Assembly (NCBI GenBank): GCA_048886685.1
Contig: JBHLKM010000006.1
Span: forward strand, 1 to 64,000
Source: Candidatus Hodarchaeota archaeon
Lineage (GTDB): Archaea; Asgardarchaeota; Lokiarchaeia; Sigyniarchaeales; SOKP01
DNA: 64,000 nucleotides
Direction of reading: 5' to 3'
Under the pieces are notes generated by a model. That model saw only the letters and a program-made list of their open reading frames with translations, did no database searches and had not been told where the DNA came from. Positions 1 to 64,000 of this stretch are shown piece after piece. A program made the translations under genes and the position numbers. Numbering within the stretch: position 1 is the stretch's first letter; every line of letters begins with the position of its first letter.

Positions 1-3000
1 GCTATAAACTTGCATCAATGCCTTATCATTTATGGAAATTTCTTCGGGATATTTAATTAAAAGTTCTGTTCCTACTCGTTCATCCCATTTCATCACTAGA
101 ATACCTAGTGGCTTTTGATCTTGAGACTTCTCAGGTTTATGTTTTAGCTTTATTTTAAGTGGTTTTTTACTTGTTTTAATTTCGATGCCTAATATATCTC
201 CTAATGAAAGTCCGATAGTACTCCATTTATCTCTAATTATCTCTCCAACAAAAACTTCTTTTGTTTGATATAATAGAGACTCTGAGATCGATTTTCCACC
301 TTTAATTTCTTTTTGCATCTGTCTTATATTTTTAACAAAGGTTGGAATTGTCGCATGTTTATATACCCTATAGCCTACTATGCTTCCCACGGTTGCAAGA
401 ATAGCAAATGTGATGATCAAAAAGTAGAAAGTTGGCATACCAGGGAAAATTTCTTCCATTTCAACTATAATTGTAATAATAAACTCTTCTGAGATATAAT
501 CTTCTCTAGTAATATTGATAATTCCCGTAAGAGTTTTTGAAGTGAAAAAAGCGTTCACATGGCTAGTGGGGAAATTAAGAATGTATGTCCCATTAATATC
601 CTCAATGAACTGATATTCAATACCACTTATTATTAGTTTAACAGAAGCATTTAAGAGAGGGATCCCTTCTTTCGTAAGATCTGTTAAATTGATCGCAATT
701 TGAACTATTTTTCCTTGGACAACATGTGTTTGAAAATTCTTAAAATTATTGCCCAAAGAATACTCAAGTTCTCGCATCTTAATAGAAAAACGAATCATTG
801 CATTTTTGTATTCATAATTATCCTTGTCTAAAGTAACAATTAATAAATATTCGCCAACAGTTCTGACTTCAGAGTCAAAATCTAAAATAAGAGAGTTGTC
901 ATATGCTTGAATTAATGTTCCTTCACCATTCGCAGTTACATTTCCATTCACATCATATTTCTCCCACATATAGGATTGAGTGGTTAAATCTGCGATTCTC
1001 GCACCTGTTAAGGCATCTGTATAGAAAAAGGTAAAATTAATTGCATCTTTAACATACATAGATTCTATTACTTTAGTAATTGTAGATTCCCCATTTATTA
1101 AGGTTAAACGATTCAATACAATGATATCCAAATCCTTTGATGCAGGATTATAGTTCTCATTATTTGCCCAAAACCTTACAGTATAATGGTCTGCATCTAT
1201 TAAAGAAGTGTCTATTGCTTGCAAATGGTAACTCAAATCGGGATAATATTCAACTATACCAGATATTCCAGGAGCTTCTCTAATCATATATGTGATCTCT
1301 CCTAAAGTTTCATAAGTACCTGTTCTTGAATAACTTATTTTGAAGGAGAGAGTAAAATTAACCGGTTGGTTAGTTTCTATCATAGCTGTGATTACAGTAT
1401 CTTTATTGAAACCGCTTAATGAAAACGTCCCTTGACCTAGAAGAGTATTAGAAATCTGAAATGTTTGGCCTCCAATGGTAATATTCATTGCAACTTCTGA
1501 TGGAAAGAGGTACTGGTTGCCACTTTTTATACCATTAATCAATAACTTCGCAAAGGTTTCTTTCCAATCGTTATTATTTAGACCCAATTGATAGGTTCCA
1601 CCATTAGGGACATTACTCTGTGTGTATGAAATATTCATGGTTTCTAAGCAGTTATTCTGGTAAAACTCTTGAATATACTCAACCTTAATTATTGCATTAA
1701 AAATGATATTTGGGTTGCTTTCAACAACAAATAGGTATTGATTGTCTATTGGGTATATGATTCTATCATCTATAGTTAATACTCCATTTCCATTCTCATC
1801 TCCAGAATTCAGGGAATATCTAAGACCATCAGCAATGGTAATGTTCAAAGTAGTAAGAACTGATAGGTTTACTTTCTGCCATGTAGAGGTGTCGTAGCAA
1901 TTTTGTATTATAAAGCTAACATTCTTAATTGCCCACCCTTGAGATTCTGATAAAATAGAAATTGTGTCTGAGATGTTAAATTTCATATACTGAACATTAA
2001 TTTCATTTCTAATGAAAGATGCATCGGCAACAATATCTATTGTGTTATCAAATGTTCCACTAATAATGAATTCGAAATAATTATCCTGGGTAGGGCTTTC
2101 TTTATCGATATTTAGGGTTATCCCTGTCCATACGCCCAGATTGTAGTCCCATCCAGCATGATTGGAAATGTTAAAAATTCTATTGACTCCAAAGGGATCT
2201 AAGATTGATAAATTTATATCAGACGCATTTACATTCCAAGAGATATTATATATATTGAAAGTAATCTTTGATAGATTCCAGCTAATGTAAATATTTGGGA
2301 GAGAAAACCTAAAACTGTGATCGGTACTCTGAAAAATATTTATTTCGGTAGTAAAACTTTCAGTAATTTCCCCATAAGCTTTTACTGATAAATCGATATT
2401 ATCTGACCAGTAGACTGATTGTATTGAGTCATCATTTTGAGATTGATTTATTATTAAATCATTTTTTAATACATTTAATTGCAGGAGTAACTCTTGAGGG
2501 ATCGAATATCCCGCTTTTTGAGCTGAAACAAAAATTAAATAAGTTACATCGCTTTCTAAATTTTTTGTATTGATAATTGAATAGTGTGTTCCAGTATAGT
2601 AACTTTCAATATCCAAAGTTTCAGATTGAATAAGATCTGCACCTTTAAATATTTCATATGCCATTAAATCGCTATAGGTCGGACCTAACAATTGTTCAGC
2701 TCCTATTGCTTTACTCACGTTAAATAAAATCCTTAACTTTAACTGAGAGCCCCATTTTACTGATATATATTCTGATGGGTTAAAAGAGATAAGTTCGGTT
2801 TCATAATTTTCTAATGAAACTTCAATATAAATGTAAAAGTCTTCTGTAGCAGATATTGTAAAATTGGCTTCTGTAACTAACGTTTTAGTAATACCGGTCA
2901 TATTAAACCACCTTGAAGCTCCGAAAAATTCAAGTTGTATTGAATAATTTCCATTTATACCAGAAGAATTTAGCCACCTTAGTGTTGCTTTTCCATCGTT

Positions 3001-6000
3001 ATTTGTTGTTAGATTTACAATACTTTCCTCCGTATTTGTATTAGTTAATAATAATTTTACCCCACCAACTGGTTCTTTAGTAATAAGTGTCAGAATATTA
3101 AAGTTAATTGTTGTCAAACTCGCTTGGACTTGAATTGAAGAATTTGGTGTAGTTAGATCCCCTGATGCAACTTTTATGATATTTGGATTATAATTGTTAT
3201 CTTGATAATAGACGGAATAATTATATTCATAAGGCGTAGTCTTCTTCCACCAAAATCGAGCGTGTCCATTACCATCAATCGAACAGTTTTGAAGTTCATG
3301 GGTGTTATTGCCAACTACAATCCAACCAGTATCCAAGAAAGCATCGTCTAAATCTACAACTTCAAAGAAATTCGAACTAACATTGCAAATTAAGTCGACA
3401 ATTTGAAATGATTGATTAACATTGATAGCTTCAGGTGTGATATTGATAATTTCAATATGATTTCCTATATCTGATGTAATACTAACGGTGAAATTATATT
3501 CTCCTTGAATCATATTCATGAATAAACTATTTCCACTAGAATCAGTACGATTACTTCTCATTAGGATAGTTTGATTATATATTGAGATATTTGCAGAAGA
3601 AATTGGATTTTTATACAAATCAATCGCCTTAACTTGAAGATTGCTATACAATATTCCCGCGACCCCCTGTTCTTGCCCTATTGAGTAAAATGAATTAGGA
3701 TCATATTGGTTATAATACTCTGTTTTAATCCAATGTTTTGAGTGAGAGATGTTTAAAACCCTAACCTCATCTAAAAGCCCATCAAAATCATATGTAGGAT
3801 TGGCACATTGAAAATCTTGATCTCCTGCAATGCTAAGCATAGTGCTTATATCTGTTCCGGATCCAATTTCTACACCGTTTTTATAGATATGAATTAGATC
3901 ATTCGTTCTATCAACGATTCCTACGATATAAATCCAAGAATCAAATATTATACTAGCGCTGGGGCTCCCAACATTACTAATTCCATCAGTAATATGAAAT
4001 GAAAAGCTATCTCCTGTTGTTGGAGTTCCAAAACAATAACCAGGGTCAAAAATACTAGACGCACCCTTGTAGAGAGGAAGTTGTAATGCCCCTGTACTTG
4101 TATCAATATTTATCCACATACTAACCATGAAACTGTCTGTACCGAAATCAAGATGTCCATCTGCAGGATTACCCACGTTGAAAGTACCATCAGTACCATA
4201 ATTGTATGCATTTCCGATCTGACCTGTCGATGGTCTTAGTACTGTACCGGTAACAATGCCATTTTCATTATAGGAAGTAGAATCTTCTGTAATCCCACCA
4301 GCTTCTGCAAGGTGCCACACGCCTTTATACGAACCATCCCACACGCCTGTAGGATTCTCACGAGAAGTCATAGTAGAGTTTCCATAATACATTCGAATAT
4401 AGGTATCTAGAGAAGTTGATAGTGCTGGAATTCTTACCCAAGTTACCAATTCCGCATGTGTTCCATTATAATCTTTGTTAAATAATTCAATTTCATAGTC
4501 CAGCCAATTAGGTCCTAAGGCAAAAGCGATATCATCACCATCTGCTTGTACGTCACTGTGTAAATCAGAATCAAAAATAGAAATTAGTAGGGGAAAGTTT
4601 GAATGAACTCCCATTCCAAAAACTCTTGTATGGTCAATTATTATTAATTTATTATAATTGAAAATGTGAGCATTAGAGGGGATATCATTAGTAGTTTCGA
4701 TGACACTACTAATAGAATAAAATAAATTAGGATCTTTTTGATTTTCATATCCAGTAGCAATCCAACCATTAGAACGAGCTACATTAGAGATCCGTACCTC
4801 GTCAATTATGCCATTAAAATCTTCTGAATCAACAGTAATAGCTGAACCAATTGATATGTTTTTGGAAGATTGTATAATTTGACCAGGTGTATTATCTAAT
4901 TCTGAATTAGCTAACGAACCGTCAGTATAAATAAGTAATTGTGAAGAATCTCTCACTCCAACTAAATGATGCCAATTATTACCAGTAATCTCGGAGTTAG
5001 AATATACTGTTTGCTGCGCTCCTGAGATTTTCATTGTGAATCTCCCCTCGTTTAAATGACCAGTATCGTCACAAATATTTATCGCCCATGCTTCTGTATC
5101 ATAATATAAACTCTGTGTTACAATATAATAATCATCAGGTATTGTTGAATCGGGAGTTTTCATCCAAACCTCAACGGTAAATTCTATTAGTTGAAGCTCA
5201 TTACCAGTACCAGGCATTTCAATATAGTCTGTTTCTGCTCGAACAAACTCATGACCACCATCTATCATTGAAGATGAGGTGGATGAAGCACCTGTAACAA
5301 TACCATCATAACCATTAAAAGTTGAGTCAAATACAGGTCCACTTATTTCACTCAAATGCCAAACACCAATATAATTTGAATCCCAAACCCCATGAACGTT
5401 TTCTTGAGATTCCATCGAGGAATTTCCGTAATACATACGAATTTTTGTATCTTCAAATGGAGAAAGTTTCGGAATACAAACCCAAGCTACCAGTTGAGCA
5501 TGCGTACTATTATAGTTTTTATTAAACAATTCAATTTCATGAAATAACCATGAAGTACCATTATTAAAAGCGATATCATTACCATCTAATTGAGTTTCAT
5601 TATGTAAATCTGCGTCAAAAATAGAAATCAATACTGGAAAGTTAATTAAATTACTTGTTCCAGAAACCTTCGTATGATCAAATGTTATTTCTTTAAAATA
5701 TTTAAAATCAAAAATGTTAGGGACATATACTTTTTTAGCATAACCTACAAAAATAAAATTATCTGGATCATTTTGGTTGTTATATTCCGTTTTAACCCAA
5801 TCTGATGATTGTGGTATATCTAAGATACGAAATTCATCAATAATTCCTTCAAAAGGCTCATTCCATATACTATTTCTAGCGAGCCAAATGTCTTTATTAC
5901 TATCTGGAATATTTCTCGTATCTGAATAAGTACCAACCAAATTTCCATCCCTAAAAAACCTCATTTGATTTTTATCATACGTTCCTACAATATAGTACCA

Positions 6001-6960
6001 TGTATTTATTGAAAGCACAATATCAGATTGGGCTTGTTCATTATACGTTGAGTCTCCAGCAAAATCTATTCTAAAAACTGCACGATCAGAATTTGGGGCA
6101 TCAGTAGCCCTAGCATATAATTGCCAGTCATACCAAGAATCATCAAGATTATTTCTTTGAGCAATGGTATGCCAACTTTGATCCAATCGGGTAGGATAGA
6201 TCCACGCACTTACTGTCATAAAATTAGAATTTAAGGGATCAGGAAATCGAATATAATCATCATTACCATCAAATTCTATACCACCATTAATTTTGCCAAA
6301 AACTTGATCACTACTAGACATAGATCCTCCTGAAGTACCATCCTTACTGTTTAATGTACTATCTTTAATTTGTGGTGATAACACAGATGGATCCTCTTCT
6401 AAATGCCATACCCCCTTATAATTTTCATTCCATACTCCTGTAGGATTTTCTCGAGTTTCCATAAAGGGATTTCCATAATACATTCGAATTTTTGTGTCAT
6501 TTGTCGGAGAAAGTACTGGAATTCGCACCCAGGCAACCAGATGGGCATGAGTTGCATTATATGCCTGATTATACAATTCTATTTCATGATCTAACCATTG
6601 AAAATTATTGGAAAAAGCAATATCATTACCATCAGACTGAGTGTTATCATGAAGATCTGAATCAAAAATTGATATTAATAGAGGAAAATCAACAAAATCT
6701 TCTGTACCAGAGACTCTTGTATGATCAATTGTGATTATTTTATAATATTCAAAATCTCCAGCATTACTTGGATGATTTGTAGAAGCTAGTGGTTTTTCTC
6801 TTTCCGAATATACTTCAGTATTACCTTTTTTATTCATTCTATTAAGCAGTGTAAACAAAGTAGAATTGAAACTCATCACAATGATTAGTATGATTAGCAA
6901 GTATCCTAGGGATTTGGTTCTGTTAATTTTCCATCTGAAATTCTTTTTATTTATTATCAT
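1..6960 (-). CDS. Giant type-I membrane protein, paralog A: 3x DUF2341+LamG ectodomain, stalk, TM, start of cytoplasmic longin-like domain; 3' end runs off the window
   Basis: Manual translation from ATG at 6960 (in-frame alternative ATG at 6978): MIINKKNFRWKINRTKSLGYLLIILIIV...FPLLISIFDSDLHDNTQSDGNDIAF...; the frame is still open at position 1 (...ISINDKALMQVYS), collinear with 7092..15053 (2320 vs 2328 codons to the same residue). Absent from the ORF track because there is no stop in the window. Confidence 0.93.
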   Translation of the reverse strand, partial: MIINKKNFRWKINRTKSLGYLLIILIIVMSFNSTLFTLLNRMNKKGNTEVYSEREKPLASTNHPSNAGDFEYYKIITIDHTRVSGTEDFVDFPLLISIFDSDLHDNTQSDGNDIAFSNNFQWLDHEIELYNQAYNATHAHLVAWVRIPVLSPTNDTKIRMYYGNPFMETRENPTGVWNENYKGVWHLEEDPSVLSPQIKDSTLNSKDGTSGGSMSSSDQVFGKINGGIEFDGNDDYIRFPDPLNSNFMTVSAWIYPTRLDQSWHTIAQRNNLDDSWYDWQLYARATDAPNSDRAVFRIDFAGDSTYNEQAQSDIVLSINTWYYIVGTYDKNQMRFFRDGNLVGTYSDTRNIPDSNKDIWLARNSIWNEPFEGIIDEFRILDIPQSSDWVKTEYNNQNDPDNFIFVGYAKKVYVPNIFDFKYFKEITFDHTKVSGTSNLINFPVLISIFDADLHNETQLDGNDIAFNNGTSWLFHEIELFNKNYNSTHAQLVAWVCIPKLSPFEDTKIRMYYGNSSMESQENVHGVWDSNYIGVWHLSEISGPVFDSTFNGYDGIVTGASSTSSSMIDGGHEFVRAETDYIEMPGTGNELQLIEFTVEVWMKTPDSTIPDDYYIVTQSLYYDTEAWAINICDDTGHLNEGRFTMKISGAQQTVYSNSEITGNNWHHLVGVRDSSQLLIYTDGSLANSELDNTPGQIIQSSKNISIGSAITVDSEDFNGIIDEVRISNVARSNGWIATGYENQKDPNLFYSISSVIETTNDIPSNAHIFNYNKLIIIDHTRVFGMGVHSNFPLLISIFDSDLHSDVQADGDDIAFALGPNWLDYEIELFNKDYNGTHAELVTWVRIPALSTSLDTYIRMYYGNSTMTSRENPTGVWDGSYKGVWHLAEAGGITEDSTSYNENGIVTGTVLRPSTGQIGNAYNYGTDGTFNVGNPADGHLDFGTDSFMVSMWINIDTSTGALQLPLYKGASSIFDPGYCFGTPTTGDSFSFHITDGISNVGSPSASIIFDSWIYIVGIVDRTNDLIHIYKNGVEIGSGTDISTMLSIAGDQDFQCANPTYDFDGLLDEVRVLNISHSKHWIKTEYYNQYDPNSFYSIGQEQGVAGILYSNLQVKAIDLYKNPISSANISIYNQTILMRSNRTDSSGNSLFMNMIQGEYNFTVSITSDIGNHIEIINITPEAINVNQSFQIVDLICNVSSNFFEVVDLDDAFLDTGWIVVGNNTHELQNCSIDGNGHARFWWKKTTPYEYNYSVYYQDNNYNPNIIKVASGDLTTPNSSIQVQASLTTINFNILTLITKEPVGGVKLLLTNTNTEESIVNLTTNNDGKATLRWLNSSGINGNYSIQLEFFGASRWFNMTGITKTLVTEANFTISATEDFYIYIEVSLENYETELISFNPSEYISVKWGSQLKLRILFNVSKAIGAEQLLGPTYSDLMAYEIFKGADLIQSETLDIESYYTGTHYSIINTKNLESDVTYLIFVSAQKAGYSIPQELLLQLNVLKNDLIINQSQNDDSIQSVYWSDNIDLSVKAYGEITESFTTEINIFQSTDHSFRFSLPNIYISWNLSKITFNIYNISWNVNASDINLSILDPFGVNRIFNISNHAGWDYNLGVWTGITLNIDKESPTQDNYFEFIISGTFDNTIDIVADASFIRNEINVQYMKFNISDTISILSESQGWAIKNVSFIIQNCYDTSTWQKVNLSVLTTLNITIADGLRYSLNSGDENGNGVLTIDDRIIYPIDNQYLFVVESNPNIIFNAIIKVEYIQEFYQNNCLETMNISYTQSNVPNGGTYQLGLNNNDWKETFAKLLINGIKSGNQYLFPSEVAMNITIGGQTFQISNTLLGQGTFSLSGFNKDTVITAMIETNQPVNFTLSFKISYSRTGTYETLGEITYMIREAPGISGIVEYYPDLSYHLQAIDTSLIDADHYTVRFWANNENYNPASKDLDIIVLNRLTLINGESTITKVIESMYVKDAINFTFFYTDALTGARIADLTTQSYMWEKYDVNGNVTANGEGTLIQAYDNSLILDFDSEVRTVGEYLLIVTLDKDNYEYKNAMIRFSIKMRELEYSLGNNFKNFQTHVVQGKIVQIAINLTDLTKEGIPLLNASVKLIISGIEYQFIEDINGTYILNFPTSHVNAFFTSKTLTGIINITREDYISEEFIITIIVEMEEIFPGMPTFYFLIITFAILATVGSIVGYRVYKHATIPTFVKNIRQMQKEIKGGKSISESLLYQTKEVFVGEIIRDKWSTIGLSLGDILGIEIKTSKKPLKIKLKHKPEKSQDQKPLGILVMKWDERVGTELLIKYPEEISINDKALMQVYS

Positions 6961-7091
6961 CTTATACCTTTTTTTCATATTTAAGTCAAATGTTCTTAAA
7001 AAATCATAAGGCAATTTAGGTATTTATTTTTAGAGTAAGAAAGTAGTAAAAGGAAAAAAAACAATTTTATAGATCCTATATTTTTCTTCTA

Positions 7092-10000
7092 TTATTTTTC
7101 GGATTTCAAATTATAATAGATTTCTTCAAGTAAATTGAGATATTGAAGCAATACTTTATCAGATTTAGACTTTTGATCATTTGCTGACTTAATGACGTTT
7201 ACCAGATATTTAGGGAACAGGAGATCAATAAAGAAGTCTGTTAAGAGCGTATAATATTCTATTCCATTCTCATCCTTGAAGACTTTTATCATATTTGTAT
7301 CCCATAGCTTTTTTAATACCCTATAAATATCACTAACTCCTTTATTTTTTAATTTCTCAAAATCTTTCATCGTAACTATGGCAGTTCTCAATAAACGGAT
7401 TGTTTCATACACTTCAGGATCAATTAAAATGGAGAGAAGCTCAATATTATCCTCTTCGGTTGGGTGATATTCATTAAAGAATTTCTGAACTTCATCTTGA
7501 TAAAGCTTAGTAAGTTGTGCCGGTAAGCCATGATTCACGGGATCTTTAAATAATGTGTCAGGAGGCACCCGCAACATGAAAATATCTTTTGTAAGAAAGA
7601 TGAGTTCGGAAGGAATTCCTTTTACTGAAGTTACTTTTATTATCTCCCACCTAATAAGGTTAGCTAGAATTGCTTCTAGATCGATAATACCTTCTAAATC
7701 TCTATCTTTTACCCAAATATTCAGTTCTGATTTGGTAATCACCCCATAATTTCTTAAGATATTAAGAATCATTCGTTTGATATCGTCATGATAAGAAAAG
7801 ATAAGATTTTGTTCATTAGTAAGAGAAGGATAAACTGATAAACGCTGGAAAAGTGAAGGAATCATTTGTAGATAGGAATCATCATCACGGTTTTGAAGAA
7901 TCACTTGCGCGACATTGGGCATTGCTTCTTCATAGATGTCTGGATCATCATCTAATGTCAAAAATAAAATGATATAATAACCTAATTCTGGTCCTGTATA
8001 ATATGATAAAATATTCATTGAACCGAAGGTAAGATTTATAATTCCTTTTTCCCCAGAATATTCATGAGTGCTATAAATTTGCATCAATGCCTTATCATTT
8101 ATAGAAATTTCTTCTGGATATTTAATTAAAAGTTCTGTTCCTACTCTTTCATCCCATTTCATCACAAAGATACCTAACGGTTTTTGGTCTTGAATCTTCT
8201 CAGTTTTATGTTTTAGTTTTGTTTTAAGTGGTTTTTTACTCTTTTTAATTTCGATTCCTAAGATATCTCCTAATGAAAGTCCGATAGTACTCCATTTGTC
8301 TCTTACTATCTCTCCAACAAAAACTTCTTTCATTTGGTATAATAGGGATTCTGAGATGGGTTTATTGTTTTTGATTTCTTTCTGCATCTGTCTTATATTC
8401 TTAACAAAGGTTGGAATTGTTGCATGTTTATATACCCTATAGCCAACTATGCTTCCAATAATCGCAATAACACCGAAAATAATGATTAAAAAGTAGAAGG
8501 TTGGCATACCAGGGAATATCTCTTCCATTCCAACTACAATTGTTATAAAAAATTCTTCTGAAAAGTAATCTTCCCTAGTTATATTGATAATTCCAGTTAG
8601 AGTTTTTGATGCGAAAAAAGCATTGACATTATTGGTACGAAAATTAAATCTGTATGTTCCGTTAACAGACTCATTGAAATGATATTCAATTTCATTTATT
8701 ATAAGTACTACAGAAGCATTTAACAGAGGAATCCCTCCCCGTGTAGGATCGGTCAAGTTTATTTGGATGGGAACTGTATTACCATGAGCAATGTCTAGTC
8801 GATAATTTTTAAAATTATTGCTTAAGGAGTACTCAAATTCTCGTATTTGGACGGTAAAACGAATCATGGCGTTTTTATATTCATAATTATCTTTATCTAA
8901 TGTAACAATTATTAAATATTCGCCAGCAGTTCTGATTTTAGAGTCAAAATCTAAAACATAAGATCCATCATCTTCTTGAATTAGGGTTCCTTCGCCGTTT
9001 GCTGTAACATTTCCATATAAATCGTACCTTTCCCACATATAATACTGAGTCTTTAAATCTATAATACGAGCCCCTGTTAAAGCATCTGTATATAAAAATG
9101 TAAAATTATATTCATCTTTAATATACATGAATTCTATGACTTTTGCTATTGCTGACTCCCCATTTATCAAGGTTAAGCGTTCAATTACAATAAAATCCAA
9201 ATCTTTTGTAACGGAATTGTAATTTTCTTTATCTACACGAAATCTCATGGTATAATGGTCTGCATCTATTAAAGATGTATCTATCGTTTGAAAATATTCT
9301 CCCAAACTGGGATAATAGCTAACAACTCCAAATATTTGAGGAGATTCTCTAATCACATAGTTTACTGTTCCTAAAGTTTCATAAGCAACATTTCTTGAAT
9401 AACTTATTTTAAAGGAAAGACTAAAGTTAATTGGTTGGTTCGTTTCTATTACCGCTGTGATTATGGAATCTTTAATTAAATTATTTAATGAGATTGTTCC
9501 TTGACCCGGAAGAGTGTTTGATATTGTATATGTTTGACCTCCAATCGTAATATTCATCCCAACTTGAGAGGGATATAGATATTCACTGCCACTTTTTATA
9601 TCATTAACTAATAATTTTGCATAACCTTCCTTCCAATCATCATTTTCTAAACTTAATTGGCAAGTTCCTCCATTTGGAATACTCTGCTGTATATAAGAAA
9701 CATTTACAGTCTCTAAGTGCGTGTTCTGATAAAAAGCTTGGACATATTCAACCTTAATAATGGCATCAAAAATAACATTGGGATTACTTTCAACTGTAAA
9801 TATATATTGATTATCTAAAGAATAAATGGTTCTATCATCTATTATTAATATACCATTACCATTTTCATCTCCAGAATGAAGAGAATATTTAAAGCCATCA
9901 GGAGTAGAAATATTCAAATTAGTAAGAACGGAAAGGTTTACTTTCTCCCAAGTAAGGGTGTTGTAACAGTTTTGAATTATAAAAGTACTATTTTTAATTG

Positions 10001-13000
10001 CCCATCCTTCGGATTCAGATAAAAGAGAAATGGTATTCGAGATGTTATATTTCATGTATTGAACATTAAGATCATTTCTAATGAAGGATGCATCGGCGAT
10101 TACATCTATTGTATTATTGAATGTTCCACTAATAATAAATTCAAAGTTATTATCGTGTGTAGGGCTTTCTTTATTCATAACTAGGGTTAATCCGGTCCAT
10201 ACTCCGAGATTATAATCATATCCTGCATGATTAGAGGTATTAAATATGCTATTGATGCCATAGGGATCTAGGATGGATATATTTATATCAAACACATTAA
10301 CGTTCCATGAGATATTATAAATGTTGAATATCATTTTTGTTAAGTTCCAGTTTGAGTTAATACCTGGGAGCGAAAATCTAAAGCTATGATCGATATCCTG
10401 AAAAATGTTCGTTTCAGTAGTAAAACTTTCAGAAATTTCCCCATACGCTTTTACCGAAAAGTCGATACTGTCTGACCAATAGACTGATTGTATTGAGTCA
10501 TCATTTTGCGATTGATTTAAGACTAAATCATTTTTTAAAATATTTAATTGCAGGAGTAGGTCTTGAGGAATCGAATATCCTGGTTTTTGGGCTGAAACAA
10601 ATACAATATAAGTTACATCGCTTTCTAAATTTTCTGTATTGATAAATGAATAATGAGTTCCCTTGTAATCTTTTTCAATGCCCAAATTCCCAGATTGAAT
10701 AAGATCTGCTCCTTTAAATATTTCATATTTCATTATATCGCTATAGGTAGGGCCTAATAAATGTTCAGCTCCTATCGCTTTACTTACATTAAATAATATC
10801 CTTAATTTCAACTGGGAACCCCATTGAACAGAAATGTATTCTGTTGGATTTAATGAGATGAGTTCTGTTTCATAATTTTCTAATGAAACTTCAATATAAA
10901 TGTAAAAGTCTTCTGTAGCAGATACTGTAAAATTTGTTTCTGAAACTAACGTTTTAGTAATACCAGTCATATTAAAATTTCTTAAAGCTCCAAAGAATTC
11001 AAGTTGTAAAGAATAATTCCCATTTATCCCTGAAGAATTCAACCACCTTAATGTGGCTATGCCATTATTATCGGTGGTTAAGTTAACAATGCTGTCTCCT
11101 GTAGTGGTAGTTAATAATAATTTTACCCCGTCTACTGGTTGTTTAGTAATAAGCGTTTTTATATTAAAATTAACTGTTGTTAAACTCGCTTGGACTTGAA
11201 TTGAAGTGTTGGGTGAAATTAGATCCCCTGATGCGACTTTAACAATATTTGGAATATAATTATTATCTTGATAATAGACGGAATAATTATATTGATAAGG
11301 AAGCGTGTTTACCCACCAAAATCTTGCCTGTCCGCTACTATCGATCGAGCAGTTTTGGAGCTCATGAGTGTTGTTACCAACTAAAATCCATCCAGAATCC
11401 AAGAAAACACCGTCAATATCAACTATTTCAAAGAAATTCGAACTGACATTACATATTAAGTCAACTATTTGAAACGATTGATTGATTAAGATCGCTTCGG
11501 AGGTAATATTTACAATTTCGACGTAATTTCCAATATCTGAAGTTATCGAAGCAGTAAAATTATATTCTCCCTGAATTAAGTTAAGAAATGAGGATATCCC
11601 ATCATTATTTGCTATACCACTTTGGATTAAATTTGTATGATTGAAAATTGAAACATTTGCATAAGGTAAAGAATTTCCATATAAATCCATAACATTAACT
11701 TGAATGTTGCTGTAAATCGTTCCTCCTTGACTCTGCTCATTTCCTATTGAGTAAAAAGAATTAGGATTATATTGATTATAATATTCCGTTTTAATCCAGT
11801 TGTTAGATCGCGTTACATTTAAAACCCTAATCTCATCTAATAAACCATCAAAATCGTATGAAGGATTCGCACATTGAAATTCTCTAGTGCCATCTATAGT
11901 GAGGATTGCACTTATACTTGTGCCGGAACCTACTTCATAGCCATCCTTATAAATACGAATTAAATCGTTTGTTCTATCAACCATTCCTATTATATATGTC
12001 CAAGAATCGAATGTTATAGCGGCACTAGGGCTCCCCACATTACTAATTCCATCAGTAATATGAAATGATAAACTATCCCCCGTTGTTGGAGTTCCAAAAC
12101 AATAACCTATATCAAAAGTACTAGAACCCCCTTTATAAAGTGGAATTTGTAATGCTCCTGTGCTTGTATCAATATTTATCCACATACTTACCAAGAAACT
12201 TTCTGTTCCAAAATCAAGATGTCCATCTGCTGGATCTCCTACACTGAAACTACCATCAGTCCCATAATTATATGCATTCCCTATTTGACCTGTTGTTGGG
12301 CGTAAAATTGTCCCAGAAATAATGCCATTTTCATTATAAGAAGTAGAATCTACTGTAACCCCACTAGTTTCTGCAAGGTGCCATACGCCTCGATAAGATC
12401 CATCCCACACACCATTTGGGTTTTGATGAGAATTCATAGTAGAATTTCCATAATACATTCGAATATAGGTGTCTAGTGAAGCTGAAAGTTCAGGTATTCT
12501 TACCCAAGCACTCAGACGTGCATGTGTTCCATTATAATTTTGATCAAATAGTTCAATCTCGTGATCTAGCCACACAGATCCCAGAGAAAAAGCAATATCA
12601 TCACCATCTGCTTGAACATCATAATGTAAGTCAGAATCAAAAAAAGAGATTAATAAAGGAAAATTAGAATGACCTCCCTCACCAAAAATTCTCTTATGAT
12701 CAACTTTAATAATTTTATAATAATTGAAATAAGATTCATTAGGGGGAATTTCATCTTCAACTTTGGTTTCATTGCTTAAAGAATAGAAATTGTTTATATC
12801 CATTTGATTATTATACTCCGTTTTTATCCAATCAACTGATCTTGCAACTTTTGAAACACGGACTTCATCAATTTGACCAAGCCAAGGATAAGTCCATACT
12901 TCTCCTTCAGGGTGATCACCGTGTCCGATCCTAAAGGGATATGGGAGTGCTGACAAAATATTATCACTTTTGACGAGAGTGTTTGTGTCCTGTACTCCAT

Positions 13001-21169: not shown

Positions 21170-22423
21170 ATGTCAAACTCCAACCAAGCTAAACAAGATA
21201 CAGAAGGTATACATTTATCTGAGCATATGAAAGAAGATATTTCTGTTGAAGAATTAATAGATTATTCATCAACAAGGAGAATTGCTTCGATAGATTTTGT
21301 AAAAGGTCTTGCTATGGCATTTATAATTTTAGCTCATTCAGCACTTGCCTGGTTTGATGACGATTGGCGTTATATCTATGGGCTTGTTTTTTCATTTCTA
21401 GATATTTTAGGGCCTTCTTTATTTGTATTTTTATCTGCTCTTAGTGTGATTTTTAGTATTAAACGAAAGAAAAAGAAAGTATCTGAAAAACTTATTCGAA
21501 ATCGAATAATTACTCGTGGTATCGTAATAGTTATTATTGGTATCTTATTTAATCCGATGTCATTATTTACTTCTGGAGAAAAAATTTCATTTCCTCTTAA
21601 TTTGTGGGGCTGGAATTTTCTTGTATTCATTGGATTCTCGCAGATATTCTCCTATTATGTATTAAAAATCAAACAAATTCCTCGTGCTGCTATTGGTGTG
21701 TTTATAATTATAATTTCACCTTTCATTAGGCAAGTTATTTTTGAAATTAAGGATGTAAATCCTGGTTTCTGGCTTTTACATTTTCTAATAACATCACCTC
21801 TACCTCAAGTACCATTTCTCCCCTGGCTCGCAGTTTGCTTTATTTCTACTATATTTGGAGAGTTTTTATATGATGCAATGATAAAGGGTACAAAAGAAGC
21901 ATATATCCATTTATTTCGAGTTTTTTCGGCCTATGGAATTGTACTTGTTTTAACAGGGCTAATACTAGGTTGGGGAAGACAAACACCTGCTACAATGAAA
22001 GTGTCAGAATATTTGCATTTAGATTTACTAAGAATTGCAAACGAACAAGACTATTACCAATTTGCTGGTATGCCTGATTTTATGATTAGGAGTACAATGT
22101 CAAATATGTTCTACAATTTAGGAGCAGCTCTACTAATTATAGCTGTTAGTTTTTACTTCATTGATATTAAAAGAAAAGAAAATGATGTTATAAAGATGGT
22201 AATATTTTATGGAAAAACTAGCCTCTCATTGTTTCTAATTCAATATTTATTTCTTCCACTCTACATTGGGCAGTTTTCAATAATATTTTTCCCGTTAATG
22301 TGGATAGGATATTGTGGCTTTTTAGGGTTGCTGATGTATGTATGGTATAAATATTTCAATGGTGTAGGCAGCCCTGAATGGTTAATGACTAAACTTGGGC
22401 AATTGGGGCAGAAACCCAAATAA
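21170..22423 (+). CDS. DUF1624 / HGSNAT-like membrane acyltransferase (paralog of 18171..19565)
   Basis: RRIASIDFVKGLAMAFIILAH; shares LDILGPSLFVFLSALSVIFSIKRK and GVGSPEWLM with the paralog. Confidence 0.75.
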   Translation: MSNSNQAKQDTEGIHLSEHMKEDISVEELIDYSSTRRIASIDFVKGLAMAFIILAHSALAWFDDDWRYIYGLVFSFLDILGPSLFVFLSALSVIFSIKRKKKKVSEKLIRNRIITRGIVIVIIGILFNPMSLFTSGEKISFPLNLWGWNFLVFIGFSQIFSYYVLKIKQIPRAAIGVFIIIISPFIRQVIFEIKDVNPGFWLLHFLITSPLPQVPFLPWLAVCFISTIFGEFLYDAMIKGTKEAYIHLFRVFSAYGIVLVLTGLILGWGRQTPATMKVSEYLHLDLLRIANEQDYYQFAGMPDFMIRSTMSNMFYNLGAALLIIAVSFYFIDIKRKENDVIKMVIFYGKTSLSLFLIQYLFLPLYIGQFSIIFFPLMWIGYCGFLGLLMYVWYKYFNGVGSPEWLMTKLGQLGQKPK

Positions 22424-22681
22424 TCTAATAAAATAGAAACTCAATTTGTCGCTTGTAAGTTTAATATTAAGAAAGAAGGATAAATCATAAAAATTTCATC
22501 TTTTAAAATCAACCATTCTTCTCTTTGTAAATATATAAATATCTTTGAAGAATAATATGAAATATTAATGAGTGAATTTATTATAACTATAATTCATTAA
22601 TTTCATATTAAATTAAATTAATCAAATTTAAAAATTTTAAGGAGATATAATTAATATTTATTTCTGATAAGGAGCATTAAC

Positions 22682-23206
22682 ATGTCGGAGAAAGGACAGT
22701 ATAAATTCAAGGTAACTCTTTTTGGACCAGGTGGTGTAGGAAAAACATCCTTGCTATTAAGATATATAAAAGACTACTTCAGTGATGACCTAAAAAAAAC
22801 GATTGGGAGTAATTTCCTTATTAAAGATGTTGAAATTGATGGAAAAAATGTCCGTCTCCTCCTTTGGGACATTGGAGGGCAACCTCAATTCCATAAACTT
22901 AGAACAATTTATTTTAAAGGGAGTAATGGGGCTCTTGGCGTATTTGATTTATCTTCAAGTCAAACCCTTTTAAAAATTCCTGGTTGGATAAGTTCTATAA
23001 AAAAAACCGTAAAAAAAGCAATCCCGATGATCCTCTTAGGTAATAAAGTCGACTTGGACAGAGAAGTAGATAAAGAAGAAGCCGAAGATCTAGCAAAGAG
23101 ATTAAGTTGTGAATATATGGAAACGTCTGCTAAAACAGGAGAAAATGTAGAGCAGGCATTCGAAGAAATTGCTAGAGCTTGTCTGCAAGATGTAGAGGAA
23201 ATATAA
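22682..23206 (+). CDS. Rab-like small GTPase
   Basis: G1 GPGGVGKT, switch I TIGSNF, G3 WDIGGQ, YFKGS, G4 NKVD, G5 ETSAK; GGAG SD upstream. Confidence 0.93.
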   Translation: MSEKGQYKFKVTLFGPGGVGKTSLLLRYIKDYFSDDLKKTIGSNFLIKDVEIDGKNVRLLLWDIGGQPQFHKLRTIYFKGSNGALGVFDLSSSQTLLKIPGWISSIKKTVKKAIPMILLGNKVDLDREVDKEEAEDLAKRLSCEYMETSAKTGENVEQAFEEIARACLQDVEEI

Positions 23207-23233
23207 TATAATCTGATTAATTTTTTTTTAACC

Positions 23234-23854
23234 TTATAAAATCTGTAAATTTTTAAGTTCTTTAACCAGATCTTCTTTATTTGTAAATTTTATTCCAATT
23301 ATCCCAAGTTCTCGAGCTGTTCGAATATTGTTTATCCCATCATCAATATAAACTATCTCCTCTGGTTCACATCCTGCCTTTTCGATAGCATATTCGAATA
23401 TTTTTTTATCAGGTTTAGTCATATGAACTTCATGAGATAAGATAAATTCATCAAAATATTCAAGGAACGCCCATTTTTTCTTAAGAAGAAACTCCCAATG
23501 ACTAGAATTTACATTTGAGAGACAAAGAAGCTTGAATTTGTTGTTTTCTTTTACTTTTTTTATTATCTCAACGATTTCGGGGTTGAAACCAGAAATTATA
23601 CTGTTAAAAGCTCCGTAAAAATTGTTCTGATCAAGCTCGCAAACTTGGAGCAAATCACATGCTAAATGATAAAATTCATCATCACTCATCATTCCTTGAT
23701 GATATATATCAGATTGACGGAAAAATTCTAACATAATTGGAGTCTGAGGTTTATTTAGAGGTGATTGAGAAATGATTTTATTATAGAAATTTGCAAAATC
23801 TAAATCCACTACAACTCCGCCTAAATCAAAGATAATAGATTTGATTGCATTCAT
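23234..23854 (-). CDS. HAD-superfamily phosphatase
   Basis: IIFDLGGV, LSN, KPD, YIDD. Confidence 0.88.
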   Translation of the reverse strand: MNAIKSIIFDLGGVVVDLDFANFYNKIISQSPLNKPQTPIMLEFFRQSDIYHQGMMSDDEFYHLACDLLQVCELDQNNFYGAFNSIISGFNPEIVEIIKKVKENNKFKLLCLSNVNSSHWEFLLKKKWAFLEYFDEFILSHEVHMTKPDKKIFEYAIEKAGCEPEEIVYIDDGINNIRTARELGIIGIKFTNKEDLVKELKNLQIL

Positions 23855-25911
23855 TTTCTAAAATAGATTTTAGTTGAGAACTTTCTAAAAGGTTTTGGTA
23901 GTTTATATCTTGGAAAATTTCTTGTATCATCTTCTAGCATTTCTAATAGTTTATCTATTTTTATATCATTAATTTGGTTAGATGTCTGCCTTTCTGGGCC
24001 AAAGGGTTCACCTATCAATCTTTTTCTTATTGATATAGTTTGATTTTGTTGTTCTTTTTTACCAATTATAATTGTATATGGAATCCAATCAATTTCGGAC
24101 TGTCTTATTTTTTTGCCAACTGTTTCTTCTCTGTCATCGAAATCTACTCTAAATTCCTCTCCATTGAGAATATCAAGAACTTTCTCAGCATATTCATTTT
24201 GATCATCAGAAACCGTTACAATCCGGACTTGAATTGGGGATAACCAAGTTTTAAATCCTGGAACCAACTTATCCTTATTTCGGATAGCTGATTCTATTAA
24301 ACCCCATATAACTCTCTCTACAGCACCAGTTGGAGAATTGTGAAGAATTATCGGATGTTTTAATTGACCATCATCATCTGTGAAAGATATATTATATTTC
24401 TGTCTTTCTATTCCGTCAGTATCCCTCATATATTCTAAAGAGCTCTCTACATCTATTTGGTTGGTTGCTAATGTAGCACTTTTACCCTGAGCTGAAAGTA
24501 CGTTCCTTTCAAACTTTAATATATAATAATAGTATCTCTCATCCCATAGTTCTAATAACGTAGGATTTTTTTCTGATTTAACTAAATCAATTATCCAATC
24601 CTTATTTTCGCTATAAAACTCTTGTGTTGCTCTAAAAATAACATAACTTTTAATACCTAAATCGTGTTCAAGGTCCTTTATTAATTCGTATTGTTTTTTA
24701 AACTCATCAATGGAAGATTCTAAATCTTTACACATTGTATGCATGTCTGGCATTGTAAATCCACGAAGTCTTCTTAATCCTGATAACTCTCCTTCTTGTT
24801 CACGTCTAAAAGCGTATTGTTCATATTCATATGCTCTTAATGGGAGATATTGTGGTTTCAAATTCATCTGTGAAAACAAATCAAAAAGAAGAAAGTCACT
24901 CGCATATCTTAATAGATATCTATCTTTTCCTGATTCAACCCAATAACTTCTAGCGGGAAATCGGGCCGTTTGGGCAGTTAGCTTCTTATTTTTCACTGTA
25001 TACATAACAGGAGTGTCAACTAGTACTGCCCCATAATCTATTAATCTATCTTCTATGAAATTTTTTATTAGGTTTTTCATAATAACTCCTTTTGTGTACC
25101 ATCTAAAATTACCAGCATCAGTGTTAGAATCAAAATCTACTAATTCAAAATCTTTCATCACCTTTATATGAACAGGTTCTATTGATTTATCTACGATTCG
25201 AGAACCTAATTCAGAATATAGAAAGGAAATAAACTCTTTATCTTTAATCTCTTTTGGAAGTAAGAACTTCTGATTTTCATCAAAATTTAAATCAATTTCC
25301 CTACCATCTGTATTAATTAATTTGAAGACGGAGTTTTTAAGTTCTTCCTCTGGTTTAATGGCTAATTTGACGTCACGGTACATTTCAGCTATTTCATGTC
25401 CTAAGCAGTTTATTTTAAATGATTTATACCAGCCAAAAGGAGAAAATTTTGCCTCAATTCCCCTCTCTTCTAAATTTTTAGCAATTTTAGGACATACTTC
25501 CATTGCTTTAGCATCATTACTAAGAAACTTGCTTAAATGAGCCCAAGGATATACCAGAACTTTATCTACATGGTACATGTTTCTATCTTTAATAAGATCT
25601 ATTAATTTCCTCGGTTTTCCTTTAATTTCTCCTTTTTCGATTTTTCGATTAAATTCTCTTATCTCTTCATTTTTTTGATTCACCTGTTCTGGAAATCCTG
25701 TAATTAGCAATATTGCTGATTCAATCTCATCCGCGCCTTGTTTTGCAATTAAATCTGTATCGTATGTGTCTTGATCTTCAACAGACACATAACAAACCAA
25801 GACGAGACCTTCCATCTTAATATAATCCTCAGCAAACTCTTGGGGATTGCTGGTTGCTTCTTTATTTTTAATGACTTCTACATCTTGCGAGTGAATTAAC
25901 AAGATTTTCAT
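23851..25911 (-). CDS. thrS: Threonine--tRNA ligase, archaeal type with N-terminal editing domain
   Basis: MKILLIHS, YPWAHLS, PFGWYKSF editing domain; FRREQEGEL.GL.RLR.FTMPDMHT; WLSPIQVR; anticodon-binding domain. Confidence 0.96.
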   Translation of the reverse strand: MKILLIHSQDVEVIKNKEATSNPQEFAEDYIKMEGLVLVCYVSVEDQDTYDTDLIAKQGADEIESAILLITGFPEQVNQKNEEIREFNRKIEKGEIKGKPRKLIDLIKDRNMYHVDKVLVYPWAHLSKFLSNDAKAMEVCPKIAKNLEERGIEAKFSPFGWYKSFKINCLGHEIAEMYRDVKLAIKPEEELKNSVFKLINTDGREIDLNFDENQKFLLPKEIKDKEFISFLYSELGSRIVDKSIEPVHIKVMKDFELVDFDSNTDAGNFRWYTKGVIMKNLIKNFIEDRLIDYGAVLVDTPVMYTVKNKKLTAQTARFPARSYWVESGKDRYLLRYASDFLLFDLFSQMNLKPQYLPLRAYEYEQYAFRREQEGELSGLRRLRGFTMPDMHTMCKDLESSIDEFKKQYELIKDLEHDLGIKSYVIFRATQEFYSENKDWIIDLVKSEKNPTLLELWDERYYYYILKFERNVLSAQGKSATLATNQIDVESSLEYMRDTDGIERQKYNISFTDDDGQLKHPIILHNSPTGAVERVIWGLIESAIRNKDKLVPGFKTWLSPIQVRIVTVSDDQNEYAEKVLDILNGEEFRVDFDDREETVGKKIRQSEIDWIPYTIIIGKKEQQNQTISIRKRLIGEPFGPERQTSNQINDIKIDKLLEMLEDDTRNFPRYKLPKPFRKFSTKIYFRK

Positions 25912-26036
25912 GTTAAATCATTTTTTTTGATTGTTAACTAGTACCTTATAATAAATTCTAAATACTTTACTTACTTTTGATATATAATTATATACAGAAT
26001 TCAAAATAATTGTTACTATAATTTATCTCTATAATT

Positions 26037-26645
26037 ATGAATCTTAAAAAAGCTTTTTCAGAGATTAATAATTTGTTAGACATTTTATATCGCGATAGGG
26101 AAAATATTTTGCGCTTATCTCGTGATATCGTTCGAGATTGTAGTATTGGGATAAAACATATTCATAGACAAGAATTTGAAAAATTCCAAGAAAAATTAAA
26201 TGTTATAAAAGCTAATCATGGGAATTTAGTTAAGTTAGTGAATAGAAATCCTGGAATTTTTTCTAAATATCTGAAGACTCCGGAACAGGAGTATACAGAA
26301 TTAATGGCATTTCATTCAATCATAAATAATACAAATATTCCTACACCTTCAGAGATGAAAATCAGTCCATTGAACTATGCTCTAGGCCTAGCAGATGTCA
26401 TTGGAGAACTGAGAAGGTATGCTTTAGATAATATTAGAAACGACCTGATTGAAGGGTTGAATAATATATTGGAAAATATGGATGAAATTTATACATATCT
26501 CTTTTCTATTGATTATCCAATTGGAGTTACTCAAGATTTAAGGCGGAAGGTTGATGTAGCAAGAAATATTATTGAAAAAACTAGAGGAGATGTGTCATTA
26601 GCAATTCAAATGAATGATTTAAAAAAATGTTTTGAAAATGAATGA
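26037..26645 (+). CDS. Translin family protein
   Basis: RE...LSRDIVR, QEYTE, YALGLADVIGELRR, LRRKVD. Confidence 0.88.
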   Translation: MNLKKAFSEINNLLDILYRDRENILRLSRDIVRDCSIGIKHIHRQEFEKFQEKLNVIKANHGNLVKLVNRNPGIFSKYLKTPEQEYTELMAFHSIINNTNIPTPSEMKISPLNYALGLADVIGELRRYALDNIRNDLIEGLNNILENMDEIYTYLFSIDYPIGVTQDLRRKVDVARNIIEKTRGDVSLAIQMNDLKKCFENE

Positions 26646-27114
26646 AACTAGGAAACGAATACTGATTGCGGGGACTTTTGATTTAATTCATGCAGGACAT
26701 ATTTATTTAATTAACGAAGCTGCAAAATTAGGAGATGTCTATGTTGTAGTGGCGACCGATCGAAACCGAGAAATATTTTCTGGTGAACGTCCAATTATTC
26801 CTCAAGAACAGAGATTAGAAATTATTAAAAGTATTAAAAACGTGAAAGAAGCGAGATTGGGAAGAAATGATAATGATACTCTTAAAACTGTAGAGGAAAT
26901 AAATCCTCACATAATTCTTCTAGGGCCAGACCAAAAATATAGTATTGAAATATTGAAAAAAGGGCTAAAAGAAAAGGGTTTAAGTAATATAGAAGTGAGA
27001 AGATTAAAAAAATATTATGATAAATATGATCTACATAGCTCAAGTCTGATAAAACAAAAAATTATTAAAAGATATAATGAGAATAATTTAAAAAACCAGA
27101 ATAATGGGAGATAA
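26638..27114 (+). CDS. ribL: FAD synthase (cytidylyltransferase family)
   Basis: AGTFDLIHAGH, LGPDQ, SSSLIK; directly upstream of ribK. Confidence 0.82.
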   Translation: MNETRKRILIAGTFDLIHAGHIYLINEAAKLGDVYVVVATDRNREIFSGERPIIPQEQRLEIIKSIKNVKEARLGRNDNDTLKTVEEINPHIILLGPDQKYSIEILKKGLKEKGLSNIEVRRLKKYYDKYDLHSSSLIKQKIIKRYNENNLKNQNNGR

Positions 27115-27817
27115 AGAAGAAATTACTCCAGAGAACTATGCAAATTGGTTTGCACTTTTTCATCTTTGCCAAAATATCGGTAGTCAGAAAGCACTTCACA
27201 TTAGTAGTATTGAATTTGGCAAGATTCTCAACTTATCTCAGCAAACGGCTTCCAGAAGACTAACTCAATTAGAAGAAATGGGTTGGATTCAAAGAAAAAT
27301 TGTTGGAAAAGAACAAACAATAAGGATTACAAAAGTTGGGGCAGATGTTATGCTTCTGATGTATAAAAACTTAAGGCAAATCCTACAAGATATTCTAATT
27401 GTAGGAGAAGTTACTGAAGGAATGAGAGAAGGGGGATATTACGTGAGAATCCCAGGATATTTAAGACAATTTGAAGAAAAACTTAAATTCAAACCTTATT
27501 TCGGGACATTGAATCTCCAATTAAGCGATCTTAATAAAGAATTATTAGATGAAAACTTGAATAACCGACTTCCAGTTCTTATTGAAGGTTTCGAGGATAA
27601 TGATGTAGGGCGTTCATATGGTTCAGTAGAATGTTATAATTGCCTCGTGTCTCGTTTGGACAACCAAAATAACAAAAAAAAAGCAGCAATTCTAAAGATT
27701 AAAAGAACACATCATAAGAAAAATATCGTAGAAATCTTAGCAAAAGATTACTTGAGAGATAATTTGAATTTAAAAAATGGAGATAGAGTGAGAATAGAAT
27801 TTATTAAAGGAAATTAA
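27104..27817 (+). CDS. ribK: CTP-dependent riboflavin kinase with N-terminal wHTH (RbkR type)
   Basis: SQQTASRRL HTH; GMREGGYY, PYFGTLNL, RTHH, LR..LNLKNGD. Confidence 0.9.
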   Translation: MGDKEEITPENYANWFALFHLCQNIGSQKALHISSIEFGKILNLSQQTASRRLTQLEEMGWIQRKIVGKEQTIRITKVGADVMLLMYKNLRQILQDILIVGEVTEGMREGGYYVRIPGYLRQFEEKLKFKPYFGTLNLQLSDLNKELLDENLNNRLPVLIEGFEDNDVGRSYGSVECYNCLVSRLDNQNNKKKAAILKIKRTHHKKNIVEILAKDYLRDNLNLKNGDRVRIEFIKGN

Positions 27818-27835
27818 AAACCTTCTCTTAAATAA

Positions 27836-28456
27836 TTATCTTATCATCTCCCTTTTTATTTGAAAATAAATATTTGTCATTCGAAAAATAAAAGTAACAA
27901 TGACAAGCCACATATAAATAAATAAAAATATTTCCATAAACCCATAAAAAAATGCAATTAGCATTGTTATAAAGAGGTAGAATAATCTTTCTGATCTGGC
28001 CATAAGTCCAATATCAAAATCTCCTTTGAAAAAAACCTCTGCTCTTGCTCTAGTATAACTGATCATAATTGAAGCTAAGAATGATATGAAGATAATTAAT
28101 TTCATGTCAATTAAATTCCACAGAAATTTATCTTTGCTAAAAATTAAGAGACCTAAAAATATGAAGAACTCCGAAAATCTATCCATAAAAGAGTCAAAAA
28201 AACCTCCAAATTTTGTTGATTTGTTACTCATTCGAGCGATTGCTCCATCGCATCCATCCATAATTCCTGTAATGAACACAAAAATGGAAAATAAAAGAAG
28301 ATTATGCAAAAATGCTAAAGAGATAAAACAAAGGATTGAAAAAAAAACCATTGTAAAAGTAGCCAAGTTTGGTGTGAAGCCAATTTTGATAAAACCCTTT
28401 GCTATTAGGTTAACTAACGGTCTAAAGATAAATCGTAATCGAAATATAGAAGGCAT
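27836..28456 (-). CDS. CDP-alcohol phosphatidyltransferase (archaetidylinositol-phosphate synthase-like)
   Basis: TPN, DGCDGAIAR...FGGFFDSFMDR signature, SYTRARAE, RSER. Confidence 0.9.
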   Translation of the reverse strand: MPSIFRLRFIFRPLVNLIAKGFIKIGFTPNLATFTMVFFSILCFISLAFLHNLLLFSIFVFITGIMDGCDGAIARMSNKSTKFGGFFDSFMDRFSEFFIFLGLLIFSKDKFLWNLIDMKLIIFISFLASIMISYTRARAEVFFKGDFDIGLMARSERLFYLFITMLIAFFYGFMEIFLFIYMWLVIVTFIFRMTNIYFQIKREMIR

Positions 28457-28579
28457 TTTTTTAATTGTTTTATGGGATAAATTAAAATATATTTCGCATT
28501 ATAAAATAACATAGTTTTTTTATTTTGATTATTTTAAGTATATAACTATTTACTTATACAATAAAGAGAGTGGAAAGAT

Positions 28580-28885
28580 TTGAAATTACGCTTAATTTTG
28601 AAAACCAAAACCAAGAAAGATAAAGATCTAATTATGAAGTTCAGTATCCCACCAAGTAAACACATCGGTTTTATAAACTTCATAAACTTAACTTTAAATC
28701 AAGATTTACCTATAGAATTATCCTTTGAAAAAATATCAAAAACTGGTGAGCGGGAGGAAAGTAAAATTTTTGGGGAATTCAAACTAAAGGGTAAGGTTGA
28801 TTCAAAGATATATGAGTTACAAGAACAAATTCAAGATTCAGAGCGTAGAAGAAAAAAACTCCAACAAAAAAGAAAACAAAAGTAA
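28580..28885 (+). CDS. Hypothetical basic protein
   Basis: 101-aa ORF with a plausible SD; no recognised motif. Confidence 0.65.
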   Translation: MKLRLILKTKTKKDKDLIMKFSIPPSKHIGFINFINLTLNQDLPIELSFEKISKTGEREESKIFGEFKLKGKVDSKIYELQEQIQDSERRRKKLQQKRKQK

Positions 28886-28958
28886 AATTTATCATATAGA
28901 TTTTTCCATTTTTAATACTGAAAATAATCCTAAATCCTAGTATCAAAGTTAATTAAGT

Positions 28959-29903
28959 ATGAAAACAAAAGTTGCTGTTAAAGTTCCTGGGCGTATTTGC
29001 CTAATGGGAGACAAAGTTGACTTATTAGGTAAACCAGTGATTGGGATGGCCATAAATCTAATGATGACGATTAATTATAAAGAAAGAGACGATAACAAGA
29101 TTGAATTCTACAGTCATAATACCAAAGAAAGAGTTGAATTTACCATAGGTGAATCACCGCCTATAAATATTGATTTAGCTTATTGGAGTGTCTTATATGA
29201 GAGATTGAAACACCATATTAGGAAGGGATTTTATATTGATGTTAATTCAGAAATTCCAATTGGTGCTGGTTTATCTACATCCGCAGCACTTTCGATAGGA
29301 TTTATTAAATCACTAAATCAAGCTCTTGATCTTGGCTTTTCAAACGGGGAAATTGCTGAATTGGCATATCTAGGTGAAAATCACGATCTTGGAATTCAGT
29401 GTGGAAGATTAGATCAGTATACAGAAGCATTCGGGGGTATTGTTTTTATACATACCGATGAAAATCCGCATGTTGAGCATTTAGATGTAAATAAAATGCC
29501 TGTTGTTGTAGGTGATTCTATAGAAGAGAGAAAAGCTTCTTTAATATTGAATAGAGTAAAAAATCAAATAAAAGATAAAGATCCAAGAACTCTAAAAGCT
29601 TTTGGAGTAATTGAAAATTGTGTATATCAAGCGAGAGATGCGATAATAAAAGGAGATTATGCAAAACTGGGAGAATTAATGGATTTACAACAGGAGCAAG
29701 AAGCAATTTTAAAAGCAGATACACCAAAAATTGTGAAACTATGTTCCGCAGCAAAAAACGCAGGCGCATTAGGAGCAAAACAAATGGGAGCTGGGGGGGG
29801 CGGTTGCGTAGTTACAATAGCACCTGGCAGGCAAAAAGAAGTTGCTCAAGCGATCGACAATGCCGGAGGCAGAGCTTGGATTTTTGATATATTTCAATAT
29901 TAG
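28959..29903 (+). CDS. GHMP kinase (mevalonate/galactokinase-like), substrate uncertain
   Basis: VPGRICLMG, PIGAGLSTSAA, GAGGGGC. Confidence 0.85.
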   Translation: MKTKVAVKVPGRICLMGDKVDLLGKPVIGMAINLMMTINYKERDDNKIEFYSHNTKERVEFTIGESPPINIDLAYWSVLYERLKHHIRKGFYIDVNSEIPIGAGLSTSAALSIGFIKSLNQALDLGFSNGEIAELAYLGENHDLGIQCGRLDQYTEAFGGIVFIHTDENPHVEHLDVNKMPVVVGDSIEERKASLILNRVKNQIKDKDPRTLKAFGVIENCVYQARDAIIKGDYAKLGELMDLQQEQEAILKADTPKIVKLCSAAKNAGALGAKQMGAGGGGCVVTIAPGRQKEVAQAIDNAGGRAWIFDIFQY

Positions 29904-29914
29904 ATGTGAATTTC

Positions 29915-32116
29915 TTAAGCAATTTTTCTATATTGGAATTCCCATGTCTTCCGAACATACAGAGTATCATTTATAGTATCATAAACAAAAGCCCTTTCAC
30001 TCAATCCCCCTGTATCTTCCGCTTCGATCTCAATATCCAGCGATTTCAATTCATTTTTTACGGCATCTAAATTTTCTTGATAAGTCATATCATAATCTAG
30101 GAATAATTTAGCACCACCAATAATTAAAGCTCTAATATTGGTTTTTTTTGCGCCATTATATAATAAATTATTGAATAAGTCTTTTACAGATGTATCAGCA
30201 AACGTATGAGGAAATAATAAATGATAACCTTGTTTCGAAGCTGATGAATCAGGCAACGAAATATGTGAGATAGCAAAAATGTTATTAATCGGATCCTTTA
30301 GAATTAGACCTATACCTGAACCTAATCCTTGAATAGCGAATTTTGTAGCGTTTGTGTCTTTATCAAATGAATTAATCAAACCGTAATATCCCATTGGGAT
30401 AATATATTCTCTTTTACTATTTGCTTTCTCAACTCGATCATACCTTTTTTCATCAAATGGAGTAAAAACCTCCTCTCCTTCTTCTCTAAGTTCAATTTCC
30501 TTCGAATTAATATTTATTTGAATTTCTCGTTGAATTATCTGTCTAGAGTATTGACCTACCTGATTTAATCGATCCTGTAATTGCCTTTCCTTTTGTTCTA
30601 TGACTTGTTCTCGTTTTTCTAATCGTTTCCTAAGTCGCTCAAATTTGTTAATCTTATCATCAACTTCTTTTTCTTTTTCTCTTGCATTTCTATAGAGGTT
30701 CTGTATTTTTTTCTTTCTTTGTTCCAATTTGGCTAATTCTTTCTCGAGAAAAAATGCTCTCTGTTCAAGGGTTTCTTCTCGTTTCTCTAAATTTAATTCC
30801 CTATTATTCAGTTCTTCTTCTCTTTGTGTCAATAAATGTTCTCTTTTTTCAAATTGAGATGTTTCCTTTGCCTTTAAAGGATTAATTTTAGTAGCAGTGA
30901 TTGGTTTCTTTTTTGGTAAAGTGGGATCATATCCATTATTAACGACTATTCCTGTAATTCTAACTTCAGCAGGTTCTATTCTTTTAGTTCTTGAAACTTT
31001 TTGAGGTTTTTTTTTATCTTGAGTATTAGTTTCTACTTTTAATTTCTCACTTAAATTTACCTTTTCCAATTTTTTTAAAACAGCAGCATCTTGAACCGGT
31101 TTAGCCTCAACTTGAGCTTTAGGGTTTTTTTTCTTACTTTCTATTAATTTTATTTCATCCACAGTTTTAAACTGGTTTATTTCTTCTATATTTGTTCTTA
31201 GTTTTTTGAGATCTAAAGATCTTCTTTCATTTCTAGCTTCTCGACTTTGGAATGAGTTATATATTTTCTGTTTAAAACTATCATCCTGAGCCGATAAATT
31301 TTTGATGTAAAAACGATCCCTAATACTAATTGTTTCAAAACATGTATTTTGAGGTGAAAATGTTTCTGAACCTCCTAATATCAATAAACCACCATTACGT
31401 AGCCGAGATTCCAATACTCTCATTAGTTTTTCTCGAGCATATTGATTAATATAGATAATGAAATTTCGACAGAAAATTACATCAAATTTTTCATTGGCCT
31501 GATGTCCCTTAATTATATCTTCTTGAAAAAATCGTACCTTATCTTTGATCTTTTGGTTAATAATATATTTCGGTCCAAGTTGAGTGTTTTTCTTTGAAAA
31601 ATATACATTTAATAAATTTTCAGGCATTTCATGGACTGAATATTCTCCATATATTCCTTCACTAGCTAATCTCAAAGCATTTTTATCTATATCAGATGCA
31701 TTTATTTCAAAATCTGGAAACCCATTACTTAGATTTATAAATTGATCTAATAAGATAGCAATAGAATATGGCTCATCCCCTGTAGCGCACGGAGCTGACC
31801 ATATTTTAAGCGGTCTATTTAAATCTTTAATATATATTTTTAAGAATTTCTCGAAACTCTCAAATACATTAAAATTTCTAAAAAAGTACGTGTAATTTAT
31901 CGTAAATTTATCTAAAAATAAATCAACCTCTTCAGGATTTAAGCTAATATATTTTATATACTGCTGATAATGCTCGAAATTTAGATGTTTCATTCTGTAA
32001 AAAATTCTTTTTTCTAAGAAATTTCTTTGATAATGCTCGAATTTCATCCCAGTTGCTTTTTTTAATTCAGTTATTAGGAGATCGATTGAGTTAGGATTGA
32101 GAGATGGTAACGCTAT
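29915..32116 (-). CDS. CheR methyltransferase - coiled coil - CheD-like fusion; probable ATA start at 32116
   Basis: TINYTYFFR, IWSAPCATGDEPYSIA, ASDID, FDVIFCRNFIIY (CheR); GLGSGIG, HISLP, FAD, GGA, EDTGG..R (CheD); the frame extends 23 codons upstream of the ATG at 32047. Confidence 0.88.
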   Translation of the reverse strand: MALPSLNPNSIDLLITELKKATGMKFEHYQRNFLEKRIFYRMKHLNFEHYQQYIKYISLNPEEVDLFLDKFTINYTYFFRNFNVFESFEKFLKIYIKDLNRPLKIWSAPCATGDEPYSIAILLDQFINLSNGFPDFEINASDIDKNALRLASEGIYGEYSVHEMPENLLNVYFSKKNTQLGPKYIINQKIKDKVRFFQEDIIKGHQANEKFDVIFCRNFIIYINQYAREKLMRVLESRLRNGGLLILGGSETFSPQNTCFETISIRDRFYIKNLSAQDDSFKQKIYNSFQSREARNERRSLDLKKLRTNIEEINQFKTVDEIKLIESKKKNPKAQVEAKPVQDAAVLKKLEKVNLSEKLKVETNTQDKKKPQKVSRTKRIEPAEVRITGIVVNNGYDPTLPKKKPITATKINPLKAKETSQFEKREHLLTQREEELNNRELNLEKREETLEQRAFFLEKELAKLEQRKKKIQNLYRNAREKEKEVDDKINKFERLRKRLEKREQVIEQKERQLQDRLNQVGQYSRQIIQREIQININSKEIELREEGEEVFTPFDEKRYDRVEKANSKREYIIPMGYYGLINSFDKDTNATKFAIQGLGSGIGLILKDPINNIFAISHISLPDSSASKQGYHLLFPHTFADTSVKDLFNNLLYNGAKKTNIRALIIGGAKLFLDYDMTYQENLDAVKNELKSLDIEIEAEDTGGLSERAFVYDTINDTLYVRKTWEFQYRKIA

Positions 32117-32270
32117 TTTTTACACCATAGAGTTAAATTTTTAGAATTTTTTTCTAATACATTATAAATTAATGCATAATAAAATTTTGGGAAGAAAATT
32201 TTGTTATTGTTAGTGTAACAAAATAAACTTGAAAGATGAGTTTCATTTTGTGGTAAAAATTATAATATTT

Positions 32271-33020
32271 TCATGTAAAAGAAATAAAACCCATTTTAAT
32301 TAGATTTTTGCAAACATTATAGACTCTTTTTTGTTCTATATTAAGTTCTTTAGTGATTTGGTTAATGTTTTTCTTTCCATCTATATTTTCGTACACCTTA
32401 CATGAGATTTTCCCTGTTAAATAATGTTTTGGATTGATCTTTTTAGTTGTAGTAAAAACTGGAACAAAATCATAATATTCAGGATTAGATTCAACTATTT
32501 CAGGCTCATTTTCTAATCTTATACCATTATCAATGTCATCTTCAAAACTTCTCAACCAATCATGCACTTTTTCATTATATTGAGCTTGCTTTACTTTTTC
32601 TTCTTTTTCAATATATTGTTCAATTACACTTTCAAATGATTTAAAGCTGTTTAATCTTCCATTCCAATTTAAAATTTGATTGTAATTGAATGTTTTTAGA
32701 AAAAGGTTAGAAATTGATTTTAAAAACTTTTGTACATTCGGGAGTTCTGAATTATTATCATATGTAGCTAGAAAAATTAAATCTTCAATGTTAGGATCTT
32801 TTAAAAAAGAGAGCTTCAGATTGTTATTTTCTAATTTCAACTCGCTTATGGTTCCTAAATTTTCATAAGAATCGGAAAATGAATTTAGAGCCGAAAAGAA
32901 ACCCGATACCATTATTAGATTATCTACTTCTGAAAACATATCTTTAACATCAGAAGAATTAGAGAAACTCTTAGACAGTAGCGGTAATCCATCTTTAATA
33001 ATTAGAACGTCGCAAATCAT
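32271..33020 (-). CDS. Longin domain + winged helix, NPRL2/NPR2-like protein
   Basis: N-terminal MICDVLIIKDGLPLLSKSF...LIMVSGFFSALNSF longin-type pattern; C-terminal YDFVPVF...IDGKKNINQI...V...KNLIKMG. Confidence 0.7.
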   Translation of the reverse strand: MICDVLIIKDGLPLLSKSFSNSSDVKDMFSEVDNLIMVSGFFSALNSFSDSYENLGTISELKLENNNLKLSFLKDPNIEDLIFLATYDNNSELPNVQKFLKSISNLFLKTFNYNQILNWNGRLNSFKSFESVIEQYIEKEEKVKQAQYNEKVHDWLRSFEDDIDNGIRLENEPEIVESNPEYYDFVPVFTTTKKINPKHYLTGKISCKVYENIDGKKNINQITKELNIEQKRVYNVCKNLIKMGFISFT

Positions 33021-33212
33021 TAAACTCAGTAAAATAGCTCATAAATAATTAAAAATAATAAAATTATACGAAATATACTAATTATATCTAAAAAATGGAA
33101 ACTATTATCTAATTATAATACTTCAGTGATATCAGAATAATACAATCAATCTTAAAAAAATGATTCTACAAAAAACTTTTGCCAGGGTAGGCTTATTTGG
33201 TGAACTCTAAAA

Positions 33213-33956
33213 TTGAAAGCAATTATTTTATGTGCTGGTTTTGGGAAGCGGATGAAGCCTTATACTAACACTTACCAAAAATCCATGATACCAATTCATG
33301 GAAAACCTTTATTAGAATATATAATAAATGGATTAATTCTTGCGGATTTAAAAAAAATAATTATTGTTGTAGGATATCGCAAAGATCAGATCATGGATTA
33401 TTTTCAAGAAGGAGATAAATGGGGGATTAAAATTGAATATATTGAACAGAAAGAAATAAATGGTACGGGAGGTGCCTTACTAATTTGCGAAGACTCAATT
33501 AAAAATACCCATTTTTTCTTAACCTGGGGAGATATATTAGTTTCTTATAACGTATATAAAGAAGTAATTGACATATTTAACAATGAGAAACAAGATTATG
33601 TATTAGTTACCAACTTTAGTGATGATCCTTTTAAGGGAGCAGCGGTTTATTCAGATAATAATTATTGTATAGATATAGTAGAAAAACCTCCTAAAGGTAA
33701 ATCAGACTCAAATCTTAATAATTGTGGTGTCTTTGTTTTTTCTAAAGAAATTTTTCAAGTATTACAAGAGTTAAAACCGTCAGAGAGAGGTGAGATTTGC
33801 CTAACAGATGGAATTAGCATTGGAATTAAAAACAGAAAATGGAAAGTCAGAATATTAAAAATGGAAAGGGAATGGTTTCGAGGTGATTTTGGTGATATTA
33901 AAACATATGAACAATTGAAAAAAGAAATCAAATGGGTAGAAGAGCTCAATCATTAA
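33213..33956 (+). CDS. Sugar-phosphate nucleotidyltransferase
   Basis: KAIILCAGFGKRMKP, GTGGAL, WGD, IVEKP, SERGE. Confidence 0.88.
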   Translation: MKAIILCAGFGKRMKPYTNTYQKSMIPIHGKPLLEYIINGLILADLKKIIIVVGYRKDQIMDYFQEGDKWGIKIEYIEQKEINGTGGALLICEDSIKNTHFFLTWGDILVSYNVYKEVIDIFNNEKQDYVLVTNFSDDPFKGAAVYSDNNYCIDIVEKPPKGKSDSNLNNCGVFVFSKEIFQVLQELKPSERGEICLTDGISIGIKNRKWKVRILKMEREWFRGDFGDIKTYEQLKKEIKWVEELNH

Positions 33957-34090
33957 AGTTAATATATTATTATTATTCTTAAAACTCTATTATGTACTAT
34001 TATTTTCTTTTATTAAAAAACGGACTATTTAAAAAATTTAAATAGTCAAAAACCTTTTTTCATAGTACTTACCAATTTAAAAATTTATAG

Positions 34091-34666
34091 TTGATGAAAT
34101 TGAGTAGTGATAAATACAAAAACCGATATTATTATAAAGAATCTTATGAAGCTGCAATAGGGACATTTGCGACGGCTATAGTCTTTCTTTTTGTTGCGAT
34201 TTTATCATTATTTTTTAGAGCTTTTGATATAGAATTTATAGGATTAAAAGATTGGGGCTATTGGCTTTTCATCCCCGCTTTTTTCATCTTTATTGGAGGC
34301 TTTCAGCAATTATATCGAAAATACAAATATCAACAAGTAGTCAAAAATGCACTTATTCAAAGAAATTTTCAAGGAACTCACAAACTCGAGCACATTGCAT
34401 TGGAAATCGGGATGAGATCAAAAGATATTTTGCGTGTATTGCTGGACTTACGTGCTAAGGGTATAGTTCGATATAGTTTTAACTCAGAAACAGGGGAAAT
34501 CATTTTAGGAAAATCAATAACATATACCCAGGCAACTGAGTATGTTCCTCCTGCAAAAAAATTAGAGACTCCATTACCTACTGAAGGAAAGAATTTTTGC
34601 GTTTATTGTGGTCATAAAATAGAGACATCAGGGAACTTTTGTCCTAATTGCGGATCAAAGCTCTAA
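34091..34666 (+). CDS. 2-TM membrane protein with winged-helix-like segment and C-terminal zinc ribbon
   Basis: Two hydrophobic helices; LEHIALEIG...VLLDLRAKGIV; FCVYCG...FCPNCG. Confidence 0.78.
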   Translation: MMKLSSDKYKNRYYYKESYEAAIGTFATAIVFLFVAILSLFFRAFDIEFIGLKDWGYWLFIPAFFIFIGGFQQLYRKYKYQQVVKNALIQRNFQGTHKLEHIALEIGMRSKDILRVLLDLRAKGIVRYSFNSETGEIILGKSITYTQATEYVPPAKKLETPLPTEGKNFCVYCGHKIETSGNFCPNCGSKL

Positions 34667-34690
34667 ATTATTTTTTTTTATTTTTTTTCT
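34667..34690 (+). terminator. Oligo-T tract, likely archaeal terminator
   Basis: Two long T runs immediately after the stop of 34091..34666. Confidence 0.45.
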
Positions 34691-34762
34691 CAATAAAATT
34701 TTTTTACTTACCATTAATTAAACCATATAGGAATTAGAGTTTCTAATTATTGGTGATTTAAA

Positions 34763-35080
34763 ATTACAACATGCGAAGAACGAGATGGAATTATTTCAGA
34801 AAAAGAAGTTAAAGCAGTAAATATCCCGTTTGAAAGAGAAAACATCCCTTTTGAACGATTATTTAATCCTCGCGTTGTAGTTATAATTGGTGTCAGTAAA
34901 GGAAGAGGTTGGGGAGGAGCACATTATTTGGAGACTTTTAAAGAATATGAATATCCCGAGGCGATTTATCCAGTTAATCCAAAATCTAAAACAAGAGAAA
35001 ACGGAATAGTTGTTTATGATTCAGCTGAAGCAGCTGCTAAATGTATTTATAGTCTATGGAATTATGGAAATTATCTCTAA
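34763..35080 (+). pseudogene. Internally deleted remnant of an NDP-forming acyl-CoA synthetase alpha subunit
   Basis: Manual translation: ...FERLFNPRVVVIIGVS...IYPVNPK (CoA-binding N-terminus) joined in frame to ENGIVVYDSAEAAAKCIYSLWNY (extreme C-terminus); 105 codons from ATT after GGTGAT. Confidence 0.75.
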
Positions 35081-35191
35081 AATCGAGGAATTAATCCTCC
35101 TTTACTTAAGTAAAAAAATTTTTCCATTAAGAATCATTTTTGATTTTTCTTATGATATTTAAATAAGTAAATACGTTATTTTAAATACTTA

Positions 35192-36214
35192 ATGAAATTT
35201 CTAAAAGTACCTAAACCAATTTCTTGTGGCTTGATTCTTTCTTATAAATGCAGTGTTGAATGTAAACACTGTATGTATTTTGGTTCACCAAAATGGAAAG
35301 AATATATAAATGAAAAAACATTGTGTGATGTTTTAACCTATTTATCAGAAATAATTGAGCCATCTCCATATGGTCCTGAAAATGTTAGTCTTAATTATGG
35401 TCTCCATTTTACTGGTGGAGAACCCTTTTTAAACTTTCCAATTTTATTAAAAGCTGTTAAAATCGGTAAGAATTTGAATATTCCTTCCACGTTTGTAGAA
35501 ACAAATTGTTTTTGGTGTAAAAATGATGATATTACGGGGGAAAAGCTCTTTAAATTAAAAAATCAGGGACTTCATGGTATTTTAATCAGTGTAAACCCAT
35601 TTATATTAGAAAATATACCGTTTGAATATACTAAGCGTGCTATTAGAATGAGCATGGAAATATTTAGAGAAAATTTTATGATATATCAAATATACTACTT
35701 TAACCAATTTCAAGAATTAAACATTAAAGAAAAGCTGTCCATTGAGGACTATTTAAAATATGTAAATATTAAAGATCTAAAACGAAATGTAGAGTTATTT
35801 AAAATGGGACGTGCTGCTTATTCACTTCAAAATTTTTATACAAAATTCCCGATTAAACATTTTTTTAATGAAAACTGTAGTAAAGAATTATTAAGAAATT
35901 GGCATTGTCATGTTGATCTTTATGGAAATTATATGCCTGGGTATTGTGGGGGTATTTCATGGGGAAATATTGAAAATATAGACTTACTTGTTAGTAAAGG
36001 CATTAATCTTGAAGATCATCCAGTTTTAAAAATCCTAATATTTGGGAATTTCGAGCAATTCTATAATTTCGCTATGGATAACTATAATTATTTAGAACTA
36101 GAGGAGGGTTATGTTTCAAAATGTCATGTTTGTCTTGATATTAGAAAGAAAATAGCATCAAAAACTGATGACTTCAAGGAACTTAATCCTATTGAATTCT
36201 ATAATCACTTTTAA
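35192..36214 (+). CDS. Radical SAM protein
   Basis: CSVECKHC (CxxxCxxC), HFTGGEPF, VETN; extra C-terminal Cys (YCGG, CHVC). Confidence 0.9.
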   Translation: MKFLKVPKPISCGLILSYKCSVECKHCMYFGSPKWKEYINEKTLCDVLTYLSEIIEPSPYGPENVSLNYGLHFTGGEPFLNFPILLKAVKIGKNLNIPSTFVETNCFWCKNDDITGEKLFKLKNQGLHGILISVNPFILENIPFEYTKRAIRMSMEIFRENFMIYQIYYFNQFQELNIKEKLSIEDYLKYVNIKDLKRNVELFKMGRAAYSLQNFYTKFPIKHFFNENCSKELLRNWHCHVDLYGNYMPGYCGGISWGNIENIDLLVSKGINLEDHPVLKILIFGNFEQFYNFAMDNYNYLELEEGYVSKCHVCLDIRKKIASKTDDFKELNPIEFYNHF

Positions 36215-36682
36215 TAAAATATAAATGATAAATTAGATTTAAAATTTAAAAATCGTCAGATTCTCTATATTATGAAGAAAATTTCGCTTTTTTTTCAGAA
36301 TGTAAGTGTTTAGCATCTTTAATTAATTGATCATATATAACATAGACTTTTTTAAAGAATATTCTGATTCGAAACTTAACATTTCTTCAGTAATGATATT
36401 TTACACACATTTTAGTAAATAATTATGTATGGAATTGATATTAATAAATTCTACTTTTTGTCAAACTTGTGCAATTTTCAATTATTTTCATTTAGGTAAA
36501 GAAACTGAAATCAAAATGCATATTTGTCGAATTAACACTAAACTACTAGGGGCTTTCATTTTAAATAGGTAATTGCTGCAATATATATAAAATTGAAATT
36601 TTCTTTGAGATGAAAAACTATTTCAAAAGGCTTTATTAATAAAGAATTTTCTGATATCTATACAGAAAAAAGCCATGAATCT

Positions 36683-37093
36683 ATGATCTCAGAAAATTTC
36701 AATCATGGAGATTTCCAAAATAGAAATGATAACATAATTTCTGAACTTGTCTCAGAATTATTTAATCATATAGAATCAAAGCAATCGTTTGATTTCATAT
36801 CAGATTTGCTACTTAATTCCTTAAATATATATAAAAAAAAGTTCTCAGTTGAAAATTTTCGTTTAAATCTAGAAAATAATCTAAATTTAAATGATACCAT
36901 AGAGATTATTGGTTTTAAACAACAAGTATCCGATACAAAAACAGAATACCTTTCAATTTCAAATGATATTCATTCTATATTATCTAATTGCACCCATTTA
37001 ACTAGCAATCAAAAACTTGATTATTGTAATAGCCAAAGATATTTCATGAAATTGTATATGAAAGAAATTGTCGTGAAATTAAAGGAACAATGA
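36683..37093 (+). CDS. Hypothetical protein
   Basis: 136-aa ORF; no motif recognised. Confidence 0.5.
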   Translation: MISENFNHGDFQNRNDNIISELVSELFNHIESKQSFDFISDLLLNSLNIYKKKFSVENFRLNLENNLNLNDTIEIIGFKQQVSDTKTEYLSISNDIHSILSNCTHLTSNQKLDYCNSQRYFMKLYMKEIVVKLKEQ

Positions 37094-37190
37094 TCATTTT
37101 TATTTTATAATTTATAATAATGTTCCTAATTGATATAATAAAAAGAAAAAAATGATAAAACGTATATTATTCTATTAAATCAATCTCTTT

Positions 37191-37904
37191 CTAGGTTCTA
37201 AGTCCAAGATACATCCATAGAGCGAATGAAGCCATTAAAATCCTTACAATTCCAATAGCAAGCGGAATTGTAATGATAGCATCTAAAGCTCCACTTAATA
37301 CAAAGATTATAAATCCAATAGATAAGTACGTGAATTTTTTTCTTAATATGCCCGTAGATTGCTTTGCTTTAATTGCAAAACCAATTCCTAGAAGTACCAA
37401 AGCTGAAACTAAGAATATTGCTACAAGTAAAAAAGTCGGATGCAATATTTCAAAACTAGCATCAATTATTTTTTCACCTTCAAAGCCGGTTTCAACACCA
37501 AGCTCATCAAAAGAAGCAACAGTATCAAACCAAAGAAAATATTCAAAAAGAATGCCTAGTGCTAGATATACCCCTAAAAGTATCCATTTTCTTTTAGGGA
37601 TTATTAATTCACCCCCAAGATAGATTGCGAAGATTAAGGCTGGGGCGACCCAAAGATAACTTAATCTTACATAGGTTACTGGAGGATCCCCCGGAATATT
37701 TTCCCCTCTAGATAAAATAAAGATAAAATCGACTGTTGGACCAAGCCATAAAAAACCAACGAAAATCATAGTTAAACCTGCGATAGTAAGAAGTCTCGCT
37801 TTTAATTTTAAAGACTTATATAGTGAAAAAAATCCAAATGCCACTGAAGATAGAACTATTAAAGCTGAAGTAGAACCATCTAAGATCCCTTCTATATGAA
37901 CCAT
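37191..37904 (-). CDS. Hypothetical 7-TM membrane protein
   Basis: About seven hydrophobic helices; GGTGT SD upstream. Confidence 0.8.
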   Translation of the reverse strand: MVHIEGILDGSTSALIVLSSVAFGFFSLYKSLKLKARLLTIAGLTMIFVGFLWLGPTVDFIFILSRGENIPGDPPVTYVRLSYLWVAPALIFAIYLGGELIIPKRKWILLGVYLALGILFEYFLWFDTVASFDELGVETGFEGEKIIDASFEILHPTFLLVAIFLVSALVLLGIGFAIKAKQSTGILRKKFTYLSIGFIIFVLSGALDAIITIPLAIGIVRILMASFALWMYLGLRT

Positions 37905-38074
37905 CTCTTTATTACACCATTTTTTATGAAAATGTCATTCTAATTATATATTTATTTATTTATTTTGCATTTATTTATAATTATATTTTTTGGAGTAATA
38001 AAAAGTAATATAATTTGGTAAAGTGTAAGTCTAATGGTTCTTTGAATATTAATATTTAAGGATTTCTAAGGTTA

Positions 38075-38614
38075 TTAAATTGTTCTATAAAAAAATGTTG
38101 CTATATCTCCAATATCCTTATTATATTCTAACTTGAGTTTAAATTCTAAGTACTGAGTAAAATTTTTTAATGGATACATATGAGAAATTATAATAGCACC
38201 ATTTTTTGTCGTTTGAAATACGTGTTTAAGATATTTTTGCATTGAAGGTAAAGAATAAATATAGATGAAATCATATTCCTTTAAATTATAGGTGTAAAAA
38301 TCTCCATTTATGAATCTGATTTTGGCCAAGGCTTTTCTTTTTCCTTCTTTTAATAATCGAATGGATTCTTTGGCTTCTTCTGTAAGGATTGGATCAATTT
38401 CAATCCCAATCGATCTTATCCCATAATTTATTGCAGAATAAATAATTACTTGTCCATTTCCAGAACCCAAATCTATAAAATTTTGTTTAGAATTTTTCCG
38501 TAGGCCAAATTCTCTCTCAAGCGTTTTAAATATCTTCTTAAGATAGACTCGTTTAGTCTCTTGAAATGGTAAATCTATTTGAGAATAGAATTTATCATAT
38601 TCCTTTTCATACAT
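38075..38614 (-). CDS. Class I SAM-dependent methyltransferase (DOT1/FAM173-like)
   Basis: FIDLGSGNG, SIGIEID, GDF, DFIYIY. Confidence 0.82.
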   Translation of the reverse strand: MYEKEYDKFYSQIDLPFQETKRVYLKKIFKTLEREFGLRKNSKQNFIDLGSGNGQVIIYSAINYGIRSIGIEIDPILTEEAKESIRLLKEGKRKALAKIRFINGDFYTYNLKEYDFIYIYSLPSMQKYLKHVFQTTKNGAIIISHMYPLKNFTQYLEFKLKLEYNKDIGDIATFFYRTI

Positions 38615-38695
38615 CTTAAAGTTTCAATCATCTAAAAACTTTAATTGTTTCATAATCATGTATTATTTAAGCGTAATTAAATCTTATGAAATAAT

Positions 38696-40561
38696 TTAGA
38701 AAGTTCCTTCTGTTTGTTTCGACTTGATTTCTTCCATAAACTCATATGATTGATGCCTAAAATATGTATTATATAACCTTGCATAATATCCGTTTTTTTG
38801 TAAAAGAGATTCATGATTGCCCTCCTCTACAATCTTTCCGTGATCTAGTACGATTATCCTATCTACATGTCTAACCGTTGTAAGTCTATGAGCAATCACA
38901 ATAGTGGTTCGTCCTTGCATCACTCTTTCCATTGCTTCTTGAATCTGCAGTTCTGTAAAAGGATCTACAGATGCCGTAGCTTCATCTAATATTAATATAG
39001 AGGGATTCTGCAATAAGACCCTTGCGAATACAATTAATTGTCGTTGTCCCATTGACAAGACTTTTCCTCTTTCTAAGATAAATGTTTCAATCCCATTATC
39101 AAGACGTCGAACCCACTCCATGCCACCTGATTGTTCTAGAGCCCATATTACATCTTCTCTTGTTGCATCTGGTGACCCATATTTAACATTATTCTCAATC
39201 GTGTCTGCCCAAAGGAAAGGGACTTGGGGTATAAATCCAACTGATCTCCTAAATTCTGAAAGTGAAATGTCTCGTATACTATGACTATCTATACGAACGT
39301 CTCCAGACTGAAACTCATATAAACGTAATAAAACTTTAGTTAAACTAGACTTACCCGCTCCAGTATGCCCTACAATAGCTACAGTTTCTCCTGGTTGAAT
39401 TTCTAAATTAAAATCTTCAAAAACAGGCTGTCCTGTTACATATTCAAATTTTAAATCTTCGAACTCTATTTTTCCTTTTATTGAATCTAAAACATGATCT
39501 CCTTGCTTAATATAAGATTGAGAATCTTGAAGAGCAAAGATTCTTTCTGCAGCTGCTAATCCTTCTTGGAATTGAGGCCAAAAACTTGCAATTTGAAGCA
39601 AAGGTTGGAAAAGTATTAAAGAACTCTGAAGAAACAGAAAGATAACTGAACCAGTTAACTCTCCTTGGATAATAAAATTGCCCCCAAAAAAGATGAGCAA
39701 CGCATATAATATAGCTATAAGGAAATCTAAGCTTGGAAAAAGAATAGATAAATATAAAGCCCTACTCATATTCACTCTATATGATTGATTATTGATTGCC
39801 TCAAAATTTTTGAATTGGCTGGATTCTTGACGAAAACTTTTTATTATTTGAATTCCTGCCATTGATTCCTGTACAAATGCATTCACTTGTGCTAGAGAGC
39901 GTTGACCATACATAGATTTCTTTCTTGAAACCTTGCGAAAAGAGAGTGTGAACGCAAATACAATGGGAACCATTATCATAAATATTCCTGTTAATATGGG
40001 ACTTATGAAGATCATAGGGATAATTACAATTATTAACATTAAAAATGAGGCAATTAATTCCGTAAACATGGTAATAGAACCTCCAAACTTCTGCCCATCT
40101 GAATTTATTCTACTTACTATTCTCCCTGTTGGATATTTATCAAAAAAAGAGAGATCCTGTTCGAGAACTCTCAAATTTGTTTGCCTACGTAAATTGTAAC
40201 ATACACCATAAACCATACAATTTGCAGTTCGCCTGTTTACATAGTTAAAAAAGTAACCTAATGAATTTATGATAAAGGTGGAGAAAATAAACATAACTAA
40301 AATGAAGGGATCTGAATGTAATTCAAGGTTACTAATGATCAGAGTCATAAAAAAAGGAGTTAATCCATAAGTAAATGATGAGAGGACTAAGAAGATAATT
40401 ACAATTATCATTGAACGTTTATAAGGTTTAAATAATTTTACAACTCTTGAAACTAATTCTCTATCTGAATAGATTCTATCATACCCTTCTTCATCTAATC
40501 CAAAATATCCCATTCTTCCTCCCCCTCTTCCTCCCATTCCTCCTCCTATTCTTCCAGCCAT
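38696..40561 (-). CDS. ABC exporter subunit (TMD+NBD) of a heterodimer
   Basis: GHTGAGKS, degenerate signature LSMGQRQ, ILILDEAT, IAHRL. Confidence 0.93.
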   Translation of the reverse strand: MAGRIGGGMGGRGGGRMGYFGLDEEGYDRIYSDRELVSRVVKLFKPYKRSMIIVIIFLVLSSFTYGLTPFFMTLIISNLELHSDPFILVMFIFSTFIINSLGYFFNYVNRRTANCMVYGVCYNLRRQTNLRVLEQDLSFFDKYPTGRIVSRINSDGQKFGGSITMFTELIASFLMLIIVIIPMIFISPILTGIFMIMVPIVFAFTLSFRKVSRKKSMYGQRSLAQVNAFVQESMAGIQIIKSFRQESSQFKNFEAINNQSYRVNMSRALYLSILFPSLDFLIAILYALLIFFGGNFIIQGELTGSVIFLFLQSSLILFQPLLQIASFWPQFQEGLAAAERIFALQDSQSYIKQGDHVLDSIKGKIEFEDLKFEYVTGQPVFEDFNLEIQPGETVAIVGHTGAGKSSLTKVLLRLYEFQSGDVRIDSHSIRDISLSEFRRSVGFIPQVPFLWADTIENNVKYGSPDATREDVIWALEQSGGMEWVRRLDNGIETFILERGKVLSMGQRQLIVFARVLLQNPSILILDEATASVDPFTELQIQEAMERVMQGRTTIVIAHRLTTVRHVDRIIVLDHGKIVEEGNHESLLQKNGYYARLYNTYFRHQSYEFMEEIKSKQTEGTF

Positions 40562-40567
40562 TTTTAA

Positions 40568-42400
40568 TTAATCCCCTCCTAAGAGTTCATTTAATGATTT
40601 ATCAAAACGCTTAATGAAGATTTTTTGATATTCTTTTGAATTATGTAGTAAATACTCATGTGATCCTTGATTAACAATTTCTCCTTGGTTTAAAACTAGT
40701 ATTAAGTCCGCCCATCTAATCTGAGAAAGTCTATGTGTTATAATAAAGGTAGTTCTTCCCTTTAAAATCTTGAAAATCGCCTTCTGAATTCTTTCTTCAG
40801 TTTCTGAGTCTATTGCGGAGCTTGAATCATCTAAAATTAAAATTTTTGGTTCTGTAAGAAAAGCACGAGCAATCGCAACTCGTTGACGTTCTCCCCCACT
40901 TAGTTGTACACCTCTTTCTCCTACTTCTGTTTCATACATGTCTGGCAAATCTTTTATAAATTGGTGAGCCTGTGCTTCTCGAGCAACAGCTATTACTTGT
41001 TCCTCGGATGTTTCTCTTCCAAACGAGATGTTGTCAAAAAGTGAATCAGAAAAGATAAAAATATCTTGTTCAATGTAAGCGATTTGGTCGCGAAGAGATT
41101 GCAAAGAATAGTTTCTAATATCAATTCCATCTACTAAAATTCGACCGCTATCAACATCATAAAGGCGAGAAATCAATTTAGTAAGGGTAGTTTTACCGGA
41201 TCCGGTAGTTCCTACTATTGCCACAGTCTGTCCTTCTGAAACTTCAAAATTAATATTTTTTAATACATTATTTTGAGTACCGGGGTAAGAGAATGTAACA
41301 TCTTCAAATTTTATCGTCCCTCCTATTTCTTTAGATATCGCATCATCAGGATCATAAATTTCTGATTTCTTATTCATTATTTCTAATAGTCTGTCTGCAC
41401 CAACCATCGCTTCTTTTGCCATTAGAAATGACCTTATTGAAGCATTAACTGGAAATCGTAATCGTAATAATAATCCTACTAACCCAACAATATTACCAAT
41501 AGGCATTATCTCTCTATCATAAAATATACTTATTGTTAATCCTAGAGTAACGGTAACTGAAAGAAATAAGATTGGAAGATATTTTGCTTGTATATCTCCT
41601 TGTTCAATACCTGCATCTCGATAACTTAGAGCACTATCTTTATATTTTTCAACACTATCTTCTTCCTGAGCCATAGATTTTACCACTTCGATACCACTTA
41701 GAGATTCATTTAAAATAGTATTCATGAAACCAAAGGCAATTCTCCGGGCTATTGTTGGGGGTGCTAACTTCTGAAGAAATTTTCTCAGATAAAGAATGAA
41801 TATAACACTAAATGTGATTGGGATTAACATTAATTCAAGTCTATATTCGATCCCTATTAATAAAGTTGGCATAATTAGATTAATGGCTGCATCCAAAATC
41901 ATAGCTAACGCTGGTGATATTAAAAAATTTAGAAATCTTACATCGTTCGTTGCTCTTGCCATTATGTCTCCTATTCTTTGATTATCATGAAATGATTGGC
42001 TTTTACCTAATAAACTTAAATAAAATTCTCTGCGTACATCTCTCTCTATTCTTTGTGCAACGATTTCCCGAAACGTTCTTGCTAATAATCCCGCAAATGG
42101 AGTTCCCAATCCAATAAATAATACTAGAAATGTATAGCCAACTACTTGGTCAGAGGGGCCACCTGGCTTGAAAGCATCAATCGCCTTTCCGAATACAATA
42201 GAAATGTACGAACCAAAAAACGATGTTAAAATAATTAAAGTGAAAAATAAAGCCATTAAATATTTATTCGACTTATATAAAATATGCTTTATTACCCAAC
42301 GTCTTACTCCCTTGCGTCTAGCTTTTAAAAAGTCATCCTTTTCGAAGATAAACTCTGATCCATTTGTAAAACTTTGAGAATGGAAATTCTGATTTTTCAA
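40568..42400 (-). CDS. ABC exporter subunit (TMD+NBD) with degenerate Walker B
   Basis: GTTGSGKT, LSGGERQR, ILILDDSS (E to D); TM287/288-type heterodimer pattern. Confidence 0.93.
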   Translation of the reverse strand: MKNQNFHSQSFTNGSEFIFEKDDFLKARRKGVRRWVIKHILYKSNKYLMALFFTLIILTSFFGSYISIVFGKAIDAFKPGGPSDQVVGYTFLVLFIGLGTPFAGLLARTFREIVAQRIERDVRREFYLSLLGKSQSFHDNQRIGDIMARATNDVRFLNFLISPALAMILDAAINLIMPTLLIGIEYRLELMLIPITFSVIFILYLRKFLQKLAPPTIARRIAFGFMNTILNESLSGIEVVKSMAQEEDSVEKYKDSALSYRDAGIEQGDIQAKYLPILFLSVTVTLGLTISIFYDREIMPIGNIVGLVGLLLRLRFPVNASIRSFLMAKEAMVGADRLLEIMNKKSEIYDPDDAISKEIGGTIKFEDVTFSYPGTQNNVLKNINFEVSEGQTVAIVGTTGSGKTTLTKLISRLYDVDSGRILVDGIDIRNYSLQSLRDQIAYIEQDIFIFSDSLFDNISFGRETSEEQVIAVAREAQAHQFIKDLPDMYETEVGERGVQLSGGERQRVAIARAFLTEPKILILDDSSSAIDSETEERIQKAIFKILKGRTTFIITHRLSQIRWADLILVLNQGEIVNQGSHEYLLHNSKEYQKIFIKRFDKSLNELLGGD

Positions 42401-42593
42401 AAAGTAATATCCTCAGATAAACTAAATTTAAAACAAATTATAATAGGTAAAGAAAAGAAGAAAATAAGTTTTTCGATTAGCCAAAAAAGATTAGTCATTT
42501 GTTGAAGAATTAATATTTCGAATTCCGCAAGATTTAACATTGAATGTAACTCTTACATACATAATTTTTATTCGATATTTTGGAATTTAAATT

Positions 42594-43586
42594 ATGGTTT
42601 CTGTATTAATAACAGGGGGTACCGGCTTCATAGGAACAGCCCTGGTAAAAAGACTTCATGAATTAGGTCATAAGTTGAAATTGCTTGTTAGAGAGACAAG
42701 TGATATTACCCCCTTTGAAGGACTTAATAATGTTGAGTTTGTTATAGGCGATGTTCGAGATAAAGATAGTTTAAACGGTGTTGTAAATGGAGTTGAAACA
42801 ATCTATCATCTCGCAGCGTATACAGGGATATGGGCAAAGAATAAATCAATCTACTATGATATTAATGTCAAAGGAACTGAAAATATGTTAAATATTGCCC
42901 TCGAACAAGAAATTAAAATGTTTTACATAAGTTCTTTTACAGCTTTAGGACCAACTTCTTCAGAACCGGTTGATGAATCTTACGAAAATGAAAATTTTTG
43001 TATGGAATATGAAAGATCCAAATGTGAAGCGAAAAGGTTAGTAAAAGAATATATACCCAAAGGATTAAAAGTAACATCTTTTTATCCAGGAATAGTATAT
43101 GGTCCAGGAGACTTTAATATTTTTGGTCGAATGCTTTATGATATAATGAGGGGAAAAATTCTCCCCTTAGGTCTTTGTCCTGGTAAAGGAGAATCTATAG
43201 CATGTTTCTCATATTTAAATGATGTTGTTGACTGTTTAGTAAACGTAGTTAACAATGAAGAGCTATACGGAGAGGATTTTATTCTTGGGGGAGAAAATGT
43301 AAAATTTGTAGAATATCTTAATCTAATTGCTAAAATTGCTAGAGACAAAAAGGTTAAGAAAATTCCGATGTGGATTGCTAAAGTATACGCTTGGTTATTG
43401 GAAATTAAAGCAAGAATCACTAAAAAAACACCCTTCCTAACTCGGGATGCATTAAATGCGATAAAATATCATCGGTCTTATTCATCAGAAAAAGCTGTTA
43501 AAAAATTAAACTATAAAATCACGCCCTTAAGGGAAGGATTGGAAGAAACTATAAATTGGTATAAGAATTATTCAGAATCCAATTAA
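42594..43586 (+). CDS. Extended SDR, NAD-dependent epimerase/dehydratase (DFR-like)
   Basis: TGGTGFIG, HLAA, YERSK, VYGPGD. Confidence 0.9.
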   Translation: MVSVLITGGTGFIGTALVKRLHELGHKLKLLVRETSDITPFEGLNNVEFVIGDVRDKDSLNGVVNGVETIYHLAAYTGIWAKNKSIYYDINVKGTENMLNIALEQEIKMFYISSFTALGPTSSEPVDESYENENFCMEYERSKCEAKRLVKEYIPKGLKVTSFYPGIVYGPGDFNIFGRMLYDIMRGKILPLGLCPGKGESIACFSYLNDVVDCLVNVVNNEELYGEDFILGGENVKFVEYLNLIAKIARDKKVKKIPMWIAKVYAWLLEIKARITKKTPFLTRDALNAIKYHRSYSSEKAVKKLNYKITPLREGLEETINWYKNYSESN

Positions 43587-43607
43587 ATCAAAAAAAAATT
43601 GGTAATA

Positions 43608-45107
43608 ATGAAGTTAGATATTTTAGATAAGTATACTGGAGAATTAATAGATTCTCTTGAAGCAGACACAGAGGAAACAATAAAAGAAAAGATAAAAAGG
43701 ACATCTCAATGGGAATATAAACTCTTAAACACGTCTCTCGATGAAAGGCTTGATACCATAAAAGATATAGCCAATGTTTTACTTAAAGACAAGGAAAAAA
43801 TCAAAGAAATTATAGTTAGAGAAGGAGGTCTTCCCATTAAATATTCTGAATGGGAATTCCAAATGATAACAAAGGCATATAACAATATTGATTGGTTGCT
43901 TGAAAGTGGAGTATTTCCTCTTAATGATGAAATAATTCCAGATCTTGATCGAAATAAAACATCTGTAATAAAAAAGCAACCAATGGGATTAACCATTGGA
44001 ATAACACCTCGGAACACTCCCATGAGTTTACCTATGTACTTTTGGGGAGCAAGTTTTTTAACTGGAAATCCTGCAATAATAAAACCCTCTACAGCATGTC
44101 CTTTAACGATGAAATATTGCATAGACCGAATTAATGAAAGCGATTTTCCTTTTAATGATGCTTATGATCTAGTCATAAGTCCGGGTGATTTTGCTACAAG
44201 AGTATTTATTGAATCAAATTTAGTTAAAAACATCGTTTGTGTAGCAGCTTCACACACAGCAAAGCAAATTTTAATAGATTACTCAGATTTCTTAAAAAAA
44301 AATATTCAAAAATATCTAGGCGTTAATATGATAACTCAACCTTTTAAAAATTTCGTATTCGAATGCGCAGGCAATGATGCTGGAATTGTTATGCCTGGTG
44401 TCAATTTAGAGTTAGTAGCTAAATGGAATATTATCGCTTCCTATACAAATTCAGGACAACAATGCTTTTCTATGAAAAGAATAATAGTTCATGAGGATAT
44501 CTATGATGAGTACATTGAATTACTGCAAAAAGAGATAGAAAAATTGAAGATGGGTGATCCCCGAGACCCTGAAACTGACTTGGGACCTCTCGGATCGCGT
44601 CGAATTTTGATGATGATGGAACTAATGGTTAATGAAGCCCAAGAACATAAAGGAGTAAAAATATTATGTGGGGCTGAAAAGATTGATACAGGAAAAAGTT
44701 ATGGTCTCTTTTACAAACCAACATTGGTTGAAATTCCAAGAGAAAACATCCTTGATTTTAATAAAGCCCCCTTCTTATGGCGTGAAGAAGCTTTTGGGCC
44801 TGTCAGGAGTATTACAAAAGCCAATAGTCTCGAAGATACAATTTTTCTTGCGAATCATTCCAATTATGGTATGAGAGCTGTTGTATATACCCCTCCTGAG
44901 CATATAGAAAAATTTTCTAGAGAATTACAAGCAGGGAGTTTATATATAAATTCAGAACCTATGCAAGCTACTATTAGTACAGCATTAGGAGGGTGGAAAG
45001 ATAGTTCATATCCTCCCGGAATAAAATATTACCCTCAAGAAATGGTTCAAACCAAGATTATATATAATAGTTCAACCAATATGGCAAAGAAACTCTTTAA
45101 TTCTTAG
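43608..45107 (+). CDS. Aldehyde dehydrogenase family protein
   Basis: ITPRNTP, IIKPS, FECAGND (catalytic Glu), SGQQC (catalytic Cys), EEAFGPV. Confidence 0.9.
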   Translation: MKLDILDKYTGELIDSLEADTEETIKEKIKRTSQWEYKLLNTSLDERLDTIKDIANVLLKDKEKIKEIIVREGGLPIKYSEWEFQMITKAYNNIDWLLESGVFPLNDEIIPDLDRNKTSVIKKQPMGLTIGITPRNTPMSLPMYFWGASFLTGNPAIIKPSTACPLTMKYCIDRINESDFPFNDAYDLVISPGDFATRVFIESNLVKNIVCVAASHTAKQILIDYSDFLKKNIQKYLGVNMITQPFKNFVFECAGNDAGIVMPGVNLELVAKWNIIASYTNSGQQCFSMKRIIVHEDIYDEYIELLQKEIEKLKMGDPRDPETDLGPLGSRRILMMMELMVNEAQEHKGVKILCGAEKIDTGKSYGLFYKPTLVEIPRENILDFNKAPFLWREEAFGPVRSITKANSLEDTIFLANHSNYGMRAVVYTPPEHIEKFSRELQAGSLYINSEPMQATISTALGGWKDSSYPPGIKYYPQEMVQTKIIYNSSTNMAKKLFNS

Positions 45108-45853
45108 ATCAACTTAGTTAACTCCCTTAAATTTTCAATTATTTTAACATTCTTGGAGGCTATATCTAAGATCTTCTCATTTATTAATGATTTCTCAGTG
45201 CTATAATCATACAATAATTCATCTTCAGGATTTATTATACGTCGAATTAAAATAGGATGTATTTTTGCATTCATCGCTGCTGTCATATCATCTTTCGTAT
45301 CTCCAACATAACAAACTTCATAAGGTTTTAAATTAGTTTGTTCGAGAGCAAATGAGAAGATCAATGGATCTGGTTTTTTAATACCAACTTCACTAGAAAT
45401 TATGATGGAATCGAAAAAATGTTTAAGTTTAAGGCTAGATAATATGGAATAAATATGAGGAGGGTGATCAAAATTGGATACTAATGCAAGAGTTTTACTC
45501 TTTTTTAGAGTGTTTAACATAGGGATTGCATCTGGATCTAATGGCACGTATTTTTGCCAAGCATTTACAGCATCATTTGCAATTCTTCTTATTTCTTCAA
45601 GTTCTATTTCTAAATTTAATTCAATACTAAAAGTATAAATTCTTTGTTCAAAAATAGTTAAATTTAGTTTATTATAATTTGGTATAGGTTTTTTCATAAA
45701 ACCATTACATTTCATAGCGAAAGATTTTTTTATTTCATTCAAACCAAACTTCTTGAAGTTTTCATACAGAACTAACAACCAATCTTCCCAGGCTTTCCGG
45801 CTATTAGTGTATATCAATAAAGTGCCAAAAAGATCGAAAAAAATCCCTCGCAT
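45104..45853 (-). CDS. HAD-superfamily hydrolase
   Basis: FFDLFGTL, VSN, KPDP, VGD...D. Confidence 0.88.
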   Translation of the reverse strand: MRGIFFDLFGTLLIYTNSRKAWEDWLLVLYENFKKFGLNEIKKSFAMKCNGFMKKPIPNYNKLNLTIFEQRIYTFSIELNLEIELEEIRRIANDAVNAWQKYVPLDPDAIPMLNTLKKSKTLALVSNFDHPPHIYSILSSLKLKHFFDSIIISSEVGIKKPDPLIFSFALEQTNLKPYEVCYVGDTKDDMTAAMNAKIHPILIRRIINPEDELLYDYSTEKSLINEKILDIASKNVKIIENLRELTKLI

Positions 45854-45960
45854 GACAAAAGTGTCTTTATTGTGTTAATTAGAATATTTTCATAAACAAA
45901 GCAAGATTTATATTTTTTCTCAACTGATTTAGATCTAATAAAAATAAAGTGTAGAAAACA

Positions 45961-47391
45961 ATGAATAAAGAAGATATTTGCTATATGCCTGCTTATGTAA
46001 TGATAGAAAGAATTAAAACACAAGAATTAACCTCCCTTGAAATCACCGAAACAATAATCGAAAGAATCGAAAAGATTAACCCAATATTGAATGCATATTG
46101 TACAACAACATTCGATCTTGCAAGAGAAATGGCAGAAAAAGCTGATGATTCAGTAAAAAAAGGTAAGAAATTAGGATTACTAAATGGAATCCCTACCTCA
46201 ATTAAAGATTTAATGCAGACTAAGGGCATTCTAACAACATATGGTTCGAAATTATATGAAAATTTCATACCTGAACAAAACGATGTTACAGTCCAAAGGT
46301 TGATAGATTCTGGATGTGTTATGCTTGGTAAGACAAATACACCTGAATTTGGTCATATCGCATTAACTAACAATAAACTCTTTGGAGAAACAAAAAACCC
46401 ATGGAATATAGAGATGAACTCAGGAGGTTCTAGTGGAGGTGCTGCTTCATCTGTTGCTGCTGGCTTAGGACCCCTAGCTTTGGGTTCTGATGGTGGAGGT
46501 TCAATAAGAGTTCCCAGTAGCTGCTGTGGTGTCTACGGGTTAAAACCTACTTTTGGGCGCATTCCAAGTCATCCCCGTATTGGTATAAATTTTCTAACGA
46601 TGGATCACTATGGACCCATTGTCCGTTATGTAAAAGATGCTGCTTTAATGCTGAATGCCATGAAGGGATATCATCCCGGGGATCCTAATTCATTCCCAGA
46701 TGATGATATTGATTATTTTGAAATCTTAAATGAAAAACCTAGAAATTTGAAAATAGGTTATTCAACCACATTAGGATTCGGAAAAATACTAGATGAAGAA
46801 ATCAAAAATAATGTTCTCGATCAAGTTCATATGTTTGAACAATTTGAATGGGAAGTAGAAGAAGCAAACATTAAAATAAGAAATCCTGAATCAGCGTTTA
46901 AAACCCAGGTTAGCGTAGGTTATGCATATGACTTTCAAAAAGACTTTAAGAATAGACTTGAGGATCTCAGCCCAGATTTAATTGCTACTATAAAATTAGG
47001 GTTAGATAATAGCGCTATGAATTTTGGAAAAGCAAGAGAAAAAAGAAAACAACTGAATGATATACTATCCCGATTTTTTATGGAATATGATCTTCTGGTT
47101 ACTCCAACTATTCCATGTCCTGCTTTTAAGCCAGGATGGTTAGATACAGGGACAACTTTTCCAACAATAGGTAAAAAAACTTTGAGTATTATGACTTGGA
47201 TGACATTCACATACCCATTTAACATGGCTGGTCTACCTGCTGCCTCAATCCCATCAGGTTGGACTAAATCTGGATTACCAATTGGAATGCAGATTGTCGG
47301 TAAGCGTTATAACGATAAAACAGTTCTTCAAGCTTCGAATGCTTTTGAAGAAATAGCACCTTGGCAAGATAAAAGACCAAAATTAAATTGA
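45961..47391 (+). CDS. Amidase signature family protein
   Basis: SIKD, GKTNTPEF, GGSSGGAASSVA, GSDGGGSIRVP, GLPIGMQIVG. Confidence 0.92.
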   Translation: MNKEDICYMPAYVMIERIKTQELTSLEITETIIERIEKINPILNAYCTTTFDLAREMAEKADDSVKKGKKLGLLNGIPTSIKDLMQTKGILTTYGSKLYENFIPEQNDVTVQRLIDSGCVMLGKTNTPEFGHIALTNNKLFGETKNPWNIEMNSGGSSGGAASSVAAGLGPLALGSDGGGSIRVPSSCCGVYGLKPTFGRIPSHPRIGINFLTMDHYGPIVRYVKDAALMLNAMKGYHPGDPNSFPDDDIDYFEILNEKPRNLKIGYSTTLGFGKILDEEIKNNVLDQVHMFEQFEWEVEEANIKIRNPESAFKTQVSVGYAYDFQKDFKNRLEDLSPDLIATIKLGLDNSAMNFGKAREKRKQLNDILSRFFMEYDLLVTPTIPCPAFKPGWLDTGTTFPTIGKKTLSIMTWMTFTYPFNMAGLPAASIPSGWTKSGLPIGMQIVGKRYNDKTVLQASNAFEEIAPWQDKRPKLN

Positions 47392-47430
47392 ATTCAAATT
47401 TATTAACTTAATTTCTTTTTTTTAAAGAGC

Positions 47431-48519
47431 TTATAACTTGGAAGTAGTAATAAATGAAGAATCTCCAATGGTAATGCTTTTTTTAATTAAATCTTCTAAA
47501 ATAGAATAATCACCAATAATACTCTCTGAAGAAATAATTTTTCTTAAGTTAGCACCATCACCAATAACACAATCTGATAAGATACATTTTTTCAAAATTA
47601 CATTATCTCCAATTGATACATTGGGACCGATAACTGAATCTGATAATTTTGTGCCTTTTCCAATGAATACAGGAGGGACAATTTTAGTATCAATTATACT
47701 TCCAGATTGTATTAGTTTTTCATATATTGGATCATGTATTTTTATCTCGGAAAGTAAAAGTCTATTTCCTGCTAATAGACTTTCCGGCCTTCCAAAATCT
47801 AATATCTCTCTTTTCATTTCATTGATCTTAAATTTAAATCCCTCTTCAATGAGTTGTTGAATAATTGGTGTAATTGTATGTTCTTGACCATTTTCTAAAG
47901 GAATTTTGCTTTGGGTCTCTAATAATTCAAATAATCGTGGAGTGCAACTTATTCCAAAAAGATAAGCTCCAGATACGGCATAATTAGATTTAGGCTTTTT
48001 GGGTTTTTCAACAATATTTCTAACAATCCCACTTTTATCTGATTCAATAACACCGTAATACTCGGGATTATCCACTTGTCTCACATTTATTATTCCATCA
48101 CATATATCTTGATGAAAATTTAATAAGATTTGAGAATAATCTTCCATAGGTAGCCGATCACTAAGAAATATGAAGCAGTCATCATTTTTTGCGAAATCTC
48201 TTGCTAATAATATTGCATCCCCAAGACCACTAAAGAAGGGTGCATCTGCCTCATATCCAAGAGGTTTTTGTTCAATAAAATGGAGATTGAAATAATCTGA
48301 ATGTATTTTTTTAAGGTATTCTGTTATTAGTCTTTTTTTATATCCAACAATAAAACAAATATCAGTTCCTTCTGGAAAAGAATTCTTCAACTTAATTAGT
48401 ATATGATCAATTAACCGTTTCCCTGCTATTTTAAGAAAAGCCTTAGGTTTAGAATAAGTAAATGGCTGCAATCTTTTTCCTACGCCAGCGATAGGGCAAA
48501 TTAGCCACATATATTTCAA
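47431..48519 (-). CDS. Sugar-1-phosphate nucleotidyltransferase with left-handed beta-helix (glucose-1-P thymidylyltransferase-like)
   Basis: AGVGKRLQP..YSKPK, IVEKP, DFG, hexapeptide repeats IGPNVSIG. Confidence 0.88.
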   Translation of the reverse strand: MKYMWLICPIAGVGKRLQPFTYSKPKAFLKIAGKRLIDHILIKLKNSFPEGTDICFIVGYKKRLITEYLKKIHSDYFNLHFIEQKPLGYEADAPFFSGLGDAILLARDFAKNDDCFIFLSDRLPMEDYSQILLNFHQDICDGIINVRQVDNPEYYGVIESDKSGIVRNIVEKPKKPKSNYAVSGAYLFGISCTPRLFELLETQSKIPLENGQEHTITPIIQQLIEEGFKFKINEMKREILDFGRPESLLAGNRLLLSEIKIHDPIYEKLIQSGSIIDTKIVPPVFIGKGTKLSDSVIGPNVSIGDNVILKKCILSDCVIGDGANLRKIISSESIIGDYSILEDLIKKSITIGDSSFITTSKL

Positions 48520-48592
48520 AAAGGTGTAATTAATAATATAAAAAATATAAAAATGTATGAAATTTAAACTATTTTGAATTTTACTTGAAGGT

Positions 48593-49138
48593 TTAAAATA
48601 AGTTTAATATTTTATCCAAAATCTCATAATATTTTGATTCAATTAACCTCTCTTTGATATTGCCTTTTAATTTTCTTAAATAATAATTGTCTGAATTAGT
48701 TCTTGTTGTTCCATGTATTTTTTTATTAAGGGCAATACGAATTTTTTCATCTAAAAATTTTGGGGGAATTTTTTTGTATTCTTCCATTAAACTCTTCTTA
48801 TCACTAATATTAATAGATTTAGCTCTAAGTTCAGCTTCATATTCAATACTTGAATACAAATTTGTTATCCAAGTTTCAATTTTTTCAATGTCACCTTTTA
48901 AATATGTTCTCTGGTTAAGCCATTCTTTGAATTCAATGACTTTTTGTAAGAATTTATCACTTTCCAATGCTTCTGTTGATTTTTGATCCCCCTTCTCACC
49001 AATACTACGAATTTTTTTTTTCTTAAGTTCTTTAACTTCATCCTCAGAAAGGCTTTTATAAGCTTTTTCTCTTCTCAATTTTTCTTCTTTTGAATCTTTC
49101 GTAGAGAGCCATTTATCAATTGACATTGCTTTTCTCAT
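48593..49138 (-). CDS. Hypothetical helical protein
   Basis: 181-aa charged ORF; no motif recognised. Confidence 0.7.
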   Translation of the reverse strand: MRKAMSIDKWLSTKDSKEEKLRREKAYKSLSEDEVKELKKKKIRSIGEKGDQKSTEALESDKFLQKVIEFKEWLNQRTYLKGDIEKIETWITNLYSSIEYEAELRAKSINISDKKSLMEEYKKIPPKFLDEKIRIALNKKIHGTTRTNSDNYYLRKLKGNIKERLIESKYYEILDKILNLF

Positions 49139-49265
49139 TACTATTTAATCTCATAGTTAATAATTTGTTTTTTATTAAGTATTTAACAGAAACGAAAGGT
49201 ACAACATTTACAATTTAATTCAGATAAATTAAAATTGAGATTCGATTTTTAATATAATTAACATA

Positions 49266-50036
49266 ATGTCGATTAAAGGAATTATTTTTGACTTTGGTTT
49301 TACATTATTTTATTTTGACAATCCCTCTGTGGAACGATATATTGAATGTTTTAAAAATGGCTTATTGAAATCCATTGAATTGTTGAAAGAAAAGCAAGTT
49401 TGGAATTATAAAATATCAGATGAATTGTTTGTAAAGGAATTTTCTAAGAAACGAGAACAATACTGGAGAGAGAGTAGAAAAACTAAGAAAGAATTTCCAA
49501 CTGCCTTAATTTATAAAGAGGTGCTAGAATCGCTACAAGAAGAGAATTTGGTTAATAAAATTGATCACCTACATGAAGATACATATCATACATTAGCTGA
49601 AATTTATCATTCTTTTGAGCAAGAAGAATGGAAGCCCTTTCCTAATACGAGAGAAACATTAGAAATATTGTCAAAATATGAAGATATTAAGCTAGCAGTT
49701 TTATCTAATCATCCCAGCCATACAATGGTTGAAAATTCATTAAAAGAATATGATCTTTTTACATACTTCGATGCTGTTGTAACTTCTGCTGAATTTGGGA
49801 AAAGAAAACCTGATCCAGAGATCTTTTTTTATACCCTCGAAAAAATGGGGTTGACAGTAAATAATGAATGTCTTGTATGTGGAGATGAATATGCTGATGT
49901 TGTAGGGGCTGATAGAGCAGGTATGCAAACCATTCTCTGCGAAAGAAAATATAAATTTCCTTTTGAAAGAGAGCTAGACATACCAGAATTAATAAGAATT
50001 GGTAATATTTCTGAAATTTTAGATTATTTGGACTGA
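49266..50036 (+). CDS. HAD-superfamily hydrolase
   Basis: IIFDFGFTL, VLSN, KPDP, GD..ADV.GA..AGM. Confidence 0.88.
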   Translation: MSIKGIIFDFGFTLFYFDNPSVERYIECFKNGLLKSIELLKEKQVWNYKISDELFVKEFSKKREQYWRESRKTKKEFPTALIYKEVLESLQEENLVNKIDHLHEDTYHTLAEIYHSFEQEEWKPFPNTRETLEILSKYEDIKLAVLSNHPSHTMVENSLKEYDLFTYFDAVVTSAEFGKRKPDPEIFFYTLEKMGLTVNNECLVCGDEYADVVGADRAGMQTILCERKYKFPFERELDIPELIRIGNISEILDYLD

Positions 50037-50050
50037 TAAACAAGTTAGAA

Positions 50051-50125
50051 TGGTCCGGGGGGGATTTGAACCCTCGATATCTGGCTCCGCAAGCCAGCGC
50101 CCTATCCAAGCTGGACTACCGGACC
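50051..50125 (-). tRNA. tRNA-Arg(GCG)
   Basis: GGTCCGG/CCGGACC acceptor stem, CTGGC-TTGCGGA-GCCAG anticodon arm, GGTTCAAATCC T-loop; one A-C mismatch in the T stem; CCA not encoded. Confidence 0.93.
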
Positions 50126-50251
50126 ATATTAAGGATCTATTTATAATTCTTAATTATTAATAATTCTCTATAATACTTATTTAATCGTTCTTTATAGTTA
50201 AATATACAAAAAATTAGAATTAATATTGTTTTTTCTAAAATATAAGTTCTC

Positions 50252-52012
50252 ATGGATGAAAAAGAGATAAGAAAAACCCTTTGGATTATCGGATTAAAAA
50301 ATGCTATAGAATTTGGTGGAATTCCCAATAAGAAAGCAGTTATGGGAAAATTGATGGCTGAAAGACCAGATTTACGTTCTCAAGTTAAAGAAATTATACC
50401 CTTGTTAGATCAAATTCTGGAAAAAATTAAAAACCTACCTATTGAAGAACAAAAAAAGAAACTTATGGAACTTGATCCCAATGCATTAGAAAAAAAAGTA
50501 TCAAAAGCAGAAGAGAAAATTTTGCCCCCTTTACCTGAACTAGAAAAGTATGAAAAAATAGTAATGCGCTTAGCCCCTTACCCTAGTGGTGCATTACATA
50601 TAGGAAATGCAAGAATGATTGTCTTAAATGATGAATATGCAAAAAGATATAATGGAGAACTGATACTTTTTTATGATGATACAATTGGGAGTCCTAAATC
50701 TTTAAGGAATAGTCCTAAAGCTAAGTATGTTTTACCAGAAGCATATGATTTGATAAAAGAAGGATTAGATTGGCTTGGTGTCAAAATTTCTAAAATCCTC
50801 TATAAAAGTGATCGATTAGAAACCTCTTATGAATATTGTGAAAAATTAATTAATGATAATATGGCATATGTATGTTTTTGCACTGCTAATGAATTTCGGG
50901 AAAATTATAAAAAACCAGGTAAAAATTGCCCTCACAGACAACATACAATAGAGAAGAATCTTGGTGAATGGCAGGCTATGCTTAATGGGCAATATCATGA
51001 AGGAGAGGTCGTGGTAAGATTAAAAACTGGGATGGATCAAAAAGATCCTGCTTTGAGAGATCAAATTATTATGAGAATATCAGAAGCAGAACATCCTAAA
51101 GTTGGCACAAAATACATAGTATGGCCAATGCTCGAATTTTCATGGGCGATTGATGATCATTTAATAGGAGCTACCCACATACTTAGAGGGATAGATCTAG
51201 TAAAAGAAGGGATTATTGAAGAATTTATCTGGGATCATTTTGGTTGGAAAAAGGCTCAATTATTATATTATGGCAGATTGAATTTTGCTAATTTGAAGTT
51301 AAGTAAAACTGACGCTCGTAATAATATTCAAAAGGGAATATACCAAGGATGGGATGATCCAAGAACCTGGAGTTTACAATCTCTCAAAAAACGCGGGATA
51401 AAACCAGAGGCTTTAAGAGAAACGTTGTTAAATCTCGGTATGTCCCAAACAGGAATAAATTTTTCAGTTAACTGGTTATATTCAATAAATCAGGATCTCA
51501 TTGATGAAATCTCTGATAGATACTTTTTCGTAGAAGATCCAATATCCGTTGTAGTAAAAGACGTTCCTTCTGGGGAATATATTGCCAAACCTTTACTCCA
51601 CCCTTCAAATCCACAAAGAGGGATAAGAAAAATTAGATGCGATCTAAAAAATAAACAACTGAAATTGTTCATTTCCTCTTCAGATAGTGAAAAACTGAAC
51701 AAAGACCAAATTATACGGTTAAAAGATTTAATAAATATCCAAATTTTATCTATTGATTTGAACAAGAAACTTATTCAAACATCTTTTCATAGTAAGGAAC
51801 TAAATAGGCAATATTCAATAATTCAATGGTTACCTAAGGATGAGAATATTAAAGTTTCTATTGTTAGACCCGATGGTTCTATATCAAACGGTTTAGGAGA
51901 AATTAATCTGTTAAAAATCCCTATGAATAAAACTATACAATTTGAGCGTTTTGGTTTTGTGAATCCAATCGAATTAAAAGAGAATTGCCTTTTTTGTTAT
52001 TTTTCTCATTAA
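50252..52012 (+). CDS. gltX: Glutamate--tRNA ligase (archaeal)
   Basis: RLAPYPSGALHIGN, THILRG.D, LSKT, GWDDPR, QFERFGF. Confidence 0.95.
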   Translation: MDEKEIRKTLWIIGLKNAIEFGGIPNKKAVMGKLMAERPDLRSQVKEIIPLLDQILEKIKNLPIEEQKKKLMELDPNALEKKVSKAEEKILPPLPELEKYEKIVMRLAPYPSGALHIGNARMIVLNDEYAKRYNGELILFYDDTIGSPKSLRNSPKAKYVLPEAYDLIKEGLDWLGVKISKILYKSDRLETSYEYCEKLINDNMAYVCFCTANEFRENYKKPGKNCPHRQHTIEKNLGEWQAMLNGQYHEGEVVVRLKTGMDQKDPALRDQIIMRISEAEHPKVGTKYIVWPMLEFSWAIDDHLIGATHILRGIDLVKEGIIEEFIWDHFGWKKAQLLYYGRLNFANLKLSKTDARNNIQKGIYQGWDDPRTWSLQSLKKRGIKPEALRETLLNLGMSQTGINFSVNWLYSINQDLIDEISDRYFFVEDPISVVVKDVPSGEYIAKPLLHPSNPQRGIRKIRCDLKNKQLKLFISSSDSEKLNKDQIIRLKDLINIQILSIDLNKKLIQTSFHSKELNRQYSIIQWLPKDENIKVSIVRPDGSISNGLGEINLLKIPMNKTIQFERFGFVNPIELKENCLFCYFSH

Positions 52013-52158
52013 ATCTTTCAATCTCTAGTTTCCAAATAATATATCAAAATATCATGATATTATGTATTGATGTGATAAAATTTTAATAATCTAGCATAAA
52101 TTTATAATGGTATAAGAATACTTTTCATTAGATCTTAAAATTTGAAAGGACACTTAAA

Positions 52159-54060
52159 TTGATAGCTCATTTACCATGTAAAAAATGTGGCAACAGTTTG
52201 CCAATTTTAAAAGGATCTATTGTTCAGTGTCCTTATTGTGGTGCAAAAAATTTATATATGGAATCTTTTTACACCTTAAAATATTACATGTCAGATATCC
52301 TGAAGATCTCCTCGTTATATAAATCAAAGAAGGTTAATCCTAAAGAGATTTTGAGAAGAAAAATATTAATTGAGTCTTATTTTAGTGAGATTAAGATAAG
52401 TTATGAGGAATATCGGCATTTAATAATAACTAAATTAGACTTAATTAATGTTGATCCTGTAAAATTATTTTATTTAATTCGCGCTTCTGGAAATTTTGAG
52501 ATAATAATAGATAGATTCTTACTTAATTACTTAAATGAGGATTCCTCTAAAAAGAGGTATCTTGAATTCAGAGATAAGGCTTATATAATTAATAAATCAC
52601 TATTAGGATTATACTATAGCTATCTAGCTAAAAATTCTACAGTATATTCTAAATGTTGTAGATTTTACAAACTTGCTGAAAACAATTATCAAAATGTTGT
52701 AGATTACTGCAACATTACTATGTTGGATAATGACGACCCTCACCTCTATAAAACACGTAAGTTCTATTCAATATTAGTAAAATTCACTATTATAATAAAA
52801 AACATTTTAGATAAAAATCCAAAACTCTATTCAAATAAACTCGAAGATTTACTAAAAGAATTAGAAAATATCCCTAAAATAAACATTCATATATACAATT
52901 TACACAAACAAATAGAAGATATCATTCAATTAGAGCGAGATACATGTATGGTCCTAGAAAATATTCGTGTAGATGATCCCTTTTTATCAAAACCACCTTT
53001 TAATGAAGAACAAATAGTAACAACTGATGAAAATCTTAATGAAGTAAATCGTGTAAGGAATTGGATTAATAATCTTTCTGAAAAATACCAAAAGTATCAA
53101 AATGGTCTTTTAAAATTACATTCTGGAAGAATTATTAAATATCTAAGCTCTTATCGTGAAGAATTTATCACATATAAAAATAAAAATGCTGAAATGTTCG
53201 ATCAAGTTTTAGGATCAATGGTTAATAAGGCTTTAGAATCTTATAATTACGAAACTCTTGAAGCGATAGACACTTTAAGTCATCTTATGCAAAAAAATAT
53301 ATATAATGGAAATCTCATTGATAAATTCAAAATAGAACACGATGATTTGATTGAAATGGATGAGGTACTAAAAAATTTCGTCAATAATCTATTTACAAAG
53401 CCACTCCTTAGAAATCTAGAGTCTGAATATTATAGAGAACTAATATCTATTATTTCCGGTAAACACACTGAATTTGATAAGCATATCTTAAAGTATATTA
53501 ATCGAATGCTTAAGGATTTCGAATACATAAGGAACAAAAAAGTCTTATCTCTAGAAGAGCAACGTAATCAGTTTATCTCAGAAATTAAGCCTAACCTACA
53601 AAAACTTATTGATTTAAGTTTCACACTAAATGAAGAAATCTTACCTTATCCACTTTTCATTGATATTAAAATCCCTGATCAAAAATTAAGAGTTAACAAT
53701 CCGGAGACTTTAACTCTAATTATTGAAAATCCTAATATAACTGATATTACTAATATTAAAATTTATTTTTTCATTTCAGATTCATTTCAGAATAAATTAG
53801 AATTTACAAAAATCAAAAGATTAAAAGCAAGTGAGAGAAGAAAAATTAAATTGAAAATCACCGCTAAAGAAAAGGGCACTTTTCCTTCAATGGTAATGAT
53901 CGATTACCAACATTTTAATAAAACCTTCTGGATGCCTTCTATAAAATTTAAATTAGAAGTCGAAGAAAGGAGGAGGTTTAGTTTTTATCCAATAACCTTA
54001 AAAGAATATTATCAAGCTCAAGCTAATAATATTTTAAGATTTGTAAGAAACTATGTATGA
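52159..54060 (+). CDS. Hypothetical protein: N-terminal zinc ribbon, long helical region, C-terminal Ig-like beta-sandwich
   Basis: CKKCG...CPYCG; C-terminal LTLIIENP...L.ASE...I.L.I.AKEKG.F. Confidence 0.75.
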   Translation: MIAHLPCKKCGNSLPILKGSIVQCPYCGAKNLYMESFYTLKYYMSDILKISSLYKSKKVNPKEILRRKILIESYFSEIKISYEEYRHLIITKLDLINVDPVKLFYLIRASGNFEIIIDRFLLNYLNEDSSKKRYLEFRDKAYIINKSLLGLYYSYLAKNSTVYSKCCRFYKLAENNYQNVVDYCNITMLDNDDPHLYKTRKFYSILVKFTIIIKNILDKNPKLYSNKLEDLLKELENIPKINIHIYNLHKQIEDIIQLERDTCMVLENIRVDDPFLSKPPFNEEQIVTTDENLNEVNRVRNWINNLSEKYQKYQNGLLKLHSGRIIKYLSSYREEFITYKNKNAEMFDQVLGSMVNKALESYNYETLEAIDTLSHLMQKNIYNGNLIDKFKIEHDDLIEMDEVLKNFVNNLFTKPLLRNLESEYYRELISIISGKHTEFDKHILKYINRMLKDFEYIRNKKVLSLEEQRNQFISEIKPNLQKLIDLSFTLNEEILPYPLFIDIKIPDQKLRVNNPETLTLIIENPNITDITNIKIYFFISDSFQNKLEFTKIKRLKASERRKIKLKITAKEKGTFPSMVMIDYQHFNKTFWMPSIKFKLEVEERRRFSFYPITLKEYYQAQANNILRFVRNYV

Positions 54061-54138
54061 TAAATTTTGGAATGAGCCTACTCAATTAACTTGAAATGTA
54101 AATCTTTTAGTATTTAGAAACCTTTTTTTATTTTAGGA

Positions 54139-55236
54139 ATGAATGATAAAGAACTTCACAATATTGATAAAGATCAGGAATCTGTTAAATTAGATTGGGA
54201 GTTTTGTCCCATATGTGGACACAGTCTCCCAAAAATTAAAAATTTTAAATTTTGTACGAAGTGTGGTACAAATATTAAGTATATTAAGGAACATAAAAAG
54301 CTACCAACTAGTCAAAGCCAAAATCCTTATAAATCCCAGGAGTTGTATCCACAATATCAACAACCTCATGTTTATTATGGTCCTCCGAAAATTACTGATG
54401 AAGAATTAATTAACAATAAAGAACATAAATTATGGGGAACATCTATTTCGATAGGATTACCCCTAGGTGCTTTTTTATTAATGAATTTTGTGCTTGGAGG
54501 ATTTTTGGCCTTTATAGCTTTTTTTAACTTTAATCTTGATAGAATTTATGAGTTATTCTCAAATTCATATTTTATTTCCATAATTTCGATATTTGAATTA
54601 ATTTTTATAATTATTCCAGTGATGTATTCACGTAAATATCTCGAGAATCCAACTGTTAAAAACAGTTTAATCCTTTTAGGATTTACTTCAAGAGGTTATG
54701 ATAGAAGCAGAGTCTTAAAAGAAATTTTAATTGGATTAAGTTTTGCTGTGATAGGAGTATTTCTAGTAGTAGCGGTTTCAATTTTTATTGAGGTAATTTT
54801 AGAGATGCTTTTTCAAGTTGAAATAATTCAAGATAACGGGGAATTAATAGGTACTATTTTACCGACGGATATACCAAGTTTAATTGTTTTTTCTATTGTC
54901 CTGATAACTATTATAGGAACCTCAGAAGAGATTTTATTCAGAGGATTTATGCAAAAAGGTTTAGTACGGAGTTTAGGTAATAAATGGGGGATTATCATTA
55001 CTGCTTTTATATTTGCAATGATTCATTTAATTGGAATCTTGTTTTATGCCTTAGAATCACCAATTCTCTTTATAATTTCTTTTCTTTTGTCTTTCCTCCC
55101 TTACTTCGCAATATCATTAATGCTCGGGGTTCTCTATCACTGGAGAAATGAAAATTTGATTGCGGTTGTTGTAACGCACGGGATTTACGATACAGTAACA
55201 ATAATTTTAGCTTATATGTTTTATATTGTATTTTAA
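54139..55236 (+). CDS. CPBP (Rce1/Abi) intramembrane glutamic protease with N-terminal zinc ribbon
   Basis: FCPICG...FCTKCG; EEILFRG, FAMIH, HGIYD. Confidence 0.9.
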   Translation: MNDKELHNIDKDQESVKLDWEFCPICGHSLPKIKNFKFCTKCGTNIKYIKEHKKLPTSQSQNPYKSQELYPQYQQPHVYYGPPKITDEELINNKEHKLWGTSISIGLPLGAFLLMNFVLGGFLAFIAFFNFNLDRIYELFSNSYFISIISIFELIFIIIPVMYSRKYLENPTVKNSLILLGFTSRGYDRSRVLKEILIGLSFAVIGVFLVVAVSIFIEVILEMLFQVEIIQDNGELIGTILPTDIPSLIVFSIVLITIIGTSEEILFRGFMQKGLVRSLGNKWGIIITAFIFAMIHLIGILFYALESPILFIISFLLSFLPYFAISLMLGVLYHWRNENLIAVVVTHGIYDTVTIILAYMFYIVF

Positions 55237-55270
55237 AGGAGAATATAAATTTTAAATTCAATTTAATCTT

Positions 55271-56125
55271 ATGACGATTTTGCAGAAATTTGAGTTAATG
55301 GCAAAAGGGAAAAGGGGGAAATTAGGAATCGGTATTGGAACATCTAAATTTCATAACCGGAAAATTTTATTAGCAATTCTTAATTTCTTGGAAAAATACT
55401 CATCAAAGATTTATATTTTTGGCAGTGAAGAATCTTTAAATCATATACGTGAACAAATTACTCCAAAATGTCTGTCTAGTATATTTTTAATCCATTCCGA
55501 AATACCGGAGAAGGAAATTTTTGAATTCCTTAAAAATGAAACAATTAATAGCGTGATTCGAGGTTCCTTAAGCTCAAGTAAATTTCTAGAAAATTTAAAG
55601 AAAATTTTAAAGGTAGATCTAATCAATAGGTTAGCTCTGCTTGAAACGATTGATGGTCATCAGTTTTTTTATGGACCTGTGGGAATAGATGAATGTAATA
55701 ATTATGAAGATAAAATTGAATTTTTAGAAAACGCAAAAGAAGAATTAGAATCACTAAATATCAAACCCATTGTTAGTGTCTTAAGTGGGGGTCGATATGG
55801 GGATATAGGAAGAAATAATAACATTGATTTATCAATCAGGATTGGAGAAAAAACTGTTGAGGTTATGAAAGAGCGATATCCCGATTTAGTTATAAATCAT
55901 GATGAAATTTTGATTGAAAACGCCGTAAAAAATAAATCGAACTTAATTATTGCCCCAGATGGAATTTCAGGGAATTTAATCTATAGAACATTAGTTCATT
56001 TAGGTGGAGGAAAAGCATATGGTGCTATATATATGAATATGGAAAAAACAATCATAGACACATCAAGAGTAGGTGCATTATCTGAAATTCAAGGCGCACT
56101 TCTTTTAGCTCTAGCATTATCTTAA
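55271..56125 (+). CDS. mtxX: MtxX / methanogenesis marker protein 4-like
   Basis: IRGSL, PVGIDE, LSGGR..D.GR, ILIENAV, IIAPDGISGNLIYRTL..LGGG..YGA, DTSR. Confidence 0.82.
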   Translation: MTILQKFELMAKGKRGKLGIGIGTSKFHNRKILLAILNFLEKYSSKIYIFGSEESLNHIREQITPKCLSSIFLIHSEIPEKEIFEFLKNETINSVIRGSLSSSKFLENLKKILKVDLINRLALLETIDGHQFFYGPVGIDECNNYEDKIEFLENAKEELESLNIKPIVSVLSGGRYGDIGRNNNIDLSIRIGEKTVEVMKERYPDLVINHDEILIENAVKNKSNLIIAPDGISGNLIYRTLVHLGGGKAYGAIYMNMEKTIIDTSRVGALSEIQGALLLALALS

Positions 56126-56165
56126 GTACAACTTTATCATTCAATATAAATTCTTATCTTATTAC

Positions 56166-56732
56166 TTATTTCTTCATCATTTCAAACAAATTGACAGAGG
56201 GATCAATTAACTCTCTACTCGTTTTACATTCTTTTATCATATTTTCAATCCATAATTGGACATCTTTTAAATTTCCTTTAGCAATCGCTTGTAAATTTTT
56301 TACGTTCCTATTTTGATATCTTTTACTTAAAAATTCAAAATATATAGGTGCGGGAGGTGTAAACGATGATTTTTGAGGGACCGGAGGAGCGATGCAAATA
56401 CCTTTTTTTACATCAAAATTCTCACATATAGCGCAAGTTTCAACCTTTTTCTCTTTAGCACATATGTTTATACTACATTGCTCATTCTTATCACATCCTG
56501 GACAAGGCGGGAAACTTCCGAGTTCTTTAAGCATGTTATTGAATATCGTAATATTCTCTTTGGTAAAGCTTGATTTAGGATTCATCATGGATATGATTCC
56601 ACTAAACATAGGATCTCTAAGCACTTTTAAAAAATATTTTGCATTATCTTGAAGTTTCGTCGTATTAGCATCACAAAGATCACAACTTAATCCACAAGTG
56701 GTTATTTTATATTTTTCAACCATTTCACTCAT
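56166..56732 (-). CDS. Cys-rich DUF3795-like protein
   Basis: CGLSCDLC, CPGC, C.I..C......C..C. Confidence 0.7.
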   Translation of the reverse strand: MSEMVEKYKITTCGLSCDLCDANTTKLQDNAKYFLKVLRDPMFSGIISMMNPKSSFTKENITIFNNMLKELGSFPPCPGCDKNEQCSINICAKEKKVETCAICENFDVKKGICIAPPVPQKSSFTPPAPIYFEFLSKRYQNRNVKNLQAIAKGNLKDVQLWIENMIKECKTSRELIDPSVNLFEMMKK

Positions 56733-56896
56733 TCTAATTTGATTTTATTTGTTTATTATTATTTTATTTCTTAAATATTTCTTTTGGTATTAAAGGAGTA
56801 GGGGGTATAGATCTTGAGATTTCTATTCTAACATTCGCAAAGCTTTGTTTTAAAAAACTAAAAAAAAAAGAATTAATAAGAGTTAATAAATGAGGC

Positions 56897-57196
56897 TTAA
56901 CTTATGGCCCCTATAAAACCTGCAAGTAGTATGATTATTCCCCCAATTAAAATCCCTAAAATCATTAAAGCAATTCCTAAAATAAATAGAAATACGGGAG
57001 TATAATGAATTGGTTTTATTCCTAAAAATATAGCTAAAATTGCAAAAATTAATCCAAGAATTCCAGTTAGTATACCAAATCCATAATCCATTAAACCTTG
57101 TCCTGCTAAATCCAATATAGATTCTATGATAGCTACAAACCCTCCAACTATTGCGATAACTCGCATTGTTTTATCTGTTTCTTGTATCTCACTCAT
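56897..57196 (-). CDS. Small Gly-rich membrane protein
   Basis: 99 aa, 3-4 hydrophobic helices. Confidence 0.75.
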   Translation of the reverse strand: MSEIQETDKTMRVIAIVGGFVAIIESILDLAGQGLMDYGFGILTGILGLIFAILAIFLGIKPIHYTPVFLFILGIALMILGILIGGIIILLAGFIGAIS

Positions 57197-57357
57197 TCTA
57201 AATCACAAGTTAATTTTAATTAATTTTTAAATAAAAAGAAGATCAACAATCCTTAAAAACTTATAAGAATTAGGAGATGTTTATTTTAATCAAATTAAAT
57301 AATGATCATCAACACTTCTAGATCAATTATTTCAAAAATTCCCCATTACCTATAACC

Positions 57358-58884
57358 ATGCACTTGTCACAATTTCAAGCCCTTATCCAGACATTAAAAT
57401 CAGGGGATGTCTCTAAATTTATAAAGACAGTTGATCAATTAACAAAAGACGATCCAACTAACATACCAAATTCGAAAAATTACAATAATTTCAGAGTAGA
57501 TCTCGAAAAAGCTTATTATAGCGCAATATCAAGACATCTTAAATCGATGAAAAACAACTTTATTAAGGGGAAAGAGGATGTTGCTCAGCTTATTAATTAT
57601 TCTGATAAATTAGGAATTTTTCTTGATGCTTCTAATATTGATGTTCAGGGAATCATCAGTGAATTACATCTAGATGGTCTTAATAAAGGATTGAGGGGGA
57701 GAATTGTTGAACTTGTTAGATTTTTTAACAAATTCAACTTATTTGAGAGAAATTTTACAGCAGATGAGTTAAAAATAATACAAAATATAAAAGAAAATGA
57801 TAAACTGCTTGCTGTTAATTTAAAAGATTTATTTGGGACTGTATCGGATTCATTAATTTTTTACGTCTGTAAAGTAATGTCTTATGATTATGTGAAATGG
57901 ATAAAGGATATGTTGAAAAATCCTCGTGCTCACAGATTTATAATGGAACCAAATTCTTTAAGAAACTGGACGGATGGGTATGTAATTTATGATTTAGTTG
58001 TTCGGAATTTAGGAAATGTAGAAGATTTTATAGAAAAAGTTGAAATTAAACAAAAATTAGGTGGATCAAATGAGGACATGATATTTTTAGAATTTAATCC
58101 TCGTTATATATATAGTCCTAATGAAAACAATATTTTACGAATATATCATGAAAAACATCTTGTGTACCCACAAAATATCATAAAAAATAAAGAAAAGATC
58201 TTGGATAAAGATAATTATAATTTCTACAGTCTATCAATGGTAATTTTTGGGGGATTAGGCCCAGAAGGTTTTGGATTTACCTATTCTACTCCTAAAGGTG
58301 AAGTAATCGAAATATGTTCGGATCAAAAGGAAACTGAAGCAATCGTTATAAAATTCAAGCAGTACTTAATGAGAAAGTTTTTAGATAAACTTGAAAAAGA
58401 AATGACTAGTTTAGGTATAAATCGTGATATTAGAGATAAGATTGTCAAATACTTATCAAAGGTTATAAATCCTAAAGATTTTATTAGTTATTATAACAAG
58501 AACTCGCTTTTAAGAAAAATTAAAGCCTTTCTACTTCAAATAGATGAACTTCAGCTTGTAGACCATTCTAAGATAGAGATAATCATGGAAAAAGTTTCGT
58601 TAGCAATTTCAATAATTCTGAAAAGGATTAAACTTAAAGACCAATTCATTACACGTATGGAATTAGTGGCTAACGGAAAATTAAAATCTGAAGATGTAGC
58701 AAAACTCACGAGTCTAAGAGGAAAATCCCATTATGACGTCTTAAGGGAAAGGATATTTCTCCAAAACAAACCTAAATGGTTTTTCAAAAACTATCCAAAA
58801 GAAATAGCTGAACTTGAAAGACAATTCCGAGAACTTATGGATAAGTATTATACAAGAGAAAGGGGAATAAATTTTGATTACTGA
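57358..58884 (+). CDS. Hypothetical protein
   Basis: 508-aa ORF; one Gly-rich block GGLGPEGFGFTYSTPKGEVIEICSD. Confidence 0.8.
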   Translation: MHLSQFQALIQTLKSGDVSKFIKTVDQLTKDDPTNIPNSKNYNNFRVDLEKAYYSAISRHLKSMKNNFIKGKEDVAQLINYSDKLGIFLDASNIDVQGIISELHLDGLNKGLRGRIVELVRFFNKFNLFERNFTADELKIIQNIKENDKLLAVNLKDLFGTVSDSLIFYVCKVMSYDYVKWIKDMLKNPRAHRFIMEPNSLRNWTDGYVIYDLVVRNLGNVEDFIEKVEIKQKLGGSNEDMIFLEFNPRYIYSPNENNILRIYHEKHLVYPQNIIKNKEKILDKDNYNFYSLSMVIFGGLGPEGFGFTYSTPKGEVIEICSDQKETEAIVIKFKQYLMRKFLDKLEKEMTSLGINRDIRDKIVKYLSKVINPKDFISYYNKNSLLRKIKAFLLQIDELQLVDHSKIEIIMEKVSLAISIILKRIKLKDQFITRMELVANGKLKSEDVAKLTSLRGKSHYDVLRERIFLQNKPKWFFKNYPKEIAELERQFRELMDKYYTRERGINFDY

Positions 58885-58906
58885 TAAATTGTCAAAAACA
58901 AAAGAG

Positions 58907-59010
58907 TGGGAGAGGGGGGATTTGAACCCCCGACCACTTGGCCCCCAGCCAAGTTTTAAGCTGTAGAACGTAAAATTTTACAGTATCATACCAATCTAGA
59001 CTACCCTCCC
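58907..59010 (-). tRNA. tRNA-Pro(GGG) with a 30-nt non-canonical intron (58955..58984, position 25/26)
   Basis: GGGAGGG/CTCTCCC acceptor stem, CTTGG-CTGGGGG-CCAAG anticodon arm, GGGGGTTCAAATCCCCC T-arm; removing 30 nt gives a 74-nt cloverleaf. Confidence 0.9.
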
Positions 59011-59107
59011 GTGGAAAGAGATAAAATTTTATAGATTTTGGTACCTAATTTCTGTACTATAAAAAATAGTAAATCCCTTTTATTTTTACCCTTGATTTTA
59101 AAAAAGA

Positions 59108-60658
59108 TTAAGAGTTAAAAATTTTACCCGTCTTTGCTTCCTCCTCTTCGCGTAGAGGTTGTTTCATTATTTTTCCTGTAGGCGTCGTTTGTAAGTTGGC
59201 TCTAAATTCCACATATTTAGGGATTTTAAAATCTGCTAAATTCATTTTGCAGTAATCAACTATTTCTTCAGCAGTAATCGATTCACCTTCTTTTAATACA
59301 ATAAAAGCTTTAGGAAGTTCTCCATATATCTCATCGCGTACACCAATAACAGTAGCTAAGGAGACTGCTGGGTGCGAATAGAGTACTTCTTCGATTTCCC
59401 TTGGATAAATATTTTCACCACCTCGAATTATCATATCTTTTTTGCGATCTGTTATAAAGAAAAAGCCATCCTCATCCATGTGACCAATATCTCCTGTATA
59501 TAGCCATCCATCTTTAAGTGTTTCAGCATTTGCCTCTGGATTTTTAAAATATTCTTTCATTACGTTATCTCCTTTAACAACAATCTCACCTTTGGTGTTT
59601 GGAGGGACATCTCTACCATTTTCATCGACAATTTTCATTTTGTTGCCAGGTAAGGGTATACCAATACTTCCCACCTTACGTCTATCTTCTGTTTCTGTGG
59701 GCAATGGATTTACCGAAGAGGCACAGGTTCCTTCTGTGAGACCATAACCTTCAACAATTTTACAGTTAAAAGTCTTTTCAAATTCCCTAAATACCTCTAC
59801 AGGTAAGGGAGCTGCTCCGCAAATTACAAATTTTAAGGAAGAAAGATCCAGATTTTCATGTGGCATTCGAAGCAAGATTGAAAGTACCGTTGGGACAGCA
59901 CTGAAGGTTGAGGCTTTATATTTTGCTACTGTTTCCCAATGAGTTTGAGCTGAAAATCCAGGTGTAAGAATACAACTAGCACCTATCGAAAGAGGTGCCA
60001 TAACAGTTACAATTTGTGCATTGACATGGAATAATGGTAAAATAAGCATAAATCGAAAATCTTCTCTTGCTTGTAAGAATTCTTGTATCATTTCTGCATT
60101 CCGACGTATATTAAAATGAGTCTGTAATACGCCCTTTGGGAAACCTGTTGTACCTGAAGTGTAAAGTATTGCGGCAACATCTGACTTTTCTTTAATTTCT
60201 ACCTTAGGGGGTTCTTCAGCTGAAGTCTTGTCCATTAATTCCCAGAAATTAAGTGTATTTTCTACCGGTTCTCCAACAACTATCACATATTTTAAATTGG
60301 GAAGATCGCCTTTTATTTCACTAACTATATCCATGAATTGTGGTACTGTGATTATAGCTTTGGCTTCTGAATGACCAACAACAAATTTAACTTCTCGAGT
60401 TTTAAACAGAGCATTTACAGGACCGGTAACCGCCCCTAATTTAGGAATCCCTAAATATAAATATACATATTCAGGCATATTAGGTAGATAAACACTGACC
60501 TTTTCTCCCTTTCTTATTCCCAATTCGTAAAGCATATTTGCTACTTTGTTAGTAAGTTCATTTAGTTCTTGATAAGAAACTGTAATATCCTTCCAATACA
60601 AAAATATTCTATCTTTATATTTTTCAGCTTGTTTTTCCACTAATTCTCTTAAATTCAT
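59108..60658 (-). CDS. Long-chain-fatty-acid--CoA ligase (AMP-binding family)
   Basis: YTSGTTGFPKG, EGYGLTE, TGD, DRKKDMIIRGGENIYPREIE, TGKI. Confidence 0.93.
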   Translation of the reverse strand: MNLRELVEKQAEKYKDRIFLYWKDITVSYQELNELTNKVANMLYELGIRKGEKVSVYLPNMPEYVYLYLGIPKLGAVTGPVNALFKTREVKFVVGHSEAKAIITVPQFMDIVSEIKGDLPNLKYVIVVGEPVENTLNFWELMDKTSAEEPPKVEIKEKSDVAAILYTSGTTGFPKGVLQTHFNIRRNAEMIQEFLQAREDFRFMLILPLFHVNAQIVTVMAPLSIGASCILTPGFSAQTHWETVAKYKASTFSAVPTVLSILLRMPHENLDLSSLKFVICGAAPLPVEVFREFEKTFNCKIVEGYGLTEGTCASSVNPLPTETEDRRKVGSIGIPLPGNKMKIVDENGRDVPPNTKGEIVVKGDNVMKEYFKNPEANAETLKDGWLYTGDIGHMDEDGFFFITDRKKDMIIRGGENIYPREIEEVLYSHPAVSLATVIGVRDEIYGELPKAFIVLKEGESITAEEIVDYCKMNLADFKIPKYVEFRANLQTTPTGKIMKQPLREEEEAKTGKIFNS

Positions 60659-60801
60659 TTAGATTTCCTCTTATATTATACAATAAAAATAGATATCCTC
60701 CTAATTAAAATTTATTTCAAAGGAATTCTATAATCTAAACCAATAATTTTTATATTGGTTAAAGAGTTTTTATTCTTATCTTTTTTTCAAAACTCAATTA
60801 A

Positions 60802-61128
60802 ATGATTGAAAAAATAATAAGTGGGATAATTTTGAGAGCACGGAAGCCGTTCTTAATTTTTTGGCCACAATATTTTGATGCAAAGAGAAGCCGTTCAAAA
60901 GGGAGAAGGTTACCCCTTAAATTTGCTATAGATAGAGTTTCTCTAAACGATATCGCTAAAGCAGCAGGTAATCTGGGGTATCAAGCTGAAATTGAAAGGC
61001 ATTATAAGTATTCTAGAACATGGTGGGATGATCCTGGAAGAGTAGTAATTGATGCTAAAGGAAAAAAGAAATCCAAAGTAATGCTTGAAGTTGCAAAGGA
61101 AATAAGAAAATTACATTCAAAAAATTAG
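60802..61128 (+). CDS. srp19: Signal recognition particle protein SRP19 (start may be TTG at 60832)
   Basis: IFWPQYFDAKRSRSKGRR, YSRTWW..PGRV, KSKVM..VA. Confidence 0.92.
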   Translation: MIEKIISGIILRARKPFLIFWPQYFDAKRSRSKGRRLPLKFAIDRVSLNDIAKAAGNLGYQAEIERHYKYSRTWWDDPGRVVIDAKGKKKSKVMLEVAKEIRKLHSKN

Positions 61129-61138
61129 ACGATAAAAC

Positions 61139-61510
61139 ATGCATGAATTTTCATTTGCGTATAATATTTTTAAGGTGGCCGAAGCTACTGCTCTAAAATA
61201 TAACGCTAAAAAAATAACAGAAGTAATTCTTGAAATTGGAGAATTAACTCTTATTGTACCAGAACTTCTCCAACGCTCCTTTGATATGGCCACAGCTGGT
61301 TCAATTGCAGAAGGTGCAAAACTTATAATTAAAATGCTTCCTGGAAAAATAAAATGTCGAGATTGTAATAAAAATTCAGAGGTTACCTTAACCAAGGACG
61401 CACAATTAACCGGACTACAATTATTTCAATGTTCCCATTGCCATAGTAATAATACTGAGATTATCGAAGGGAAAAAAGCAAACGTGAAAAACATTAAAAT
61501 TCAAGAATAA
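61139..61510 (+). CDS. hypA: Hydrogenase maturation nickel metallochaperone HypA
   Basis: MHE N-terminus, IGEL, CRDC...CSHC. Confidence 0.92.
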   Translation: MHEFSFAYNIFKVAEATALKYNAKKITEVILEIGELTLIVPELLQRSFDMATAGSIAEGAKLIIKMLPGKIKCRDCNKNSEVTLTKDAQLTGLQLFQCSHCHSNNTEIIEGKKANVKNIKIQE

Positions 61511-61539
61511 GTCTTAGTGGGTTTATCACTCACTTGGAA

Positions 61540-61923
61540 TTAGCTTGCAATCAAAATCCCGTTAAGTGTTCCATGCTGCCCTGGACGAGATGTGATTTTT
61601 GCATTGCCTAACTCTGTCTCAACAATCGCTCCTTTCGTCAAAATGTGTCTTCTATTTAAATCTTTTGAGGCGGCATTACTTTCAAATCCTATAATCCTAA
61701 CCTTTGAGGTTTTATTTGTACTAGGGTCAGTTACATTAATAAACATAGTAGAAAATAACTTGAGTTTAGTGTTTCCACCTAAAACACGTTGTTTTTTAAT
61801 TTTATAATTACCAATTTCTGTATCTATCGTAGGGCGAGCAAGTTCTCTTTTCCTTTTCTTTCTAAAATGTTTATATTTTTTACCTGTGTATTTTCTTCTG
61901 CTACGAGCTTGACTTCTTGCCAT
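61540..61923 (-). CDS. rps8e: 30S ribosomal protein S8e
   Basis: RSRRKYTG, KRKRELAR, RVLGGN.K, ILTKGAIVET, TSRPGQHG. Confidence 0.96.
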   Translation of the reverse strand: MARSQARSRRKYTGKKYKHFRKKRKRELARPTIDTEIGNYKIKKQRVLGGNTKLKLFSTMFINVTDPSTNKTSKVRIIGFESNAASKDLNRRHILTKGAIVETELGNAKITSRPGQHGTLNGILIAS

Positions 61924-62104
61924 TTTATATTAACCAAAGAGAATATTAGAGTATATTATTGATAAGAAAGGATATCTTTAAAATTTTTTTAAAAAGCGAA
62001 CTAAATTATGTTTTATTAAAGAAAAATAAATATAGAAATAATTTTTATTTAACATAATATATCAATCAAAAGTTATTGATTATAAAGAGGTAATTTACAG
62101 TAAA

Positions 62105-62746
62105 ATGATGAAAGATAATTTAAACCAACGCATTTACGATGAGAAAGCACTTGAAAAAGCTATAAAATCAGGTACTACCACTGTTGGATTAATTGTTAAG
62201 GATGGTGTAGTAATTGGGACCGAATCACAAGCAAGTGCTGGGACTTTTGTGGCATCTAAACAAGCTCAGAAGCTATTTCAAATTAATGATTTCACAGCAG
62301 CAACCATCGCCGGGGGAGTAGCCGATTGTGTTTACGTAATTAACCAATTAAAAGCTTTATCTCGTTTGAAAGAAGTAGAAGAAGGTATCGTTCCAGAACC
62401 TAAATACATTGCAAGTATTACTCGAAATATTCTCTTCTCAGGAAGGGGTTTTTTCATTAGTATGATGATCGTAGGGGGTTATTCAGAGGTAGAAAAATCT
62501 GGTAAACTTTATGGTATTGATATGTTAGGAACTTTGTATGAAGAGGAAAGCTTCCTTTCGTTTGGTTCAGGTTCACCATTCTCATTAGGTGTTTTAGAAG
62601 CAGATTGGACACCAAATATGACAAAATCAGCAGGACTAGATTTGATAAAAACGGCAATCTCAAGCGCTCGAGAAAGAGATGCTGGTTCAGGATTTAGCTT
62701 ACAAATTTGCACGATTGATAAAGATGGTTTCAAACGAATTGAATAA
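62105..62746 (+). CDS. psmB: Proteasome subunit beta
   Basis: Propeptide then SG/TTTVGL, AGGVAD, GSGSPF.LGVLE, RD..SG. Confidence 0.95.
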   Translation: MMKDNLNQRIYDEKALEKAIKSGTTTVGLIVKDGVVIGTESQASAGTFVASKQAQKLFQINDFTAATIAGGVADCVYVINQLKALSRLKEVEEGIVPEPKYIASITRNILFSGRGFFISMMIVGGYSEVEKSGKLYGIDMLGTLYEEESFLSFGSGSPFSLGVLEADWTPNMTKSAGLDLIKTAISSARERDAGSGFSLQICTIDKDGFKRIE

Positions 62747-62784
62747 ATTCTACTCCATTCTTTTTCTCTGAATTGTATTTAAAA

Positions 62785-64000
62785 TTAGGATACTTTATTA
62801 TGCTTTTTCTTAATTATTAGAGATATAAACAAGATAATAAATATCGTCAGTAAGCACACAGGATATCCTGGAATAAAACCACCTCCGTTTCCTTCTTCTG
62901 GGATTGCAAGACCCCCATCTAGAATAGTCCAAGAAAAGTTAGTAATGATAAATTGTCTTGCATCCACAGCTGCGCTACTGTACTGGGAATTACCTGCATG
63001 AAAGGTTACACCGGTTTGCAAGGTTAATTGCGACCAGCCTAATAATAAATTATCATAATTAGGCGTTGATAATGTAACACCATCGAACATATCATTCATG
63101 TTTCCGACGCTCGAGACATCCCAACTACCAATGGGCTGGTTGAATGAAGAAGTCCTATTGAACATAAACCTCATGTCTATAACGCTCGAGACATCCCAAC
63201 TACCGATGGGCTGGTTGAATAAAGATGCCCTCTCGAACATACCACCCATGTATGTCACGCTCGAGACATCCCAGCTGCCGATGGGCTGGTTGAATGAAGA
63301 CGCCCTGCAGAACATATAACCCATGTCTGTGACGCTTGAGACATCCCAACTGCCGATGGGCTGGTTGAATGAAGACGCCCCACTGAACATATATTTCATG
63401 TCTGTGACACTCGAGACATTCCAGCTACCGATGGGCTGGTTGAATGAAGACGCCTCGAAGAACATACCACCCATGTTTGTGACGCTCGAGACATCCCAGC
63501 TGTCGATGGGCTGGTTGAATGAAGACACCCCCCCGAACATACTATACATGTTTGTCACGCTCGAGACATCCCATCCGTCCATGTTACCGCTATTACCAAG
63601 ATTATAGCAATTTCTAAAAGCCCCATATAAATTGCTCGTTCCCGTTAAATTCAAATTATCGGTAGCCGTGAGTTCTAAATTGGAGCACCCAGAAAAATAA
63701 CTCCAAAATTCTCCTAATCGTAAGCACCCCCATTGTTGGATTTCAAGGATCTTCAATCGATCTCCCCAATCATCAAAACACCAACCAATAATCTTTCCTG
63801 TGATCTTAATTGCGTACACTCCCTCGGAAAGATAATTGTGTGTAACCTCAACTTGATTCCAAATTGTGATCGTGTCATTGCTCTCGTCGCCCCAATCCAC
63901 AATGAAATTATAATCTCCACCCGATAGCAGTGGCAAGGTCACTTGATTATTAAGACTAGAACCAGAGCTTGTCTTGGTTGTATCCCAAACTGAGATAAAA
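62785..64000 (-). CDS. BspA-type DUF285 leucine-rich-repeat surface protein with IPGY-TM (Loki-CTERM-like) tail; 5' end beyond the window
   Basis: Frame open to the window edge (FISVWDTTKTSSGSSLNNQVTLPL); VDWGD; 25-aa repeats FNQPIGSWDVSSVT.M..MF; IPGY + TM + KKK. Confidence 0.92.
   Translation of the reverse strand, partial: FISVWDTTKTSSGSSLNNQVTLPLLSGGDYNFIVDWGDESNDTITIWNQVEVTHNYLSEGVYAIKITGKIIGWCFDDWGDRLKILEIQQWGCLRLGEFWSYFSGCSNLELTATDNLNLTGTSNLYGAFRNCYNLGNSGNMDGWDVSSVTNMYSMFGGVSSFNQPIDSWDVSSVTNMGGMFFEASSFNQPIGSWNVSSVTDMKYMFSGASSFNQPIGSWDVSSVTDMGYMFCRASSFNQPIGSWDVSSVTYMGGMFERASLFNQPIGSWDVSSVIDMRFMFNRTSSFNQPIGSWDVSSVGNMNDMFDGVTLSTPNYDNLLLGWSQLTLQTGVTFHAGNSQYSSAAVDARQFIITNFSWTILDGGLAIPEEGNGGGFIPGYPVCLLTIFIILFISLIIKKKHNKVS
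63100..63585 (-). repeat. 75-bp coding tandem repeat, about 7 units (DUF285)
   Basis: tcgagacatc core (or 1-nt variant) at 63111, 63186, 63261, 63336, 63411, 63486, 63561; exact 75-bp period. Confidence 0.95.

What the first reader, a model, noticed from the sequence alone, without database searches (positions are those of the whole stretch)
3700..14510. Swapped LamG cassettes: distal binding domains unrelated between otherwise highly similar paralogs
Seen: the paralogs align at DNA level across the DUF2341 spacers, LamG3 (about 3710-4320 vs 11775-12390), stalk, TM and tail (roughly 85-90% by eye in the tail). The LamG1 and LamG2 cores share only fold-level motifs. LamG1: A (5800-6400) EEDPSVLSPQIKDSTLNSKDG...WHTIAQRNNLDDSWYDWQ vs B (13880-14490) SESNGSAEDSTSYGTDG...DTFIISKRTGLSQSSTGY. 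LamG2: A (4765-5350) SEISGPVFDSTFNGYDG...YIVTQSLYYDTEAWA vs B (12835-13425) TEIGNGTPNEYFDSS...MGPFNHKGFYDGY. Similarity drops right after GVWHL and returns at DE.R...W..T.Y.NQ. B-LamG1 shares PADGHLDF with LamG3. Inference: recombination at conserved flanks exchanges whole specificity modules at the receptor tip, generating a diversified repertoire for partner recognition or virus evasion on a constant signalling base.
Basis: partly seen in the sequence, partly recalled or inferred. Interest (0 to 1): 0.85.

Follow-up and report, generated by a model that had tools for sequence, protein, structure and literature searches.

The report
Swappable lectin cassettes on Asgard receptors
Two neighbouring giant surface-protein genes of an Asgard archaeon share one scaffold but carry unrelated outer lectin-like domains, because about 650-base domain cores are exchanged as cassettes by recombination; this mix-and-match way of varying a cell surface is known elsewhere but not described for this family or phylum in the papers I searched.

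Summary
Genes A (window 1-7014, minus strand, cut by the contig end) and B (7092-15053, minus strand) are tandem paralogs. Each has three DUF2341-LamG units, an Ig-like stalk, one TM helix and a cytoplasmic tail. They are 75-90% identical in protein everywhere except the LamG1 and LamG2 cores, which are 7-25% identical. Identity drops at GVWHL and returns at DE.R..W.KTEY.NQ.

The recombination interpretation is supported by relatives from other metagenomes.
- B's positional ortholog P0003 is 90-98% identical in DNA throughout, yet its LamG1 is unalignable.
- A's LamG1 core is 88-100% identical in DNA (dS 0.27) to the core of P0054, a protein with a different backbone. The flanking DUF2341 modules there are saturated (dS above 2).
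- Topology tests reject agreement between cassette trees and the stalk tree.
- In this subfamily, position 1 has 13 cassette types, position 2 has 7, and position 3 has one.

The scaffold itself is also mosaic, so gene conversion of conserved parts happens as well. I found no reverse transcriptase, invertible repeats, silent cassette archive or DNA-level junction site, so ordinary homologous recombination or gene conversion is the likely mechanism. Ligand, partner or virus roles and signalling remain inference.

This is a new variant of a known kind. Unchecked first-reader notes on other contigs of this genome had proposed the same idea.

The parts
1..7014 (-). Gene A: giant type-I surface protein (2338 aa seen; the C-terminal tail is cut by the contig end). 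Cassette types in order [24,12,1].
   Evidence: P0032 in the protein database is this same gene.
7092..15053 (-). Gene B: complete paralog, 2653 aa. Cassette types in order [11,0,1].
6400..6753 (-). A DUF2341-1, the conserved frame module that ends in GVWHL.
   Evidence: 78% aa identity to B DUF2341-1; HMM domain.
5839..6399 (-). A LamG1 core cassette (type 24). The shared tract with P0054 spans nt 5776-6426.
   Evidence: 28% aa identity to B LamG1. 88-100% nt identity and dS 0.27 to P0054 unit 1, whose DUF flanks have dS 2.1-2.9. The clade with P0054_1 has support 99/92.
5350..5706 (-). A DUF2341-2.
4804..5349 (-). A LamG2 core cassette (type 12).
   Evidence: 25% aa identity to B LamG2. 95-96% aa to P0028_2, 86% to P0024_2, 61% to P0042_2.
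4309..4662 (-). A DUF2341-3.
3772..4308 (-). A LamG3 core (type 1), the constant membrane-proximal LamG.
   Evidence: 79-80% aa identity to B LamG3. Type 1 is the last unit in all 29 subfamily proteins.
505..3654 (-). A stalk of beta-sandwich (CarboxypepD_reg-like / Ig-like) domains.
   Evidence: 75% aa identity to the B stalk. The Pfam hit is below its cut-off.
370..429 (-). A transmembrane helix.
14490..14843 (-). B DUF2341-1.
   Evidence: 92% aa identity to P0003 DUF2341-1.
13911..14489 (-). B LamG1 core cassette (type 11).
   Evidence: Unalignable with the ortholog P0003, whose flanks are 90-98% nt identical. Nearest relatives are 54-67% identical and sit at positions 1, 2 or 3 of other backbones; clade support 98/97.
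13425..13778 (-). B DUF2341-2.
12870..13424 (-). B LamG2 core cassette (type 0, the commonest type).
   Evidence: 90-91% aa identity to P0003_2. Type 0 is found at positions 1-6 and 8 in 37 units.
12375..12728 (-). B DUF2341-3.
11838..12374 (-). B LamG3 core (type 1).
8574..11720 (-). B stalk, with 36 N-x-S/T sequons.
8439..8498 (-). B transmembrane helix.
7092..8438 (-). B cytoplasmic tail (about 448 aa). The first half is conserved but of unresolved fold. The C-terminal half is two winged-helix domains.
   Evidence: AF2 model pLDDT is 75-95 for tail residues 225-459 and below 35 for residues 78-224. Generic WH matches at Z 8-9.7. No Pfam, NCBIfam or PDB sequence hit.

Best explanation
A and B belong to a multigene family of giant type-I surface proteins of an Asgard (Promethearchaeota) archaeon. 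The head is built from slots. Each slot is a conserved DUF2341 module plus the first strand (GVWHL) and the last strand and helix (DE.R..W.KTEY.NQ) of a LamG jelly roll. Between these frame elements lies a core of about 190 aa (about 0.65 kb with the motifs). It is replaced as a unit by homologous recombination or gene conversion, with other family members or with DNA from related species. The protein-level conservation of the frame supplies the homology.

The outermost slot turns over fastest, the second more slowly, and the membrane-proximal LamG3 travels with the stalk. In this genome both LamG1 slots hold types (24 in A, 11 in B) that differ from type 5. Type 5 is the type found in the positional orthologs of both genes in two related species. 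The LamG2 slots hold two old, widely shared types (12 and 0). Within a type the cassettes are under purifying selection, so diversity comes from exchange, not hypermutation.

Shown: the mosaic structure, the breakpoints, the tree incongruence and the turnover gradient.

Inferred: that the cores are the ligand-binding parts, that the selective agent is changing partners, glycans or viruses, and that the tail signals.
For: (1) B against P0003, which has the same ATP-grasp neighbour and belongs to a species about 82% identical in flanking genes: 90-98% nt identity across the aligned ~7.4 kb except B aa about 170-425. Backbone dS is 0.21-0.38; LamG1 is saturated.

(2) A against P0054, a different subfamily whose closest backbone here is C19 at 53%: the LamG1 tract A aa 197-413 is 88-100% nt identical, with dS 0.27 and dN/dS 0.22. 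DUF2341 on either side has dS 2.9 and 2.1, and the rest is unalignable. The tract ends in VWN.NY.GVWHL and W[IV]KTEY.NQ.

(3) A against P0028, the tandem positional ortholog: dS is 0.24 for DUF1, saturated for LamG1, 0.23 for DUF2+LamG2, 0.73 for unit 3 and 1.0 for the stalk.

(4) 456 cores fall into 168 types at 55% identity or more. Subfamily architectures recombine the types: [11,0,1], [5,0,1], [5,12,1], [5,18,1], [24,12,1], [34,0,1], [34,35,1] and others.

(5) AU tests. Subfamily LamG1 cores as one clade: p = 8e-5. A1+B1 as a clade: p = 2e-52. Stalks grouped by shared cassette type are rejected: type 5 p = 7e-78, type 34 p = 1e-6, type 12 p = 4e-5, type 35 p = 9e-4.

(6) Among 99,874 unit pairs there are 39 'transfer' pairs (core 80% or more, DUF flanks 72% or less) and 3 'replacement' pairs. 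Breakpoints of 25 pairs cluster at -4 aa from the end of GVWHL and +7 aa from DE.R.

(7) The DUF2341-LamG unit folds as one rigid body (pLDDT 96, pTM 0.93). The frame motifs are strands and a helix at the domain's N- and C-terminal edges. The fold matches ConA-like lectin jelly rolls.

(8) There is no RT in the genome, no inverted repeats around the cassettes and no excess synonymous conservation at the junctions.
Against: - No donor above 45% identity for any of the four cassettes was found in this genome or in 51 other species representatives of the genus. The actual events and their direction are therefore inferred from non-representative metagenome proteins.
- DUF2341 modules within the genome are only about 67% nt identical. 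The median exact in-register run is 14 nt and the maximum 27 nt. That is short for classical homologous recombination between paralogs.
- The aa-level breakpoint estimates are biased towards motifs that are identical in every pair.
- All comparison sequences are metagenome assemblies.
- The cassette-type groups were fixed before the stalk tree was built, but the AU tests were run after the tree had been seen.
Confidence: 0.85

Rival explanations
1. Concerted evolution only. A and B are old paralogs that always had different LamG1/2 domains. The DUF2341 frames, LamG3, stalk and tail look similar because gene conversion keeps homogenising them, and the cores themselves never move.
For: - Backbone synonymous divergence is patchy: pS is 0.31-0.78 along A/B, and dS is 0.23 against 1.0 along A/P0028.
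- B/P0003 backbone dS (0.21-0.38) is below that of the flanking housekeeping genes (0.44-0.91).
- Three paralogs on one 793-kb contig (P0033, P0042, P0048) have nearly identical stalks under different heads.
- LamG2 types 0 and 12 recur in a distant subfamily whose stalks cluster by genome.
Against: - It cannot explain an island of dS 0.27 (the A-P0054 cassette) inside flanks with dS above 2.
- It cannot explain the same type sitting at positions 1, 2 and 3 of different architectures.
- It cannot explain type 5 being shared at 81-85% by an A-ortholog, a B-ortholog and P0018, whose DUF1 modules are 73-78% identical and whose LamG2 types differ.

It is best seen as a second process acting alongside cassette exchange.
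Confidence: 0.08
2. In-place hyper-divergence. LamG1/2 cores descend from the same ancestral cores and diverged beyond recognition through strong diversifying selection or relaxed constraint.
For: A/B backbone dS is about 0.5-1.5, so a neutrally evolving segment could reach dN of about 0.8-1.0, close to what is seen in the cores.
Against: - B and P0003 differ by only 2-10% in the DNA flanking an unalignable core.
- The cores have relatives at 74-96% identity in other proteins and are under purifying selection within a type (dN/dS 0.22).
- The AU test rejects an A1+B1 clade.
- Synonymous signal in the cores is at saturation, while the flanks are not.
Confidence: 0.02
3. A programmed variation system acting within a cell lineage: a diversity-generating retroelement, an invertase shufflon, or pilin-like copying from silent cassettes.
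For: The layout of conserved frames and variable cores resembles such systems.
Against: - No RVT_1 hit in the genome, which is scored 100% complete.
- No template copy of any core in the genome.
- No inverted repeats bracketing the cores.
- Junction motifs show no conservation of silent sites.
- The neighbouring genes are housekeeping genes.
- The cores differ by indels and at all four bases.
Confidence: 0.03
4. Assembly artefact: metagenome assemblers joined different paralogs or strains at the conserved DUF2341 repeats.
For: These genes break assemblies. A, P0003 and P0028 all end at contig ends, and C31 is an orphan tail of a third paralog.
Against: - Exact matches between DUF2341 modules are at most 27 nt, which I judge shorter than typical final assembly k-mers.
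- Shared cassettes come from different samples and differ by about 8% rather than being identical.
- All the mosaics are intact reading frames of more than 2000 aa.
- The pattern recurs in dozens of proteins from NCBI, JGI and ENA sources.
Confidence: 0.02

Closest known systems
VARTIG module of Thermococcales (Makarova et al. 2021, PMC8416519)
   Same: It is an archaeal large surface protein in which one distal beta-sandwich domain is hypervariable. The cause is recombination between genes of different species, so the sequence types do not follow the species tree.
   Different: In VARTIG the variable part is a C-terminal Ig domain, and small downstream genes act as cassette donors in a polymorphic-toxin-like locus. 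Here the variable parts are one or two N-terminal LamG cores framed by DUF2341. There are no downstream cassette genes, the proteins are TM-anchored with a large cytoplasmic tail, and the taxon is Asgard. The paper does not mention Asgard or LamG.
Polymorphic toxin / CDI / Rhs systems (PMC3482391)
   Same: A constant delivery scaffold plus a variable end domain swapped by recombination at a short conserved junction motif. For this comparison, the VENN motif in CDI is from my own knowledge.
   Different: There is no toxin domain, no immunity gene and no orphan cassette array here. The variable domain is a lectin-like binding fold, it is internal or N-terminal, and two slots vary independently.
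Mosaic receptor-binding proteins of phages, and bacterial surface adhesins with exchanged binding domains (general knowledge)
   Same: Binding-domain modules are exchanged by homologous recombination at conserved linkers, which produces host-range or ligand mosaics.
   Different: Here it is a cellular multigene family (14 ORFs with 28 units in one genome). Viral contigs hold only relatives at 25-39% identity.
Pfam DUF2341 (PF10102) + Laminin_G_3 (PF13385) proteins
   Same: A and B are clear members of both families.
   Different: None of the nine papers that mention DUF2341, judging by their titles and abstracts, concerns cassette exchange or Asgard receptors.

Membership tests
Pfam DUF2341 (PF10102) | Profile match above the gathering score. 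| tested here: met
   65.6 bits for B and 64.3 bits for A against a cut-off of 23.4, three stretches each.
Pfam Laminin_G_3 (PF13385), ConA-like lectin/glucanase superfamily | Profile match above the gathering score, and a jelly-roll fold. | tested here: met
   174.7 and 188.9 bits against a cut-off of 27.6. The AF2 unit model has pLDDT 96. Foldseek gives E about 1e-8 and TM about 0.5 to lectin-like jelly-roll domains.
VARTIG (Thermococcales) | An arCOG07710 Ig-domain protein with a hypervariable C-terminal Ig domain and downstream small cassette genes. | tested here: not met
   The variable domains are N-terminal LamG cores. Downstream of B lies the paralog A, and upstream lie housekeeping genes. 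It works like VARTIG but is not a member.
Polymorphic toxin systems | A C-terminal toxin domain with an adjacent immunity gene and orphan toxin cassettes. | tested here: not met
   No toxin family is found in A or B. The C-terminus is a conserved cytoplasmic winged-helix tail. No small ORF partner is present.
Diversity-generating retroelement target | A reverse transcriptase plus a template repeat nearly identical to the variable region. | tested here: not met
   No RVT_1 match in the genome. No second copy of any core above 45% aa identity.
Invertase shufflon / phase-variable cassette | Inverted repeats bracketing the segments and a nearby site-specific recombinase. | tested here: not met
   Only two weak inverted repeats, both inside the stalks. 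The neighbours are ATP-grasp, HTH, acyltransferase, GT87 and Ras-like GTPase genes.
Longin/uDENN or ESCRT-II-like cytoplasmic module (proposed in earlier notes) | A recognisable longin/roadblock fold, or the tandem winged-helix arrangement specific to ESCRT-II. | tested here: inconclusive
   The conserved first half of the tail was modelled at pLDDT below 35. There is no Pfam, NCBIfam or PDB sequence hit. The C-terminal half matches generic winged-helix domains of many families; ESCRT-II is only one of them (Foldseek E = 3e-3, TM 0.26; VIA Z 8.2).

The most novel reading that the evidence does not exclude
The family is a recognition-receptor repertoire of Asgard archaea. Combinatorially exchanged lectin heads sense partner-cell or viral surface glycans. 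They are coupled through one TM helix to a conserved cytoplasmic module, which also exists as stand-alone soluble proteins, and which relays contact to the Asgard small-GTPase or membrane-remodelling machinery. [quoted passage not shown]
Probability: 0.15. Interest if true: 0.9.

Novelty: new variant of a known kind. Interest (0 to 1): 0.66.

Why it matters
Cultured Lokiarchaeia have no ordered S-layer. They carry 'complex surface proteins' on a single membrane, and these are thought to mediate the cell-cell contacts of their syntrophic life (PMC9834061).

This locus gives a concrete, testable candidate for such proteins. It also shows how their outer binding domains are diversified. Ready-made lectin cores of about 650 bp are exchanged between family members and between species, inside a frame that is conserved at the protein level.

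It offers three things:
- a defined cassette unit with mapped junctions, useful for domain-swap experiments;
- a natural catalogue of 168 or more core types;
- evidence that gene flow between Asgard species is locally higher at these genes than at the neighbouring housekeeping genes.

I found no paper describing this in full-text searches.

Tried and rejected
- Donor search in the own genome and in 51 species representatives of the genus found nothing above 45% for the A1 and B1 cores. A2 and B2 were searched only in the own genome. Close cassette relatives appeared only in the large protein database.
- The viral contig scan with alignment A2 failed for lack of conserved stretches. With the single unit it found only relatives at 25-39% identity, so there is no sign of virus-borne donors.
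- The tail was examined with Pfam at E up to 10, NCBIfam, a PDB profile search and the Atlas. No named family emerged, only stand-alone Asgard hypothetical proteins. Foldseek and VIA gave generic winged-helix matches. I therefore dropped the ESCRT-II and longin readings as claims.
- The same-codon test in the cores is only suggestive, because most identical columns at 20% identity may be chance matches.
- GC3 of B's two cores (0.30 against about 0.22 in the flanks) is a weak hint of foreign origin, roughly 2 standard errors by my estimate. A's cores do not show it.
- The NCBIfam TafC hit (53.8 bits against a cut-off of 410) reflects LamG-like similarity only.
Full report
WHAT IS THERE

The first 15 kb of the window hold two minus-strand ORFs in tandem. 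B runs from 15053 to 7092 (2653 aa). A runs from 7014 to 1 (2338 aa) and is cut by the start of contig C6.

Both genes have the same layout:
- an N-terminal hydrophobic signal or anchor;
- three units of DUF2341 (118 aa) plus Laminin_G_3 (about 215 aa);
- about 1050 aa of beta-sandwich stalk rich in N-x-S/T sequons;
- one TM helix;
- in B, a cytoplasmic tail of about 448 aa.

Names attached to database relatives place the organism in the Asgard phylum Promethearchaeota. The genome is 4.4 Mb in 47 contigs, and the window has about 31% GC.

CHECK OF THE OBSERVATION

A global alignment gives 75-93% protein identity everywhere except two blocks. LamG1 is 15-25% identical and LamG2 is 7-25% identical, both with many gaps.

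By module:
- DUF2341: 78%, 75% and 77% for units 1, 2 and 3.
- LamG: 28%, 25% and 79% for units 1, 2 and 3.

DNA identity is 72-91% in the conserved parts and 36-48% in the two cores.

A FIRST CAUTION

A and B are not recent copies. Backbone pS is 0.31-0.78 (dS roughly 0.5-1.5), with dN/dS of 0.05-0.25. On that time scale a neutrally evolving segment could in principle reach the dN seen in the cores.

The A/B pair alone therefore cannot separate three explanations: cassette swap, divergence in place, and homogenised flanks. The synonymous test hints at an older origin for the cores. The same codon is kept at identical residues in 40% of cases in the cores, against 63-79% elsewhere and a saturation expectation of 45-48%. 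At 20% identity this test is weak.

THE FAMILY IN THIS GENOME AND GENUS

The genome has 14 ORFs with 28 DUF2341-LamG units. All DUF2341 modules are 53-79% identical to one another whatever their gene or position. Most LamG cores are only 25-40% identical to each other.

No core in this genome is closer than 44% to A1, A2, B1 or B2. No species representative of the genus is closer than 43% to A1 or B1. The head query matched 12 of 17 genus members and none of 13 genomes from other genera of the order.

THE DECISIVE COMPARISONS

A search of the 5.8-billion-protein collection returned 1080 relatives, including close ones from other metagenomes. I cut 456 cores out of the best 120 proteins and clustered them at 55% identity or more. 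This gave 168 types.

Within the A/B subfamily the stalks are mostly 62-88% identical to B; seven more distant members (46-50%) were also included because they carry type 1. The last LamG is always type 1. Position 1 shows 13 types and position 2 shows 7. The types occur in many combinations:
- B [11,0,1]
- P0003 [5,0,1]
- P0028 [5,12,1]
- P0018 [5,18,1]
- A [24,12,1]
- P0024 [28,12,1]
- P0014 [34,0,1]
- P0029 and P0034 [34,35,1]

Three pairs were examined at DNA level.

(i) P0003 is B's positional ortholog. It has the same ATP-grasp neighbour, and its flanking housekeeping genes are about 82% identical in DNA to those of the window (dS 0.44-0.91). The two genes are 90-98% identical in DNA (backbone dS 0.21-0.38), except B aa about 170-425. 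There they cannot be aligned.

(ii) P0028 is A's positional ortholog in a third species, where it again lies downstream of a B-like gene. dS is 0.24 in DUF1, saturated in LamG1, 0.23 in DUF2+LamG2, 0.73 in unit 3 and 1.0 in the stalk.

(iii) P0054 belongs to another subfamily. Its closest backbone in this genome is the C19 gene at 53%. It nevertheless shares A's LamG1 core at 88-100% DNA identity (dS 0.27, dN/dS 0.22). The DUF2341 modules on either side have dS of 2.9 and 2.1. The tract begins in the codons for VWN.NY.GVWHL and ends in those for W[IV]KTEY.NQ.

Case (iii) cannot be produced by homogenising flanks or by divergence in place. The cassette itself moved.

FORMAL TESTS

In a tree of LamG1 cores:
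- A1 groups with P0054_1 (support 99/92) and then P0085_1 (100/99).
- B1 sits inside a clade of seven cores taken from positions 1, 2 and 3 of other backbones (98/97).

AU tests reject a single clade of the subfamily's position-1 cores (p = 8e-5). They also reject an A1+B1 clade (p = 2e-52).

Conversely, the stalk tree rejects grouping the holders of a shared cassette type:
- type 5: p = 7e-78
- type 34: p = 1e-6
- type 12: p = 4e-5
- type 35: p = 9e-4

The groups were fixed by the clustering, before the stalk tree was built. The tests, however, were run after the tree had been seen.

A scan of 99,874 unit pairs found two kinds of mosaic:
- 39 pairs with the core 80% or more identical but both DUF flanks 72% or less;
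- 3 pairs with both flanks 85% or more identical but the core below 45%. Two of these three are the A and B genes themselves.

Two-breakpoint fits to 25 such pairs place the 5' change 4 aa before the end of GVWHL (IQR -5 to +20). They place the 3' change 7 aa after the D of DE.R (IQR 6-20). These pairs are not independent, and motifs that never vary limit the resolution.

THE SCAFFOLD ALSO RECOMBINES

Several results show that the conserved parts have their own mosaic history:
- dS varies several-fold along A/B and along A/P0028.
- The B/P0003 backbone is younger than the surrounding genome.
- In the stalk tree A pairs with P0071, which is the upstream, B-positioned gene of the third species.
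- Three paralogs on one 793-kb contig have almost identical stalks under three unrelated pairs of heads.

MECHANISM

- I found no reverse transcriptase in the genome.
- No inverted repeats bracket the cores.
- No orphan or silent cores were found.
- No recombinase is among the neighbours.
- Silent sites of the junction codons are no more conserved than expected from codon usage.

The frames are thus conserved for protein reasons, and recombination uses them opportunistically. Between orthologs of related species the DUF2341 arms are 90-95% identical, which is ample for homologous recombination after DNA transfer. Between paralogs they are about 67% identical, with exact runs of 14-27 nt. Such events must therefore rely on short homology and are probably rarer. 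This last step is inference.

STRUCTURE

One unit (B aa 71-425) folds with pLDDT 96 and pTM 0.93 as a single body. GVWHL is a strand at the DUF2341/LamG junction. DE.R lies in the long last strand. W.KTEYNNQ is a helix, and FYSIG is a final strand. The exchanged part is everything between these elements.

Fold matches are to ConA-like lectin jelly rolls in general.

FUNCTION (INFERRED)

The proteins are TM-anchored and predicted to be glycosylated. They reach outward on a long stalk and have lectin-fold tips. The turnover gradient, with position 1 above position 2 and position 3 constant, fits a distal ligand-binding role under changing selection. Purifying selection within each type fits working binding modules.

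Cultured Lokiarchaeia lack an S-layer and show complex surface proteins thought to serve cell-cell interaction (PMC9834061). I cannot tell whether the selective agents are syntrophic partners, substrates or viruses.

The tail's C-terminal half is two generic winged-helix domains. Its conserved first half is unresolved. The tail also has stand-alone soluble homologs in Asgard genomes. 'Signalling' remains a hypothesis.

COMPARISON AND NOVELTY

The closest archaeal precedent is VARTIG in Thermococcales. There a distal Ig domain is shuffled between species (PMC8416519). That paper reports no comparable variability elsewhere in archaea and does not mention Asgard or LamG. Polymorphic toxins and phage receptor-binding proteins use the same logic.

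None of the membership criteria of those systems is met, so this is a new variant of a known kind of system. [quoted passage not shown]

Unchecked first-reader notes on other contigs of this genome proposed the same cassette idea. I did not use them as evidence.

Noticed in passing
window 7092-15053 compared with L019:10001-17458, and window 15360-27658 compared with L019:1-9418: The backbone of B is more similar to its ortholog in another species (91% nt, dS 0.21-0.38) than the flanking housekeeping genes are (82% nt, dS 0.44-0.91). This suggests recent gene flow between species at this locus specifically.
   Followed up: partly
window 18171-20939: An Acyl_transf_3 gene and a GT87 glycosyltransferase gene lie between blocks that are syntenic with L019, but they are absent from L019. 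This is an indel of glycan-modifying genes about 3 kb upstream of the giant glycoprotein genes.
   Followed up: partly
window 22682-23206: A 174-aa Ras/Arf-like small GTPase (Pfam Ras, 168 bits) is conserved in synteny with the other species and lies about 7.6 kb upstream of B.
   Followed up: no
window 7092-8438 (B tail); also G000:C11:166703-167380, C5:101125-101493 and C12:100548-100904: The cytoplasmic tail has stand-alone homologs. These include about 30% identical ORFs elsewhere in the genome, and Atlas clusters of 360-377-aa Asgard hypothetical proteins scoring 0.97. The tail's first half, which is the best conserved part, could not be modelled.
   Followed up: partly
G000:C31:1-3651: This is the orphan 3' part of a third close paralog, 74-75% aa identical to both A and B. 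Its head is not assembled. A, P0003 and P0028 also end at contig ends, so these genes break assemblies and the true repertoire is probably larger.
   Followed up: partly
window 12870-13424 and 13911-14489: B's two variable cores have higher GC (0.40-0.41) and GC3 (0.30) than their flanks (GC 0.32-0.35, GC3 about 0.22). A's cores do not differ from their flanks. This is a weak hint that B's cassettes came from a less AT-rich donor.
   Followed up: partly
L022:5001-6017 and L023:5001-5963 (IMG/VR contigs of 141 kb and 42 kb): Whole DUF2341-LamG units at 28-30% identity occur on contigs classed as viral. I did not check whether these are real viral genes or misclassified cellular DNA.
   Followed up: no
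L020:1-17714 compared with G000:C19: The related species carries an extra tandem family member (P0054) between genes that are adjacent on C19 of this genome. Copy number of the family therefore varies by tandem gain or loss.
   Followed up: partly
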